64,000 nt of DNA. Source: Terriglobia bacterium (GTDB lineage: Bacteria > Acidobacteriota > Terriglobia > 20CM-2-55-15). Of the stretch, positions 1-64,000 are shown piece by piece (the stretch's first letter is position 1; the number at the start of each line of letters is the position of its first letter). The position numbers and the translations under genes were made by a program. The DNA is taken from NCBI GenBank assembly GCA_965262675.1, contig OZ253554.1, positions 2,132,640 to 2,196,639 on the forward strand. The letters are read 5' to 3'. Below the pieces are notes generated by a model, which was not told where the DNA came from, did not search any database, and saw only the letters and a list, made by a program, of their open reading frames with translations.

Positions 1-267
1 TTCGAGATGAACGTCGATCTTGTTCTTCTTGCCATGGGCTTTCTGGGTCCGGAAAAGAATGGAATGTTGTCCCAGTTTGGCGTCGGGTTGAACGAACGCG
101 GCAACGTCGTGAGCGATGGCAACATGATGACCACCGTCGACGGCGTGTTCGCGGCAGGGGACATGTCCCGAGGGCAGTCCCTGATCGTCTGGGCCATTCG
201 CGAGGGCCGGCTTGCCGCGAGGGGAATCGACCTGTACCTGATGGGTACGACGGAGTTGCCCGCTTAG
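1..267 (+). CDS. 3' fragment of a NADPH-dependent glutamate synthase small-subunit-like FAD/NAD(P) oxidoreductase; 5' end lies beyond the window edge
   Basis: ORF 7..267 translation ...[12 protein letters not shown]...[35 protein letters not shown] resembles the conserved C-terminus of GltD/pyridine-nucleotide-disulfide oxidoreductases. The frame is open to position 1. Confidence 0.55.
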
Positions 268-447
268 CCCGCATTTCTCACGAGTTGTCTGCTACAGTGC
301 CGGATCCATCCGCCAGTGCCGCGTTCTACGCGCCCGCGCTTGATCCGGCGCGAGGAACGCGCCGCTACGCGCCCGGCGCGAGGAACGCGCCGTAGCTCTG
401 ACGGCGTCTCCGACTCTTCGCGACGAAAACCCGTGAGAAAGGCGGGG
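268..447 (-). repeat. MITE-like non-coding repeat, copy A (inverted orientation relative to copies B and D)
   Basis: Begins cccgcatttctcacgagttgtctgc and ends cgtgagaaaggcgggg. Termini are imperfect inverted repeats. It contains the internal direct repeat cgcgcccggcgcgaggaacgcgccg x2. The same element recurs at 27591, 41841 and 58324. Confidence 0.7.
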
Positions 448-533
448 TAGAAACCGGCGGCGGAGCCCGGCAGGGTTCGGCCACCGACTGCCAGGACCCG
501 CCCCTCCCTCTGCTTCATGTTACTTTTGAAATC

Positions 534-1880
534 ATGATCGTAATGAAGTTTGGCGGTACGTCCGTCCGGGACGCCGCCGCGATGGATCGGGCGTGCCGTA
601 TCGTCGCCGACCGTATCGGCCAGGCCCCTCTAGTTGTCGTCAGTGCAATGTCGGGCGTCACGAGCAATTTGCTCGAGATGTCGCGTTTGGCGGCGGCCGG
701 GCGTTTGAGCGAGGCTCTGTCCGTCTACGACCGGGTCCGCGGGCAACACCTTGAGATGCTCGACAGCCTCGAGGGCGATCTCGAAGAACTTCGAGCCACT
801 GTGGAGCTTGCCGCCCACGACGGGATCACCCCGGCCATGGAGGACCGTATCGCTTCGTTCGGGGAACGGTTGTCTTCCCGCATCTTCGCTTCACGGCTGT
901 CCCCCCTGGCGCCGGCAACGCACGTCGACTCGCGGCGCTGCCTGATCACCGACGATCGGTTCACGCGCGCGAGTCCAATGGTGGAGGAGACAACCGCACG
1001 CCTGGACCAGATCGTCCGACCTCTCATCGCGCCCGGTTCCGCCGTTGTCATGGGGGGGTACATGGGGTCGACCCTGTCGGCAGAGACCTCGACACTGGGG
1101 AGGGGCGGCTCCGATTACACGGCCACGCTCTTCGGTACGTGCCTGGGAGCGGCAGAAGTTCAGATATGGACCGACGTGGACGGGATGATGACCGCCGATC
1201 CGCGGGTGGTGCCCGATGCGTGGACGATTCGGCGCATCTCGTTCGACGAGGCGGCGGAACTGGCGTACTTCGGCGCGAAGGTCCTGCATCCTCTCACTCT
1301 CATCCCGGCCCTTCAGAAAGGCGTACCCGTGCATGTACTCAATTCAACCCGGCCCGAAGGCCGCGGAACGGTGATCGCGACCGACGCTCCGGCCCCAGGC
1401 GGTCCGGTCAAGTCGTTCGCGTGCAAGCGCGGCATCGCCGCGGTCACCATCACCTCGTCGCGAATGTTGATGGCGCACGGTTTTCTCAGGGCGCTCTTCG
1501 AAGTCTTCGACAAGCACGAGACCAGCGTGGACGTGGTGACGACATCGGAAGTCACGGTTTCCCTGACACTGGACGATCAGAGTTCGCTGAACGCGATCGT
1601 CAAGGATCTTGAAGCATTGGGAACCGTCCAGGTGGAGCGCGGGCTGGCTCTGGTGTGCCTGGTGGGGTCCAACCTAAAGGACACCCGGGGCATCGCCTCG
1701 AAGGTATTCGGATGCCTGGACGACATGAACCTGCGGATGATCTCTCAAGGGGCTTCCAACATCAATCTGACTTTCGTGGTGGGTGAAGATTGCGTCGATA
1801 CCGTCGTTCGCCGACTCCATGCCGCCTTTTTCGAAAGCTTCGATCCGGAACTGTTCGAACGTTCCGGTGGTCGGTCGTAG
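534..1880 (+). CDS. lysC: aspartate kinase
   Basis: MKFGGTSV... N-terminus, the whole amino-acid-kinase domain and a C-terminal ACT-like region (ORF 534..1880). The start could be 534 or 543. Confidence 0.9.
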   Translation: MIVMKFGGTSVRDAAAMDRACRIVADRIGQAPLVVVSAMSGVTSNLLEMSRLAAAGRLSEALSVYDRVRGQHLEMLDSLEGDLEELRATVELAAHDGITPAMEDRIASFGERLSSRIFASRLSPLAPATHVDSRRCLITDDRFTRASPMVEETTARLDQIVRPLIAPGSAVVMGGYMGSTLSAETSTLGRGGSDYTATLFGTCLGAAEVQIWTDVDGMMTADPRVVPDAWTIRRISFDEAAELAYFGAKVLHPLTLIPALQKGVPVHVLNSTRPEGRGTVIATDAPAPGGPVKSFACKRGIAAVTITSSRMLMAHGFLRALFEVFDKHETSVDVVTTSEVTVSLTLDDQSSLNAIVKDLEALGTVQVERGLALVCLVGSNLKDTRGIASKVFGCLDDMNLRMISQGASNINLTFVVGEDCVDTVVRRLHAAFFESFDPELFERSGGRS

Positions 1881-1885
1881 ACCGT

Positions 1886-2412
1886 ACAGGGGGAATCGGA
1901 ATGGGAGGCGAAGCGCGAATCAAGTCCGAACACGCACCTTTATCATTCCGACAACTTATGAGAACAGCGCTCCGAATGTAGGGGCGGTCGAGATTGTGCC
2001 GTCGTAGACGGCACCTACAGTGGGAATCGGAATGGGAGGGGCAGCACGAATCAAGTCCGAACTCTTCATGTAGGTGCGGGCTATGACCGCACGAATCAAG
2101 TCCGAACCCCGCACCTTTATCATTCCGACAACTTGTGAGAACAGCGCTCCGAATGTAGGGGCGGTCGAGATTGTGCCGTCGTAGACGGCACCTACAGTGG
2201 GAATCGGAATGGGAGGGGCAGCACGAATCAAGTCCGAACTCTTCATGTAGGTGCGGGCTATGACCGCACGAATCAAGTCCGAACCCCGCACCTTTATCAT
2301 TCCGACAACTTGTGAGAACAGCGCTCCGAATGTAGGGGCGGTCGAGATCGTGCGGTCATAGCCCGCACAGGTGGAGTGCGAAAGATCGTGCGGTCATAGA
2401 CCGCACCTACAT
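1886..2412. repeat. Tandem array of about 3 units (~175 bp each) built from REP-like palindromes
   Basis: The ORF 1956..2300 translation shows an exact 57-aa duplication. Palindromes include gtgccgtc-gta-gacggcac, gtgcgggctatgaccgcac and gtgcggtcatagaccgcac. There are no unique spacers. Confidence 0.8.
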
Positions 2413-2413
2413 T

Positions 2414-4363
2414 TCAAGGCAACCTGAACGCGACCAATTCCGCGGGTACGCGGGGAGTCGCGCTGCCCACGGCGAGGACCAGATACTGGACGCCGTCGAG
2501 CATATAGGTCATCGGGTTGCCGGTTTGCGGGGCATGCATCTCTACGCGGCCGACTTCTTCGCCGGTCGCCTTGTCGTAGGCGTGCAGCACGGCGCCGAGT
2601 TCACCCGACGGCCGCGTCGTCAGATTCCGGTCCCCTGAGATCACCAGCGTTCTCGTGGTGAGTGTGCCAATGGGTCCAAACTGTCCCGTCGTGCCGACAT
2701 CGACACCTTCCAGAGACGGATTCTCGCGCACCGCGTCGAGTGTTTCGCCATGCGGAATCTGCCAGACAATGTCGCCGCGGTTCATGTCGATCGCCGTGAT
2801 TCGCCCCCAGGGAGGTTTGACGATCGGCAGACCCTGGACCGTCAGCCCACCGCCGAATCCCGCTCCTGCCGCGCCGTTGATGAAATCCATATCGGATCGT
2901 TCCGGATCGTTCACCAGCGTGATCACGCGGGTCGACTTGTTGGAAAACACGTACATGATCCCGGTCTCAGGGTCGTAGGAACCGCCCGGCCAGTTGGCCC
3001 CGTTCGGCACGAAGACCATGCCGATCTTGCCTTCTTCGCCGCGAACTATGGGCGGAGTGAAGAGCGGGCCCAGTTTGTACCCGGAAGTGACCTCGAGGGC
3101 TTCGGCCCGCAGTTCCGGCGTGAAGTCGATCAGGTCGCCTTCCTGGACCCCCTGAAGCTCGAATGGCGGGGGCTTGGTCGGGAACGGTTGGGTGCCGCTG
3201 GATTCCTCTCCGGGTACTCTCGATTGTTCGACCGTCCGTTCCTCGATGGGCCAGACCGGCTCGCCGGTCTCACGGTCGAACACATAGGCCCAGCCCTGTT
3301 TGCTGGGTTGCACGACGGCCTTGATGTCGCGTCCGTCGACGGTTATATCCATCAGGATGGGCGCGCATGGAATGTCATAGTCCCAGATTCCGTGATGGAC
3401 AAGTTGGTAGTGCCAGATCCGTTCGCCGGTTTCCAGGTCGACCGCGACGAGGGATTCCGTAAACAGGCTGTCGCCGGGCCGATGTCCCCCATAGTAATCC
3501 CCGGTCGAGAGCTCGATCGGCAGGTAGGCGATGCCGAGTTCCTCGTCGACGGAAAACGGCGCCCACATTCCCGTGTTGCCGGAGTATTCCGACGAGTCGG
3601 CGCCCCAGGTGTCGTTTCCGAATTCGTCGGCGAGCGGAATCGTGTGAAAGATCCAACGGCGCTCACCGGTCCGGACGTCGAACGCCCGGACATACCCCTT
3701 GGCGTTGGTCCGGCTTTCGGGGGCGCCGCCCGGTCGATGGGACGCGCCCACGATGACCAGATCCCTGGCCACGACGGGCGCGGAGTTCAGGGCAAGTTCT
3801 CCCGTGACCGGGTCGAGAGTCTGATCCATTCCCTGTTTCAGATCGACCACGCCGGCATTGCCGAACCCTTCGAGCGGAAGTCCGGTCCTGGCATCCAGGC
3901 CCACCAGTTGGTACCCGATCGTCACCATGAATATCCGTTCGTCGTCCCCGTCGTCCCAGTACGCGACGCCGCGTCCCGACAGTTGCCGTGCGGCGGTTCT
4001 GGCCCGCTCACCCTCGTCGAGGCTGTACACCCATAGCTGCTCGCCCGTGGCGGCATCGATCGCCACCGCGCTCCGATTCGAACCGGCCGTCGTATACAAC
4101 ACGCCGTCAATCATCAGCGGCGTGGCTTGCAGGTTGTAGTCGGTACCGGGTCCGATGTCCTGCGTTTCGAATCGCCAGGCGAGTTCCAGTTCATTGAAGT
4201 TGCTGGCGTCTATCTGATCGAGCGGCGCGTATCGCGTGCTCCCCAGATCGCCGCCATAGGTGGTCCACTCCCCGTTCCGGGTTCCCGACTGAGCCCACGA
4301 CTCGGCGGACGTTCCAGCAACGGCCAGCAACAGAACTACGGCGGTCTCGATGAATCGTCTCAC
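2414..4363 (-). CDS. PQQ-dependent (quinoprotein) alcohol/sugar dehydrogenase, periplasmic
   Basis: Signal peptide MRRFIETAVVLLLAVAGTSA. N-terminal W-x-YGGD...RYSPL-QI signature of PQQ dehydrogenases. Eight-bladed propeller-length protein (649 aa). Confidence 0.85.
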   Translation of the reverse strand: MRRFIETAVVLLLAVAGTSAESWAQSGTRNGEWTTYGGDLGSTRYAPLDQIDASNFNELELAWRFETQDIGPGTDYNLQATPLMIDGVLYTTAGSNRSAVAIDAATGEQLWVYSLDEGERARTAARQLSGRGVAYWDDGDDERIFMVTIGYQLVGLDARTGLPLEGFGNAGVVDLKQGMDQTLDPVTGELALNSAPVVARDLVIVGASHRPGGAPESRTNAKGYVRAFDVRTGERRWIFHTIPLADEFGNDTWGADSSEYSGNTGMWAPFSVDEELGIAYLPIELSTGDYYGGHRPGDSLFTESLVAVDLETGERIWHYQLVHHGIWDYDIPCAPILMDITVDGRDIKAVVQPSKQGWAYVFDRETGEPVWPIEERTVEQSRVPGEESSGTQPFPTKPPPFELQGVQEGDLIDFTPELRAEALEVTSGYKLGPLFTPPIVRGEEGKIGMVFVPNGANWPGGSYDPETGIMYVFSNKSTRVITLVNDPERSDMDFINGAAGAGFGGGLTVQGLPIVKPPWGRITAIDMNRGDIVWQIPHGETLDAVRENPSLEGVDVGTTGQFGPIGTLTTRTLVISGDRNLTTRPSGELGAVLHAYDKATGEEVGRVEMHAPQTGNPMTYMLDGVQYLVLAVGSATPRVPAELVAFRLP

Positions 4364-5451
4364 TCTTCCTCCGCCCTTACGGTGTGACGCAACGTTCCGA
4401 TCCCTTCGATCGTCGCGACGATTTCGTCATCGGGGTTCAGAAAAATCTGTACGTCCCGTACCGACAGCGACATGCCGGTGCCTTCCGGACTTCCCGCGGC
4501 GATCACGTCGCCCGGAAACAGCGTCAGGATTTCCGATCCGTATTCGATCAGTTCATGGATGTTGTGGATCATGTCGCTGGAATTGCCGTCCTGCATGACG
4601 ACACCGTTCACCGTGAGCCGCTGGGCGATGTTCATCGGATCGGGCATGAATTCTTTCGGTACGATGAAGGGGCCCATCGGGGCAAACGTGTCATGCCCTT
4701 TCGCGAGGAGCCAGTCCGAGCCCCCGTATCGCGGGACCTCTTCGTCACGCCCTCCGCGGTCGGACATGTCGAGCATGATCGTATATCCGAATATGTAGTC
4801 TTCGGCGTCTTCGACAGGGACGTATTTGGCGGCCCGTCCGATCACGACTGCGATTTCGGTTTCCCAGTCGATGCTTTCGCGTCCACGCGGCAGGATGATG
4901 TCGTCGCCGTTTCCGATGATCGCCCCCACGGTCGGTTTGGTGAACATATAGGGAAGACCCCTGTTGGCGCGGCGTGCAGCCTCGGTCGCCGCCTGTTGTT
5001 CCGCCGAAACGCCTTCATCGACATGGCCATAGTAGTTGCTGGCGGCGTTGAGCATCTTGCCGGGATAGAGGATCGGGGCGAGCGTCCGCACGTCGGCCAA
5101 GTCGTGGATATGGCCGGGCCGGTTCTGTAGCTGGTTTTCGCCGATCACGGCGTTGACGATCTCGCGGGTTCGACGTGCCGCGCCGTATTCCCAGCGTCCG
5201 ATCAGATCGCGCATGTCATCGACCATGGGGATTTCGACGACCGCGGGGCTGGATTCCAGTTCGCGGTTGGCCGCAACCAGTTCCACGACGATGCTGTCGC
5301 CCAGGACGATTCCGACATGTTGTTCGCCGTCGATATCGAAAGTGCCCAACTTGAAGGGCTCCGCCACGGCCACACCGCCCACCTGGGCGAATGCCATGGG
5401 GACCGCGGCCAAGGCCACGATTGCCAGCAAAATCAAGACGCTGCGTTTCAT
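4360..5451 (-). CDS. fumarylacetoacetate hydrolase (FAH) family protein with a signal peptide
   Basis: FAH-type motifs (NYYGHVDEG..PYMFTKP..GNGDDIILPR..DWETEIAVVIGR) in ORF 4360..5574. The preferred start is the internal ATG at 5451 (MKRSVLILLAIVALAAVPMAFAQ). The stop overlaps the PQQ-DH start by 4 bp. Confidence 0.7.
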   Translation of the reverse strand: MKRSVLILLAIVALAAVPMAFAQVGGVAVAEPFKLGTFDIDGEQHVGIVLGDSIVVELVAANRELESSPAVVEIPMVDDMRDLIGRWEYGAARRTREIVNAVIGENQLQNRPGHIHDLADVRTLAPILYPGKMLNAASNYYGHVDEGVSAEQQAATEAARRANRGLPYMFTKPTVGAIIGNGDDIILPRGRESIDWETEIAVVIGRAAKYVPVEDAEDYIFGYTIMLDMSDRGGRDEEVPRYGGSDWLLAKGHDTFAPMGPFIVPKEFMPDPMNIAQRLTVNGVVMQDGNSSDMIHNIHELIEYGSEILTLFPGDVIAAGSPEGTGMSLSVRDVQIFLNPDDEIVATIEGIGTLRHTVRAEEE

Positions 5452-5555
5452 GATTGAGATCCTCCAGCGAACGTTATTAATCCAAAAAGTGGGGGCAGTC
5501 ACCCTTTTTCCCTTCCCGGCCCGGATATAATACCCCGTTCCAAGCTGTTCGACGT

Positions 5556-7856
5556 ATGACCCTGCTCCCCTCATCGAAATGCCGATTCGGACCTCTGGCT
5601 CGCCGTGCGGCCGGGTCGACCGCCCTGTGCCTGATCGTCGGGTTGGGCGCGTCGGCCCAGGGGGGCGGCGAAACCATCGACATCCCGCGCCTTGACCGGG
5701 CGCCCCTGTTCGAGGATTTCCTTGACATGCGGCCGCCCGCGGATCTTGCCGGTCAGATGACCATGGTGACCGGTTTCGTGCAGCGGCAGCCCAGCGACGG
5801 TCAGGCAGCCTCCCAGCGTACCGAGGTCTATCTGGGTTACGACGACCAGAATCTGTACGCGGTCTTCGTGTGTTTCGATACGAACCCCGACCGGATACGC
5901 GCGCGCCTGAACCCGCGGGGCGATACCGGTGGCGACGACTGGATTGTCATCGTCCTGGATACGTTTCACGACGAACGCAACGCCTACATGTTCGGCACGT
6001 CGCCGCTGGGCGTCGAATGGGACGCGCTCTGGACCGAGGGGCAGGGCCCGGACGCGGCCTACGACACGATCTTCGACTCCCGAGCCGGGTTGACGGATGA
6101 AGGTTACGTCGTGTGGCTGGCCATGCCCTTCAAGAGTCTTCGTTTCCCGGCCGATTCGGCTCAGACCTGGGGAATGCAGTTTGGGCGGAGCATTCCGCGG
6201 CTGAACGAGGAGTCATTCTGGCCCAGTTATTCCACAAGAATCGAAGGACGCCTGAATCAGGCGGCAACCGTCGAGGGTCTGGAGGACGTGTCCCCAGGAC
6301 GGAACATCCAACTGCTGCCGTTTGCCGGGTTCCGTTCGTTTCGAGCCATCGATCGGCGAGATCCGATGCGGCCGGTTTTTCAGGCCGATCGGGCATCGAC
6401 GGATGCCGGACTCGATGCCAAGTTCGTTTTCCGCGACAGTCTGGTGACCGACATCGCCATCAACCCGGATTTCAGTCAGGTAGAGTCCGACGAGCCACAG
6501 GTGACGGCCAACGAGCGTTTCGAGGTATTTTTCCCGGAAAAACGTCCCTTCTTTCTGGAAAACGCCAACTACTTTCAGACGCCCATCAACCTGGTCTTCA
6601 CCCGCCGCATTGCCGACCCCCGGTTCGGTGCGCGGTTGACCGGGAAGGCGGGCCCTTATTCGATCGGCGCGCTGGTGACCGACGACGAGTCACCGGGCAA
6701 GCGCGTTCCTGACAGCGACCCCCGTTCGGGACGGAGAGCGCGCTTTGGAATCGTGCGTATTAATCGGGACATTCTGGATCAATCCAGCATCGGGGCGATT
6801 TTTACCGAGCGAAGCTTCGATTCCACTTTCAACCGGGTCGGCGGCGTGGACGCCCGGTTCAAGCTGAACGATAACTGGGTGACTCAGATGCAGGCCGTGA
6901 CCAGCACCACGGAGTTCGCAGACGGGTCCCGGCGTTCCGGGCCGGCATACGAAGCCCTGCTCAACCGGAGCGGACGCCAGTTCAATCTCAGCCTGGCCTT
7001 TTCGGACCGCAGCGCGGATTTCATCACGCAGACCGGATTCAACCCGAGAGGCGACATTCGTACCGTCTCGGGAAACGCCGGCTATGCCTTCCGGCCCGAG
7101 GGCCGGTATTTTATCGCGATGACCCCCGACGTCACGGTCCAGCATACGATGGCCCGCGATGGAACGCGCCTTGAACAGGCGGTGTCTCCGCGCGTGACCT
7201 GGGAATTTGCAGGCCAGACATTCATGCGCGTCGCCTATCTTCCGGAACGGATCCGCTTGAGACCATCGGAGGCGCCCGTCACCGTCGAGCGCGATTTCAA
7301 CCGGAACGTCGTCTCCATTGCCTTCGAAACCGCGGCGCTTGCGGCGATTCAGTTCTCGGTCCAACACCAGCGCGGAGGCCAGATCAACTTCAGTCCGTTG
7401 TCGGGCCGGGAAGCCTCGATGGAACGGTGGGCGACCACCGACGTGAGTCTCATTCTGCGGCCCGGAAGGCGGTTGAGCATCGCCAATCGGTATCTGTTCT
7501 CCAGACTGGGGCATCGCCGGACCGGCGCCACCATATTCAACGATCACATCGTCCGATCACGCTGGAACTGGCAGTTCACCCCGGAGTTGTCGGTGCGCGT
7601 CATCCTGCAATACGAGGCTCTGCATGCCAACCCGGAACTGACGAGTCAGGAAACTAGAAGAAATTTCAACACCGATTTTCTGTTCGCATATCAACTCAAC
7701 GCCTGGACCGCGTTTTACGCCGGGTATAACAACAATCTGCAGAACATCGATCTCATCCCGACGGCCCACGGTTCCAGGATCGTTCGGACCGCGAACGCCT
7801 TCATCAGCGACGCCCATCAATTTTTCGCCAAGTTTTCGTATTCGATTCGTTTCTGA
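5556..7856 (+). CDS. outer-membrane protein with a CBM9-like/DUF5916-type N-terminal domain and a C-terminal beta-barrel
   Basis: 766-aa ORF. The N-terminal region (YLGYDDQNLYAVFVCFD...DDWIVIVLDTFHDERNAYMF) resembles the family-9 carbohydrate-binding-like fold of DUF5916 proteins. The beta-strand-rich C-terminus ends in ...FSYSIRF (aromatic terminal residue, OMP-like). The start codon is uncertain. Confidence 0.55.
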   Translation: MTLLPSSKCRFGPLARRAAGSTALCLIVGLGASAQGGGETIDIPRLDRAPLFEDFLDMRPPADLAGQMTMVTGFVQRQPSDGQAASQRTEVYLGYDDQNLYAVFVCFDTNPDRIRARLNPRGDTGGDDWIVIVLDTFHDERNAYMFGTSPLGVEWDALWTEGQGPDAAYDTIFDSRAGLTDEGYVVWLAMPFKSLRFPADSAQTWGMQFGRSIPRLNEESFWPSYSTRIEGRLNQAATVEGLEDVSPGRNIQLLPFAGFRSFRAIDRRDPMRPVFQADRASTDAGLDAKFVFRDSLVTDIAINPDFSQVESDEPQVTANERFEVFFPEKRPFFLENANYFQTPINLVFTRRIADPRFGARLTGKAGPYSIGALVTDDESPGKRVPDSDPRSGRRARFGIVRINRDILDQSSIGAIFTERSFDSTFNRVGGVDARFKLNDNWVTQMQAVTSTTEFADGSRRSGPAYEALLNRSGRQFNLSLAFSDRSADFITQTGFNPRGDIRTVSGNAGYAFRPEGRYFIAMTPDVTVQHTMARDGTRLEQAVSPRVTWEFAGQTFMRVAYLPERIRLRPSEAPVTVERDFNRNVVSIAFETAALAAIQFSVQHQRGGQINFSPLSGREASMERWATTDVSLILRPGRRLSIANRYLFSRLGHRRTGATIFNDHIVRSRWNWQFTPELSVRVILQYEALHANPELTSQETRRNFNTDFLFAYQLNAWTAFYAGYNNNLQNIDLIPTAHGSRIVRTANAFISDAHQFFAKFSYSIRF

Positions 7857-7897
7857 CCTGAGACTTGACTGTAAGTCATTGATTTTAAGGGCACCCC

Positions 7898-8254
7898 CTG
7901 TAGGTGCGGTCTACGACCGCACGATTACCGCACGTTCTTGATTTGAGCAGTCATAGACTGCCCCTACACTCTCCCATTGTAGGTGCGGTCTACGACCGCT
8001 CGATTACCTCACGATCTTGATTTGAGCAGTCATAGACCGCCCCTACACTCTCCCATTGTAGGTGCGGTCTACGACCGCTCGATTACCGCACGTTCTTGAT
8101 TTGGGCGGTCATAGACCGCCCCTACACTCTCCCATTGTAGGTGCGGTCTACGACCGCTCGATTACCGCACGATCTTGATTTGAGCAGTCATAGACTGCCC
8201 CTACACTCTCCCATTGTAGGTGCGGTCTACGACCGCTCGATTACCGCACGATCC
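7898..8254. repeat. Tandem array (about 4.5 units of ~79 bp) of the REP-like element gtaggtgcggtctacgaccgc...gcagtcatagactgcccctacactctcccatt
   Basis: Units repeat almost exactly with no unique spacers. The array lies between the OMP gene end (7856) and the next gene (8286). Confidence 0.85.
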
Positions 8255-8285
8255 CGCCAGCACGGGTCTGGAAACGTGCCGCGCG

Positions 8286-9746
8286 TCAGTTGCGCGGCCT
8301 TGCGGTTCGACCGGTCGGAGTTCCGCCCGAAGAGTCCACCCTCGGTGAGGAACTTCCCGAGGACGGTGAACGGACTTCCGGCGAGGAACTGGGCGGAGAC
8401 GAGGGTCTCACGGTGGGCGCGGACGCTCTGGGCGGGGACGAGGGTCTCACGGTGGGTGCGGACGCTCTGGCCGGAGACCTGGGTCTCGCTGTGCGTGAAG
8501 GAACCCCACCCGCGGGCGCGGATCTCACCGTGGGTGCGGAAACTCTGGCCGGAGACCTGGGTCTCGCGGTGCGTGAGGGAACTTCACCCGCGGGCGCGGA
8601 TCTCACGGTGGGCGAGGAGTTTCTGTCCGGGGGCGAGGTCGAGACAGAGGATCCACGGCGGGACCCTGACGAGCCCCCGTCGACGGGCCTTGCAGAGCGA
8701 GGTTCGGACGTGCGGCGGACGTAACCGCGGTCATTGACCATCCTTCCCCGGGAGGACGGAGTCCGCGGTTGGATGACGATCGTCCTCGGCTGATAGTCGG
8801 AATAGACGGTGACCCCCCCCAGGTTGTAGACGTAGTACCGGTAATTCGGATAACCGTACGAGACATGACGGTAGGGCCATGATATGAAGTACGGATCGAA
8901 AAAGTAGCTCCGGAACGGCCTGCGGCGCGGGATGGAATACTGGACAACGGACGGTTCGGGCTCCGGTTCGTAAATGGTAGCCGCTCCGTCGAGAGACACG
9001 GCGAAGCGATCCGGGTAGGACACCGCGACCATGAGGTCGATCAGGGACGTCGGCATGCCGCTATCGGCCAGGCGCACGATCTCGGCGGCGTCGAGCGCGA
9101 ACGCGCTCGGCTGAACCGCAACCCACATTTCGACGGCGCCCGTGGCGATATGCGATGCCGCTTCTTCGACATCTACGTTCCCGATCGGCTGGGATGCCCG
9201 CAGGCGCATCGCCAGCACGGTTTGGTGATCCAGCACCGACGGATCCTGGATGCCGTGTTCGTAGAACCATTCCGGGTCGACCGGACGGTACTCCTGCATC
9301 CAGGTGACGGGTTCTCCCCCGATCTCTATCGAGCGTACGTCCACCCATCGGTCCGGTGCGACGAATGCCATCACGCCCGAATTCGAGCGCGTCTCGTCCG
9401 CGCAAACGACCCGGGAGCGGGTAAAGACGCGCCGTCCGTCCAATGAGAACTCGACCGACCGGAAACCCGTGCAGCCTTCGGTCTGAACCATCCGCTCCTG
9501 GCCATCCGCCAGAACGCCCTCAGCGGATGCCGGTTCGCCGTCAACGACGGTGGATACTTCGACGCCCGCCCCGTCCGGTGTGAAACACAGGACGGAATTC
9601 TCGACTCCAGGGTCGGTAGATATCCAGCATCCGAAGAACGCCTGCCACCGGTGGATCTGCTGAGCGTCGAGGGGACGCGCGAGAGCGGTGGCCATCACGG
9701 CGACGACTCCAAGAATTTTCAAGCCTGTTCCAAGTTCTTTCATCAT
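8286..9746 (-). CDS. secreted hypothetical protein with a Tyr-rich core and a C-terminal Pro/Ser/Arg-rich tandem-repeat tail
   Basis: Signal-peptide-like N-terminus (MMKELGTGLKILGVVAVMATALA). The C-terminus repeats ...SAPTVRSAPAGGVPSRTARPRSPAR... with a 75-bp DNA period at ~8330-8640. Confidence 0.5.
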   Translation of the reverse strand: MMKELGTGLKILGVVAVMATALARPLDAQQIHRWQAFFGCWISTDPGVENSVLCFTPDGAGVEVSTVVDGEPASAEGVLADGQERMVQTEGCTGFRSVEFSLDGRRVFTRSRVVCADETRSNSGVMAFVAPDRWVDVRSIEIGGEPVTWMQEYRPVDPEWFYEHGIQDPSVLDHQTVLAMRLRASQPIGNVDVEEAASHIATGAVEMWVAVQPSAFALDAAEIVRLADSGMPTSLIDLMVAVSYPDRFAVSLDGAATIYEPEPEPSVVQYSIPRRRPFRSYFFDPYFISWPYRHVSYGYPNYRYYVYNLGGVTVYSDYQPRTIVIQPRTPSSRGRMVNDRGYVRRTSEPRSARPVDGGSSGSRRGSSVSTSPPDRNSSPTVRSAPAGEVPSRTARPRSPARVSAPTVRSAPAGGVPSRTARPRSPARASAPTVRPSSPPRASAPTVRPSSPPSSSPEVRSPSSGSSSPRVDSSGGTPTGRTARPRN

Positions 9747-9760
9747 TGTCTTTATTTTCC

Positions 9761-10582
9761 TTATCTTCCGCTGAACGGCAAGCGCAACGATATGCCGAAC
9801 GCCAGCGTGAGGCCTGACAGGTCGGTATCCGCGAAACCGATGTAGTCTCCGCGGGTGGGGCCGCTTCCAAAGTGGTATCGCGCCTCGCCGGTGAGAAAAG
9901 CGCGGCGGCCGACGGGAAAATCCGCTCCGATACGCGCGTCCGCGATCGCCGATGTGCCCGAGGTCCCGAGACGGTCAGAGAAGACGTCGAATGTGTCGAA
10001 GTCGACGAAGTCTCCATTCTGCGTGAGGTCGTGCCGCATGACGCCGACACCGCCGCCCACGTACGGCGCAATCTTTGTCGGAATCCACGCAAACTGGCCG
10101 ACAGCCCGTCCCCGGTCTCCGAGGTAATACTTGGCGCCGAAGGTCAACGATGTCCGTTCGAAGGCGGTTTCCTGCCCGATGGGCAGGCCGTCGAAGTCTT
10201 CCCAATCGCGGTATTCCGATGAACTCCGGCTGCGAGTCCATGCCACATCGGCGACAAGATCCACACGATCCGTCACTCGTACCGCGAGCTCGCCCCCAAA
10301 CTGGGGACTTCGGAAGTCCCGATCCTCAAGAGTGAACTGTTCACGAGTGAAACCGAAGAGGTCGCTCCCCACGGCGGGCATGCTGTAGCTCATCCTCACG
10401 CCGACCGAAGCGCGAGGCGGATCGAACAGGAATCCCGGTCCGCCCTGTGCCCACGCCGCGGAAGGCAGGAGGGCGCAAGCGACGAACACCGCGGCAAATG
10501 CAATTCGCCTCACGCCCGAGGGCGCCGCCTGTTGAAAGAAAAAGTCCAGAATCAGTGATTTCAAAGCGAATCGAGCCCTCAT
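9761..10582 (-). CDS. outer-membrane beta-barrel protein (porin/OmpW-like), hypothetical
   Basis: Signal peptide ...ACALLPSAAWAQ. Alternating amphipathic strands, C-terminal ...LRLPF-like ending. Sits 14 bp upstream of the 8286..9746 gene. Confidence 0.5.
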   Translation of the reverse strand: MRARFALKSLILDFFFQQAAPSGVRRIAFAAVFVACALLPSAAWAQGGPGFLFDPPRASVGVRMSYSMPAVGSDLFGFTREQFTLEDRDFRSPQFGGELAVRVTDRVDLVADVAWTRSRSSSEYRDWEDFDGLPIGQETAFERTSLTFGAKYYLGDRGRAVGQFAWIPTKIAPYVGGGVGVMRHDLTQNGDFVDFDTFDVFSDRLGTSGTSAIADARIGADFPVGRRAFLTGEARYHFGSGPTRGDYIGFADTDLSGLTLAFGISLRLPFSGR

Positions 10583-10888
10583 GTCTTCATCTCCGGGTAT
10601 GGCGGCGTCAACATTGAATCCGCCCTTGTTATTGAATGCGCCGGCGTCCCCCAGGAACTTGCACGCGGACGGCGATTTTTTTCGTGAAATGCCTCGATTG
10701 ACCGGAAAAGCAACGTCTGGGCACTTCTTCCCATCGTTCCGCTTCCTCCGGCTCGGGCGTCCGATCGTTCTTTCAATTGCGCGGGCAGGGCGAGAACGTG
10801 GCTAATGGTGCCCATCCCCGCGTTTCTGTGGTATCCGTTATCGACATGTCGAGTTTGAAGCCTGTCAACGCTTGGAGGAGAACCAACC

Positions 10889-11836
10889 ATGCGACTTGTA
10901 ACGATCGTCATGTTTCTGGCCATTGCCGGGGCGCTGCCCGAAGCCGCCGCACAATCCTGGATCCCCCCTGCCGAAAACGAACGGTGTCCCTCGAAGTGGG
11001 GTCCGGATGATCAGCGCGGTTCCGCCAACCACATGGGACCGGAAACCGTCCTTCGCGCGGCGCGCTTGATCCGGAGCGGCGCGACGATCGAACTGGCGCA
11101 CGTCTTGTCCGGTTCGATGCCACTGGGCGACAGGCACTTCGATCTGTATCCCAAACCCAGCGTCATGAACCCCGAATCGAACCGCCGGGGCTCCAACGAA
11201 GAGTTGGTAGTCGCCGAGATGGGCCAGGTCGGCACGCAGTTCGACGGATTCAGCCACCAGACCATCGGCAACACGATGTACAACTGCGTTCCGGTGGACG
11301 AAACGCTGACGCGGAACGGCTTTACCCGGCTCGGAGTCGAAAACGTCGGGACGCTGATGACGCGCGGTGTCCTTCTGGACATCGCGGCGCTGAAAGGTGT
11401 CGATATGCTGGCGGATGACTATGAAATCACCGCGGCGGATCTGCAGGAAGCGCTGGCGACCGAAAGCCTGACGCTTGAACCCGGGGACGCCGTGATCGTT
11501 CACACGGGTTGGGGCAGGCTCTGGACGGAAGACATCGACCGGTATTCGAGCATGGGTCCGGGTATCGGCGTGGAGGCCGCGGAATGGCTGGCCGGCCAGG
11601 ACCCGATGCTGGTCGGCGCCGACACCGTTCCGGTCGAGATTCTGCCGAACCCCGATCCCGCGATTTCGCTGCCGGTTCATCAGATCATGCTCGTCGTCAA
11701 CGGCATTCATCTGGTGGAACGGATGAAGCTGGACGAACTGGCGGCGAGCGGTGTCTACGAGTTCGCCTTCATCGTGCAACCGTTGAAGATTCAGGGAGCG
11801 ACGGGTTCCACTGTCGTTCCGGTCGCCGTCTACTGA
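10889..11836 (+). CDS. cyclase-family protein (kynurenine-formamidase-like fold) with a signal peptide
   Basis: Cyclase-family hallmarks (HxGTHxDAP-like region GVENVGTLMTRGVLLDIAAL...GDAVIVHTGWG). N-terminal MRLVTIVMFLAIAGALPEAAAQ. Confidence 0.7.
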   Translation: MRLVTIVMFLAIAGALPEAAAQSWIPPAENERCPSKWGPDDQRGSANHMGPETVLRAARLIRSGATIELAHVLSGSMPLGDRHFDLYPKPSVMNPESNRRGSNEELVVAEMGQVGTQFDGFSHQTIGNTMYNCVPVDETLTRNGFTRLGVENVGTLMTRGVLLDIAALKGVDMLADDYEITAADLQEALATESLTLEPGDAVIVHTGWGRLWTEDIDRYSSMGPGIGVEAAEWLAGQDPMLVGADTVPVEILPNPDPAISLPVHQIMLVVNGIHLVERMKLDELAASGVYEFAFIVQPLKIQGATGSTVVPVAVY

Positions 11837-11923
11837 ACCGTTCCAAAACGATCCCGGAGCAACGTGCCGAGCGGTCGCGCGCTCAGAAACGCGCTGCCCA
11901 ACCATGGTGCTGAGATATTCGGT

Positions 11924-13273
11924 TTAAATCAGGAAGCCCAGGTCGCGCTGAGCGAAATTGCCGAGGTTCGGGGCGATGTGGGTAAGGTCCGCCGCGGAAA
12001 CCCCGATCCATTTCGCCAGGGTTGCCGCGTATTGATCCGCTGAGACGCTTGGTATCAGCCGACCTCGGCGCACATCGTCGGGTCCGTCGATCTCCAGTCG
12101 CGGGTAGGCGCCGTAGAACTCGCGTCCGCGCACGGAATCGCCCACCACCAACTGGATACCGCCCCAACCGTGATCGGTACCATCGCCGTTGGATGTGAGC
12201 GTGCGTCCGAAATCCGATTGGGTAAATGTGGTTACGTTGCTGGCCACGCCGAGTTCCACCGTCGCCCGATAGAATGCGCCGATCGATTCGCTGACGTCGC
12301 TGAGGAGCGCCGGCTGTCTCTCAAGCTGGTTGCCGTGAGAATCGAACCCTCCCATGGCGACGAAGAAGATCTGCCGCTGCATCCGCAGTTGGTCTCGCAC
12401 GCCGATGAGCCGCGCGACCGTCGTGAGTTGCTGACCCAGGACCGATGTGGGCATCGCCGTCGCAAGGGGTCGTGCGCTATCCAGTGCAGCGGTCACGCGG
12501 TCCGCATTATCGAGCGCCCGCTGTTGAACGTCCCTGAAAGCCCGTTCGTACATCGTGTCGTAATTCGCTTCGAGCACCCTCTCGAATGCGCCACGTCTTT
12601 GCGTAGAGAGTGCGGTAACGCGGCTGGGTCGAAAGACCTGGGGTCCGTTTCGTCCCATGGTGTAGGCCACGGTCTCATCGGCCGCCTGGAACAACCGGTT
12701 CCCCGAGAGGGAAACGTTGGTCTCCAGTTGCTGGCCGGTGACGCGTTGGCGAAGAAGATCGCTCACACGTCCGGCCCAGCCCGTCTTTGTGAGCGCCGTG
12801 CCTCTCAGCGAATGCCACTGATCCTGTTGATCGTTGTGGGAAAACAATCGTGGTGGAAGGGCAACGGAGCCATCGAGATACTGAACCTTTGTCGTCGGCT
12901 CGATGAGCGGCCCTACATTGGCGATGAAAGCCGCTCGCGAGCTATCGAACAGCGCCTGGATTGCGCCCATGGTTGGATGCAAACCGTAGTGAGATCCATC
13001 CTGGGTCAGGGGCGTGATGGGCAGCAGGTCTGTACTGGCCACGGCGAGATTCTGGCGCGATCTCGCGTAGACGTTGTATTCGGCGCCGCTTCGTGGGACG
13101 AGCATATTGAAGGAGTCGTTACCGCCCAGCAGAAATACGCACACCAGCGCACGGTAGTCGGAAAACGCGCCCTGCGGCGCGATCATTTCAGTCCACCCGA
13201 CCGGTGGAAACGCGGCCATCACCGCACCGGCGCCGGTGGCTTTGAGGAATGCGCGGCGATTGAATCTGTTCAT
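11924..13273 (-). CDS. DUF1501 family protein (Tat signal; sulfatase-like fold)
   Basis: Twin-arginine motif NRRAFLKATGAGA followed by the conserved DUF1501 core (GGNDSFN...HNDQQDQWH...GFDSHGNQ). Confidence 0.8.
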   Translation of the reverse strand: MNRFNRRAFLKATGAGAVMAAFPPVGWTEMIAPQGAFSDYRALVCVFLLGGNDSFNMLVPRSGAEYNVYARSRQNLAVASTDLLPITPLTQDGSHYGLHPTMGAIQALFDSSRAAFIANVGPLIEPTTKVQYLDGSVALPPRLFSHNDQQDQWHSLRGTALTKTGWAGRVSDLLRQRVTGQQLETNVSLSGNRLFQAADETVAYTMGRNGPQVFRPSRVTALSTQRRGAFERVLEANYDTMYERAFRDVQQRALDNADRVTAALDSARPLATAMPTSVLGQQLTTVARLIGVRDQLRMQRQIFFVAMGGFDSHGNQLERQPALLSDVSESIGAFYRATVELGVASNVTTFTQSDFGRTLTSNGDGTDHGWGGIQLVVGDSVRGREFYGAYPRLEIDGPDDVRRGRLIPSVSADQYAATLAKWIGVSAADLTHIAPNLGNFAQRDLGFLI

Positions 13274-13294
13274 AGACACGTGCCGGACCATCGG

Positions 13295-15661
13295 TCAGTG
13301 CTGCCTTGCAAATTCGGGGGAGGTTACGGTGAGATATATGGCTTCACCGACTCGGCCAGCCACATCGCGCTCGGACCGACTTTCCACCATGCCCCGGATT
13401 TCCGTTCTGAGGGTGTCTGAAATCTGTCCCGCCAGGAGCTTTTCCGCCACTCGATCGACCAGGGCATCGGTATTGTCCGCCAACCCCGCCTCTTCTTCAA
13501 TGTCGATGTAGATGTCTCCGCTCTCGAGATTGCGGTTACGGGAATGGCGAGAAAATGTCTGTCCGTAGAAAAAATTGGTGACCAACGTATTCCCATACTC
13601 CGTAGCGATCTGTAGTTCAGGCGCGGTCAGGCCCGCGTCGGATATTTCTCCGGGTGGCGCATAGAATGGGCTGAAGAAATTGAATACCGATGGAGCTTGC
13701 AGAGGACCTTGGGAAAATTCGTCTATCGGATCGTAATAGTATGCGCCGTCGGCCGAACGCGCGTCGAAAGCTCGCCAGAGTTGAGTCAGGCGCAGCAAGG
13801 GTTCCTTCAGCTTGCCGCTACTTTGGGATGGGACGCTGGAGCGAGCCTCAGGATCCAGAAGAATACTTTTGACCACGGCCTTCAGATCCCCTCTTGTTCC
13901 TTCGCCGTTGTCGTTAAACGTCGTGGCCACCCGGTCAACATATTCCGGCGAGGGGTTACTGGTCACCAACCTCTGGATCAGCCGAATGGCGACAAAGGAT
14001 CCAACATTGGGGTGGGCAAAAATATTGTCCAGGGCGTCTTCCAGGTCCTGACGGCCCGTCTGACCTGCTGGCAAGCGAACGCCGTTCAGCAAAAGCTTCG
14101 TCCCGGTGGCATGAAACTCCGGGTAGAGCTGCATGGGTAACGTCTGGCTGGTCTCGTTGCGGCGCGCCCGATTGAAGTTGGCGCCGCCCGCGTAGTTCCA
14201 ACCGGTGAACACGTGCGCGAAACCCTCAATGATGTCCTGGTTGTAGGTGGAAACGGGTTGTCCTTCGGCGTCTGTTCGCATGGTGCCGTCGATGTTCAAT
14301 TCGACCAGCCCGATGGTGAAGAGCTGCATCATCTCTCTGGCGTAATTCTCATCGGGACTGATATTCCGCGACCGGTCCGGCCGCTCGTTGCCGAGCATGC
14401 TCAGGTAAACTCCCATGGCCGGATGAAGCGTCACCTCCTCCATGAGTTCACGGAAGTTTCCGAAGGCGTTGCGCGTCAGAATGTCGTAATAGCCGGCCAA
14501 CCCATAGGGCATTTGCCGGAGCACGCCCGATTCCGCTACCACCATGATTTGCGACAGTGCGAAAGCGACCCGCTGGCGAAGCTGGTCGGGCCCATCGATC
14601 ACATTGCGGAACCAGATATCGCGCCGGTCGCGCTGCAACTGGGGCAGACGGTCCGGGACCGGAAGGGATTGCAGGTGGGGCAATTGGAGCGATACCGGTT
14701 GTTGGAACTGCTGCTCGATCCAATCCTCGAAACCGAGATCGATGACGATTTGGGCTTCCCGCTCCGTGGCGCCGAACGTCGCCCGATTCAGAAGCTTGAA
14801 GGCTTCGACTACCGTTGGAGGCTGCGGTGTCGTGGTTTGCGGTGGGGTCGTGCCTGTCGGTGGATCGCTCGACGATGTTGTGGGCCCAAACACTGTTCCC
14901 GGAATAGTGGTGAACACCTGTCCGGTAAACCGCAATCCGATGGCGTACACCGACGGCCCCGGACTATTGGAAGGCGATATCAAGACCTGTACGACATGAC
15001 CTGTCGGGATCGTTCCAAACTCATCGACAAAAAACGCCTTGGCGGAGTTCGCCGGGACATTCACGATAGTACGAACGAACTCCTCCAACTCGATACCTGT
15101 TACCAACACCTGCACGTCCAGCGACTCATTCGATGGATTCGCCACCGCCACCCCGAACCGCGCCCCATCACGATAATCGGCAGGGAACCACACGTAGGAG
15201 TCGGATGCTGCCGCAACCTCTTCGGAGGGCTCGACCAGAGCTTCGCCAACCAGTGAACCGCTAACTTCCCAAGAAAACAGCGTGTTCGCCGATCTTACCT
15301 CCTTGTTGCAATCGAGAACCGCCATGCCAGACGAATGCTCCCTCTCCTGGCTTTCTGTCTTCAGGAGGTTGAAAGCTCCTTGCAAGGTTAGCTCCGTTCC
15401 TGTACGAAGGTTGCCCCCATGATCCCGCATCGTCAGAAAGCGGCCCTGCGCTGAAAACGCACAGGTCGTAGCGTCATCGATATCGGTCAATACCGTCAGG
15501 GTCGATCCCCAGCCTCCGCCAAACACGAACTGCGGAAAAATGTACTTGTGTTGAGCCAATGCGCCTTCCGCGAACCCACCAATCGAAAGAGCGAGAACCA
15601 ACAGAGTTCGAGCAGAGTGCATAGGTCGTCTTGTCAACATGCGAAGCATTCGAGACCACAC
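13295..15661 (-). CDS. DUF1800 family protein with a long N-terminal extension and a Pro/Thr linker
   Basis: The C-terminal ~450 aa matches DUF1800 (PDENYAREMMQLFTIGLVELN...). A PT-rich linker PTTSSSDPPTGTTPPQTTTPQPPT and an N-terminal secreted domain precede it. Likely start is 15622 (MHSARTLLVLALS) or 15661. Confidence 0.8.
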   Translation of the reverse strand: MWSRMLRMLTRRPMHSARTLLVLALSIGGFAEGALAQHKYIFPQFVFGGGWGSTLTVLTDIDDATTCAFSAQGRFLTMRDHGGNLRTGTELTLQGAFNLLKTESQEREHSSGMAVLDCNKEVRSANTLFSWEVSGSLVGEALVEPSEEVAAASDSYVWFPADYRDGARFGVAVANPSNESLDVQVLVTGIELEEFVRTIVNVPANSAKAFFVDEFGTIPTGHVVQVLISPSNSPGPSVYAIGLRFTGQVFTTIPGTVFGPTTSSSDPPTGTTPPQTTTPQPPTVVEAFKLLNRATFGATEREAQIVIDLGFEDWIEQQFQQPVSLQLPHLQSLPVPDRLPQLQRDRRDIWFRNVIDGPDQLRQRVAFALSQIMVVAESGVLRQMPYGLAGYYDILTRNAFGNFRELMEEVTLHPAMGVYLSMLGNERPDRSRNISPDENYAREMMQLFTIGLVELNIDGTMRTDAEGQPVSTYNQDIIEGFAHVFTGWNYAGGANFNRARRNETSQTLPMQLYPEFHATGTKLLLNGVRLPAGQTGRQDLEDALDNIFAHPNVGSFVAIRLIQRLVTSNPSPEYVDRVATTFNDNGEGTRGDLKAVVKSILLDPEARSSVPSQSSGKLKEPLLRLTQLWRAFDARSADGAYYYDPIDEFSQGPLQAPSVFNFFSPFYAPPGEISDAGLTAPELQIATEYGNTLVTNFFYGQTFSRHSRNRNLESGDIYIDIEEEAGLADNTDALVDRVAEKLLAGQISDTLRTEIRGMVESRSERDVAGRVGEAIYLTVTSPEFARQH

Positions 15662-15976
15662 TGCCGCGTAGAATTCAACGGCTTCCCGATATTGAAAGGC
15701 AATCGCCGAGGAATCTCCGCCGATCCGGTTCTGCTCGGGGCGGCAGAAACATCACCCATCGTATCGGAAAAACATCGCCGGAAGAAAACCTGGCAGGTCT
15801 TCACTACAGCCGTTTCCGGAAGTCGCCCTTTGAACACACAACAACTTACGTTTCTCAAACCTTGAAAATTTATCTTGAAAGAGCCCGAACTGCGAAAGTT
15901 GGGCTAACCGCGGCCGGCGGATTCACAATAGAATTGGCGCGACTCGTCAGACTCCGACTTCCTGGAAGGTGCCGAT

Positions 15977-16444
15977 ATGGCGTTGTTCAATCTGAATGTC
16001 GATGGCCGGACCCGCGTTGTGGACGTGGACCCGGCAACTCCGCTTCTCTATGTGCTCACCGACGACCTCGCACTGCGCGGCCCGAAATTTGGCTGCGGTC
16101 TGGGACAGTGCGGTGCGTGTACGGTCATCGCCGACGGTCAGGCGATCCGGTCGTGTATCACGCCCGTCGAACAGGTTGCCGATGAGGCCATCGTCTCTCT
16201 GGAGGGTTTGGGCACTTTGGACGGTCCGCATCCGATCCAGCAGGCGTTCATCGACGAGCAGGCCATACAGTGCGGCTTCTGCATGAACGGCGTCATTCTC
16301 GCCGCGAAGGCTTTTCTGGATCGCAATCCCGACGCAACGGACGATCGGCTGCGCGAAGCGCTCTCCACCATCCTGTGCCGATGCGGCACGAACGTCAGGA
16401 TTCTTGAGGCGATACGCCGGTATACCCGGGAGGTGAGCGCTTGA
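15977..16444 (+). CDS. (2Fe-2S)-binding small subunit of a molybdenum hydroxylase (IorA/CoxS-like)
   Basis: CGxGxCGAC and CxxC...C ferredoxin motifs (GCGLGQCGACTV..QCGFCMNG). Overlaps the next gene by 4 bp. Confidence 0.85.
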   Translation: MALFNLNVDGRTRVVDVDPATPLLYVLTDDLALRGPKFGCGLGQCGACTVIADGQAIRSCITPVEQVADEAIVSLEGLGTLDGPHPIQQAFIDEQAIQCGFCMNGVILAAKAFLDRNPDATDDRLREALSTILCRCGTNVRILEAIRRYTREVSA

Positions 16445-18786
16445 GACCTCCAGCGACAATGTGGAACGACGATGCCCTGGCGGCGTTCGATTCGGCTGGG
16501 CTTTCCCGCCGCGGCTTCCTGAAAACCTCGGGTGCGTTGATTGTCGGGTTCAGTGCCCTGGGCCGTACGACGGCAGCGGTTTACGGGCAGGGAATCAATG
16601 GGGCGGGCAACAACGATCTGGATGCCTGGATTGCCATCCGCGCCGATGGTGGCGTGACCGCGTACACGGGCAAGTGCGAACTTGGGCATGGGCTATACAC
16701 GGCGCAGACCCAACTCATCGCTGAAGAACTCGGAGTGGCCTTCGACCGGGTGACGTTGATTCAGTGCGATACCGAGATGACGCCCGACCAGGGAACGACC
16801 TCGGGTGCGCAGTCGCATCCAGCCAACTTCAATCGCGCGAATCTGGCATTGGCGGCGGCAACGGCACGCGAAGCGCTGGTGGCGCGCGCCGCGAATGAAC
16901 TCGGCGCCTCCGCCGACGAACTTGAAATCGAAAACGGCGTGGTCCGGGTTGTTTCCGATCCCGAACGTCAGGTGGGGTACGGAACATTGATCGGCGGGCG
17001 GGCTTTTGCGATGACGCTCGATCCGGCCGCCCGGCGAAAGCATCCCGGCACGTGGACCGTACTGGGCCAGCCCGTGCCGCGCGTGGAGATTCCCGACATT
17101 GCGGCGGGGCGGTTCGAATATGTCCACAACGTTCGGGTGGACGGCATGTTGCATGGCTGTGTTGTGCGTCCCCCGGTGGTCGGCGCCACAGTGACCGATG
17201 TCAATCGAAATTCGGTCCAGGGAATGCCGGGCTTGATTCTAGTCGTCACGCGGAACAACTTCGTCGGCGTGGTGGCCGAAAAGACCTGGCAGGCCGTCCA
17301 GGCGGCGGAACGGCTCGATGTGTCCTGGTCGACACCGGATATGCCGCTGCCCGCACAGGAGGGCTACCACGACTGGTTGAGAAATCGGACGGTCACACGC
17401 GACACGCTGATTGTGGACTCGCGGGACGTGGACGGGAATCTTGCCGGTGCGGCCACTCGAATGGAGGCCACCTATCGCTATCCCTATCAGATGCACGCGT
17501 CCATCGGCAGCGCGTGCGCCGTGGCCGACATTCGGGATACGAGCGCAACGGTATGGTCCGCCACCCAGGCCGTATACCCTCTCAGGAACACCGTGGGAAT
17601 GGTCCTGGGACTCGACCCTCAAAACGTTCGCGTGATCTTTCGTATGGGCGCGGGCTGTTACGGCGTCAACGGTGCGGACACGGTATCGTATGACGCCGCG
17701 CTTCTGTCTCAAGCGGTGGACCGGCCCGTTCGCGTGCAACTCAGCCGCAAGGACGAGATGGCGTGGGAAAACTACGGCAACGCCTTCGTCATCGACGAGA
17801 GGGCCGGATTGAACGGCGATGGCGATATTGTGGCGTGGGATCACGAATCGTGGTCGCCCAACCGGGGCAGCCGTCCCCGGATGGATCGGCCCGGCAACGT
17901 GGTGACGGGGTTTCTGGCTGGTTTCGAGCCGGCGCCGTTTGCCGCGAGGAGCCCCGCGCCGCAGCCGTCGAACTTCAACAATGGAAGCAACGGGGCGCCG
18001 TCGTACGTCACCGGCGAAGTCCGCGGCGTTCAGGGAGGAACCGGAACCATCCGCAGCCAGCGCGTTCTGACGCATACCCTACCGTCTCCGTTCTTTACAG
18101 GTCCGCTCCGGTCGCCGGCCCGCCTCCAGAACACCTTTGCGCACGAGTCGTTCGTGGACGAGATCGCCGCGTCGATTCAAGCCGACCCTGTCGCGTACCG
18201 TCTGCGTCATCTCCGCGACCCCCGATTGATCGAGGTGGTGGAAGCCGCGGCCGCGCGCGCCAACTGGGTCGCGCGCCCATCCCCCGAGGCCGGCAATCCC
18301 CCGACGGGCGTGGTTTCGGGTCGAGGCATATCCTGCGTCTTTTACGAAGGCGATAACGGGTATTGCGCCATGGTCGCCGAGGTCGAAGTGGATCAGGGTA
18401 GCGGCGCGGTTGAAGTCCGCAGACTCACGATCGCCAACGACAGCGGGCCGATCTCGAATCCCGACGGTCTCAGAAACCAGCTCGAAGGCGGTGCCTTGCA
18501 CGGGGTCAGCCGGACGTTGTTGGAAGAAGTCACGTGGGACGACGAAAAGATCACATCCATCGATTGGCGGACGTACCGCCCCCTGTACCTCGGCGCCGCG
18601 GTTCCCGATATCCAGACCGTTCTGATCGATCGAACCGAGGGCGAAGCCATGGGTGCGGGGGAGACTGCCGTCACCGTCGTGGCCGGGGCCGTCGCCAATG
18701 CCATATTCGATGCAACGGGCGTCCGTCTCCGCCAGGTTCCGTTCACGCCCGAGCGGGTACGGGCCGGACTCGACGCGCGAGGTTGA
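16441..18786 (+). CDS. molybdopterin-binding large subunit of the xanthine dehydrogenase/aldehyde oxidoreductase family (IorB-like), Tat-exported
   Basis: Tat motif SRRGFLKTSGALIVGFSALG. 781 aa with aldehyde-oxidase/xanthine-dehydrogenase a/b hammerhead and Mo-binding regions. Confidence 0.85.
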   Translation: MRPPATMWNDDALAAFDSAGLSRRGFLKTSGALIVGFSALGRTTAAVYGQGINGAGNNDLDAWIAIRADGGVTAYTGKCELGHGLYTAQTQLIAEELGVAFDRVTLIQCDTEMTPDQGTTSGAQSHPANFNRANLALAAATAREALVARAANELGASADELEIENGVVRVVSDPERQVGYGTLIGGRAFAMTLDPAARRKHPGTWTVLGQPVPRVEIPDIAAGRFEYVHNVRVDGMLHGCVVRPPVVGATVTDVNRNSVQGMPGLILVVTRNNFVGVVAEKTWQAVQAAERLDVSWSTPDMPLPAQEGYHDWLRNRTVTRDTLIVDSRDVDGNLAGAATRMEATYRYPYQMHASIGSACAVADIRDTSATVWSATQAVYPLRNTVGMVLGLDPQNVRVIFRMGAGCYGVNGADTVSYDAALLSQAVDRPVRVQLSRKDEMAWENYGNAFVIDERAGLNGDGDIVAWDHESWSPNRGSRPRMDRPGNVVTGFLAGFEPAPFAARSPAPQPSNFNNGSNGAPSYVTGEVRGVQGGTGTIRSQRVLTHTLPSPFFTGPLRSPARLQNTFAHESFVDEIAASIQADPVAYRLRHLRDPRLIEVVEAAAARANWVARPSPEAGNPPTGVVSGRGISCVFYEGDNGYCAMVAEVEVDQGSGAVEVRRLTIANDSGPISNPDGLRNQLEGGALHGVSRTLLEEVTWDDEKITSIDWRTYRPLYLGAAVPDIQTVLIDRTEGEAMGAGETAVTVVAGAVANAIFDATGVRLRQVPFTPERVRAGLDARG

Positions 18787-18825
18787 GCCTGGTTTTCAGG
18801 CGCCAGGACGGTGCGGTTGGGCCGC

Positions 18826-19767
18826 TCAATGGGTGAATAGCGGCACGTCCCGGCCGTCCAGATAGTCGAGCAGCACGTCGACCGCCGCGTTCGCGAACTG
18901 TTCGTATCCATGGTCCGTAGGCCAGCCGATGTGCGGCGTAAGAACGACGTTGTCGAGCCGGGTCAGCGGATGATTCGCGGGCAGGGGCTCTTCGTCGAAT
19001 ACGTCCAGGCCGGCGCCCGCGATCCTTCCTTCCTCGAGCGCGGATACCAGGGCGGATTCGTCGACGATCGGTCCGCGGGCCGTGTTGATCAGACATGCCG
19101 TGGGCTTCATCAGGGCGATGCGTCCGGCGTCGATCAGTCCGCGTGTCTCCGGTTTCAGCGAGACATGGATGGAGACAACATCGGCGGTCTTCAGCAGATC
19201 GTCAAGGGGCGAATACTCGGCCCCATGCGCAACCGCGATCTCCGGCGTCAGCGACGGACTCCAGGCGGTGACACGCATCCCGAACGCCCGTCCCAGGCCG
19301 GCCACATGCCGGCCGAGACGTCCCAATCCGATAATCCCGAGTGTTTTGCCATGCAGGATTGGAGTCAGCGGCGTGGGCCACTCGCCGCGCTTCAGCGCAC
19401 TGTCGCACGCGGGTATCCGGCGCATCAGCGCAAGAGCCAATCCGATCGTGAGTTCGGCGGCGCCGATCGAATAGCCGCCGGATGCCTTGGCCACGACTAT
19501 TCCCAGGTCAGCGGCCGCCTCGAAGTCGATGTGGTGGGCATGATTGCCGGTCTGGGCGATGATCCGGAGGTCGGGCAGTCGTTCGAGGAGTTCACGGGTA
19601 AACGCCGTGCGCTCGCGGTTGGCGATAAGGGCGTCGAACCCGCCGAGGGCAGACGGTTGTCCGAACGCGCCGGTGAAGATTCTTACTTCGGCGCGCTCGC
19701 GAAGACGGCTAACCGCGCCGGTCGTTTCATAGGCCCGATGAATGTCGTCGAGAATCGCTACCCGCAT
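18826..19767 (-). CDS. D-isomer-specific 2-hydroxyacid dehydrogenase (NAD-binding)
   Basis: GxGxxG Rossmann motif (GIIGLGRLGRHVAG) and the catalytic R/E/H arrangement. The preferred start MRVAILDD at 19767 lies inside the longer ORF 18826..19908. Confidence 0.8.
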   Translation of the reverse strand: MRVAILDDIHRAYETTGAVSRLRERAEVRIFTGAFGQPSALGGFDALIANRERTAFTRELLERLPDLRIIAQTGNHAHHIDFEAAADLGIVVAKASGGYSIGAAELTIGLALALMRRIPACDSALKRGEWPTPLTPILHGKTLGIIGLGRLGRHVAGLGRAFGMRVTAWSPSLTPEIAVAHGAEYSPLDDLLKTADVVSIHVSLKPETRGLIDAGRIALMKPTACLINTARGPIVDESALVSALEEGRIAGAGLDVFDEEPLPANHPLTRLDNVVLTPHIGWPTDHGYEQFANAAVDVLLDYLDGRDVPLFTH

Positions 19768-19795
19768 GGCTTGAAGATCGCGCCCGCCGTGCCTG

Positions 19796-21034
19796 CTACA
19801 GGAACAGCAGCGCGCATATGACGGCGCCGACCACGGACATGGACAGGCCCCACGCCAGCAACTTGTTGAACAGCGAGCGTGTGTCGGTGCCCTCGGGCGC
19901 GGCCGCAAGAAAGAGCGCGCCCACGGTCGACAGCGACGACAGGTCCACCAGGCTGGCCCCCACGTTCATGGACCACGCGATGGGCAGGGGATCCACGTTG
20001 CCGACACTTTCGGCCAGCCCGGGAACCATCGGCAGAAACGCGGGAAGCACCACGCCTGACGTGCTGCTGTATACCGAAATCAGACCGGCGCCGAATGCGA
20101 CGATCGGGGCCAGCGTCGCCGGTGTGGAGATGTTGGACAGTCCGTTGGTGAACAGTTCCATGCCGTTGGTGGCTTCAAGGATGCCCACCAGAACCGTGAC
20201 GCCGGTGACCATCAGGATCACGCCCCATGGAATCTTCTGAATGGCTTCGCGCTGGTTGACCGTTCGCAGCAGAATCAGTATCGCGCCGATGGTGAAACCG
20301 GTCATGCCGACATGAGTCTCGAACACGGCAACGCCCACGATAAACGCGGCGATTCCGCCCAACGTGATCCAGTGATGCGTTTCCATCGGCCCCGCTTCAG
20401 TGCTGACGGCGTCCACATGTGCCCGTTCCTTGAAGAGCCGCATGCCTCCGAACAGTGCAAACGCCGCGAACGCGACCGCGGCGTGTGCAAAGGCGTTGTA
20501 GGCATAGGTCGACCATTCGACGCCACCGAGGCCGATACGTTCCATCACGCCGTTCGCCACGATTCCGGTCGGCGCAAACGGCGACAGCGTCCCGGCCAGT
20601 GTCCCGTTGCCCGCCATGATCGCCATCAGGAAGGGGGAGATCCGGGCGCGTGCCGCCACGGCCATTGCGGGCGGCGCCAGCAGGGCGCTGGCGGGCGTGC
20701 CTCCCGGTCCGACCGTGGCCACGATCAGGCCGAGGAAGAAGAACATGAACGGCAACAGACCGACCTGCCCGCGGCAGACCCCGACGGCGCGTCCGGTGAC
20801 GCGTTCGAGCGTTCCGTTGCATTGTGCGATGCTGAACAGCAGGGTCACGCCGACCAGCGTGACCAGTAGCGGTGTCGGAAACCCGCCCAGGACCTCTCCC
20901 ACCGGCATCCCGGCCATATAGACACCGATGATCCACGCCATTGCCATGGCGACGATGCCCACGTTGACCGCCGTTGTAAAACTGAGCCCGACGGCCAGGA
21001 CGAGGGCCGCGATGGCAATCCATGCCAGATTCAT
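19796..21034 (-). CDS. ion-transporter-superfamily permease (ArsB/NhaD/CitMHS/GntP-like), putative organic-anion transporter
   Basis: 412-aa highly hydrophobic protein with ~12 predicted TM segments and a duplicated-half topology. Confidence 0.6.
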   Translation of the reverse strand: MNLAWIAIAALVLAVGLSFTTAVNVGIVAMAMAWIIGVYMAGMPVGEVLGGFPTPLLVTLVGVTLLFSIAQCNGTLERVTGRAVGVCRGQVGLLPFMFFFLGLIVATVGPGGTPASALLAPPAMAVAARARISPFLMAIMAGNGTLAGTLSPFAPTGIVANGVMERIGLGGVEWSTYAYNAFAHAAVAFAAFALFGGMRLFKERAHVDAVSTEAGPMETHHWITLGGIAAFIVGVAVFETHVGMTGFTIGAILILLRTVNQREAIQKIPWGVILMVTGVTVLVGILEATNGMELFTNGLSNISTPATLAPIVAFGAGLISVYSSTSGVVLPAFLPMVPGLAESVGNVDPLPIAWSMNVGASLVDLSSLSTVGALFLAAAPEGTDTRSLFNKLLAWGLSMSVVGAVICALLFL

Positions 21035-21061
21035 TGTAATTTCATTGGGAAGATCAAGTTG

Positions 21062-21907
21062 TTACGGCACAATCCTGCTTGACCGGTCCACTTCTTCCTC
21101 GACGCCGATCATGAGAACGTTTGCGAAATTGTTGTCCTGGCAGATGTACTCGAAGATCTCGGTGTCCGGTCTCCAGATCAGGTAGAAGCCCGTAGACCAG
21201 GGTTCGGTGTATGCGCCCGGATCGTCGATGGTCACCCTGTACTCGGAGACGTTCATGTCCGTGCGCGTAAATCGTTCGACAACCCGGAGCTGTTCGGTAT
21301 GCGGGTGTCCTTCCCGGTCCATCCAGAATCGTTCGTTGAAACCGACCGTGTCGACGATGAGCGTGTCGGCTTCCCAGCGCCCGACGGAATGTCCGTAATA
21401 GGTGGGTTCCAGATCCTCCGGATGATCCCGGCCATCCATATAGACCGTGCGATAGGTGTGGGGACCGCCAATATCCAGAATGTAAATCAGTTGCTGTTCG
21501 GGCAGTTCGAGGAACTCCACGCCGTAGGGCGTGAAGAACTGCCGCGCTCCGCCCGACGGCTTGCACCGTGTGTGAGGCTCGAACTCGTTCAGAAGGCGAA
21601 ATTCGTAGAGGGCGCGTGCCCAGGGCTGAAACGGAACGTCGGCCGACATCGGGCGATCGGGAAACTGGGGCCCGACTTGCCGGTCGACCCGGTCGGCAAC
21701 GTCGATCACAAACTGCGCATCGCGGGGCAACCAGATCCCGTTTTCACCCGATTGCGGTCCAAGGTGGATGCGGCCATCGGGATTTCGCGGCACCGGATCA
21801 CCCAGCGGCAACGTCCCTTGCCCCGGTCCCTGGGCGAAGGCCGGCGCCACTGCAGCCGGCACGAAAGCCAGCAACGAAAGCACGAAAGCAGCAGTCAGGG
21901 TCCGCAC
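21062..21907 (-). CDS. secreted hypothetical protein
   Basis: Signal peptide MRTLTAAFVLSLLAFVPAAVAPAFAQ. No recognisable catalytic motifs. Lies in the same operon as the dioxygenase, MBL and permease. Confidence 0.5.
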   Translation of the reverse strand: MRTLTAAFVLSLLAFVPAAVAPAFAQGPGQGTLPLGDPVPRNPDGRIHLGPQSGENGIWLPRDAQFVIDVADRVDRQVGPQFPDRPMSADVPFQPWARALYEFRLLNEFEPHTRCKPSGGARQFFTPYGVEFLELPEQQLIYILDIGGPHTYRTVYMDGRDHPEDLEPTYYGHSVGRWEADTLIVDTVGFNERFWMDREGHPHTEQLRVVERFTRTDMNVSEYRVTIDDPGAYTEPWSTGFYLIWRPDTEIFEYICQDNNFANVLMIGVEEEVDRSSRIVP

Positions 21908-21980
21908 CTTACCTCCCGATTCCCGTCGTCGATCTGCGCCATTGTTTCACAGCGCCGGGTTTGCGCCAACGGGGAAGCCG

Positions 21981-22856
21981 CTACCGCGCCTCGGCCAATC
22001 GGCGTTCCGCGTCTTCGAGCCTCTGTGTCAGGAACACGGGCACCTCGCCCGGATTGACGTAGGGGTTGGGATCCCCCTCCTGGCGTGCGGCCAGACGGTC
22101 GTATTTGTCGAAGAAGCTCACCGACCATGGGTGGCTGTGCAGCCAAACGTCGGGCGTGGCCAGCGTCTGGAGACGCTGGATCGTCGCGACGAAATTCTCG
22201 AGTGCCGGCACGTTGTTTCCGTTCAGCGTCGGTCCCGGCCACATGAAGACTTCGTACTCCTCGCCATCTTCGTAGACCGAAAATTCCATCGACGTGACGC
22301 CGTCGGTGTGTCCGGGTGTGACGTACAGGTTCAGCGTCGTGTCACCGAGAGTGAGCGTGGTCTGGTCCTGAACCACCATGTCTCTCGGAATGAGCAAGTC
22401 GTCGACTTCGCCGTTTTCGCGGATCGTCCCTTCCATCAACTCCCAGTCGGCTTCGGCCATCATGACCCGCGCGCCGGTGAGTTCCTGCATCGTCTTCAGG
22501 CCCCCATAGTGGTCGTTGTGCCCATGGGTGACGATGATGTATTCGACATCCCGCGGGTCGAGGCCGAGTTGCTCCATCGCCTCGGCGGTGTGGTTGGCGT
22601 AGTCGCCGAACAACGTGTCGATCAGGATCAGGCCTTCGCTGGTCTCGATCACATAAGAACAAACGAAGTCGAGGCCGACATAGTAAAGGTTGTCGAAAAT
22701 CTGGAACGGAGTGACTGCCTGGGCCGTTCCAGACCCGAGTCCCTGTGGACGCGGCGAGGCCTGGCCCAGAGAGTCGGCTGGCGCAAGGGCGAGGGCCGCC
22801 GCCAGTCCGAAGAACAAGATGGCCGTTCGTGTCATGGTGCGTTCTCCTGTATTCAT
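21981..22856 (-). CDS. MBL-fold metallo-hydrolase (B3 beta-lactamase-like), secreted
   Basis: HxHxDH motif (VTHGHNDHYGG) plus downstream His/Asp ligands. Signal peptide MTRTAILFFGLAAALALA. Start is 22856 or 22835. The upstream dioxygenase ORF ends at 22853, so stop and start overlap. Confidence 0.75.
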   Translation of the reverse strand: MNTGERTMTRTAILFFGLAAALALAPADSLGQASPRPQGLGSGTAQAVTPFQIFDNLYYVGLDFVCSYVIETSEGLILIDTLFGDYANHTAEAMEQLGLDPRDVEYIIVTHGHNDHYGGLKTMQELTGARVMMAEADWELMEGTIRENGEVDDLLIPRDMVVQDQTTLTLGDTTLNLYVTPGHTDGVTSMEFSVYEDGEEYEVFMWPGPTLNGNNVPALENFVATIQRLQTLATPDVWLHSHPWSVSFFDKYDRLAARQEGDPNPYVNPGEVPVFLTQRLEDAERRLAEAR

Positions 22857-24163
22857 TTCCTGTTGTCCTTGTCCCAGTCCTTCTTGCCTTCGTCCTGTCC
22901 CGCGACCGAGTACAGGACCTGGGCGTTCCGGGTCTTTTGAAAGTCTTCGAGCGACTCGCCGCGCATCGCGGCATAGATGTGCAGATTCGTCGTGCCGATC
23001 ACGGCGCCCAGTTTTTCGAGCATGAAGAAGATGACGCCGTAGTGGATCATCGCGCGCCATTCCCGGTTGCGTACCATTCTGCGTTCCACTTCGGGCAATC
23101 CGGCTTCCTCGAACGCGGCTTCAGGATCGGACAGGAATCGCTTTCGGTGTTCGGGCACGATCAGGTCGTGCAGAAATCGGTTCAGCCGGTAGGCTCGAAC
23201 GCTCATGTCCAGTGTGAACGGATACGTCCCGTCCAGTTCCTCCACACCCGCCAGTTGATGGTTCATCCGTTCGACGAATTCATCTGCGGATTCGCCGTCG
23301 CGTTCGTCGGGGTCGTCGGATTCGTCGGATTCGTTCTCGAAAATGACCGAACCGATTGCGGTCATGGACGGCAGGTAGTAGGCCTGATGCAGTTTCCGGA
23401 TTTTTTGGGCCATCGCGCCGCGCATGATCAGCCACATGATGATTTCTGCGCCCTCCCATCCGCCGCGCTTCGCGTACTCAGCCGTCGTGATGCGGGTCAG
23501 TTTCACCGGGTCTTTCTCCAGCAGTTCCAGAAACTCCATATCCCATTGGGTGTTGTTGAAGCCCGCGCGTTCGCCGTGAACCTGATGCGACAACCCTCCG
23601 GTCGCCACGATGGCCACCCGGAGGTCCTCGGGATAGCTCTGGATCGCCTTCCTCAGGGAGTGCCCCATCTTGTAGCATCGACTCGCCGTCGGGCCGGGCA
23701 CCTGCAGGACTCCAACCTGGAGCGGAACGATCGCGCCGGGCCACCGGGGTTCGTGAGGCCACAGGACCGACAGCGGCGAGAAGCACCCATGGTCGAGGCC
23801 CTTGCCCTGAAAGAACGAGAGGTCGAACTCATCGGCCACCAGTCCCGCGGCGATGTGGTGGGCGAGGGCGGGGTGGCCGTCGACTGGGGGCAGCTTGCGC
23901 GGTCCGCCGCCTTCGTCCGCGACGGGATAGGAATCGCCGACTCCGAGAGCGAAGTGCGAGTAATGGTCGAAGAAGAAGGACGTGACGTGGTCGTTATAGA
24001 TGAAGAACAGCACGTCGGGCTTCTTCTCGGCCAGCCATTGCCGAACCGGTTCGTAGCCTTCGAAGATGGGCGCCCAGTTCGGATCGGCCTGCTTGTGGGT
24101 ATCCAGCGCGAATCCGATAGTGGGAGTGTGGGATGTCGCAATTGCCCCGACGATCGTCGCCAT
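22853..24163 (-). CDS. class III extradiol dioxygenase, fused LigB-like catalytic and LigA-like domains (gallate/protocatechuate 4,5-dioxygenase type)
   Basis: N-terminal MATIVGAIATSHTP... LigB-type His ligand region. The C-terminal ~100 aa (EHRKRFLSDPEAAFEEAGLPEVERRMV...) resembles the LigA alpha subunit. Preferred start is ATG at 24163. Confidence 0.7.
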   Translation of the reverse strand: MATIVGAIATSHTPTIGFALDTHKQADPNWAPIFEGYEPVRQWLAEKKPDVLFFIYNDHVTSFFFDHYSHFALGVGDSYPVADEGGGPRKLPPVDGHPALAHHIAAGLVADEFDLSFFQGKGLDHGCFSPLSVLWPHEPRWPGAIVPLQVGVLQVPGPTASRCYKMGHSLRKAIQSYPEDLRVAIVATGGLSHQVHGERAGFNNTQWDMEFLELLEKDPVKLTRITTAEYAKRGGWEGAEIIMWLIMRGAMAQKIRKLHQAYYLPSMTAIGSVIFENESDESDDPDERDGESADEFVERMNHQLAGVEELDGTYPFTLDMSVRAYRLNRFLHDLIVPEHRKRFLSDPEAAFEEAGLPEVERRMVRNREWRAMIHYGVIFFMLEKLGAVIGTTNLHIYAAMRGESLEDFQKTRNAQVLYSVAGQDEGKKDWDKDNRK

Positions 24164-24249
24164 AAGACTCCTCTTCCTTGCGGTTTCGTTCCCTATTGTG
24201 CACGGAAAAACCTTCTGGCGTCCTGTATTTCGCTGGATATACTGCCCCA

Positions 24250-25581
24250 ATGAAACTCATTCGATATTGCATGGTCGTCGCATGGGGGCTTCTGGTCGTG
24301 CCGGCGGGGGTGTTGGCTCAGAATCCTTCGGATTTCGAGCGCGCGTTCGATCGGTTCTGGGCTGCCGGTTCCGTCGCCGAAGCGCGAGACCGAATCGAGG
24401 AGATCGTCGAATCGGGTGTCACGTTCGAAGACGCCTACGAACGCCTCGAGCGCGGCAAGACATACGAATCCCGAGACACTGGCATTGTCGAACGCCGGTA
24501 CCGCGGCGATGACGGCGTCGAGTACTACTATCACCTGAATGTGCCCGAGTCCTACGATCCGGATCGGCGATATCACGTGCGGTTCCAGTTACACGGCGGC
24601 GTGGGCGGCAGGGCGACCAATGAACCGCGCGGGAACGGGGAGGTTCGAATCCCCGGCGCCGAGCAGATTTACATCATTCCGTACTCGTGGAACACAGCGC
24701 CCTGGTGGGGCGACGCTCAGGTGGAGAACCTGCGATCGATTCTGGACGCCGTGAAGCGGGACTACAACGTGGACGAAAACCGTGTCGTCGTTTCGGGCGT
24801 TTCCGACGGTGGAACGGGTGCCTACTTCATCGGCATGAGAGAGACGACGCGCTTTGCCAGCCTGTTGCCGTTGAACGCCTTCATCATGGTGCTCGCCAAC
24901 AGCTCGATCGACGATGGCCGGTCGTTTCCGGGCAACCTCGTCAACAAACCGCTATTCGTGATCAACGGGGGCCGTGACCGGTTGTACCCCACGTCGACTG
25001 TCGAGCCCTTTGTCCGATACCTGGCCGCCAACGGCGTGGAGACCTCCTACTATCCGCAACCCGAGGGCGAACACAATACGCGTTGGTGGCCCGAAATGCG
25101 CGATACGTTCGAGGCGTTTGTCACTGTGAATCGGCGAAACGCGCATCCGGAGTCCATCAGTTGGGAAGCCACGGAGGGGCGGCATATTCGAGCCCACTGG
25201 CTGGTGATCGAAGACCTGGATTCCAGCGTGGCCGCATCGTCCACCATGCCCGACATGAACATCGTCGATGACACGCCGGGAGTATCGCGCCTGGTGGGCG
25301 CGGGCCGGCCGATGTTCAACCGTTCGGCGGAATCGGGACGCGTCGACATCGAGCGCCAAGGCAACACAATTCGCGCGACGGCGGAAGGCGTTGCATCGTT
25401 CAGGCTGTTGCTCTCGCCGGACATGTTCGATTTTGGCGAACCGATCGTCGTGATCGCGAACGACGCTGTCGTATTCGACGGCCTCGTCGAGCCGAATCTG
25501 GAAACGTTGCTCCAATGGGCGGCGCAAGATAACGACCGCACGATGCTCTATGGGGCGCAACTGGAGATACGGCTGGATTAG
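24250..25581 (+). CDS. secreted alpha/beta-hydrolase esterase (GxSxG: GVSDGG)
   Basis: Signal peptide MKLIRYCMVVAWGLLVVPAGVLAQ. Nucleophile elbow GVSDGGTGAY plus downstream Asp/His. Divergent from the dioxygenase operon. Confidence 0.65.
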   Translation: MKLIRYCMVVAWGLLVVPAGVLAQNPSDFERAFDRFWAAGSVAEARDRIEEIVESGVTFEDAYERLERGKTYESRDTGIVERRYRGDDGVEYYYHLNVPESYDPDRRYHVRFQLHGGVGGRATNEPRGNGEVRIPGAEQIYIIPYSWNTAPWWGDAQVENLRSILDAVKRDYNVDENRVVVSGVSDGGTGAYFIGMRETTRFASLLPLNAFIMVLANSSIDDGRSFPGNLVNKPLFVINGGRDRLYPTSTVEPFVRYLAANGVETSYYPQPEGEHNTRWWPEMRDTFEAFVTVNRRNAHPESISWEATEGRHIRAHWLVIEDLDSSVAASSTMPDMNIVDDTPGVSRLVGAGRPMFNRSAESGRVDIERQGNTIRATAEGVASFRLLLSPDMFDFGEPIVVIANDAVVFDGLVEPNLETLLQWAAQDNDRTMLYGAQLEIRLD

Positions 25582-25582
25582 C

Positions 25583-25738
25583 CGTGGGGAAGCGGTGCAT
25601 GTGGAGCAAGCCGATTGGAAACCTCCTGAAGCTCGGGTACAGTGCCAGCGTCCGGCAACGTCTGTGCAGCGGCTGCCGAACACGCGAGGGCGACGGTGAA
25701 CAGAACAACGAACATGGATCGAGTTAGCATGGATTCAG
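25583..25738 (-). pseudogene. truncated tandem duplicate of the 5' end (signal-peptide region) of gene 25858..26835
   Basis: Minus-strand translation MLTRSMFVVLFTVALACSAAAAQTLPDAGTVPELQEV..* parallels MLNRSISVVLFAVAAVCSAAATEPLSGSVTALEIQEV of the downstream gene. The DNA segments 25700-25750 and 26800-26850 are near-identical. Confidence 0.5.
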
Positions 25739-25857
25739 TCTTCGGTGAAGATTCTCCTGTTTCGGATATTTTTTCTCACGGCGGGACAGGTAGGAGCAAT
25801 TAGACTCATGCAATCCACATCGGACCGGCCCCATGCGTCCTCCCCTCAGCCAACCCG

Positions 25858-26835
25858 CTACTGGATCGGTTCTTCCACGAAAAACTGGACGTCAGCGTCG
25901 AAGCGTTCGAAAGACGCGAACTCCTGGATGATGCGCTCGATCGGGAAGAAATCTCCCTCGCGGGATGAGCGGATGCGGAATCTGGGGGTGTATTCGAAAC
26001 GTTCCGGAGTGAAGATACCGTAGCTGCTTGGAGCATACTGGTACTCGAACTGGACCAACTGCGGATCCTCGGAAAACCCTGGCCGGCCTTCCGCAAAATA
26101 TCCACCCTCGTCCCGCCACAATTCTCCAGACGACGCCTCCAGCCAAAGCCGCCCGCGCACGTGGATGCGGTCCAGGTCGGGAAAGTCTATGAAAGGGGAA
26201 ATAAGTCCGCTAATAAATCCCCGCCGGGAAAACTGGATGGGGCGAATCCGCCTGTAGTCCACCAGGATAAAGTCCATGCCGTCAATCGTTTCGCGGCCCG
26301 CGATCACCGCGTCGAACGCTTCCTGGTCACTATAAATGCCCTGAGCCGATGACGAGAGCATGCCCCTTACGTTTCCAGGTGCCAGACCGAATTTCCGGCT
26401 TTCGCGGTCGATCAACTCTCGCTCCTCCGACGCGGAGCTTGCGTTCGCAAGCTCGCTTGCGAGGGCCTGCAATCGCATCTCCCGGTCCCCGGCCTCGCGC
26501 CCGTCGACTGAAAGAACGTGTCGATACTCCATCCCCCCTGGGCTGTGGGTGAACCGATGAACCATGATTTGGCTGACAAAGACCCGCCGTCCGGTCACGC
26601 GGCCCTCTTCGTCGTAGGTGAGAATCGTGGTGGTCTCTTCCGTCGTCAGATCCTGAATCACTTCCGCATACCGCCGGGCACTGGCGGTGGCCCGCGCGAG
26701 CAAGTCGTCGAGGTCGACGCCGTCGACCTCTTGAATCTCAAGCGCCGTGACCGAACCCGACAGCGGCTCCGTAGCGGCCGCCGAACACACGGCGGCGACG
26801 GCGAACAGAACGACGGAAATGGATCGATTTAGCAT
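25858..26835 (-). CDS. secreted hypothetical protein
   Basis: Signal peptide MLNRSISVVLFAVAAVCSAAA. ~325 aa from the internal ATG of ORF 25858..27021. Confidence 0.5.
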   Translation of the reverse strand: MLNRSISVVLFAVAAVCSAAATEPLSGSVTALEIQEVDGVDLDDLLARATASARRYAEVIQDLTTEETTTILTYDEEGRVTGRRVFVSQIMVHRFTHSPGGMEYRHVLSVDGREAGDREMRLQALASELANASSASEERELIDRESRKFGLAPGNVRGMLSSSAQGIYSDQEAFDAVIAGRETIDGMDFILVDYRRIRPIQFSRRGFISGLISPFIDFPDLDRIHVRGRLWLEASSGELWRDEGGYFAEGRPGFSEDPQLVQFEYQYAPSSYGIFTPERFEYTPRFRIRSSREGDFFPIERIIQEFASFERFDADVQFFVEEPIQ

Positions 26836-27147
26836 GGATTTAGTCTTCAGTGTATTGCCCCCGATTCCGTGCAGAGTAAACTCACGATAGTCAAACCGCC
26901 GAGACGACAGCAAGACGTTTTCGCGCCGGCGCCGGCAGCACACGGTGTGTCCGGTGCTCGTAGCAAATGAAATGTCCGGTGCGAAAGGCACCGGTTGAAC
27001 CCATATTCTGCCGGTCGGCATGAAATCTCAAAAGAAGACCGGCGGTCCGATCTTACCGCCGGTAGACCTTATCGGACTTTTCCGCTTGGCGGCAGGGCGA
27101 ATTACTTTACGTTCTGGGTGGCGGTATGTCCCGGCCGCGCCCCTTGA

Positions 27148-27552
27148 TCACTGGTTTGAAGGAGCGGTCGAGAGGAATTCTTCAAGCGTTGCCTTGAGCT
27201 TGTCCTGATTTCGAGTTTCGCATTCCCATATCACGCATACGCGCCAGCCTGCTTCTTCGAGGAGACCGATGTTGATACGGTCTCTTTCGACGTTCCTGTC
27301 CAGTTTCTTGTTCCAATACTCCACGTTCGAGTTGGGCCGATTGCGTCCAGCGCGGCATGTGTGCCCATGCCAGAAGCAGCCGTGAACGAAGATGATCTTG
27401 CGTTGGGACGCAAACACCAGGTCGGGATGTCCAGGCAACTTGGGAGAGTGAAGACGATAGCGATATCCGAGCGCAAACGCCATCCGCCGTACCGCCAGTT
27501 CAGGGCGGGTATCCTTCGATTTCACCGCGGCCATTGTCTGGCTTCGAGTCAT
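27148..27552 (-). CDS. vsr: very-short-patch repair endonuclease
   Basis: Diagnostic FVHGCFWHGH motif and WRVCVIWECE C-terminal region. Confidence 0.9.
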   Translation of the reverse strand: MTRSQTMAAVKSKDTRPELAVRRMAFALGYRYRLHSPKLPGHPDLVFASQRKIIFVHGCFWHGHTCRAGRNRPNSNVEYWNKKLDRNVERDRINIGLLEEAGWRVCVIWECETRNQDKLKATLEEFLSTAPSNQ

Positions 27553-27590
27553 GTTGCTATGGATGTCAGGTCCCCGAAATACGGCCTTGG

Positions 27591-27820
27591 CCCGCCTTTC
27601 TCACGGGTTTTCGTCGCGAAGAGCCGGAGACGCCGTCAGGGCAAGGCGCGCGCCCGGAGGGCACCGGAGGCGTACTTGAAAGTACGTCGAGGAGCCCGAC
27701 CGCGCTTGATCCGGCGCGAGGAACGCGCCGCTACGCGCCCGGCGCGAGGAACGCGCCGTGGAACGCGGCACTGGCGGATGTATACGGCTCTGCAGCAGAC
27801 AACTCGTGAGAAATGCGGGT
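27591..27820 (+). repeat. MITE-like repeat, copy B (longest copy), inserted between dcm and vsr
   Basis: Starts cccgcctttctcacgggttttcgtcgcgaagag and ends gacaactcgtgagaaatgcgggtt. Same internal direct repeats as copy A. Confidence 0.7.
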
Positions 27821-27947
27821 TTGTCTGGCAAAATGCGCGAGAAGCGCAAGGCGAAGCTCCTGGCTGTCTTTGACGTTCAGGAAATGGTCCAGAAGATCGC
27901 CGACGGCATGAGCACCTACGACGTCTGTAATTGTCTTCGCCGCCTTC

Positions 27948-29144
27948 TTACGATAGCGAATAATCGAAATCGGGTCGTTTTTGGGCATCGGCGTCATCCA
28001 GAGTGCCTTCCAGTAGAGGCTTTAGATATTCGCGTGCTATCCACGCAACCACAGGTACGCACACGCCATCGCCAAAAGCCGATAGCGCTTGATTTTCGCG
28101 GCATCCATCCAACAGAAACGCCGGAGCCCCCTGGAGTCGGGCGTACTCTCTCGGCGTCATCCACCGAACCCGCATCTGTCCCCGGCCGGCCTCGACGAGC
28201 GCTTGTCTGCCCGATCCGCCCTTTGCCGTTCTCAGACATCCGCTGATTCCATCGGAACGAATTTCCCATACGGCTCGCCCTTTTCTCGTGCGTCTGAAAG
28301 TCGTCGCCCACGTAAGACCCCCGGCAGACCGTAACCCCGCGAGTCGCCGCGACTGAATAGGAGAGAGAGTATCGACAAAACGGGATATTCGTTCGTCGTC
28401 CCACCAGCGCGGATGGTTTGACGGAATGCGTTCGATGCAATCCGCAAGAGCGATCGTTGTTGCTGGGGGATCGGGCAGCGCCACCGATTGCATGTCGAGC
28501 CTGTCGTGGTCTCGTACAAAGGCTCGAATCCAGTTCGGTCGCGTCCACGACACCGCGTCATCGCCTGCCGACACCCGGGTTGTCGACCCGACAATGAACA
28601 GCCTCGGGCGGCTTTGCGGCATGAACCAGCGAGCGTCGACCGTAAAGACATCGCAAACGTAGCCCAGGACGTTTAGTTGTTCAATGGCCGCCGCAAGGTC
28701 CCGGCCTTCCCGCGAAGTTGCAAATCCGGTTACGTTTTCCAACAGCACGGTCGGCGGCCGCCGATCTCTCATTTCGCCCAGGATGCGGGCAAACTCCCAG
28801 AACATGCCCGATTCCTTTCCATCGAGTCCAGCGCGATGTCCGGCCAGGGACAGATCGGTACATGGGAACGAAGCCGTCGCCAATTCGATGTCCGGCACAT
28901 CGGCGCCTTCGATATTGCGTATGTCACCGAGGACAAAATCCTCTGAGCCGAAATTGGCGGCATACAAATCCCGCTTGCCCGGTTCGATGTCGTTCGCGAA
29001 CACGACTTCGAATCCATCTTGCTCCAATGCGAGCCGGACGAGGCCGATTCCCGCGAAAAACTCGGCAGCCCTGAAAGATCGATTCTCCATCCTGAGGAGA
29101 ATATAGCTTCCCAATGGTACAAATCGGGTCCGTTGCGCCTGCAT
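27948..29144 (-). CDS. dcm: DNA cytosine-5 methyltransferase
   Basis: Motif I FAGIGL, motif IV PCTDLS (PC dipeptide), motif VI ENV. Alternative start at 29090 (MENRSFRAAEFFAGIGL). Confidence 0.85.
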   Translation of the reverse strand: MQAQRTRFVPLGSYILLRMENRSFRAAEFFAGIGLVRLALEQDGFEVVFANDIEPGKRDLYAANFGSEDFVLGDIRNIEGADVPDIELATASFPCTDLSLAGHRAGLDGKESGMFWEFARILGEMRDRRPPTVLLENVTGFATSREGRDLAAAIEQLNVLGYVCDVFTVDARWFMPQSRPRLFIVGSTTRVSAGDDAVSWTRPNWIRAFVRDHDRLDMQSVALPDPPATTIALADCIERIPSNHPRWWDDERISRFVDTLSPIQSRRLAGLRSAGGLTWATTFRRTRKGRAVWEIRSDGISGCLRTAKGGSGRQALVEAGRGQMRVRWMTPREYARLQGAPAFLLDGCRENQALSAFGDGVCVPVVAWIAREYLKPLLEGTLDDADAQKRPDFDYSLS

Positions 29145-29540
29145 CCATCGCGGTAATGGGTGCCGTCGAGAAATATATGGGGAAGCGGCGGAATTTCACC
29201 GGGCATCGCTTCCGGGTTGAGGGATACTGTGCGGTTACTATACGACCGGATGAAGCGACGATTCGCCAATACATCCGGAACCGGGAAGCCGACGAAAAGC
29301 GGCTGGAACAACTTACCCCGAGAGGTCTTTGGCCCTCTTCATCGAACCGATCCTATTCGAGGGCCTTCATCATACCGCCTGCTATCGGGGCGGTAGCTTA
29401 TTTGGAACAACTGCGAGAAAATGCTGGAGAATCGTTTCATGGTTGAGACCTCTTCAGGTTGGACTTCTCGTCATTGAAAAACCAATCCTGCGAGGTTGGG
29501 CTCAACGTCGCAATTTTCAAACCCTTATCGGACAAGAGCG

Positions 29541-32057
29541 ATGCCCGACCCTCCCATACAGGTGGACTACAACCACGATTTGACATTGCTTGAAGACGCG
29601 CTGTTCGCCGTCGACAGGCCGGGCGACTACTACGTCGCGGAACGGCTCGAACTACCGCCGCCGACCGTGAAAGTCGACGGGATCGGCACTCTGTCGTTTC
29701 CCGTGCCGGCGTTCCAGGTGGATCGGTTGATCGAGCGCGCCACCCGCGCACCTTACGGGCGGGGCGAGGAGACAATCATCGACACGACCGTGCGTCAGGT
29801 TTGGCAGATTTCGGCCGACAAGGTGTCGGTTGGCGGGAAGTTCTGGGAGCGATCGTTCGAGACGATTCTTGGGTCCGTCGCCGGCGGTCTGGGATGCGAG
29901 CGAGCGCAGGTTTCCGCCGACCTGTACAAACTCCTGGTATACGAACCCGGAGGATTCTTCAAACCGCACCGGGACACGGAAAAGTCCGAAGGGATGTTCG
30001 GCACGCTCGTTCTTGTGCTGCCCTCCGAACACAGCGGTGGAGAATTGGTGATTCGTCACGGAAACCGCGAGGCCAGAGTGGATCTGAGTGGGTCGGATCT
30101 GGGGGAACTGGCGATTGCCGCATTGTATGCGGATTGCGAGCACCAAGTGTTACCGCTCACCTCGGGTCATCGGATCTGTCTCGTCTACAACTTGGTCCAG
30201 CCCTCCGTTCGAGGGCAGAACAGGCTGCCGGAGGCGCCCTTGTACGAGTCGGAGTCGTCTCGTGCGGCGGCGGCGCTTGAAAAAGCCCTGGCGGCAAAAG
30301 ATGGACCCTTGAAGATCGTCTGGCTCCTGGAACACCAATACACCCCGGCGGGGCTTTCGTTCGTTGCGCTGAAGAATGCCGACGCCGCCCGAACGAAAGT
30401 TCTGACCCAGGCGGCGTCGCGCGCGGGATGCGTCGCGCACCTCGGCATCGTGCATATCGAGGAATTCGGAATAGCGCTGCCGATCTATGACCCCGATGCC
30501 GACCGTGGATATGCGAGATACGGCGGCGACTACTATGACGACAATGACGACGAAGAGTATTCCGGCGAAGACGAAGATGACGCCGAGGATTTCGAGGTTG
30601 TGGAAGTAACCGATGGCAAGCAATTCGTTGACGAATGGATCGATTCGGAGAACCGCAGTGTGTCATTCGGGCCAATTCCTCTAAAGGCTGGAGAAATCGT
30701 TCCGGCCGGAGCCCTGGATGAAGAACCCGCCGACCGGCAACGCGTGACGGAGGCGACCGGGAACGAAGGCGCCAGTTTCGAGCGTTCCTACCGGCGTGGG
30801 GCGGTCGTCATATGGCATCGCCGCAGATATCCCGATGTGCTGTTGCAAGCCGGTGTCGGCGCGGCGGTCCCGTATTTGACGGAACAGGTGGCCGCCTGCG
30901 AAGCCGAACCGGCAAACGCCCCGCTCAGGCGCGAGACGTTGGCTGTCGTCGGGCGAATGATCGACCGCTGGCAATCCGAACTCGAAGCGCACGGCTGGCG
31001 GCGGGGTTACGGACTCAAGTCCGCGGCCAACCCTTCAGAAATGCTCGATCTTCTCATCCGTCTGGGAGACGCACGATCGATCGAGAGTTTCGTCGGCCGC
31101 ATCGTCAACGAAGCTTACGATGGCGGCGAAAACGCGGCTCTGACCTCGGCGATGGCCATGCTGACCCCGTCGCGGGCCAGCGATCTGTTGTCGGGCGTCG
31201 TGACGAAGAAAATGCGCGGGTTGCACATTCCGTGTATCGATCTATTGAGCCATCTCGTTCGTTTCCATGACGCCGGCGGGCTAACGCCGGCCGCTCGATG
31301 GAAGACGGCTCTGGTTGAGGTCGCCGAGTGCCTGGTCGATGGACTCCGGGACGTCGCGCGGCCCTTGCCAACGCCTGATTTCTACGGATACGAGGAAGGC
31401 GTATGGGCTCAACCGAAGATGAAGCCGCCCGTGCGGTCCAGTCCGGATCCGGACATGGCTCTGGCGGATCTGCTGGGCTCGCTCCGTCGCTTGGAGCCTG
31501 AACTGGCCGGTCGAGCCGCGTCGATTGTCGCCGAGAGCATCGATGCATTCGATCCGGTCAAGGTTGTAGTCCCGGCCCTGGTTCTGTTGGTCGAGCGGGA
31601 GGGCGTGCGAGCGAGTCGCGGCGCGGGTTTCTCCGGCTTGTGGCGGCATGCCGCCCGGTTTCTTCTGGATCGCAGTGAACAACCGCCGGAACGACCCAAG
31701 GACTGGCGGCAAGACGTGACAGTGGGCTGCTCCTGTCCCGATTGCCGTGAGCTCAAAAGGTTTGCCCGCGACCCCGAGGAGCGGATACATCGCTTCGCGG
31801 TCCGCAAGGATCGCCGCCGTCACTTACACGATGCGATCAAGCAGGGGGACTTCGACATGACGCACGTCACCGAGCATAAAGGGTCGCCCCACACGCTGGT
31901 GTGTACCAAGACTCGTCGCGGATTCGAACGACGGCTAGCCCAGTATCGGAACGACCTTGCGGCAATGGCGGCGCTCGTCGGGATGCCTCCCCACGATGTC
32001 GAGCCGGTCAGCGTGAAACTGGCGGCCGCTTTGGATCGCGGCGAGCGATATGAATAA
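29541..32057 (+). CDS. large (~838 aa) fusion protein: N-terminal 2OG-Fe(II) oxygenase (P4H-like) domain + long helical C-terminal region of unknown function
   Basis: HxD...H...R triad: KPHRDTEK ... CEHQVLPLTSGHRICLVYNL. Acidic low-complexity stretch DYYDDNDDEEYSGEDEDDAEDFEVVE. C-terminal Cys cluster GCSCPDC. Preferred start MPDPPIQVDYNHD at 29541 inside ORF 29496..32057. Confidence 0.6.
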   Translation: MPDPPIQVDYNHDLTLLEDALFAVDRPGDYYVAERLELPPPTVKVDGIGTLSFPVPAFQVDRLIERATRAPYGRGEETIIDTTVRQVWQISADKVSVGGKFWERSFETILGSVAGGLGCERAQVSADLYKLLVYEPGGFFKPHRDTEKSEGMFGTLVLVLPSEHSGGELVIRHGNREARVDLSGSDLGELAIAALYADCEHQVLPLTSGHRICLVYNLVQPSVRGQNRLPEAPLYESESSRAAAALEKALAAKDGPLKIVWLLEHQYTPAGLSFVALKNADAARTKVLTQAASRAGCVAHLGIVHIEEFGIALPIYDPDADRGYARYGGDYYDDNDDEEYSGEDEDDAEDFEVVEVTDGKQFVDEWIDSENRSVSFGPIPLKAGEIVPAGALDEEPADRQRVTEATGNEGASFERSYRRGAVVIWHRRRYPDVLLQAGVGAAVPYLTEQVAACEAEPANAPLRRETLAVVGRMIDRWQSELEAHGWRRGYGLKSAANPSEMLDLLIRLGDARSIESFVGRIVNEAYDGGENAALTSAMAMLTPSRASDLLSGVVTKKMRGLHIPCIDLLSHLVRFHDAGGLTPAARWKTALVEVAECLVDGLRDVARPLPTPDFYGYEEGVWAQPKMKPPVRSSPDPDMALADLLGSLRRLEPELAGRAASIVAESIDAFDPVKVVVPALVLLVEREGVRASRGAGFSGLWRHAARFLLDRSEQPPERPKDWRQDVTVGCSCPDCRELKRFARDPEERIHRFAVRKDRRRHLHDAIKQGDFDMTHVTEHKGSPHTLVCTKTRRGFERRLAQYRNDLAAMAALVGMPPHDVEPVSVKLAAALDRGERYE

Positions 32058-32082
32058 CGCGATTCGACAGATTTAAAGTGAA

Positions 32083-32313
32083 ATGAGTTACCGGGACATA
32101 ATCACGATCGAAGCCGGCAAGCGCGGGGGAAAGCCCTGCATTCGCGGCCTTCGCATCACGGTGTACGACGTTCTCGACTACCTCGCTTCCGGGATGACCG
32201 AGTCAGAGATTCTTTCGGATTTTCCGGATCTCAATGCAGATGATATCCGTGCCTGCCTGCAATTCGCGGCAGACCGCGAGCGCAAGCTCGGCTCGCTTCC
32301 TCCCGGAGAATAG
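32083..32313 (+). CDS. DUF433 domain protein (antitoxin-like HTH)
   Basis: 76 aa, GKPCIRGLRITVYDVLDYLASGMTESEIL matches the conserved DUF433 core. The next gene starts 4 bp downstream. Confidence 0.7.
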   Translation: MSYRDIITIEAGKRGGKPCIRGLRITVYDVLDYLASGMTESEILSDFPDLNADDIRACLQFAADRERKLGSLPPGE

Positions 32314-32317
32314 CCTA

Positions 32318-33361
32318 ATGCTCTATAAGCTCTCTGATACCGGCCAAGGGCTTGGAAAACTTGAGCCTCTTTCCTTTTTAGAGGTTGCTGACCTGCAACG
32401 GACAGAGAAAGATCTCGAAAACCTTCTGGCTGATCATCTCTTGGATGTCCTATTTGAGGACGCAGCCCTCATGCCCATCTTTCAGGAACGTCAGCTTCAG
32501 GCTGAGGCCGATGTCTACGCTCTCAATAGGGCGGGGGAATTGGTAATCTTCGAGTTGAAACGTGGGGTGGCTTATGATGACGCCGTTCTGCAAGCCATTC
32601 GATACGCACAAGATGCAGGTCAGTGGCTCTACCCGGAATTACAACGCCGTTACGACATCTACCTGCAGAAGAAACGTATGTCAACTACAGATCTGCGGGA
32701 AGCACACAGGGAGGCCTTTCAACTTGAGAGTGCCCTTTCAGTATCCGATTTTAACTCTCGTCAGCACCTTTACATCGTGGGCAGCGCCGCGAATGAAGGC
32801 CTGATTGGTGCAATCGACTACTGGAAGACACAAGGTCTGTCTGTTCAGTTTCTCCCTTATCGGATCTATGAAATCCAAGGCCAACGGTATTTCGAGTTCT
32901 TCTCGTTTCCCTATGACCGTCATCGAAACCCAGCGACTATCAAGGGCGTGCTCTTTGATACAAACCGATCTTACGACGAAGATGCCATCTGGGAAATGAT
33001 GGAGAAAGCACGAGTGGCCGCATACGGTGATATCAAGCACGTGGTCGAGTATCTCAACTCAAGAGACATCGTATTCTATTGCCACAGGGGGGTTGGAGTC
33101 ATCGCTGCTGCAGAGGTAACTGGACCGCCAAGGACCGATGACGACAACGACGAAGAGTATCGCGATGTTAGATTTCTGACTCCGGTTCCGAGCCGTGACA
33201 AAGGCATCCAACAAGCGGGAGCAATGACGGCAGCGCAAGTGTCACAGGTAACAGGAAGGACTTTTTTCTGGGCGCGGACGATTAAAGTCCCTTACCTCGA
33301 TCCGAAAGAGACTCAGAAACTACTCGATGAGCTAAAACGTTTCCTTGCCAACCACACCTAA
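32318..33361 (+). CDS. putative nuclease: N-terminal PD-(D/E)xK restriction-endonuclease-like core + C-terminal EVE/PUA-like domain
   Basis: D...ELK motif in ADVYALNRAGELVIFELKRG. C-terminal NSRDIVFYCHRGVGVIAAAEVTGPP resembles the EVE consensus GD-V-FYHS....GIVGIAEV. GC content is visibly lower than the flanks. Confidence 0.5.
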   Translation: MLYKLSDTGQGLGKLEPLSFLEVADLQRTEKDLENLLADHLLDVLFEDAALMPIFQERQLQAEADVYALNRAGELVIFELKRGVAYDDAVLQAIRYAQDAGQWLYPELQRRYDIYLQKKRMSTTDLREAHREAFQLESALSVSDFNSRQHLYIVGSAANEGLIGAIDYWKTQGLSVQFLPYRIYEIQGQRYFEFFSFPYDRHRNPATIKGVLFDTNRSYDEDAIWEMMEKARVAAYGDIKHVVEYLNSRDIVFYCHRGVGVIAAAEVTGPPRTDDDNDEEYRDVRFLTPVPSRDKGIQQAGAMTAAQVSQVTGRTFFWARTIKVPYLDPKETQKLLDELKRFLANHT

Positions 33362-33640
33362 CCGCTGCAGGCGGCGGGTGGCGGCACAGTGTTTTGGTAG
33401 CTCCGGAGTCTCCGGGGTGAACTTTAAGCCACGGTCCGCAGCAACGGGACAGATGGAATCATTGAAAAGGGGATTATCCAGCAAACTAGCCAGCGGCCTT
33501 CGGCTTTCGCGGGCGCTTGACGATGCGCTTGGACGGGTCGGAAGGCTTGGCAGCCTTGAAAATCGCCTTGGCGATCTGTTGGGCCGTGGCGTGAATTTCA
33601 ATCAGGCGCTTGATCGGACGGCCTCGTTTCGGTTTTTCGT

Positions 33641-34246
33641 TCATATCGTCTCTCCCTTCGCTCTGTGCACCCCTATCGCCGTGAGAATAGCATCGGCACT
33701 GTCTACGCTGTCCTGATAGTGTGCTGCCCATGGGCGTCCGGGATGCAGCGTGTCCCAACGTGATCGTCGCTGATTGCGCCGTGTCCCTTGGTCATGGTTC
33801 CCGAAGCCGTCCACCACGACATTCCATATCGGGCGGTATTTTGAGATCAGAACTTGCTCTGTCAATCCGATCCACACCGGATCGAGAATGAGCCACCGGC
33901 AACGGAAGTGGGCCAGGTCCAGGTTATGCGCGTTTTTTATCGAGTCGGCGTGTTGCGACAGGCGACGATGCAAGACCGGGGCAGGCCGCCGCGAGACGGC
34001 TTGCCCTTGTCGCTTACCCGGGAGATCCGCCTTGCCGACGTAGATCGGGTCATCTTCGCCCATGTTGGCGTAGGCCGCGAAAGTACCGCCATAGTGGATT
34101 GTGTACACGCCGGCACCGTTGAACGCCTCGTCCGGCGGCAGATCGCATGGCGGATAGGTCATGAGCGCCCGCGCCGCGTTGCGGCCCAGTTCATCCACGC
34201 TAAGCGGGTTGTATTCTCGCCGGTGGTCATCGCCTAACGCTCGCAT
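33641..34246 (-). CDS. GIY-YIG restriction endonuclease, Eco29kI-like
   Basis: GVYTIHY ... IYVGKA (GIY...YIG with insertion) followed by a conserved R/E/N region (RLSQHADSI...NHDQG). Its start is overlapped by 13 bp of the upstream methyltransferase gene. Confidence 0.55.
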   Translation of the reverse strand: MRALGDDHRREYNPLSVDELGRNAARALMTYPPCDLPPDEAFNGAGVYTIHYGGTFAAYANMGEDDPIYVGKADLPGKRQGQAVSRRPAPVLHRRLSQHADSIKNAHNLDLAHFRCRWLILDPVWIGLTEQVLISKYRPIWNVVVDGFGNHDQGTRRNQRRSRWDTLHPGRPWAAHYQDSVDSADAILTAIGVHRAKGETI

Positions 34247-34893
34247 CGGTTACCGTTGCGGCAGACAATCCAGAAGCAATGCCGTTTTCTGGCATGGTGA
34301 GCATTTTTCCACTTCGTTGAAATCATCGGTCCGTTTCGCACCTTCACGATCAAATCACAGACAACGAATCCGGCATCCTCGGCCATCCTCATGAAGTCGC
34401 AATGCGCCCACTGCGACCGATGACAGTTCACCATGTCCGTAATCTTGGCAAGCAAGATGCCGTCCGTTTTCAGGACGCGCCGTGCCTGTTCGAGAAACGG
34501 TGGATATAGATAGCTCAGATTCCACCCATGCTCCTTGCCGCATGCAACCGTAGCTCCGAAATCCACATCGAACCGCTTCGCGCTCTTGTCCCTGCCTTGC
34601 GGCCCGACGTGCGGAGGATCATAAACCACCACTGCGAATGAATCCGCATCTACTCCGGGCATCTCGCGGTTATCCGCAAGGATATCCGGCGTATGACGCG
34701 GGTCGATGTCCATCGACACCACACGGCGCTCGGAACCGCTCCAAAACCGGCCTGAATTGTATGTCGCGTCCAGAATAGGGTCTGGCGGAATCACTGCGTA
34801 GAAACGCAGCATTTCTTCGATTAGATCGGGGTCCCGTCCGTCCCATACGCTGCTTATGGGATCGTAGGTGTCAGTCTGTAAAACCGTGCTCAT
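34234..34893 (-). CDS. small DNA methyltransferase (motif I-like ILDATYNSG, motif IV DPPH); partner of the Eco29kI-like REase
   Basis: FxGxG-like and VVVYDPPH motifs in N6A/N4C order. The likely ATG at 34893 overlaps the IS1595 transposase stop (ATGA). The longer ORF 34234..35076 runs into the IS. Confidence 0.55.
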   Translation of the reverse strand: MSTVLQTDTYDPISSVWDGRDPDLIEEMLRFYAVIPPDPILDATYNSGRFWSGSERRVVSMDIDPRHTPDILADNREMPGVDADSFAVVVYDPPHVGPQGRDKSAKRFDVDFGATVACGKEHGWNLSYLYPPFLEQARRVLKTDGILLAKITDMVNCHRSQWAHCDFMRMAEDAGFVVCDLIVKVRNGPMISTKWKNAHHARKRHCFWIVCRNGNRCER

Positions 34894-35831
34894 GCGACCA
34901 GATCCCGGTATCGCAACCGTTTCTGATCGAACCCACGGACGATTCTGGACATTTGCGCCAGCGTGTCGAGGCTGCGAATGTTCTGACGGCCTGCAAACTC
35001 GCTGACATAGCGTTGAAGGTGCTTGGCACTCAATTTGTGGAACGTTCCCTTGTGCGCACGTTTCAGCATGCTCCAAAAACTCTCGATCCCGTTCGTGTGC
35101 GCCATATCCCGGACGTATTCTCCAACGGAGTGTTTCACGGATTCATGCGACTTGGCAACGCCGTGGTAGGCGGTCGCTTCGTCGGTGTAGACCGTGGCTT
35201 CCGGGTCAGCGTTCTCCCGGACGAAACCCTGAAGCGTTTCGGCGTCCGTCTTCTCGACAACCTTCGCGCGGACTTGCTTCGTTCCCCGATCCTTCACACC
35301 CACAACAGCCGATTTGCCAACCCCGCCGCGTCCGGCCTTGAGCTTCTTGGATTCATGCTTGTTCTTTTCCAACCCGCCGATGTAGACCTCATCGGCTTCA
35401 ACGGGTCCGGCCATCAGTTCCGTACCGTCAACGAATCCTTCACGGATACGCTGGGCGAGATACCACGCGCTAGACTGCCTGATCTTCAAATCGCGGTGCA
35501 GCTTCATGCTGGACACGCTCTTGAGGCTCGTTGCAACGAGGTAGATCGCTATCGCCCATTCCTGATATCCGAGCTTGCTGGACTGCATGACCGTGCCCTT
35601 GCGGACGCTGAAGTGCTTCCGGCAATCCTTGCAGCGGTACGGCATTGGCTTGCGGTTTTTGCATGCCGAGTATCGAACCGATCCGCAGTCCGGGCAGGCG
35701 ATGCCGCTGTCCCACCGTTGCGCCTCGAACCACTGTTCGGCCTTCTCATCGTTGGGGAATATACGAAAGAGTTCGGTCAGGCTTAAGCCTTCCCTGTCGG
35801 TGCGTCCGGGTCCTGAATTATTCTCTGTCAT
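34890..35831 (-). CDS. IS1595-family transposase
   Basis: N-terminal zinc ribbon CPDCGSVRYSACKNRKPMPYRCKDCRKHFS and a DDE core typical of the IS1595/ISXO2 family. Confidence 0.85.
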   Translation of the reverse strand: MTENNSGPGRTDREGLSLTELFRIFPNDEKAEQWFEAQRWDSGIACPDCGSVRYSACKNRKPMPYRCKDCRKHFSVRKGTVMQSSKLGYQEWAIAIYLVATSLKSVSSMKLHRDLKIRQSSAWYLAQRIREGFVDGTELMAGPVEADEVYIGGLEKNKHESKKLKAGRGGVGKSAVVGVKDRGTKQVRAKVVEKTDAETLQGFVRENADPEATVYTDEATAYHGVAKSHESVKHSVGEYVRDMAHTNGIESFWSMLKRAHKGTFHKLSAKHLQRYVSEFAGRQNIRSLDTLAQMSRIVRGFDQKRLRYRDLVA

Positions 35832-35849
35832 GGATAGTATTGTAGTATA

Positions 35850-35878
35850 AAAGCCGGACAGTTCAGGTCCGGCTTTGG
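35850..35878. terminator. perfect GC hairpin aaaGCCGGACagttcagGTCCGGCttt at the IS1595 outer end (bidirectional-terminator-like or IS terminal structure)
   Basis: 7-bp perfect stem and 7-nt loop with A-run and T-run flanks, read directly from the sequence. Confidence 0.4.
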
Positions 35879-35979
35879 CTAGTTAGTGTCTGCCCGAAAA
35901 ACTCATAACTGATTGATAATGCAGTACATATAGTGGAATTCGAGTGGTGAAGATCGTTCAGATGTCGTATTATTGGGGG

Positions 35980-37740
35980 TGAAATCATGGATTTTGACCC
36001 CTGAATGGAGAATCTTCGCGAGGCAGGGACACGATGAGAGAAGTTCAGAGACGGCAGTTCCATCTGGGTCAGGCGGCGATCGGGCAGATCTGGATCGACC
36101 CGAAGTCGCGGGACGACATTCCGGCGGTATTGAAGGGGCTGCAGCACATCTGGGGCGAGGAGGCGTTGCGCGCCCGGCTGTTTGCGCTGCTGGATGAGCA
36201 TATTCTGCCGGAGGCCGACCGCACGGTCGGGCGTCCGGGGATGGAATTGTGGCAGATCCTGGTGCTGGGGGTTCTGAAGCAGGGTCTGGGGTGCGACTTC
36301 GACCGCCTTCACGACCTGGCGAACCATCACGCGACGATACGCGCGTTCCTGGGTCACGGCGATTTCGTCGACCAGACGCGCTACGAGTACCAGACGGTGG
36401 TCGACAACGTGTCGTTGTTGACGCCGGAGTTGTTGACGGCGGTCGGACAACTGGTGGTGGAGAGTGGCCACAAGGTGGCCCGAAAAAAGCTTGGCGAGCC
36501 ATTGCGCGGGCGGTGTGACTCGTTCGTGGTCGAAACGGACGTGCATTACCCGACGGATGTCAGCCTGTTGTGGGACGCGATGCGGTGCGTGCTACGGGAG
36601 ACTGGGGAGGCGGCCGGGCAACACGCCGTGGGCGGATGGCGTCAGTGGCGGCATCTATCCAGGAAGGTCAGGAAGCTGTTCAACACGGTGCGCTCGACCC
36701 GGCGGGCGAAGCGGCGTCCGGAGCGGGTGGAGGCGTACCTGGAGCGCTGCCGCGCACTGGTCGCCCGGACCGCGGAGACCCTCGACCAACTGCGGGACAA
36801 CGGAGTCGAGGAAACCACCTGTCAATCAATCGAAGGCTTGATCGCTCATGCCCGGCGCCAAATCGGCCAGGTTGAACGCCGGCTCCTGCGAGGCGAGACG
36901 ATTCCTCACGCGGAGAAGGTTTTCTCGATCTTCCAGGAGCACACGCGCTGGATTTCGAAGGGCAAGGCGGGCACGCCGGTGGAACTGGGAGTGCCGGTCG
37001 CTCTCATCGAGGACCAGCATCAATTCATCCTGCACCACCGGATCCTGTGGGAGGGCGAGGACGTGGACGTGGCGGCGCCGATGGTCCGGGAAACCCAGGC
37101 GCGGTATCCCGATCTGCGGGCGTGCAGCTTCGACCGGGGCTTTCACAGTCCTGAAAACCGGATCCATCTCGACGCGCTCCTCGACCTCAACGCGCTGCCG
37201 GGAAAGGGGTATCGGTCCCGAGTCGACCGGGAACGCGAAGCGGAGGAATCCTTCGCCGCCGCGCGGCGCGCGCATCCTGCGATTGAATCGGCCATCAATG
37301 GATTGGAGCATCGAGGGCTCAACCGTGTCCGCACTCACGGCGCCGACGGCTTCGCCCGCGCCGTCGCCCTGTCGGTACTGGCCGCCAACCTGCATCGCAT
37401 CGGATCGATCCTGCAGAAGCGCCAGCGCAAACGACCACGCGTCGCCTGACCCACCGGTCCTCCCGGAACATGCCCGATTCGGGGCCGTCGCAAGACGGCA
37501 AGCCGCCCCATGCCCGGACGCCCGAATTTTGGGCCGATTTCTTGCCGATCACTCCCCACGAGTCGTCAACCGCTCCCGTTGCGGTTCGATTTATAGTGAA
37601 TGAACGTCGCTCGTTCCCCCGTCGCTCCCGAATCGACATCCGCGAGAGGGGTTTTCTGGCGGACACTAGCTACAGTGAGCCAAGGACAGTTGGTCAAGGG
37701 CCATTGCTGGCACCGGAACTGGGCGGACACTGTGAAGCGG
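35980..37740 (+). mobile_element. IS4/IS1380-like insertion sequence adjacent to the IS1595 element (boundaries approximate)
   Basis: The sequence becomes visibly AT-richer at ~37740, marking the junction with the truncated downstream gene. Confidence 0.45.
36034..37449 (+). CDS. DDE transposase (IS4/IS1380-like)
   Basis: 471 aa with a DDE_Tnp_1-like core (VVETDVHYPTD...). Lies in the same low-GC-end context as the IS1595 element. Confidence 0.7.
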   Translation: MREVQRRQFHLGQAAIGQIWIDPKSRDDIPAVLKGLQHIWGEEALRARLFALLDEHILPEADRTVGRPGMELWQILVLGVLKQGLGCDFDRLHDLANHHATIRAFLGHGDFVDQTRYEYQTVVDNVSLLTPELLTAVGQLVVESGHKVARKKLGEPLRGRCDSFVVETDVHYPTDVSLLWDAMRCVLRETGEAAGQHAVGGWRQWRHLSRKVRKLFNTVRSTRRAKRRPERVEAYLERCRALVARTAETLDQLRDNGVEETTCQSIEGLIAHARRQIGQVERRLLRGETIPHAEKVFSIFQEHTRWISKGKAGTPVELGVPVALIEDQHQFILHHRILWEGEDVDVAAPMVRETQARYPDLRACSFDRGFHSPENRIHLDALLDLNALPGKGYRSRVDREREAEESFAAARRAHPAIESAINGLEHRGLNRVRTHGADGFARAVALSVLAANLHRIGSILQKRQRKRPRVA

Positions 37741-38601
37741 GGTTTTCGTTTTTTGAACTTCTGTTTTGAGACAGTTGAGGATTTCGCTGAGGAGCAATGG
37801 AAACGAGGTAGCGGTGCGGGCGGATTTGTCGCCACGAATGCAAGCTTGGCGGCGCTAATAATCGTTATTGATGAGATTTTGTCACACTTGGTCGCGACGG
37901 GAGAACTAAGGCGGAGTGGTCGGACGGACGACGAACTTCGCGACGCCGTACGACCGTATCTGGCGTATATTGGTCACTTTGTTGCATCGCTCGATCACGC
38001 CGCAATCTCAAGAATGCGAAGCTTTGGCGGTGGCGGTGCAAAGATTCGGATCGCGCGGGAATATCAGAACGCGATTAACGATGAGGACGACGGCTTCAAT
38101 CCCGAAGGGTTTCAACAGTGGAAGAAGGAAAGTACGCTAGTTTTCAATGCGAAAGTGAAGCCACTTTGCGAGAAGCTAAACGGGGCTCTTCGTGATTACG
38201 TCAGGAAGAGGATGAAGGAAGTTCACGGTGAGAAGAAATGGATTGAGTCCCTTCCTACGGAGGTCGCAACCAAGACGTTTGAAAGGAGGGCTCTGGAGGG
38301 CTACAAGGAGTCTCAGGAGAACTATATTGATCTCGCTGATTACGAGAAGATTATCGACAAGAACAGCGGCGAGGTGTTTGACATAGCGGTCTTCACAACT
38401 CCGGGTTTCAAGGGGGGAAGTAACAAGAAGAAGTTGTCCTGGTTCGCACCGCTGATTCGAGTCCGGAACAAGACCGCCCATCCTGAGCGTGATCCAGTCA
38501 CTGAGGAGGAGTATGAGACCATTCGGATCCTTCATGATTGGCTGGCACCCCGTTTGGGTTCGTCTGACGTATCCCAGAAATCAGGACTGACTCAAGGGTG
38601 A
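37600..38601 (+). pseudogene. 5'-truncated gene for a HEPN-domain (Swt1-like RNxxxH) protein, disrupted by the IS insertion
   Basis: Only the part from ~37740 onward is AT-richer native sequence. C-terminal SWFAPLIRVRNKTAHPE carries an Rx4-6H HEPN motif. The upstream 140 nt of the ORF is IS-derived. Confidence 0.45.
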
Positions 38602-38715
38602 GGCATTTGACGAATTGACCCTCCCGTCGAAATTGGAACGTCGATAACCAGAAAGTCGGGGCTTCGACAACCGGAAGATCGACCGCGTCGAGTTGAGGAA
38701 ACGCGCGCTCGGTGG

Positions 38716-39186
38716 CTAAGCGGATGCCGGCCCTTTGACGAGCCTCTTCGTCACGAAAAGGACGGCCGCTCCGGGAATCCAGAGGAATACTGCGCTTAGA
38801 GTCGGACCCAACAGCAAATGGGTTGCGGCATGGAACAGGTCGTTGCCAAACGGGCCCGTGAACTCGGACCCGCTGAAGATGTTCTCAACGCCGGTCACCA
38901 CCGCCAGCAAGATCCCGCCGGTAATGATGATTTCACCCGCCAAGATTTCGAGCACCACCAATACGAGAAGGTGCTTGTAACCGCCGAAACCGGTCGTGTG
39001 AACGCGGATCGAAAAGACCACGACCGCCACCAGGGTAATCGCGTTGATGCTGACCCAAAACGTGAAGCCGTCGGACGCTCCCGCCAATGACAGTCCGAGT
39101 CTCGCGAAGCCCACGACGGCCGTAAGGATCAGGAAGACCCGCGCGAAAAGCACGTACTCTCGAAGCGTCCTGCCAAACAGTTGCAT
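38716..39186 (-). CDS. small integral membrane protein (4 TM), hypothetical
   Basis: Hydrophobic segments. Preferred start MQLFGRTLREY at 39186. Confidence 0.5.
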   Translation of the reverse strand: MQLFGRTLREYVLFARVFLILTAVVGFARLGLSLAGASDGFTFWVSINAITLVAVVVFSIRVHTTGFGGYKHLLVLVVLEILAGEIIITGGILLAVVTGVENIFSGSEFTGPFGNDLFHAATHLLLGPTLSAVFLWIPGAAVLFVTKRLVKGPASA

Positions 39187-39263
39187 GATCGGCCTCCCTA
39201 CTTCCCCTCGATCGAGCGCATGACGCCGCCGGTGGCGAAGCGGCGTCATTCTGCGGAATTGTC

Positions 39264-39935
39264 TTAACGCCGGACGTTGTCCAGCAGCACCGGCGTTGAC
39301 GGATAGTTGTCCACCGCGAGCCTTCCGGCATCACCATCGATGGTGGCCTCGACAAGGCGGGACGCCTTGCCTTCTCCCAAGCCGTTGGAATCCAACCGGA
39401 TCTCGACCAGCGTGAACTCGTCTTCGGCCGGCATGCGTGTGGCGGGGGGTCGTGTCGTCACCAGGACGATGCGTTCGCCTCCATCCGGCATCGACTGGCG
39501 TTCGGCGTACTTGATCGCGTATCCGGAAACAGAGCTGTCGGTCCAGATATAGCCGACGGTCGCCGCTCCGGAGACCGCCGTCGTAATGGGATCCTCGGGC
39601 ACATCCTCGGCATCCCCGCGACCGCGGCCTCCGCCACCGCGTCCGCCACCCCTGCCCTCGTCTGCCGCGGGAGGCTCAGGTTGCGGGTTTTCCAACGCCG
39701 CCACGAGCGTGCCCCAATCCTCGTCCGAGGACCACCGGATGAAATGGATTCGGACTCCGTTCCCGGGCTGGTCGGACAACGTCGCTGTCAGCTCAACGGA
39801 ATCCATTTCGGTTGCCGGCGTCTGTGGCACCGGTCTCTCTGCCGCATGAAACGCCGGGATTGAGAATCCGGCGAACATCCCAACCGAAACCAACGTCACA
39901 ACGTACCAGCGGGGGGCCCGCAGATGCAGTTTCAT
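39264..39935 (-). CDS. secreted Gly/Arg-rich hypothetical protein, paralog A
   Basis: MKLHLRAPRWYVVTLVSVGMFAGFS signal/anchor and a GRGGGRGGGGRGRG tract. ~96% identical to paralog B (41930..42607). Confidence 0.5.
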   Translation of the reverse strand: MKLHLRAPRWYVVTLVSVGMFAGFSIPAFHAAERPVPQTPATEMDSVELTATLSDQPGNGVRIHFIRWSSDEDWGTLVAALENPQPEPPAADEGRGGGRGGGGRGRGDAEDVPEDPITTAVSGAATVGYIWTDSSVSGYAIKYAERQSMPDGGERIVLVTTRPPATRMPAEDEFTLVEIRLDSNGLGEGKASRLVEATIDGDAGRLAVDNYPSTPVLLDNVRR

Positions 39936-40087
39936 CGCTCCTCCTCGATACACACGCACGGGCCGGTCGAATACGAGATATGGAGGTGCGTGTCTCCCCG
40001 GTAGAGATTGGTGGTCTGGCCGTATCCAACGCCGTTAGTTCCGGGGATCGCAAGACCGGCGGCCACCCCCGTCAATATCCTTGATGT

Positions 40088-40139
40088 CATTCTGTTGAAT
40101 CTCCGGGTCGATTCATTCTGTTGAATCTCCGGGTCGATG
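40088..40139. repeat. 26-bp tandem repeat cattctgttgaatctccgggtcgatt, 2 copies
   Basis: Read directly from the sequence. The same unit is present in 4 copies at 42760..42863. Confidence 0.8.
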
Positions 40140-40171
40140 CATTTCGCACAACGTGTCCATTTTTGCGGTGC

Positions 40172-40456
40172 CTAATCCAGCGGAATAAACGCCAGCGCAT
40201 CATTGGGGTTCATGGAAATCACCAACTGATTCTGAACGGAGTCATAGCACATGGAGGCGGCACTGGGTATGCCCGAGGCGATAATCTCCGCGGGCTGTCC
40301 GGACCGGATCCGTGAGACGCTGCCGAATCGGACACTACTGACATTCTTCGTACCGTCTTCTGTGACTACCAGGCCGTCGTTACCCCCTTCGACGGCGTAT
40401 TCGGTATTGACCAACTCCCCTTGAGAGTTGAAGGTTGATACGCCAATTTGGGTCAT
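40172..40456 (-). pseudogene. C-terminal fragment (94 codons) of an SMP-30/NHL-type beta-propeller gene (truncated copy of 42896..43816)
   Basis: Translation ...QGELVNTEYAVEGGNDGLVVTEDGTK...ALAFIPLD matches the C-terminus of the 306-aa paralog. Confidence 0.55.
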
Positions 40457-40821
40457 TGATTATGCCACCTTTGACGAGTCGTCGCCGACGGCGTGGTCTT
40501 TGAGCTTGGCCTGAAGCCCATGCGGCGATACTTTGCGGCCCAACATGTTTAACGTGACAATGCCAGATTGAGAACGCACGCATCGAGCCGATGATCAGGA
40601 TGGATGCTGATGAGAATTGGATGCGTTCCACGCCGCGTTACATCGTCGATAATAAGAAGCGGCGGATCGTGACGGACAAGTTGTTTGAGTGAATACTCAG
40701 CGAGACAGGCAATTCCTTGGGCCAGATACAGTGGGCGGCAAACTCCATCGAGCTGTTTTCACCGTCTCCGCTGGACGTAAGGATTCTTAGCCACGCACCG
40801 ACACCGTAGAGAGGCGAAACC

Positions 40822-41727
40822 ATGGGTCTGAACGACATCCTTGAAATATTCCGCGGGTTCCTCGGTTTCGAGTTGTTCGATCTGGGCGGCACCACGGTGA
40901 CGGTGGCAACGACAGTGACGGTGCTGGTCATGCTTGTGGCGACCGTATGGTTATCGCGATTCAGCCAGCATGCGCTAGGGGCTCTCTTTGAGGGGCGGAG
41001 GTTGGATCTACGCACGACCGGGACCATCAAGAGCCTGACCCATTACACAATACTCGTTGTTGGATTTACCGCGGCCCTGCAGACAGCGGGAATCAATTTG
41101 ACGGCGTTGTTCGCTGCCGGCGCGATATTCGCCATCGCCTTCGGTTTCGCGATGCAGAGCATTGCCCAAAATTTTGTGGCCGGTGTCATTTTGCTGACTG
41201 AAAGGACGATCAAGCCGGGAGATGTGCTCGAGGTTGAGGGGCGGGTCGTCCGCGTGGAAATCATGGGTATCCGGTCTACGGTCGCCCGGAGCCGGGACGG
41301 GGAAGAACTGATCATCCCCAACTTTGTGCTGGCCCAGTCGACGGTCAAGAACTATACGCTGGCGGACGCATATTACAGAATGCAGGTGTCGGTCGGCGTG
41401 ACCTACAGTTCCGATATGGCGCAGGTCCGCCAGACGCTTGAGACCACCGCAAAGATCATTGCTCAAAAATGGGGCGTTACGAAACATCCCCCTCTCGTCG
41501 TGATGGCGGGTTTTGGCGACAATGCCGTGGAGTTCAAGGTCGCAATCTGGATGTCGAATCCGTGGCTGTGGCTTCCGGCAATTAACGAACTGCACGAAGC
41601 CATCTGGTGGGCTTTTCACGAAAACGGGATCACTATAGCCTTTCCGCAACTGGACGTCCATTTTGACCACCCGGTTTCGGAAAATTTCGGCCGTTCGGCG
41701 GCGTTACCGCCGAAGGCTTCCGGGTGA
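40822..41727 (+). CDS. mechanosensitive ion channel, MscS family
   Basis: Three N-terminal TM helices followed by the conserved MscS beta-domain (QNFVAGVILLTERTIKPGDVLEVEGRVVRVEIMGIRST). Confidence 0.9.
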   Translation: MGLNDILEIFRGFLGFELFDLGGTTVTVATTVTVLVMLVATVWLSRFSQHALGALFEGRRLDLRTTGTIKSLTHYTILVVGFTAALQTAGINLTALFAAGAIFAIAFGFAMQSIAQNFVAGVILLTERTIKPGDVLEVEGRVVRVEIMGIRSTVARSRDGEELIIPNFVLAQSTVKNYTLADAYYRMQVSVGVTYSSDMAQVRQTLETTAKIIAQKWGVTKHPPLVVMAGFGDNAVEFKVAIWMSNPWLWLPAINELHEAIWWAFHENGITIAFPQLDVHFDHPVSENFGRSAALPPKASG

Positions 41728-41840
41728 CGCCGCAATATCGCCGTGCGGCTCGGGACCGGCCCCGCAACAAACGTTGGAGAATGCTCGCATCGACGGCCGC
41801 GGTCATCGGTGGGGGCCTTCTTGTTGTGGGATCGTCTTGA

Positions 41841-41930
41841 CCCGCCTGTCTCACGAGTCGTCTGCTGCAGCGCCGTAGCCCTGACGGCGTCTCCAACTCT
41901 TCGCGACGAAAACCCGTGAGAAAGGCGGGT
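41841..41930 (-). repeat. MITE-like repeat, copy C (short form: terminal inverted repeats with little internal sequence)
   Basis: cccgcctgtctcacgagtcgtctgctgcagcgcc...cgcgacgaaaacccgtgagaaaggcgggtt. Confidence 0.6.
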
Positions 41931-42607
41931 TAACGCCGGACGTTGTCCAGCAGCACCGGCGTTGACGGATAGTTGTCCACCGAGAGCCTTCCGGCATCAC
42001 CATCGATGCTGGCCTCAACAAGGCGGGACGCCTTGCCTTCTCCCAGGCCGTTGGAATCCAACCGGATCTCGACCAGCGTGAACTCGTCTTCGGCCGGCAT
42101 GCGTGTGGCGGGGCGTCGTGTCGTCACCAGGATGATGCGTTCGCCTCCATCCGGCATCGACTGGCGTTCGGCGTACTTGATCGCGTATCCGGAAACAGAG
42201 CTGTCGGTCCAGATATAGCCGACGGTCGCCGCTCCGGAGACCGCCGTCGTAATGGGATCCTCGGGCACATCCTCGGCATCCCCGCGACCGCGGCCTCCGC
42301 CACCGCCACCGCGTCCGCCACCCCTGCCCTCGTCTGCCGCGGGAGCCTCAGGTTGCGGGTTTTCCAACGCCGCCACGAGCGTGCCCCAATCCTCGTCCGA
42401 GGACCACCGGATGAAATGGATTCGGACTCCGTTCCCGGGCTGGTCGGACAACGTCGCTGTCAGCTCAACGGAATCCGTTTCGGTTGCCGGCGTCTGTGGC
42501 ACCGGTCTCTCTGCCGCATGAAACGCCGGGATTGAGAATCCGGCGAACATCCCAACCGAGACCAAACTCATAACGTACCAGCGGGGGGCCCGCAGATGCA
42601 GTTTCAT
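41930..42607 (-). CDS. secreted Gly/Arg-rich hypothetical protein, paralog B
   Basis: 233 aa, ~96% identical to paralog A. Start is MKLHLRAPRWYVMSLVSV. Confidence 0.5.
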   Translation of the reverse strand: MKLHLRAPRWYVMSLVSVGMFAGFSIPAFHAAERPVPQTPATETDSVELTATLSDQPGNGVRIHFIRWSSDEDWGTLVAALENPQPEAPAADEGRGGGRGGGGGGRGRGDAEDVPEDPITTAVSGAATVGYIWTDSSVSGYAIKYAERQSMPDGGERIILVTTRRPATRMPAEDEFTLVEIRLDSNGLGEGKASRLVEASIDGDAGRLSVDNYPSTPVLLDNVRR

Positions 42608-42759
42608 CGCTCCTCCTCGATACACACGCACGGGCCGGTCGAATACGAGATATGGAGGTGCGTGTCTCCCCGGTAGAGATTGGTGGTCTGGCCGTATCCA
42701 ATACCGTTGGTTCCGGCTATCGGAAGACCGGCGGCCACCCCCGTCAATATCCTTGATGT

Positions 42760-42863
42760 CATTCTGTTGAATCTCCGGGTCGATTCATTCTGTCGAATCT
42801 CCGGGTCGATTCATTCTGTTGAATCACCGGGTCGATTCATTCTGTTGAATCACCGGGTCGATG
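42760..42863. repeat. 26-bp tandem repeat, 4 copies (VNTR relative to copy A)
   Basis: cattctgttgaatctccgggtcgatt x4 with single-base variants (gaatcaccgg). Confidence 0.8.
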
Positions 42864-42895
42864 CATTTCGCACAACGTGTCCATTCTTGCGGCGC

Positions 42896-43816
42896 CTAAT
42901 CCAGCGGAATAAACGCCAGCGCGTCATTGGGGTTCATGGGAATCACCAACTGATTCTGAACGGAGTCATAGCACATGGAGGCGGCACTAGGTATACCAGA
43001 GGCGATAATCTCCGCGGGCTGTCCAGACCGGATCCGTGAGACGCTGCCAAAGCGGACACTACTGACATACTTCGTACCGTCTTCTGTGATTACCAGGCCG
43101 TCGTTACCCCCTTCGACGGCGTTTTCGGTATTGACCAACTCCCCTTGAGAGTCGAAGGTCAGTACGGCGTTATCGCCGATATTCACCACCACAATATTGC
43201 CATCGCCGTCAATGGCCACGCCGTTGGGCACATTCAGCGGGGCGCCGTCGACCAATATCGAAGTTTCGCCGTCCGCGCTGACCCGGAAAATCCGTTCCGG
43301 TGGCCGCGTGTTGGAGATGTAGGCGGTGCCGTCCTCACTGACTCCAATGCCATTGAGGAATGTCGCGCCCTCTACTTCGAAGGCGTTCAGAGGCTGGCCG
43401 CTTTCAAGGTCAAACGAGCGCAGCACACCTTCATCCACCGTATACAGCACACCGTTACCGACGGCGCTTCCGAGAGGATGGTTGAGGGTCAGGTTGTCCC
43501 GGGTAGCGCCGATCCATTTGGCTGTATGCACGCTGCCGTCGGGGTTGATCAATGACACGAAACCGTCATTTTCCTGCAGGTCTTGCCCCACGCCGGCATT
43601 CATGGCCAGGATCAGGTTCCGGTCGGAATCGAACGTGCAACTCTCGGCGAAACGGAAGCTGCCGTAGACTTTGACGTTGGAAGACATGGGGGTGGACACG
43701 CCGGATTCATTGACCGCACCGAGCGGATCACCCACCTGGATTGGGCCGCTCTGAGCGCCGGCCACAATGCTCGAAGCGAGCAACGTCAGACCTGTCAACA
43801 GACTAATTCTCATCAT
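42896..43816 (-). CDS. secreted six-bladed beta-propeller protein (SMP-30/gluconolactonase/NHL-repeat-like)
   Basis: Signal peptide MMRISLLTGLTLLASSIVAGAQ. Repeated DG-x-VYV/NG-IAVD-like blades. Confidence 0.6.
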   Translation of the reverse strand: MMRISLLTGLTLLASSIVAGAQSGPIQVGDPLGAVNESGVSTPMSSNVKVYGSFRFAESCTFDSDRNLILAMNAGVGQDLQENDGFVSLINPDGSVHTAKWIGATRDNLTLNHPLGSAVGNGVLYTVDEGVLRSFDLESGQPLNAFEVEGATFLNGIGVSEDGTAYISNTRPPERIFRVSADGETSILVDGAPLNVPNGVAIDGDGNIVVVNIGDNAVLTFDSQGELVNTENAVEGGNDGLVITEDGTKYVSSVRFGSVSRIRSGQPAEIIASGIPSAASMCYDSVQNQLVIPMNPNDALAFIPLD

Positions 43817-43953
43817 TGTTCTTTATGCTCCATGTAGCCGTTGATGGTGACGGCTGCGTGATCCTACTCCGCCTCGCCTTCCTCGCGCAACTGTCTGAAA
43901 AAGGAATACGGATCACAATGGCAGGGGGCCACTTCTTCACGGCAAATTTGTTC

Positions 43954-45758
43954 TCAGAAGGAGCATGATGTGGGGGATGAATTTCGAGTCATTTTCAAGT
44001 AGTCGAAGACGCGGCGGGTATTGAACGAGAGTTGGCGCATGGATTGGGCGATCGATTGAGCGGGTTTTTGAAAGGATTTGAGAATACCGACGGCAAAGCG
44101 TCGGAGGCGGGTGATGTTTTCCGGGCCGAAGCCGGTGCGGATTCGACTGCGGTCCTCATCGTAATTCCAGTCGATGATGTAATGGACGCTTTCGATACTC
44201 CAATGACCGCGATTGATGGCCAGCAAGCGTTCGGGGGAGGTTTCGCCGGGTGAGCGGCTCGTGATGCCCAGCGCGGTTTCACAGGTGAGGGCGCCGGATT
44301 TTTTGTCGATGGATTCGCGCTCGATCCGAAAGACCTGCCCCAGGTGGGGAAAGTCGAGGTAGTGGTTGAGTGCGGCGCTGCACCAAATGCGCCGGGTTTC
44401 GATGCGGCCATGATCGGGCGGCGTGACCTCGACAAAGTCGGGTTGTCCGCGGGTTTGGAACTGGAACGCGATATCGCGTTCCAGCGTCGGTTGGTTGCCT
44501 TTGACCGTGAAATGATAGTGCGCTCCCCGCTCAACCGAATAACGCGCGATCGCGCGTTGGGTCAGCAGGGCGTCGCCGGTGATGTCCTTGCCGGCGATGT
44601 CGCAGGTTTCAAGCAAGGGAACGGCCATGCCGATTTCGTTCGTGCGCTTGTGCTCCTCGCCGCCGGCTACAGGGAGGGTTCCCACTTTTTTTGGGTGTAG
44701 CAGCGTTTCGACCGATGCCCGACCACGCTCATGATGTGGGTCTGACGCCCGTCCGAGTCGAGGGCGTTCTTCATCGTCTTGCCATCCATGGCCAGCGCAT
44801 CGTCCGGGGCGCCCCAGGCCCGATTCCACGCATTGAGCGCCCGGTCCAGCGCCCCCGGTTCAATCCGGATCAGGCAATCCCGAATCACAAACTCGCTGGG
44901 AACCACATAGCGGCCGTTCTCGGGCCGGCAGCCAAAACGTTCGCGGGCTTTCTGCCCCAGGGCATCGGCCCAATCCGAGATGGCTTTATAGCCGTGCATG
45001 CCGCACAGCGTCGCGCCCGCCGCGATGCCCCGCACGACCGACAAGGGATGGCGCCGTCCCTGAGAGCGGCGCGGATCGGGAATGGTCCTGAAACACTCGG
45101 GGAGTTGTCGCATCTCGGCGGCATTGAGCATGATCTTGGGGGCTCCTGTGAGTTGAAGATGTTCCCGGCCAGGGTGGGTCAGTTGCCTGCGCGCATCACG
45201 GCGCAGGGGACGCACAAAGACAAGTTTCGGGGCATCGGCTTCGGCGCTGTAGCCGTCCCGGGTGCGCCGGTATCCCCGCGTCCGTCCCAGTTCCAACCAG
45301 TTCGACGCGCGATACACGCCGCCATGGAAGCGCCGGGGATCGACAAACGTTTCCAGCAGCAGCAACCCATGACCGAACCGTTGGCGCCAATCCGGGGCGG
45401 CCCGCCGCTCGAGCCGGGACAATACTCGCGACCCCACATTCGGCCGATTCCAGCCCGGCAGAATCAAAAAGCGGCTGTTGTTGGCGATCAGTTTCAGCCG
45501 CCCATACTGCGAGCGGAAGTCCCAGCCGATCCATCGATCCCGAACCCCGCACTTCAGCGCCGCCGCCGACAGGCTCAGTTGCGCCACCCACTGCCCGCGC
45601 CATGTCGCCACGTACCAGACCGTCTCCCCGATCTTCGCCAGCGCGCCCAGATAATGATGACGCCTCATCTGCTCCCGATACTGCGCTTCCTCGCTTCGCT
45701 CCACTGGCCGGACCTCGATCTCCGACAATTCCTGGCTGGTCAATTCCGTCCACTCCAT
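43954..45758 (-). mobile_element. ISAs1-family IS element; the transposase is split by a frameshift (ORFs 44667..45758 and 43954..44829) and carries an N-terminal DUF4338-like extension
   Basis: DDE_Tnp_1_assoc-like segment FRTIPDPRRSQGRRHPLSVVRGIAAGATLCG. ISAs1 core ...AINRGHWSIESVHYIIDWNYDEDRSRIR in the downstream ORF. The ORFs overlap at 44667-44829 in different frames. Confidence 0.65.
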
Positions 45759-46095
45759 TCAGCGTGTTATACCGGAAACTCCCCGCGATGTCCAGCTTTC
45801 CCGGTTAAACTACTGAATTCGCCGTAGTTCACTGAAAGGACAAAATCACCGTGGCCACTTCTTGGTTCGGTCGCGCGAGGATGCGCGTGTTCCGGACCGT
45901 CTCCTGGAGCGTCAGCGGATCGGACAGGGAGACCGGTCCTCCCCGTCAGCCTCGCCCGTGGTATTCGAAGGAAAGGGCGTCTCCATCGATTTCAACCGAT
46001 ATCGCGTTGCCGTCCAGGATGCCGCGCCTCGTTCTTCGATCGCGAGAATCGCCGACTGCAGGCCGCCCCGAGGGTTCGTTTCATCCTGAACGCCA

Positions 46096-49000
46096 TCAAA
46101 GGTTGAGACGCAGTGAGAACTGAAATTGCCGCGGATCGAAAGCCGAAGTGTAGGAGAACGGCTCGGTGACCGGTCCCAGCCGCCCTACGGGCCGGGCCGG
46201 CAGTTCCTCGAGGCTCAGCTCTCCGACCGTGCTGTTGACGGTCTTGAAGTTGGTCCGGTTGAACAGGTTGAACGCCTCGGCAATGAACTCGACGCTCCGG
46301 CCTTCGCCGAACGGAAACTCTCGATTCAGGCGGAGGTCCACCGAGAAGTAGTCGGGACCGACGCCCGTGTTGCGGCCGACACCCGGCGGCCGGTGCGTGT
46401 CGGGGTGGCGGTCGCCCACGTTGTCATAGCCGGCGTTGAGGTTGAACGGCGCTCCCGAGCGGGCGTTCAGGATGCCCGATACCGTGAAGTCGCGAATCAG
46501 CGCGTGACCCACACCACCACCGCCGTCGCTCGATCTCCAGGGCAGATCGAACACCGTGTAGGCGACGAAGCTGTGCCCCCGGTGAAAGGACGACAGCGCG
46601 CGTTCGGCCTTGGCATCCCACTGCAGGTGCGGCTGAAATGACGAGTTGTAATCCGTGTTCTCGTCCATGGTCTTGCTCCATGTGTGATGCGCCGAGATGC
46701 TGAACCCATCGGTGAAGCGCTTCCGGACCTGGACGATCATGGCGTGATACGAAGAATTCCCCCAGCTGCCGAAGACGTTGTCCTGCAGAATCAGCGGATT
46801 GTGAAAGCCCACGATCGGCCGGCCCTGAGGATCGGTTCCGGCTTGGTAAATGTTCGCATCGAGCGGACGGATCAGGTGGACACCCAGGTTGAGGTTGTAT
46901 CCGACCGATAGCGCATAGCCCCCCAACTCGCGCTGGATCTCGAGGCTCCCCTGCTGCGAGTAGGGGTTCACCGCATCGGGAGATACCCGGAACTGCACCC
47001 GCAGCGGCAGGCCCGGGCCCGGGTCGATGCCGTGGATGGCCAGGTCCTGCGGCGTGATCGTGCGCGTCCCGAGGATACCTCGCCGCAAGGCGGTCTGGTA
47101 GATTTCGGCCGACGTGAGCCGCTGGCCGGTCAGCGCGCTGTCGATGCCCGCCAGGCCGGTCAGGGGGACGAATACCTGAAAGATCTGCTGCCCTTCGCCC
47201 AACAGGTCGTTGATGTAGCTGATCTGGCCTTCGATCCTCCCGTAATAGATGCCGAACCCCCCGCGGACGACCGTCTCGGCGTCCGGGCTCCAGGCGAATC
47301 CCAGCCGCGGTGCGACGTTGTTATTGTCGGCCGGGAACCGCGTCTTCGGCTCCAACTCATAGCGGCCGCCCAGCGTGAGCAGGAAGTCGGGTGTGAGCCG
47401 CCACGAGGCCTCGGCAAAAAAGTCGTACCGTTTTTTCCACCCGACCCAAGTGGGATCGCCGAAGCCCTGCTGATAGATCAGCGGCAGCCCCAGAGCATAG
47501 GCTTGCAGCGACGAGATGGGCTCGGCAACCGCGGCGCCGAGTTGCGGCAGGCCCGCAAGCGCCAGAGAGCCCTGGATCAATTGTGCCGTGCCGGGGCCAA
47601 CTGCGTTGTCGATTACACTCGCCAAAGGGATCGCCTCGCCGAATTGGAAGCGTCCGCTGAAGAAGGTTTCCGAATACACGCTGAAGCGCGAGCCGCTGAC
47701 ATCGGCGCCGAACTTGTAGGTATGCGGTCCGGACATATGGGTGAAGGTCTGCCGCACCTGCCCGGCGCGCTCCACGACCCGGGCCGGCAGGATGAAGTCC
47801 CGGCCGAACTGGCCAAAGCCGTTGATGTCGATCGATGGGCCGTAGGGCTCCGTCGGGAACGTGCCGCCGTCGTGATAGGTCAGTCCCAGGCGGGTTTCAC
47901 TGATCCACCTCGGGCCGATCATGAGCGTATCTCCGAATGCCAGCGCGAAATCGTTGATGTGGGAATTCCGCCCGCGGTTGTAAGCGATAAGCGAGCCGAA
48001 CTGCGTATTCTCGCTGTCCTGGCCGGTCCAGTTGAACCGCATGAACAGGTTGTGTCCATCCCGCACCGTGTGGTCGATGCGGCCCAGCACCTGCTGGCGG
48101 TGTTCCGAGAACGGGAACACGCCGCTGTTTTCCTCGAACAAGGCAACGACGTGCGGGTAGTTGCCCGGCGTCAGCGCCCCCGTAAGCTGCCCGACAAGCG
48201 GGCGGAAGGCCGGCGCCGCGGCGTTGAGGGCACCCGCCAGCGCCTGCTGGGACGGGGTCAGCTCGTACAGGAACGCGTCGTCCCGCAGCAGGGGCACGAA
48301 GACGGATTCCTGGCGATCCAAGCGCTCGTAGGAACCGTAGAAAAACGTTCCGTCTTGTCCGATCGGACCTCCGATCGACGCGCCGCTCTGCGCCCGCGTG
48401 TAGGCCGAGTCGCTCGGGTCAAAGAAGTTCCGCGCCTGGAAACGGCGGTTGCGGAGCACTCCGAACAGGCTTCCCCGCAGTTGGCTCGTGCCGCCCTTGG
48501 TAACAATGTTGATTGCACCGCCGGGGGCGCCACCCAGCTCTGACGAGAACGAATTGCGGTTGACCTGAAACTCGTACACCGATTCCTGGCTGATCGAAGA
48601 CCGCACCGTACCCGAGTCGTAAGTGTTGTTCAAGCCGTCGAGCATGAACGTGTTGCTCCGCCCGGTCCCGCCGCCGATGCTCAGCCCGGACTGCGGCGTT
48701 GCTGAGATCCGGCTGTCCCGGTCATCGACCATATGGTTCGTGTCGACGACTCCCGGAATCAACAGGGCCAGATCCAGGTAGTCTCGGCGGTTGATGGGAA
48801 GATTTTCGATGGCGACGAAATCAATGTGTTCGGCCTGCGCGGTTTTATGCGTGTCGATCACCGGGTAAGCATCTGCTGCCGCGACGACTATGTCCGCTGT
48901 GACGGCGCCAACGGTGAGTTCCGGGGAAAACGGCACGGTCTCTCCGACGCGGACCTCAAGATTTTCGATCAGGTACGGAGCGAAACCATCTGCCTCAAAA

Positions 49001-49263
49001 CGCAACGTGTAAAGGCCGGGAACCAGATAACCGAGAACATACTCGCCGGTGGCAGAGCTGACGGTTTGCCGGTCCACGCCGCGGGCTTGATCCAACGCCG
49101 TCACGGCGACGCCCGGGATCACCGCTTCCGTCTGATCACGCACATAGCCGCGAATGTTGCCGATGTCAGTCTGGGCCTCCGATATGGCAGCACTGGTCAA
49201 GACCAATATCAGGGCCACCGCCAATCGACAGCCAGCAGCGTACAGTGGCGGTATCCATTTCAT
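46096..49263 (-). CDS. TonB-dependent outer-membrane receptor with an N-terminal carboxypeptidase-regulatory-like domain
   Basis: Signal peptide MKWIPPLYAAGCRLAVALILVLTSAAISEAQ. CarbopepD_reg-like GNIRGYVRDQTEAVIPGVAVTA. Plug + large beta-barrel. Preferred start ATG at 49263 inside ORF 46096..49875. Confidence 0.85.
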   Translation of the reverse strand: MKWIPPLYAAGCRLAVALILVLTSAAISEAQTDIGNIRGYVRDQTEAVIPGVAVTALDQARGVDRQTVSSATGEYVLGYLVPGLYTLRFEADGFAPYLIENLEVRVGETVPFSPELTVGAVTADIVVAAADAYPVIDTHKTAQAEHIDFVAIENLPINRRDYLDLALLIPGVVDTNHMVDDRDSRISATPQSGLSIGGGTGRSNTFMLDGLNNTYDSGTVRSSISQESVYEFQVNRNSFSSELGGAPGGAINIVTKGGTSQLRGSLFGVLRNRRFQARNFFDPSDSAYTRAQSGASIGGPIGQDGTFFYGSYERLDRQESVFVPLLRDDAFLYELTPSQQALAGALNAAAPAFRPLVGQLTGALTPGNYPHVVALFEENSGVFPFSEHRQQVLGRIDHTVRDGHNLFMRFNWTGQDSENTQFGSLIAYNRGRNSHINDFALAFGDTLMIGPRWISETRLGLTYHDGGTFPTEPYGPSIDINGFGQFGRDFILPARVVERAGQVRQTFTHMSGPHTYKFGADVSGSRFSVYSETFFSGRFQFGEAIPLASVIDNAVGPGTAQLIQGSLALAGLPQLGAAVAEPISSLQAYALGLPLIYQQGFGDPTWVGWKKRYDFFAEASWRLTPDFLLTLGGRYELEPKTRFPADNNNVAPRLGFAWSPDAETVVRGGFGIYYGRIEGQISYINDLLGEGQQIFQVFVPLTGLAGIDSALTGQRLTSAEIYQTALRRGILGTRTITPQDLAIHGIDPGPGLPLRVQFRVSPDAVNPYSQQGSLEIQRELGGYALSVGYNLNLGVHLIRPLDANIYQAGTDPQGRPIVGFHNPLILQDNVFGSWGNSSYHAMIVQVRKRFTDGFSISAHHTWSKTMDENTDYNSSFQPHLQWDAKAERALSSFHRGHSFVAYTVFDLPWRSSDGGGGVGHALIRDFTVSGILNARSGAPFNLNAGYDNVGDRHPDTHRPPGVGRNTGVGPDYFSVDLRLNREFPFGEGRSVEFIAEAFNLFNRTNFKTVNSTVGELSLEELPARPVGRLGPVTEPFSYTSAFDPRQFQFSLRLNL

Positions 49264-49280
49264 AGTCCGGTCCTTATCAA

Positions 49281-49316
49281 TAGTTAGTACTTGGTTAGTA
49301 TTGATTGGTAGTGATT
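49281..49316. promoter_or_regulatory. direct repeats GTTAGTA-N4-GTTAGTA (+ partial GGTAGTG) in the divergent region between the TonB receptor and the hybrid kinase
   Basis: tagTTAGTActtgGTTAGTAttgattGGTAGTGatt. An 11-bp repeat spacing is typical for OmpR-family winged-helix binding sites. Confidence 0.35.
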
Positions 49317-49648
49317 TGCTTTTGCCGGGTCGGTCATGACGGCTGTACCTCATGCCACCTGTCGATCCCTTGCCCACGATTTGAGCGGACGTTGGGGGTC
49401 CGCTTCGGACTGCGCAGGGCAGTGTCGGGATTGCGTTTCGTCGCGCCACAGAAACACACCCGTTCGAGTTTATTTTATGGATATTTATGTGGAGATAGTG
49501 TGAACAAGTGTTCAATATCATGGCGTTATCGTGTATTTCGGGGCAAAGAATCGCACTGAGCGCACCCCGACTGGCACCGGGCCTCGCGAATCCGGCGCAG
49601 CCGTCGTCGCGCGCCCGTGGCGACGCTGAAAGCGGTTTTGGGCCGTAG

Positions 49649-52009
49649 GTGGCCGGGAGAGGACCGTTGAACGGTTTCGAGCAACTCAGGCAAGAGAACC
49701 AGGCGCTGCGGGACGGCAACGCACGGCTGATCGCGGCGATCCTGCGCATCAGCGCAAGCCTGGATGTCGATACCGTCCTGCAGGAGATCGTGGAAAGCGC
49801 CCGCGCCCTGACCGGCGCCCGCCGCGGTGCGATCACGACCATCGACGAGAGGGGAGAGGTCCAGGACTTCGTCACCTCCGGTCTTCGTCCGGAGGAGCGT
49901 CGGCAGATGGTGGAGTGGCCCGATCGGTGGCGGCTCTTCGAACACCTTCGAGACCTTTCGGCGCCGATGCGCGTGGCGGACCTGCCCGGCTACCTCCAAT
50001 CTTTGGGCTTTTCCTCGAATCCCTGGAGCTCGAAGACCCTGCAGGGAACCCCGATGCACCATCGGGGCGATCATCTCGGCACCCTCTTCCTCAGCGACAA
50101 GGACGACGGAGCGGAATTCACCAGCGAGGACGAAGAGGTCGTGGCGTTGTTCGCGGCGCAGGCCGCCACGACGATCGCCAACGCGCGCAAGCACCGCGAC
50201 GAGCAGCGCGCCCGGACCGACCTGGAGACCCTGGTCGACATTTCGCCGGTGGGCCTGGCGGTCTTCGATGCCCGCACCGGCAATCCGGTGTCGTTCAACC
50301 GGGAGACGACACGGATTGTCGAGAGTCTGCGCACTCCCGGCCAACCGCCGGAGCATCTGCTGAAGGTGATGACGTGCCGGTTCGCCGACGGGAGGGAGAT
50401 TGCCCTGGACGAACTCCCGCTCGCAGAGGTGCTCCGCGACGCCACGCCGAGGCGCGGAGAGGAGGTTGTGATGTCGGTCCCCGACGGCCGGAGTGTGACG
50501 ACGCTGGTCAACGCCGCACCGATCCATTCCAAGGACGGCGCGGTAGAGTCCGTGGTGGTCACCATACAGGATCTGGCGCCGCTGGAAGAGATGGAACGCC
50601 AGCGGGCCGAATTTTTGGGCTTGGTGAGCCACGAACTGCGGGCGCCGCTGACCTCCATCAAAGGCTCGACCACCACCGTGCTGGCGGCCTCGCCCGAGCT
50701 GGACCCCGCCGAGACACGCGAGTTCTTCCGCATCATCGACGAGCAGGCCGACCACATGCGCGGCCTCATCGGCGATCTCCTCGATGCGGGGCGCATCGAC
50801 TCGGGCACGCTGTCGGTCGCGCCCGAACCCTCGGAGGTGGCCGCCTTGGTGGAACGGGCGAGGAACACGTTCCTCAGCGGCGGCGGCCGCCACGCCATCC
50901 TCATCGACCTGCCTTCGGATCTGCCCCTGGTGTTGGCCGACCGCAGGCGCATCGTGCAGGTCCTGAACAACCTGTTCGCCAACGCCGCCCGGTACTCTCC
51001 CCAGTCCTCCCCCATCCTGATCGTGGCGCTGCGCGACGGCGCGCACGTCGCGGTCTCGGTCGCCGACGAAGGCCGGGGGGTGGCCCCGGAACGGCTGCCG
51101 CACCTGTTCAGCAAGCACGCCGGCGGCGACGCCGAGGGCCCGACGGTGCGCTACGGGTTGGGGCTGGCCATCTGCAAGGGGTTGGTGGAGGCCCACGGCG
51201 GCCGCATCTGGGCCGAGAGCGGTGGGCCGGGCCAGGGCACGCGCTTCACCTTCAGCATTCCGGTGGCCGGGGAGGCCACGGCCGGCGCCGCCCACAGTTC
51301 TTCGCGGCCGTCCCCGGAAGGGCATGAGCCCACGCGCATCCTGGTGGTCGACGATGACCCGCAGGCGCTGCGCTTCCTTCGCGACGCCCTCTCGACGGCG
51401 GGCTATGCCCCGCTCATGACGGGCGACCCGCGGGAGCTGCGGCGCCTGATCCAGACCGAAAAGCCCGAGCTTGTCCTGCTCGACCTGATGCTGCCCGGCA
51501 CCGACGGGATCGAACTGATGGAACGGATCCCCGAGCTCGCCGACCTGCCGGTCATCTTCATTTCCGGCTACCGCAGGGATGAAACCGTTGCACGGGCGCT
51601 CCAACTGGGGGCGGCCGACTACATCGTCAAGCCCTTCTCGCCGATGGAGCTGACGGCGAGGGTCCAGGCGGCGCTACGACGGCGGGCCGAGCCCGAGCCC
51701 TTCGTGTCAGGCGATCTCTCCATCGACTACGACCAGCGCCAAGTGAGCGTTGCCGGTCGTGTGGTCGAACTCACCGCCACCGAGTACGAGCTCTTGCGCG
51801 TGCTCTCACTCAACGCGGGCCGGGTTACGACGTTCGACACGCTGCTGCGCCAAGTCTGGGACCGGCACGGCGGTGGCGATTCGGAGCCGGTGCGCACGTT
51901 CGTGAAGAAGCTCCGCCAGAAGCTCGGCGACGACGCGGCCGAGCCGACCTACATCTTCAACGAGCGCGGCATCGGCTACCGCATGGCCGGGTCATTTGGG
52001 CGGTCATAG
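49649..52009 (+). CDS. hybrid sensor histidine kinase / response regulator with OmpR-type DNA-binding output (GAF-PAS-HisKA-HATPase-REC-wHTH)
   Basis: H-box LVSHELRAPLTSIKG, G-boxes GLGLAICKG..GGRIWAE, REC RILVVDDDPQ...LLDLMLPGTDG, winged helix ...RTFVKKLRQKLG...GIGYRM. The last 7 codons and the stop lie inside a REP-like repeat. Confidence 0.85.
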   Translation: MAGRGPLNGFEQLRQENQALRDGNARLIAAILRISASLDVDTVLQEIVESARALTGARRGAITTIDERGEVQDFVTSGLRPEERRQMVEWPDRWRLFEHLRDLSAPMRVADLPGYLQSLGFSSNPWSSKTLQGTPMHHRGDHLGTLFLSDKDDGAEFTSEDEEVVALFAAQAATTIANARKHRDEQRARTDLETLVDISPVGLAVFDARTGNPVSFNRETTRIVESLRTPGQPPEHLLKVMTCRFADGREIALDELPLAEVLRDATPRRGEEVVMSVPDGRSVTTLVNAAPIHSKDGAVESVVVTIQDLAPLEEMERQRAEFLGLVSHELRAPLTSIKGSTTTVLAASPELDPAETREFFRIIDEQADHMRGLIGDLLDAGRIDSGTLSVAPEPSEVAALVERARNTFLSGGGRHAILIDLPSDLPLVLADRRRIVQVLNNLFANAARYSPQSSPILIVALRDGAHVAVSVADEGRGVAPERLPHLFSKHAGGDAEGPTVRYGLGLAICKGLVEAHGGRIWAESGGPGQGTRFTFSIPVAGEATAGAAHSSSRPSPEGHEPTRILVVDDDPQALRFLRDALSTAGYAPLMTGDPRELRRLIQTEKPELVLLDLMLPGTDGIELMERIPELADLPVIFISGYRRDETVARALQLGAADYIVKPFSPMELTARVQAALRRRAEPEPFVSGDLSIDYDQRQVSVAGRVVELTATEYELLRVLSLNAGRVTTFDTLLRQVWDRHGGGDSEPVRTFVKKLRQKLGDDAAEPTYIFNERGIGYRMAGSFGRS

Positions 52010-52320
52010 ACCGTCCCTACATGCTCAATATTCAGGAATTTGGGCTCCCGGCTCCCACTCCCACTCCGACTCCGACTGTAGCTCGGCGACGACGCGGCCG
52101 AGCCGACCTACATCTTCAACGAGCGCGGCATCGGCTACCGCATGGCCGGGTCATTTGGGCGGTCATAGACCGTCCCTACATGCTCAATATTCAGGAATTT
52201 GGGCTCCCGGCTCCCACTCCCACTCCGACTCCGACTGTAGGTGCGGTCATGACCGCACGATTACCGCACGATCCTTTCGGACTTGATTCGGGCGGTCATT
52301 TGGGCGGTCATATGACCTTC
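51925..52320. repeat. tandem duplication (~157-bp unit) comprising the 3' end of the kinase gene fused to a REP-like element, followed by further REP copies
   Basis: ctcggcgacgacgcggccgagccgacctacatcttcaacgagcgcggcatcggctaccgcatggccgggtcatttgggcggtcatagaccgtccctac... occurs twice. The GCGGTCATAGACCG / GCGGTCATGACCGC palindromes are shared with the arrays at 1886 and 7898. Confidence 0.8.
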
Positions 52321-52566
52321 CCCCAAAATTAGGTCCATGTCGAGAGTGAGGAATTTGGGGCATTATCCCCGCCGTTGCGGCTGTGGGTGAATTCATGGGA
52401 GTGCGAAACGATGGGACCGATCCGGCTGCGTTCTATCGCTTGATCCAATCGCGAAGCGCCTCGTCGATCCGCGTCTGTCAGCCCGGCCCGCCTGCCCGGA
52501 AATGGTGGATCACCTCGTGCGACGACCGGATCGCGTTCAGCCGTCGCCGGCCCACAGATCGGGCTG

Positions 52567-53814
52567 TCAGTCTTTCAGCGTGGCCCCGGCCAGTTGCAAA
52601 ACCGCGGCCAGGGTTGTCTGCGCGGCGTTGAGCCCAAGGCGGAAATCCTTGTCGCTGAACGTCTCGAACACGTCGATCGGCTGGTGCCAGGTCGGGTTCC
52701 AGCCGGCCCCGGTGTGCATTCCTCGCTCGTTCTCCCGAAGACTGATCGAGGGCGCCAAGTTCATGAACGGCGTCGAGTCCGTGTTGGTCATGTGGGGCCC
52801 GACGGCGGCCGGGTAGTCCGTCGCGTACCGCTCGTTCGCCTCCCGGAAGAAGAAGGCCAGTCTCATCGCCCGATCCGTGAACCTGGACGTGGACTGGAAT
52901 TCGATGTTGATGTCGGCCTCGGGCCGCTGTTCCGGGTTCCACGTGCCGTCGGCCCGCGGCATCCCGTGGTCCCACATCATCATGTCGTGCTGGATCATCG
53001 CCAGCCACATGGGTTCGGGATACCGGCCCGAGCCGGGAGGGTCTTCGATGCCCTGCAGGTCGGCGCGCTGCTCGACATAGGCCCGCGACCCGTTCAAACC
53101 CGTTTCCTCGTTGTTCCAGAGCGCGAACCGGATCGACACCTCGGTTTCGACGCCGGGCATGTTCAGGATGCGGGCCAGTTCCATGACCAGCGCCGTGCCG
53201 GAACCGTTGTCGTTCAACGCTTCGCCCCAGCCGTGCCCGTCCATGTGCGCTCCCAGGATGTACATCTCGCCTGGACGCGTGGCGCCGATCTTGGTGCAGT
53301 AGACTTCCTCGCGCGGACCGTTGGTCGCGGGTTGCCTGTTCAACTCCCGCAATCGCTGGTCGGGCTGGGCATCCGGGTCGTTGTTGACGCCCGTCTGTCG
53401 TGTGATCCCATAGTAGCGTGAACCACCGGGCCCGTTTCGGATCTCGCCGCTGGCGATCACCGGGTCGGGCCGCGTTCCACCGCCCCTTCCGCGGCCACCG
53501 CCGCCGTTCTGCGGCGGTTCCGGGTTGTACTCGTAGCGAATCCGATCTGTCTCGCACCCGTAGCTCTGGAGATGTTCCTCGATCCAGTCGACGGCTGCCC
53601 TGTTGCGATCCGTTCCCTGTCGGCGGTCGCCAAACTGGGCCAATCCCCGGAGGGTGTCCTTGTAGCTCTCCAAGTCGAGGCGTCCCACGAGTTCGGCAAC
53701 GGGGCCTGCTTCTTCCGCCCGCGCCTGTCCGGCCGCCTCAGGAACGATCGCCGAACTTCCGGAGACCGAGATCAGGCCACAAACCGCTAAAGCGATGAAT
53801 GCTTTGAACTGCAT
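52567..53814 (-). CDS. M28-family zinc aminopeptidase, secreted
   Basis: Signal peptide MQFKAFIALAVCGLISVSGSSA. M28 metal-binding region HMDGHGWG...DNGSGTA...NNEETG. Confidence 0.8.
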   Translation of the reverse strand: MQFKAFIALAVCGLISVSGSSAIVPEAAGQARAEEAGPVAELVGRLDLESYKDTLRGLAQFGDRRQGTDRNRAAVDWIEEHLQSYGCETDRIRYEYNPEPPQNGGGGRGRGGGTRPDPVIASGEIRNGPGGSRYYGITRQTGVNNDPDAQPDQRLRELNRQPATNGPREEVYCTKIGATRPGEMYILGAHMDGHGWGEALNDNGSGTALVMELARILNMPGVETEVSIRFALWNNEETGLNGSRAYVEQRADLQGIEDPPGSGRYPEPMWLAMIQHDMMMWDHGMPRADGTWNPEQRPEADINIEFQSTSRFTDRAMRLAFFFREANERYATDYPAAVGPHMTNTDSTPFMNLAPSISLRENERGMHTGAGWNPTWHQPIDVFETFSDKDFRLGLNAAQTTLAAVLQLAGATLKD

Positions 53815-53895
53815 GTCTGTCCTCCCACGGTGGTGTTGGCGTTCGAGGATCATACCTTATCGGACCCGTGATCCTGCCCGAAGCCGTCCCCGTGT

Positions 53896-53995
53896 ACCGC
53901 CACGGGAATTCCGGAGAGTGTATTGGTTGAGTCCAACCTCGACGAGGCCGGACTATTGCCGCCGATCGTATGACTGTTCGAACTCCGGCGGCGGG
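53896..53995 (+). repeat. ~95-bp repeat R1 (about 80% identical to 59205-59300), possible island boundary
   Basis: ggagagtgtattggttgagtccaacctcgacgaggccggactattgccgccgatcgtatgactgttcgaactccggcggcgg vs ggagagtgtttacggttgagtccggcctcgacgaaaccggaccgttgctgccgatcatacaactgttcgaaacccgccgg. Confidence 0.6.
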
Positions 53996-54302
53996 ATGCG
54001 GACGATTGGCGCGCGGTGGAAGGTCATCGCTCCCCGAGGCGGCCGGCCCGCCGCCAATATGTAAAACGCGGCAACGTCCCGGGAGGTCTTCATGACTGTC
54101 GTCCGAGCGGCCGTGGCCGCCCTCGTCGTCGTTCCGATAACGTGGGCGCAGGTGGCGAACGCACGGGGGCGGTAGCAGCGGGCGGTGTTTGCGCGCCGCC
54201 GCTCTTGCGTATACAATCTGACGGATCGAACCCCGTTGCGAGGTGCCCGATGCGACCCAGGTACCAGAATGTTGCAGCCGTGCTTAAAGCTCCCTAGATG
54301 GC

Positions 54303-55415
54303 GTGTGCCGTGCACAATGCCTCGAAAGGCTCGGTAAACCCTTGAAAATAGAGATCCTCGAATCACTCGGTTATTCCTACTTACGGCACGTCAAACAATG
54401 CTGGCTTGTGCAGGCCAATTGGAAGGTGTCCGAACATTGGCCAAAGATCATGGACGACGTCGAACTGGAAAAAATGTTCCTTGCCATGAAGAAGAGATTC
54501 GATCCGGATGGGAAGGTATTCAAGCAAACGAAGAACGCGTCACAATTTCTGCAGCAGGGAGAGATTGATGTCTTGGGCGTTGACCAGGAAGGCGACATAT
54601 ACGCCCTGGAAGCCGCCTTCCACGAGGCCGGTCTGAATTATTCCGGCGGCACAGACGCAAGGATCCTCAAGAAGCTGCTGCGCACCACGATGATCCTGAA
54701 AGCCTACCACCGGACTGAAATACAGTTCCACATCTACTTCGCTTCACCCAAAGTGCACATCGGCGTCCAAAAACCGCTGAAATCCATTTTCTCTGATCTC
54801 AGAGAGGAATACCCGGAAATCGAGTGGGACCTTCTGACCAATGAAGACTTTACCGAGCGGATGATGGGGCCCACGCTGGAGAAAGCAGTTGCGGTTGCAG
54901 ACACTTCTGAATTGTTCGTGCGCGCCAAGAAACTGCTGGACTTGGCCGAAACTCCGCGAAAGACCCCGCGAGAATTGGATGTGGACACCCGAGATCGGTC
55001 ACCGGCAAGCGGGAACGCGTCAAGGGAGCGTGGCTCCCTTCAGCCGCTTGTGCGAAAACTGATGACAACGTTGCTGGAGGATTACCCTACCCTTCTTGAT
55101 GAGGCTGACCTTCGCAACTTGATGGATCCGGACTGCTGCAAAACGAGCATGGGCCTCCAAATCAGCAATTTCCCGCTCTTGCGAGGAAGGGCAGACGGAA
55201 GAAAGGGTTCAGAGAGCGACAGACTCGAAAGGTACTATAGTAGATTGTATGCGGGGCGCTTCTTTGTTTGCTCCCAATGGTGGAAAGCGCACCATCTGTC
55301 CAATGCGAGAAACCTGCTGCAATTCGTGAACGGACTTGCCCAAAGGAAGCTGAATCACGCCGGGATGCCGGCGTTGGAGCGGAGCCAGAAAGATCTCAGA
55401 GACTTCGTTGGGTAA
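54303..55415 (+). CDS. hypothetical protein (lower-GC, accessory)
   Basis: 370-aa ORF with no recognisable motifs. The start is uncertain (possible TTG at LKIEILE or ATG at MDDVELEKM). Confidence 0.45.
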   Translation: MCRAQCLERLGKPLKIEILESLGYSYLRHVKQCWLVQANWKVSEHWPKIMDDVELEKMFLAMKKRFDPDGKVFKQTKNASQFLQQGEIDVLGVDQEGDIYALEAAFHEAGLNYSGGTDARILKKLLRTTMILKAYHRTEIQFHIYFASPKVHIGVQKPLKSIFSDLREEYPEIEWDLLTNEDFTERMMGPTLEKAVAVADTSELFVRAKKLLDLAETPRKTPRELDVDTRDRSPASGNASRERGSLQPLVRKLMTTLLEDYPTLLDEADLRNLMDPDCCKTSMGLQISNFPLLRGRADGRKGSESDRLERYYSRLYAGRFFVCSQWWKAHHLSNARNLLQFVNGLAQRKLNHAGMPALERSQKDLRDFVG

Positions 55416-55809
55416 CCAGTCTAGGAGCAAGTCGTCCGCAACAGTCCCAGCACACACGGCCTGCCCCACCATTTCATTTCATCTTCAGCCCCCCATCCGT
55501 TACAGGCTCTTCCCACGACCATCAGGTCACCAGCATAGAAGGATCCGGCCGTCGCCATGAATCCGCTGAGTTTCCTCCTTTCTCCGCGTAAACTAGAGGG
55601 TTCCCGCCCCACTGCGTTGAGGACCTTCGACGCAAATAACTGACGGTCCGCTTCGGTAGCCATCCACTTCTGCCTTACCCCTAGCGATGAGCAGAATGAC
55701 CTGCGCGACAACACGACGTTGGACGCGCCAGCAACGCCGGGGCGCTACGAGAGGACGCGTAGCATACGCCCGGTACCGCGCTCGACCGCTGTCGAAAACT
55801 CCAACGTGT

Positions 55810-56304
55810 CTATGTCTCACCTTGCCTGATCACAATCCGAATATCGTGGCAATTGAGTAATCCGCTGACGTTCTCCGTGTCGTCGTCGCGGCCCATATAG
55901 TGTTCTTGTTTCACCAAGAAGCCGATCACTTGCGAATACTTGGCGCGATATATCAAACACTGACCGATCATTTGGGCAATGGCCCCGGTAGGAGATCTTT
56001 TCGCTAGTTTCAATTCTACGGCGAGCAGATCTGTATCGCCTCGACGAACGAAGATGTCCGGCCAGAATGAGTGGCCGAACGCCGAAACGAAGTCTCGGCC
56101 TGTTAGATCCCAGCTTTGGGTCACTATTTCATACTCCGCCCCGAGAACTCCGCGAATCTCGGCTTCAACGTGGTGCAGCAGACTCGGCCCCTTCTCTTCC
56201 TCGTCCCTGGGGGACAACTCTTCGGCCGTATATTGGTTCAAGAGTTGGAATTCGCGGAGTCTTCGTTCGACGGTCCGAGCAACCTCGGTCGCGAGGTTTT
56301 TCAT
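55810..56304 (-). CDS. small PD-(D/E)xK nuclease-fold protein, hypothetical
   Basis: ...FWPDIFVRRGDTDLLAVELKLAK... carries PD and (D/E)xK elements. Preferred start MKNLATEVART at 56304. Confidence 0.45.
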   Translation of the reverse strand: MKNLATEVARTVERRLREFQLLNQYTAEELSPRDEEEKGPSLLHHVEAEIRGVLGAEYEIVTQSWDLTGRDFVSAFGHSFWPDIFVRRGDTDLLAVELKLAKRSPTGAIAQMIGQCLIYRAKYSQVIGFLVKQEHYMGRDDDTENVSGLLNCHDIRIVIRQGET

Positions 56305-56513
56305 GTTGGGACCTCCCTCTTGATGAATGCAGATTGTAGCCCGTGAGTCTACCGGGAATTTTAGTTGTCGCTGATCAGGCGCTGACGCTTTTCGCGGGCC
56401 CCGGCATGATCGGGCGTCCCCCGGACGCCGCGGTTGCTCCCCGATCGGAAGGGCTACAGAAATCAAAAATATGATCTACAAACTAACGGAATTAATGTAA
56501 ATATATTCATTTA

Positions 56514-57662
56514 GTGACCGAATCCTACATTCCGCACGCGCAGCTTGCGCGACTGGCGCGCTCGGTGGCGCCCAACCGGGTCGTGGTCGTGTACGGTCCC
56601 AGGCGCGTCGGGAAGACCACCCTAATCCGCCAGTACATGCGCCGGTACGACCCGGACGCCCTGCTGGTGTCCGGCGAGGACATCGCCGTGCGTGAGTACC
56701 TCGAGAGCCAATCGGTGGCCAGATTGCAGGCATTCGTCGGCCGGCGGCGGACGCTGATCGTCGACGAGGCCCAGCACGTCCGCGAGATCGGCCTGAACCT
56801 GAAGTTGCTCGCCGACCACGTCGACGGGCTGCGTATCGTCGCCACCGGCTCGTCGTCCTTCGACCTTGCGCAGCAGACCGGCGAGCCGCTGACCGGCAGG
56901 AAACGGACGCTGCTGCTGTTGCCCCTCGCACAGTTGGAGCTGCAGGCCGTGGAGACGGCACACGAGACCCGCGCACGCCTCGAGATGCGGCTGATCCACG
57001 GGTCCTATCCAGAAGTCGTCCTGACGGAATCGAACGAAGATCGGGAGGTCTACCTGAAGGAGTTGATCGCTTCCTACCTGTTCAAGGACATCCTGCAGCT
57101 TGACGGCGTTCGACACGCAGACAAGCTGCTGCGCCTGCTGCAGGCGATTGCATTTCAGGTCGGCGGGGAGGTCTCGGTAGCGGAGCTGGGCGGCCGCCTC
57201 GGCATGAGCAGGAACACAGTGGAGCGCTATCTCGATCTCCTGGAGAAGGCCTACGTCATATTCGGCCGGCCAGGTTTCAGCCGCAATCTGCGCAAGGAGA
57301 TCGCGAAGAGCCGGCGCTACTACTTCTATGACAACGGCATCAGAAACGGATTGATCAACAACTTCAGCCCTCTCGCGCTGCGGGACGACATCGGCGCTCT
57401 GTGGGAAAACTACATTGTGGTTGAGCGCCTCAAGTTCAATCTCTACACTGGGCGGCAGACCGAGAGCTACTTCTGGCGGACCTACGACCGGCAGGAGATC
57501 GACCTGATCGAGGAGCGCGGAGGGCGTCTCGACGGGACGGAAGTGAAGTGGTCGCCGCAGCCCGGGATACGGGTCCCGCGCGCCTGGCGGCAGGCCTATC
57601 CCGACAGCTCGGTCCGTGTGGTCGACAGGGAGAATTACCTCGATTTCATCGTCCGCGGGTGA
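56514..57662 (+). CDS. AAA ATPase with C-terminal DUF4143 (COG1373 family)
   Basis: Walker A GPRRVGKTT, Walker B LIVDEAQ, and the C-terminal DUF4143 region (YFWRTYDRQEIDLI). Confidence 0.8.
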   Translation: MTESYIPHAQLARLARSVAPNRVVVVYGPRRVGKTTLIRQYMRRYDPDALLVSGEDIAVREYLESQSVARLQAFVGRRRTLIVDEAQHVREIGLNLKLLADHVDGLRIVATGSSSFDLAQQTGEPLTGRKRTLLLLPLAQLELQAVETAHETRARLEMRLIHGSYPEVVLTESNEDREVYLKELIASYLFKDILQLDGVRHADKLLRLLQAIAFQVGGEVSVAELGGRLGMSRNTVERYLDLLEKAYVIFGRPGFSRNLRKEIAKSRRYYFYDNGIRNGLINNFSPLALRDDIGALWENYIVVERLKFNLYTGRQTESYFWRTYDRQEIDLIEERGGRLDGTEVKWSPQPGIRVPRAWRQAYPDSSVRVVDRENYLDFIVRG

Positions 57663-57680
57663 GCACCCAGGAGGTCGTGC

Positions 57681-58184
57681 ATGTCGCTGAGCACGTATCT
57701 GACGTTCGATGGCAACTGCCGCGAGGCGTTCGAGTTCTACCGGTCGGTCTTCGGGGGCGAGTTCTCCGTGATCCAGACGTTCGCGGACGTTCCGCCCGAC
57801 ATGCCGGTACCGGAGGAAATCAAAGACCGGATCATGCACGTTTCCCTGCCGGTCGGATCCAGCGTCCTGATGGTCAGCGACCGGGGCCCGGGTTTCGGCC
57901 CGCCGCTGGTCGCGGGCGTCAGGCAGTTCCGCCGGGGGCGGCTTCAGGCTGGTGTAGAGCACGCCGCGGTTGCGGCCGACGACGTGAATCTCTCCGATAG
58001 GAGTGGAGCGCACGATGCGCCGCAGACGGCCGTTGATCCCGTCGGCCGACCACCCGGCCTCCTCGGCGGCGGCGGCGAAGCGCTTCACGAGCGTCGCCTG
58101 CACGATCATTTGCTTGCTGTTGGCGATCGCCGGAAAGTGAAGAAATTTGGACCTTCGCCGCATGCCACATCTTCTGGTCATTGA
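57681..58184 (+). pseudogene. VOC/glyoxalase-family (PhnB-like) gene, probably truncated or frameshifted after ~75 codons
   Basis: N-terminal MSLSTYLTFDGNCREAFEFYRSVFGG...IMHVSLPVGSSVLMVSD is PhnB-like. The remainder of the ORF is Arg/Gly-rich out-of-frame-like sequence. A protein-like antisense ORF overlaps 57900-58163. Confidence 0.4.
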
Positions 58185-58206
58185 GAGGCCTGCATTCCGA
58201 GACTGT

Positions 58207-58262
58207 ACGGGCGGTCTTAGACCGCCCAAATCCGCACCTACAGTGGGAGCGTGCGGATTTCC
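58207..58262. repeat. solitary REP-like element
   Basis: gggcggtcttagaccgcccaaatccgcacctacagtgggagcgtgcggatttcc. Confidence 0.7.
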
Positions 58263-58323
58263 GGCCGGCGGACGGTGATGACGATCTTCAACCCGGCGCG
58301 TGTTCAATAAACTTCACTTTTGG

Positions 58324-58498
58324 CCCGCCTTTCTCACGGGTTTTCGTCGCGAAGAGTCGGAGACGCCGTCAGAGCTACGGCGCGTTCCCCGCGCCGGGCG
58401 CGTAGCGGCGCGTTCGTCGCGCCGGATCAAGCGCGTCAGGGGGCGTGCCTGGCGGATGGATCCGGCACTGTAGCAGACAACTCGTGAGAAATGCGGGT
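58324..58498 (+). repeat. MITE-like repeat, copy D
   Basis: cccgcctttctcacgggttttcgtcgcgaagag...gacaactcgtgagaaatgcgggtt, with internal direct repeats as in copies A and B. Confidence 0.7.
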
Positions 58499-58553
58499 TA
58501 GGCGATCGTTCACAGTGTGATCCTACATATTCACGGACTCAAGAGGTTATCCA

Positions 58554-59057
58554 GTGGAGAGGGACTACTACAAGACGATTGTTATCCTCGTCGAATATGA
58601 GAGATGGTGCAATCTTGAAGCTGTCGACTTTCTTTCAAGTCTTTCAAACGAACAGTGTAAAACCAATTTCGGCTTTGGCCTGGGCACCCCCCACCGGACC
58701 GTTTCGCACATCGCTGACGTTATGGAGGGGTGGAGCGGCTGTGTTGCGCCTACGATTAGGCAGCCATCATGGCGGGAGTACGACGCCACCGAGACGCTTC
58801 AAGACATACGAACGAGGATGTGTGACGTAGCCGAGTTGTGGCTGGCGGCGACGAAAGCATCGCATCTTGGCGGTCTTCTATCTGAAGATGGCCGCCTAAA
58901 CCATCTGTTTCATCTTGTAACTCACGGTACGCATCATCGCGGCCAGCTACTTGGTATGGTCACGCTGATGGGGTTTGAACAGCCCTTTGAGGGTGGTGAC
59001 TTCGGCGGCTGGTCGACTTCAGGTCCCGGAAGCTCAACTTGGCAAGAGCGATTATGA
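58554..59057 (+). CDS. DinB/YfiT-family metal-dependent hydrolase-like protein
   Basis: HLVTHGTHHRGQL motif of the DinB_2 family. Lower-GC gene. Confidence 0.7.
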   Translation: MERDYYKTIVILVEYERWCNLEAVDFLSSLSNEQCKTNFGFGLGTPHRTVSHIADVMEGWSGCVAPTIRQPSWREYDATETLQDIRTRMCDVAELWLAATKASHLGGLLSEDGRLNHLFHLVTHGTHHRGQLLGMVTLMGFEQPFEGGDFGGWSTSGPGSSTWQERL

Positions 59058-59204
59058 ATCTACAGTCGTGCTAGCGAGGCGTCGCGCCCGCGCTCACAAG
59101 CTATCCAGCTTGAATTCGCGGCGTAGCACATCGGATTTCGCGCTGGTAATAGTCGCTCTGCTCTTCTTTGAGGGTCACTACTGTCTGAACCACCCCGGGA
59201 ATCC

Positions 59205-59380
59205 GGGAGAGTGTTTACGGTTGAGTCCGGCCTCGACGAAACCGGACCGTTGCTGCCGATCATACAACTGTTCGAAACCCGCCGGCAGCGGATAAGCGGT
59301 ATAAGCAGGGTCTGACGACTATCTCAGCACGGACAGTGTCGTCGTAAGCGTGTTGTGTTTACCCGCGCCGCGGCCGCCTC
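59205..59380 (+). repeat. composite repeat: R-type (~95 bp) immediately followed by C-type (~95 bp) direct repeat, copy C1
   Basis: ...ccggcagcggataagcggtataagcagggtctgacgactatctcagcacggacagtgtcgtcgtaagcgtgttgtgtttacccgcgccgcggccgcc. Confidence 0.7.
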
Positions 59381-59813
59381 AATCAGGTGTCGGCCCAGGA
59401 CCGCGCCCGACAGAACGACCAAGGGTTAGGGCGGGAGGACACGGAGAAAGCGTGCGGCGCCGAAATGGATCAGGATGCCGTCGATGAGCGTGAATGGGAA
59501 ATGAGCGTCGAGCCCGGCGTCCAGCAGTCACGCCTGGGCGGTCAACCCTGCGCCGCAGGGCTTTTCCCGGGCGCCTTGGGCGTCGACCAGTGAAACCCCG
59601 TGGCCAGCCAGAGCCAGGAGCCTCGAGGCCCGGGCGCTGGACAGCCCCCCACCAATGACGACTATCCGCACCGAGGCAAAGACTTCTTGGAATTTTCCAC
59701 GTCCAACACAAATATGACTGCGTGAGATTGTCAGCCGATCCCGACGGATCGGTGTGATAGTTCGCGGTGATGGCATCGAACCGACACGGCGGTGACTCGG
59801 AAGGGGGTGCGCA

Positions 59814-60350
59814 ATGAACGAGGCCGTAAGGCCGGTGATACCCGCCGACCATCCAATTGGGGCCGTTTTTCATGCCCTGGCCGAGCGCGGGCTGGGCCAA
59901 CGCGACATTCGCGACCGGGCGTCCGTTGTTTACGTCGGCAACTTGCTGGCCGAGTTGCTGCGAACCGACGACCTGTATCGCATGCGGGACTCCGACGGCC
60001 GTCGGATCGTGCACCTCGTCGACCTGGTGGCCGCCGCGGAGCGGAGCGCCGATGCGCGCGAGCGCAAACGCCGGTACCGTTACCTGGGCGACTTCACGCT
60101 GTTCATGCTGGGGCTGTTCCCGGAAAGCCTCGACCGGCCCCGGCGCCCCACCCGCCACGAGTACTATTCGGAGCAAGGCCGCCGGTCCTACCACATCGTG
60201 GCCGATTTGGCCTGGACCGACTCGGAACCCGACGTTTACCGCAGGCTCTCGGAACGCTACGAAGAGTACGTTCACGGGTTGAACTGGGTGAAGCGGTACA
60301 TCGAAGACCCGTTCTTCAAGTACATGTTCCGGGAATTCCACGTCACCTGA
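59814..60350 (+). CDS. hypothetical protein
   Basis: 178-aa ORF, high GC, no recognisable motifs. Confidence 0.45.
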   Translation: MNEAVRPVIPADHPIGAVFHALAERGLGQRDIRDRASVVYVGNLLAELLRTDDLYRMRDSDGRRIVHLVDLVAAAERSADARERKRRYRYLGDFTLFMLGLFPESLDRPRRPTRHEYYSEQGRRSYHIVADLAWTDSEPDVYRRLSERYEEYVHGLNWVKRYIEDPFFKYMFREFHVT

Positions 60351-60482
60351 GCCGAGCGCCGGAACGACGTCGGCAGGGCCATCCGGCGGAGCCAATCGTA
60401 ACCGCGCTTCATTTGATACTCTGATTCGTGACGTTACGCTAGATCGGTATCAACCAACCACGCAACCTCCCCCCAGAAAGGA

Positions 60483-61187
60483 TTGAACATGCACGGCCTG
60501 ACGGGCGGAAGCGGACTTGCTGACCAAACCACCAACCCTCAGCGTTCCGGCGAGTGGTTGCGATCCGGCAGGTGGTTGGCCGGGGTGGCTGGCGGCGCGA
60601 TCGCCTTTCCCGTCGCGGTGCTGGTTCACGAACTCGGGCACTTCGGGGCGTTCGCCGCGTTCGGATTCCCCGATCCGGTCCTGCGGTTCGCCTCGACCAG
60701 TTGGTCCGGATCCGGGGAGTTCGCCAGGCTCATGCGGGCGGGGGACTTGGAGGCTGCGGCGGCGCTTGTTCAACCTTGGCACGTGGCGGTCGGCGTGGCT
60801 GCAGGAGTGATTGTCACCTATCTGACAGTCATAGCCTGCGTGCTTGCGGTCCGCCGATTCGGCCCCGGCCCGCTTTCTCTGGTTCTCGGAGTCGGGCTGG
60901 TGGCCCCCATGCGCTGGCTGGGAGCGATTCCGATCCTCGCCTCAAAGCTCCGCGGTGAACTGCGATTCCCATCGGGCACGGACGAAGGTTGGTTGGCGGC
61001 GCTCACGGGGATCCCCGAGTCCCTACTCCTTCTACTCGGCCTCACCTGCTTCCTACTCGGATACTGGTTCCTCGTGACCGCCATCCCTCGCGGCCGGAGG
61101 ACGCGCGTCGTTGTCCCGACGTTGGTCGGCGCGGTTCTGGGTGGCGTCATGTGGGTGTTGTTGCTGGGGCCCCTGGTTCTGCCGTGA
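60483..61187 (+). CDS. integral membrane protein with an HExxH (VHELGH) motif, putative membrane metalloprotease
   Basis: Five or six hydrophobic segments. HELGH lies within the first TM region. Confidence 0.5.
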   Translation: MNMHGLTGGSGLADQTTNPQRSGEWLRSGRWLAGVAGGAIAFPVAVLVHELGHFGAFAAFGFPDPVLRFASTSWSGSGEFARLMRAGDLEAAAALVQPWHVAVGVAAGVIVTYLTVIACVLAVRRFGPGPLSLVLGVGLVAPMRWLGAIPILASKLRGELRFPSGTDEGWLAALTGIPESLLLLLGLTCFLLGYWFLVTAIPRGRRTRVVVPTLVGAVLGGVMWVLLLGPLVLP

Positions 61188-61284
61188 AGACCGCTCATCT
61201 GCGAGACGGCAGCTGGTGGGCCGCGATGGCTGGCGGCGCGGTTTCGATTGACGATTGACCGCGCGTCCGCGCAAGCCCACAAGT

Positions 61285-61812
61285 TCACGAGCGATAATCG
61301 TCGTCGTCCGGTCTCTCGACCTCTCGCCACATTTCTTCGGGCCCCAGCCTTGTTTCCAACCTCTGGTCGATCCAGTTCTGGTACCGCACGATGGCAAACG
61401 AATCCCACATGGCACGCGACCGACGCTGCTCCAAGCCTTTGTCGAAAAAGTTCTTGATCGAACCGTACCTGGCCAGTTGGGCGTCGGCGGCCTGCCGGTG
61501 AATCCCCAAGTCTAACTTCACATGCTGGGCGATCCGGCCGAGTATCTCGGATGGCTCCCAGTCGAACGTCCGTCCGACATCCGCCGCGAACTTCCTCCCG
61601 GAACGACTGGAACGCCACTTCACACACGTCCCGCAAACTGTGAACCGTTCTCCAGTGGGATCGACATCGTTCTGCGGGGTCCGTTCAACCGAATCCACAG
61701 TGAGCCAAGATTCGTCCAGGATGTCGCGGGTACACCACAGGCATGTGAAATCGTCGCGCAAATGGATGGCGAGCCGCTCGTTCGCGTCAATCATCGCTTT
61801 GCCATAAATCAC
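61285..61812 (-). CDS. HNH-like zinc-finger nuclease-fold protein (putative; first catalytic His not conserved)
   Basis: CLWCTRD ... TVDSVERTP.N ... CGTC arrangement resembles an HNH Cys4 scaffold. Confidence 0.35.
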   Translation of the reverse strand: MIYGKAMIDANERLAIHLRDDFTCLWCTRDILDESWLTVDSVERTPQNDVDPTGERFTVCGTCVKWRSSRSGRKFAADVGRTFDWEPSEILGRIAQHVKLDLGIHRQAADAQLARYGSIKNFFDKGLEQRRSRAMWDSFAIVRYQNWIDQRLETRLGPEEMWREVERPDDDDYRS

Positions 61813-61931
61813 TTCCCCACTCCTGGCTGCCCGGGCCGAAAGCGGCCAGCGCGCGGCCGGGGGCCATCGATCGTCAACCGCTTGCGCTCGACTTGGCCCG
61901 TGGCTGAAAATCGCTGAGGCGAGTATTTCGC

Positions 61932-62480
61932 ATGGATAGTGTGTTCGTCTATTGGGACAACTCCAACATCTTTCACGTAGCGCAGCGCTTCGCCGTCGTA
62001 CGCAACGAGGGTTCCAACGCCCGCGATCGCGCGCGGATCAACTTCGAGAACATACTGAGGTTGGCACCGACCGACCGGCCGCTCAAGAAGGCGTTGGCCG
62101 TGGGTTCAGTCCTTCCGGAACGACGGCAACTTTGGAATCGGCTGGACAGCTTGGGCGTGGACGTGAAGTTGTTCGACCGCGGGGAGCCCGGCCGCGGCGA
62201 GCAGAACATGCCCGATCGCGTCCTGCAATTGCGGATGCTGGAGGACGCACTGGACTACAACGGCGATCCCGGCATCGCGACGCTGCTGACGGGAGACGGC
62301 GCGGGGCACAGTGAGGGCGCGGGCTTTCACAGCACGTTGGAACGCATGCACAACCGCGGCTGGCGCGTCGAGATCCTCTCGTGGGCGCATTCCTGTAACC
62401 AACGGATGCGGAGCTGGGCGCAGGAAAACGGAATTTCGCGCCGTTGTACGATTTCTCCGGCGGATAAGCAGTATAAGTAG
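61932..62480 (+). CDS. NYN-domain (PIN-like RNase fold) protein
   Basis: SVFVYWDNSNIFH ... LLTGDGAG ... GWRVEILSW matches the NYN/LabA pattern. The last 9 codons and the stop lie inside repeat C2. Confidence 0.55.
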   Translation: MDSVFVYWDNSNIFHVAQRFAVVRNEGSNARDRARINFENILRLAPTDRPLKKALAVGSVLPERRQLWNRLDSLGVDVKLFDRGEPGRGEQNMPDRVLQLRMLEDALDYNGDPGIATLLTGDGAGHSEGAGFHSTLERMHNRGWRVEILSWAHSCNQRMRSWAQENGISRRCTISPADKQYK

Positions 62481-62550
62481 GGTCTGACGACTATCGCAGC
62501 ACGGATAGTGTTGTCGTAAGGGTGTCGTGTCTAGCCGCGGCGCGGACGCA
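62455..62550 (+). repeat. C-type ~95-bp direct repeat, copy C2
   Basis: ccggcggataagcagtataagtagggtctgacgactatcgcagcacggatagtgttgtcgtaagggtgtcgtgtctagccgcggcgcgg. Confidence 0.75.
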
Positions 62551-62631
62551 TGCCGTCGCGGCGGTCCGACGGGCGACACACTTGGTCCTGCCCTGACCTC
62601 GCCCGAGGATGACGAGGAGGAGACTCGAACT

Positions 62632-63639
62632 ATGGATGAAGGCTACCAGTGGCTCCAAAGCATTGCCGATCGAATGAACGATGACGTGGCAAAAGGGGCG
62701 GCGCCCAGACCCGAGCAGTTGACCGTGCGTCAGTTGCTGCAGAGGTTCGGCTATCATCGGCGGGGAGACGGGATCAACAGCCATATCCGCAACGGACTCG
62801 AGAAATTCAAGCTGCGAACGGATCAGGAGGTCACGGTTGCCTGGCTCGATTCCTCGATTACCATTGAACTCGATTCAGACGCACCGGGAGCGCCCGATAC
62901 GCCCCGAACGTCCGATCCCACGCATCGGGTTGCTGCGCTTGCGGCGGCGAACCGGAGACCCGCGAGGGTCAAACCGGAGAGTCCCCTGCGGGAAGCGACC
63001 ACGATCATGCAGATGAACGGCTACTCCCGCTTGCCCGTGATGAAGAACGAGCGGGACGTGTCCGGCATGGTTACCTGGCAGTCAATAGGTAGCCGCTTGG
63101 CACTCGGTCGGGAATGCACGTACGTTCGGCAGTGCATGGAGCCTGCGGAAGTTGCTCCGGGCACCACCAGGTTGTTCGACGCCATACGCATTGTCTCGAA
63201 ACACGGGTACGTGCTGGTGCGGGGTACAGACAGGACCATCACTGGTATGGTTACGGCGACGGATCTGACGGAACAGCTTGGGCAATTTGCGGGGCCGTTT
63301 CTGTTCGTCGGCGAGATCGAAGCGCACCTGAGGAATCTCATACACGGACATTTCACGCTCGAAGAGTTGCAGGCTGCGTCCGGTGACGATCGGCCCATAG
63401 AGGGTTCGTCCGACCTCACCTTCGGTGGGTACTGCCGGTTGCTGGCGAGTGCGGACAACTGGGAGCGTCTTGGCCTTGGCATCGATCGCGCGGAGTTCAT
63501 CCGGTGCCTGAATGCGGTGCGGGAAATGCGGAACGACGTCATGCACTTCAATCCGGACGGGCCAGGCGGCGATCAGCGCAAGACCCTGCAAAACGTTGCA
63601 CGCTTCTTCGACCAACTGGCTCGCATGATTGGCGGCTGA
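62632..63639 (+). CDS. CBS-pair + C-terminal HEPN (RNxxxH) domain protein, putative RNase toxin/abortive-infection type
   Basis: Two CBS motifs (LREATTIMQMNGYSRLPVM..; TRLFDAIRIVSKHGYVLVRG..) and AVREMRNDVMHFNPDG with an Rx4H HEPN signature. Preferred start MDEGYQWLQ at 62632. Confidence 0.5.
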   Translation: MDEGYQWLQSIADRMNDDVAKGAAPRPEQLTVRQLLQRFGYHRRGDGINSHIRNGLEKFKLRTDQEVTVAWLDSSITIELDSDAPGAPDTPRTSDPTHRVAALAAANRRPARVKPESPLREATTIMQMNGYSRLPVMKNERDVSGMVTWQSIGSRLALGRECTYVRQCMEPAEVAPGTTRLFDAIRIVSKHGYVLVRGTDRTITGMVTATDLTEQLGQFAGPFLFVGEIEAHLRNLIHGHFTLEELQAASGDDRPIEGSSDLTFGGYCRLLASADNWERLGLGIDRAEFIRCLNAVREMRNDVMHFNPDGPGGDQRKTLQNVARFFDQLARMIGG

Positions 63640-63647
63640 CACCTGGC

Positions 63648-63745
63648 GGCGGATAACCGGTATAAGCAGTGTCTGACGACTACCGCAGCACGGATAGTGT
63701 CGTCGTAAGGGTGTTGTGTCTACCCGCGCCGTGGCCGCAGGCCGT
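63648..63745 (+). repeat. C-type ~95-bp direct repeat, copy C3
   Basis: ggcggcggataaccggtataagcagtgtctgacgactaccgcagcacggatagtgtcgtcgtaagggtgttgtgtctacccgcgccgtggccgc. Confidence 0.75.
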
Positions 63746-63819
63746 CGAACGACCGTTTCCTTGACTGCCATCGGGGCGCTTCGTTACCTTTGGTCAGTTT
63801 CCGAGACATGGGAGGCTCC

Positions 63820-64000
63820 ATGATTCTGCGAAGAAGTACCCTGAGCAGGCTCACACTAACGAGGGTCATTGCCGCGGCGATTCTCTTGCTGGCGGGATGT
63901 TCAGGCGAGACGCCCGGGAGTGGAGACGAGATCGCCTCCGATACGGACGGGACTGTCGAAGCGGAAAACGTCCGACTGGTTGGATACAACGATCTCCAGG
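63820..64000 (+). CDS. 5' part of a lipoprotein gene (runs off the window end)
   Basis: GGAGG 5 nt upstream of ATG. MILRRSTLSRLTLTRVIAAAILLLAGCSGE with an LAGC lipobox. Confidence 0.4.
   Translation, partial: MILRRSTLSRLTLTRVIAAAILLLAGCSGETPGSGDEIASDTDGTVEAENVRLVGYNDLQ

Follow-up and report, generated by a model that had tools for sequence, protein, structure and literature searches.

The locus next to a Dcm-like methyltransferase gene raises the question of whether three adjoining genes, which encode a 2OG-Fe(II) oxygenase, a DUF433 protein and a nuclease, form a single modification-generating and modification-sensing defense or addiction module, as had been proposed in the initial annotation. 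The whole 64-kb stretch of DNA is referred to here as the window, and all coordinates are given in its numbering. The open reading frames and flanking genes confirmed that three co-oriented genes are located between a Dcm-Vsr pair and an Eco29kI-like restriction-modification (R-M) pair. The 838-aa oxygenase is encoded at 29541-32057 (plus strand), the 76-aa DUF433 protein at 32083-32313 (plus strand) and the 347-aa nuclease at 32318-33361 (plus strand), with intergenic gaps of 25 nt and 4 nt, respectively. Upstream, the Dcm-like C5-cytosine DNA methyltransferase (27948-29144, minus strand; Pfam PF00145, 4.2e-47) is transcribed divergently from the oxygenase gene, and its partner, the very-short-patch repair endonuclease Vsr (27148-27552, minus strand; PF03852, 6.3e-28), is outside the three-gene set. 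Downstream, an Eco29kI-family restriction endonuclease (33641-34246, minus strand; PF09517, 3.4e-51) and a DNA amino-methyltransferase with a DPPH motif (34234-35076, minus strand; weak PF01555 match, 0.0064) make up a separate type II R-M pair. The true start of the amino-methyltransferase is probably near 34893, since the longer open reading frame overlaps an IS1595 transposase.

To assess the proposed module we compared the gene neighborhoods of the homologs. The oxygenase was not found within 10 kb of a nuclease homolog in any of 80 genome loci, and neither the nuclease nor a match to the Dcm of the window was present near the oxygenase in 82 other loci. A search with the DUF433 HMM placed a DUF433 gene within 1.5 kb of the nuclease in a single locus out of 83, that of the close relative L166. 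Synteny of Dcm and the oxygenase was observed only in L166 and a second close relative, L165. The L166 gene order, Dcm-oxygenase-DUF433-nuclease, is the same as in the window, and L166 represents the same lineage because its DNA is 99% identical. Thus, apart from near-identical relatives, the three genes were not co-located at any of these loci, an outcome that the initial annotation had itself named as refuting its proposal. No conserved association connects the oxygenase with Dcm, DUF433 or the nuclease. The position of the Eco29kI gene is occupied in L166 by SIR2_2, DUF87 and type I R-M genes, with no Eco29kI endonuclease there, and a tRNA search detected no tRNA gene at the borders of the island. 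We consider it probable that these three genes are functionally independent of one another and form a mosaic within a variable island of defense genes and mobile elements.

The comparison with further relatives defined a single-gene cassette at 32304-33413, exactly the span over which the window shows ~90% nucleotide identity to two loci with close nuclease homologs, L163, in the context of a conjugative element, and L164, among housekeeping genes. In this 1.1-kb cassette the nuclease gene is preceded by 14 bp that include a ribosome-binding site and followed by 52 bp that include a hairpin. Its left breakpoint falls in the last codons of DUF433, where homology to L165 stops at 32305. The DUF433 and nuclease genes had been described as a low-GC, and therefore probably acquired, pair. 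This holds for the nuclease, which at 50.4% (nuclease and cassette) is well below the window mean of 60.7% and came by horizontal transfer, but not for DUF433, which at 58.0% is near that mean. L165, 96% identical to the window, harbors a canonical DUF433-DUF5615 pair at exactly the nuclease site, indicating that the cassette took the place of the DUF5615 toxin gene at the DUF433 stop codon and that the adjacency of DUF433 and the nuclease is a recent replacement. The conserved 52 bp downstream of the gene are terminator-like: in L163 and L164 they consist of a short GC hairpin with a T-run after it. An integron cassette and a transposon with terminal inverted repeats were both considered and set aside, because this segment is much too short for an attC site and the window junctions show only an 8-bp inverted match, which is too little to claim a mechanism of mobility. 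The consensus scan for promoters and terminators was no better than background, and it identified no promoter for either DUF433 or the nuclease. The window nuclease lacks the ~85 bp of upstream sequence common to L163 and L164, and therefore is probably expressed by read-through from the oxygenase/DUF433 unit.

The 76-aa protein itself is, as annotated, a canonical DUF433 protein (Pfam PF04255, 3.5e-24). In L165, as well as for a second DUF433 copy in L166, the DUF433 gene shows the usual GTGA overlap with a DUF5615 gene (PF18480, 2.3e-32), whereas tblastn detected DUF5615 nowhere in the 64-kb window, which has an unrelated nuclease cassette where DUF5615 was. The DUF433 gene of the window is thus not followed by an adjoining or overlapping DUF5615 gene, the arrangement that defines this toxin-antitoxin type of pair. 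We conclude that it encodes an antitoxin-type protein orphaned by the loss of its DUF5615 toxin partner.

These observations bear on two explanations that keep the genes functionally connected. According to the more inclusive of them, the oxygenase would oxidize the 5mC made by Dcm in a TET-like reaction, the EVE-containing nuclease would sense the product or foreign modified DNA, and DUF433 would regulate the system. The co-orientation of the genes, their short gaps and the identical order in L166 are consistent with such a system. However, L166 is of the same lineage, the nuclease site is occupied by DUF5615 in L165, the nuclease cassette differs in GC and has its own boundaries, the oxygenase is missing from all 80 nuclease loci, and neither the nuclease nor a match to the window Dcm occurs at the 82 other oxygenase loci. 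The model is largely refuted by these neighborhood data, and we regard it as extremely unlikely. A more limited proposal is that only DUF433 and the nuclease are coupled, with DUF433 either repressing a shared promoter or directly restraining the nuclease, so that toxin replacement would have generated an addiction-like or regulated defense unit. The insertion of the cassette exactly at the DUF433 stop with a gap of 4 nt, the missing upstream region, and the retention of the arrangement in the window as well as in L166, two of the sampled genomes, all speak for this proposal. Nevertheless, none of the other nuclease homologs among the 83 loci has a DUF433 gene within 1.5 kb, from which it follows that the nuclease needs no DUF433 partner. 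Furthermore, neutralization of an unrelated nuclease by DUF433 at the protein level is unsupported, and transcriptional coupling is something that we only infer. A coupled DUF433-nuclease pair therefore appears improbable, although less so than the three-gene system.

In the nuclease, the initial annotation had recognized a PD-(D/E)xK core combined with an EVE/PUA-like C-terminus, and both parts were borne out. Searches of Pfam, NCBIfam and PDB sequences with the 347-aa protein alone returned nothing above threshold, and the assignment of its domains required a family profile and structure prediction. The N-terminal half (32318-32902, plus strand; about aa 1-195) is a NucS/RecB-like PD-(D/E)xK domain, in which residues D65, E79, K81, Q92 and Y96 are invariant among 58 homologs and line up in the family profile with the NucS active-site motifs. 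The catalytic site D-ExK-QxxxY is intact. The family consensus begins with MLYKL, and the homologs back the start codon. The C-terminal half (32915-33361, plus strand; about aa 200-347) is a predicted modified-base reader with an EVE/YTH-like PUA fold. The Pfam EVE profile scored below threshold on the window nuclease itself, and was reached transitively by sequence from the C-terminal domain via the protein P0382. For the window protein the EVE/YTH-like fold is thus a prediction based on an AF2 model (pLDDT 81, pTM 0.58), which is structurally similar to VcaM4I, AspBHI, MspJI, McrB-N and THYN1. The domain belongs to a divergent reader subfamily, in which HMMER connects only 184 representatives; elsewhere it is joined to other N-terminal regions with weak HEPN, weak PDDEXK_4 or strong AAA_25 matches. 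A word-indexed protein search with this domain recovered gene fragments only and gave no domain information.

The presence of a PUA-superfamily reader and a nuclease in one polypeptide defines an established class of modification-dependent restriction enzymes (PMC6765204, PMC7897488, PMC7641849), and the 347-aa protein combines a PUA-superfamily domain with a nuclease motif. The initial annotation had correctly assigned the pairing of PD-(D/E)xK and EVE to modification-dependent nucleases. The class includes VcaM4I/TspA15I (EVE-HNH), MspJI/AspBHI (SRA-like and PD-(D/E)xK), YenY4I, and prokaryotic YTH/DCD-PD-(D/E)xK fusions. Shared features are an EVE/YTH-like reader with a metal-dependent nuclease, a solitary gene without a cognate methylase, and the association with defense islands and type I R-M systems. 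In contrast to most characterized enzymes, in which the reader comes first, the NucS/RecB-like domain of the window protein is N-terminal to its reader, and this reader is of the divergent subfamily that scores under the Pfam EVE threshold. Residues 12-193 also match the PADLOC PDC-S11 profiles (E 1.4e-15), but only in the first half of these ~358-aa profiles (positions 23-179 of 358), and the C-terminal reader appears different. The END nucleases (PMC12191111) were rejected as the family in question, since their architecture of a PLD and an inactive EndoIII represents a different family. No member of the nuclease family has been characterized, and our literature search found no paper naming it.

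Because both the structure and the profile of the N-terminal half match NucS/EndoMS best, and a homolog carries the UniRef name "DUF91 domain-containing protein", we also considered that the 347-aa protein could be a housekeeping NucS/EndoMS-related repair enzyme, acting as a mismatch or damaged-base endonuclease, rather than a defense nuclease. However, the NCBIfam NucS model (NF003270) scored 27.9 bits versus a cut-off of 216 and covered only the nuclease core (aa 25-99). Pfam NucS_C was under threshold and a NucS_N match was absent; the domain order is reversed, with an EVE-like domain instead of the NucS N-terminal domain. In contrast to the vertically inherited NucS, the gene is mobile, with low GC and cassette-like transfer, and patchy in its distribution; some copies are embedded in type I R-M operons, and one is carried by a conjugative element. 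This makes a repair function very unlikely. As the likely explanation, the 347-aa protein is predicted from its sequence and modeled structure to be a solitary, mobile type IV-like restriction enzyme residing in a defense-island mosaic.

The distribution of the nuclease family is consistent with a solitary enzyme. Homologs with 45-79% identity have a patchy distribution that spans many bacterial phyla and extends to archaea; their neighbors vary, and none is conserved across the 83 loci. In 7 of 80 loci the gene adjoins hsdR, with hsdM upstream in six of these seven and hsdS detected in two of the six. The methylases of the Dcm-Vsr and Eco29kI pairs of the window were absent from the other nuclease loci. 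These data, together with a cassette that carries only this gene, indicate that the nuclease works alone, with no obligatory cognate methyltransferase or partner gene. In the proposed mechanism, the EVE/YTH-like domain would bind a flipped-out modified base and the NucS/RecB-like domain would cut DNA nearby. The nuclease gene arrived as the 1.1-kb cassette, displacing DUF5615 at the DUF433 stop and orphaning DUF433. The two adjoining methyltransferases would be hazardous for an enzyme dependent on m5C or on m4C/m6A, and their compatibility with the nuclease is explained only by assumption. We infer that the target is a modification that the hosts do not make, because this host encodes an m5C methylase of the Dcm type as well as an amino-methylase, and because homologs are located in type I (m6A) R-M operons; candidates include 5hmC, hypermodified bases, and bases placed in another sequence context. 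Alternatively, the ligand of the EVE-like domain could be RNA or a structure that carries no modification.

The 838-aa protein contains the 2OG-Fe(II) oxygenase core that had been annotated, as confirmed by a match of residues 130-217 to Pfam 2OG-FeII_Oxy_3 (3.4e-8) and by the invariance of H143, D145, H201 and R211 in 59 homologs. It thus has the features of PF13640-type oxygenases, the HxD...H iron triad and the 2OG-binding basic residue in a double-stranded beta-helix. A 100% identical homolog of 838 aa (P0121) backs the start codon. The initial annotation had described the sequence after the core as ~550 aa of helical sequence in an architecture not assignable to a known family, and neither description was sustained. 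The core (about aa 1-230) leads into an alpha/beta domain (aa 236-426); residues 427-712 form helical repeats, and a small alpha/beta domain (733-838) ends the protein. This architecture is standard in a family of ~820-aa oxygenases comprising more than 2,600 sequence clusters. The acidic tract is a disordered loop (aa 324-348) within the first alpha/beta domain, and the Cys cluster is carried by the small, Cys/His-bearing one. The ~600 non-core residues had no Pfam match across 59 members; their presence distinguishes the protein from prolyl-4-hydroxylase/PHD/PKHD-type enzymes (YbiX, PiuC) and from the two-domain Tpa1/OGFOD1. The core is closest to prolyl hydroxylases, with AlkB-like nucleic-acid oxidases scoring only slightly lower, and a TET/JBP-type core was not the best match. 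We regard hydroxylation of a protein as a more likely activity of the oxygenase than oxidation of a DNA base. The family is found not in housekeeping operons but in variable regions rich in toxin-antitoxin, integrase and defense genes, and in other genomes it adjoins an AEP-TOTE/DEAD/DUF559 helicase-nuclease or a conserved 292-aa protein. We tentatively raise the possibility, which we consider rather unlikely, that the ~820-aa family is an undescribed conflict or defense family, which could hydroxylate a host or invader protein or, with lower likelihood, a nucleic acid; a smaller alternative is a DUF433-controlled restriction gene resulting from the toxin-nuclease swap.

No new multi-gene system emerges from the locus. 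What it does define is a widespread, uncharacterized family of predicted type IV enzymes with an unusual order of domains, in which a NucS-like nuclease precedes a divergent EVE-like reader. The family moves in cassettes of one gene and has lodged repeatedly within type I R-M operons. Modification-dependent enzymes are useful for studying how phages hypermodify their DNA and can serve as reagents in the mapping of modified bases. The locus also records, at base-pair resolution, how a defense cassette took the place of the toxin in a toxin-antitoxin pair, and so shows how loci of this type act as landing sites in defense islands. Finally, the locus draws attention to a very large family of 2OG oxygenases that occupies the same kind of neighborhood, and this family is the remaining lead.

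Three co-oriented ORFs, encoding an 838-aa 2OG-Fe(II) oxygenase (29541-32057), a 76-aa DUF433 protein (32083-32313) and a 347-aa nuclease (32318-33361), were found where the initial annotation had placed them, including the 4-nt gap between the DUF433 and nuclease ORFs. A longer, 375-aa ORF starting at 32234 was rejected as the nuclease gene, because the family consensus begins with MLYKL. Vsr and a C5 DNA methyltransferase (Dcm) are encoded upstream on the opposite strand, and downstream follow, in order, an Eco29kI-family endonuclease, an amino-methyltransferase, an IS1595 transposase, a second DDE transposase and a HEPN_Swt1-like gene. The lower GC content proposed for the DUF433/nuclease pair holds for the nuclease gene (GC 50.4%, GC3 52.6%, versus 60.7% GC in the window) but not for DUF433 (58.0%); with the oxygenase gene at 62.0%, only the nuclease gene deviates in composition among the three.

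The methyltransferase ORF paired with Eco29kI (34234-35076, minus strand) overlaps the 3' end of the IS1595-family transposase gene (34890-35831, minus strand) by 187 bp. The real methylase start is probably an internal Met near 34893, which would place the IS directly upstream of the Eco29kI R-M operon, where it may influence operon expression. Just beyond this and the DDE transposase gene (36034-37449, plus strand) lies a gene with a low GC of 52.7% (37600-38601, plus strand), whose 333-aa product contains a Swt1-like HEPN domain (Pfam, 2.5e-7); it is probably another component of the island, with a role in defence or as a toxin.

A Pfam search with the single 347-aa nuclease sequence gave no match, and the PADLOC defence-candidate profiles PDC-S11 matched aa 12-193 (1.4e-15). 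The NCBIfam NucS model matched only aa 25-99 and far below its cut-off, so the protein is not a NucS orthologue. A profile built from 58 homologues matched Pyrococcus abyssi NucS in the PDB (1.4e-4), and in the family profile alignment the NucS active-site motifs corresponded to D65, E79-L-K81 and Q92...Y96, with D65, E79, K81, Q92 and Y96 invariant across the family. Independently of the profile result, Foldseek placed EVE proteins, YTH domains and NucS/EndoMS at the top of its ranking. Strands and helices in the C-terminal half follow the order b-a-b-a-b-b-b-b, which is the EVE signature (PMC7641849). Searched exhaustively with HMMER, aa 200-347 retrieved just 184 representative proteins, comprising the ~340-aa nuclease family itself, stand-alone domains of ~130-160 aa, and 445-533-aa proteins carrying the domain at the C-terminus, one of which (P0382) reached the Pfam EVE cut-off. 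The N-terminal regions of this last group gave weak HEPN matches, a weak PDDEXK_4 match or a strong AAA_25 match (P0297, P0305, P0409, P0377), and this variety suggests a small reader family shuffled among differing partner domains. The NucS-site alignment, the Foldseek ranks, the EVE order and the P0382 match together bear out the initial assignment of the protein as a fusion of a PD-(D/E)xK nuclease with an EVE-like reader, a design used by modification-dependent restriction enzymes (PMC6765204, PMC7897488).

The initial annotation had proposed that the oxygenase, DUF433 and nuclease form one module. This is contradicted by gene neighborhoods, in which co-occurrence, the only defining feature of such a module, does not recur. 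When one genome was scanned per species, nuclease homologues (45-79% identity) turned up at 80 loci, spread over many bacterial phyla and archaea. Within 10 kb of the homologue, none of these loci had the oxygenase, the Eco29kI pair, or a gene matching the window's Vsr or Dcm. Likewise, neither a nuclease homologue nor a match to the window's Dcm was present in 82 oxygenase-homologue loci. Of 83 nuclease loci searched with a purpose-built DUF433 HMM, only one, in a near-identical relative of the window (L166), had a DUF433 at most 1.5 kb from the nuclease. Conserved linkage among the three genes is thus absent, and the interval is an ordinary defence-island mosaic. Where the nuclease has recurrent neighbors, these are type I R-M genes. 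In seven loci (L061, L064, L066, L067, L068, L069 and L075) it adjoins hsdR, where other accessory defence genes of type I R-M operons are also known to reside. The hsdR gene starts 8-148 bp downstream in six of them, with hsdM upstream and hsdS detected in two of the six; in L066, the distance to the downstream hsdR is ~1.1 kb, and hsdM was not detected. A WYL regulator accompanies the nuclease in ~5 other loci. The closest homologues are located on a conjugative element (L163, 89% identical) and between housekeeping genes (L164, 85%). The nuclease gene is solitary and mobile.

The adjacency of DUF433 and the nuclease is explained by comparison with these two loci and with close relatives of the window's genome. 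Nucleotide identity of ~90% to L163 and L164 is confined to 32304-33413, comprising the nuclease gene with 14 bp upstream and 52 bp downstream. The relative L165 is 96% identical to the window over 25621-32305, where homology stops; it encodes Vsr, Dcm, the oxygenase and DUF433, and the end of its DUF433 gene is overlapped by a DUF5615 gene (PF18480, 2.3e-32). The ancestral junction reads ...CTTCCTCCCG followed by AGTGAAGCTCC..., whereas that of the window reads ...CTTCCTCCCG followed by GAGAATAGCCTAATG.... A search of the window found no DUF5615, leaving its DUF433 without the partner that defines DUF433-DUF5615 pairs. The nuclease cassette has therefore replaced the toxin gene, with the exchange falling precisely at the stop codon of DUF433. 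L166, which carries an additional, intact DUF433-DUF5615 copy, is 99% identical to the window over 27894-33468 and shares its arrangement as far as the nuclease. Beyond that point L166 encodes SIR2_2, a DUF87 ATPase and type I R-M (7333-14171), whereas the window has the Eco29kI pair and IS elements (33469 onward), so a variable defence hotspot lies downstream of the nuclease. The cassette showed no recognisable transposon- or integron-like ends. Its two ends (32302-32309 and 33409-33416) coincide exactly with an 8-bp inverted match, CCCGGAGA / TCTCCGGG, which could have arisen by chance or have served as microhomology during the replacement.

We propose that the EVE-like domain would recognise a modified base and thereby license cleavage by the NucS-like domain. 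The mark would be one that the host does not make, since the host has m5C and amino-methylases, and homologues are found together with type I m6A methylases. Transcription would be driven from upstream: the cassette lacks ~85 bp of upstream sequence common to L163 and L164, making read-through from the DUF433/oxygenase unit likely, and a consensus scan found no promoter at its upstream side. The nuclease shares its predicted working, and the family features accessible to computation, with known PUA-reader restriction enzymes, but differs in its NucS-type N-terminal nuclease and divergent reader subfamily. Our literature search found no paper describing this family; EVE/YTH/DCD-like fusions to PD-(D/E)xK domains, and a type I R-M link, are mentioned in a general way in PMC7641849.

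The 2OG-Fe(II) core of the oxygenase was confirmed by a PF13640 match with invariant H143, D145, H201 and R211. Its architecture, which the initial annotation could not assign to a known family, is widespread, with >2,600 sequence clusters of ~820 aa aligning end to end at 47-62% identity. In a structure model (pLDDT 86), the core (~aa 1-230) is followed by an alpha/beta domain (aa 236-426) containing a disordered acidic loop (aa 324-348), helical repeats (aa 427-712) and a small alpha/beta domain (aa 733-838), with which go the fully conserved C730 and the almost invariant C732, C735 and H763; the ~550 residues after the core, described as helical, are thus modeled as helical only in part. 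Annotated neighborhoods vary and consist largely of mobile and defence genes, including toxin-antitoxin pairs (ParE, PIN, PemK, MNT/HEPN, DUF4160/DUF2442, DUF433), integrases, transposases and, in one case, a Wadjet (JetABCD-type) cluster. A ~292-aa protein that no Pfam model matches recurs in ~19 loci (e.g., L106:6078-6956), mostly as the immediate downstream neighbor, and an AEP-TOTE/DEAD/DUF559 helicase-nuclease is a neighbor in ~9 loci (e.g., L167:8669-11518); the window has neither. These neighborhoods, with no match to the window's Dcm among the 82 loci, leave the suggested TET-like role coupled to Dcm unsupported, and the P4H-like core makes a protein substrate the more likely guess. 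The oxygenase family, the most interesting loose end of the locus, may represent a conflict-related gene family not yet described.
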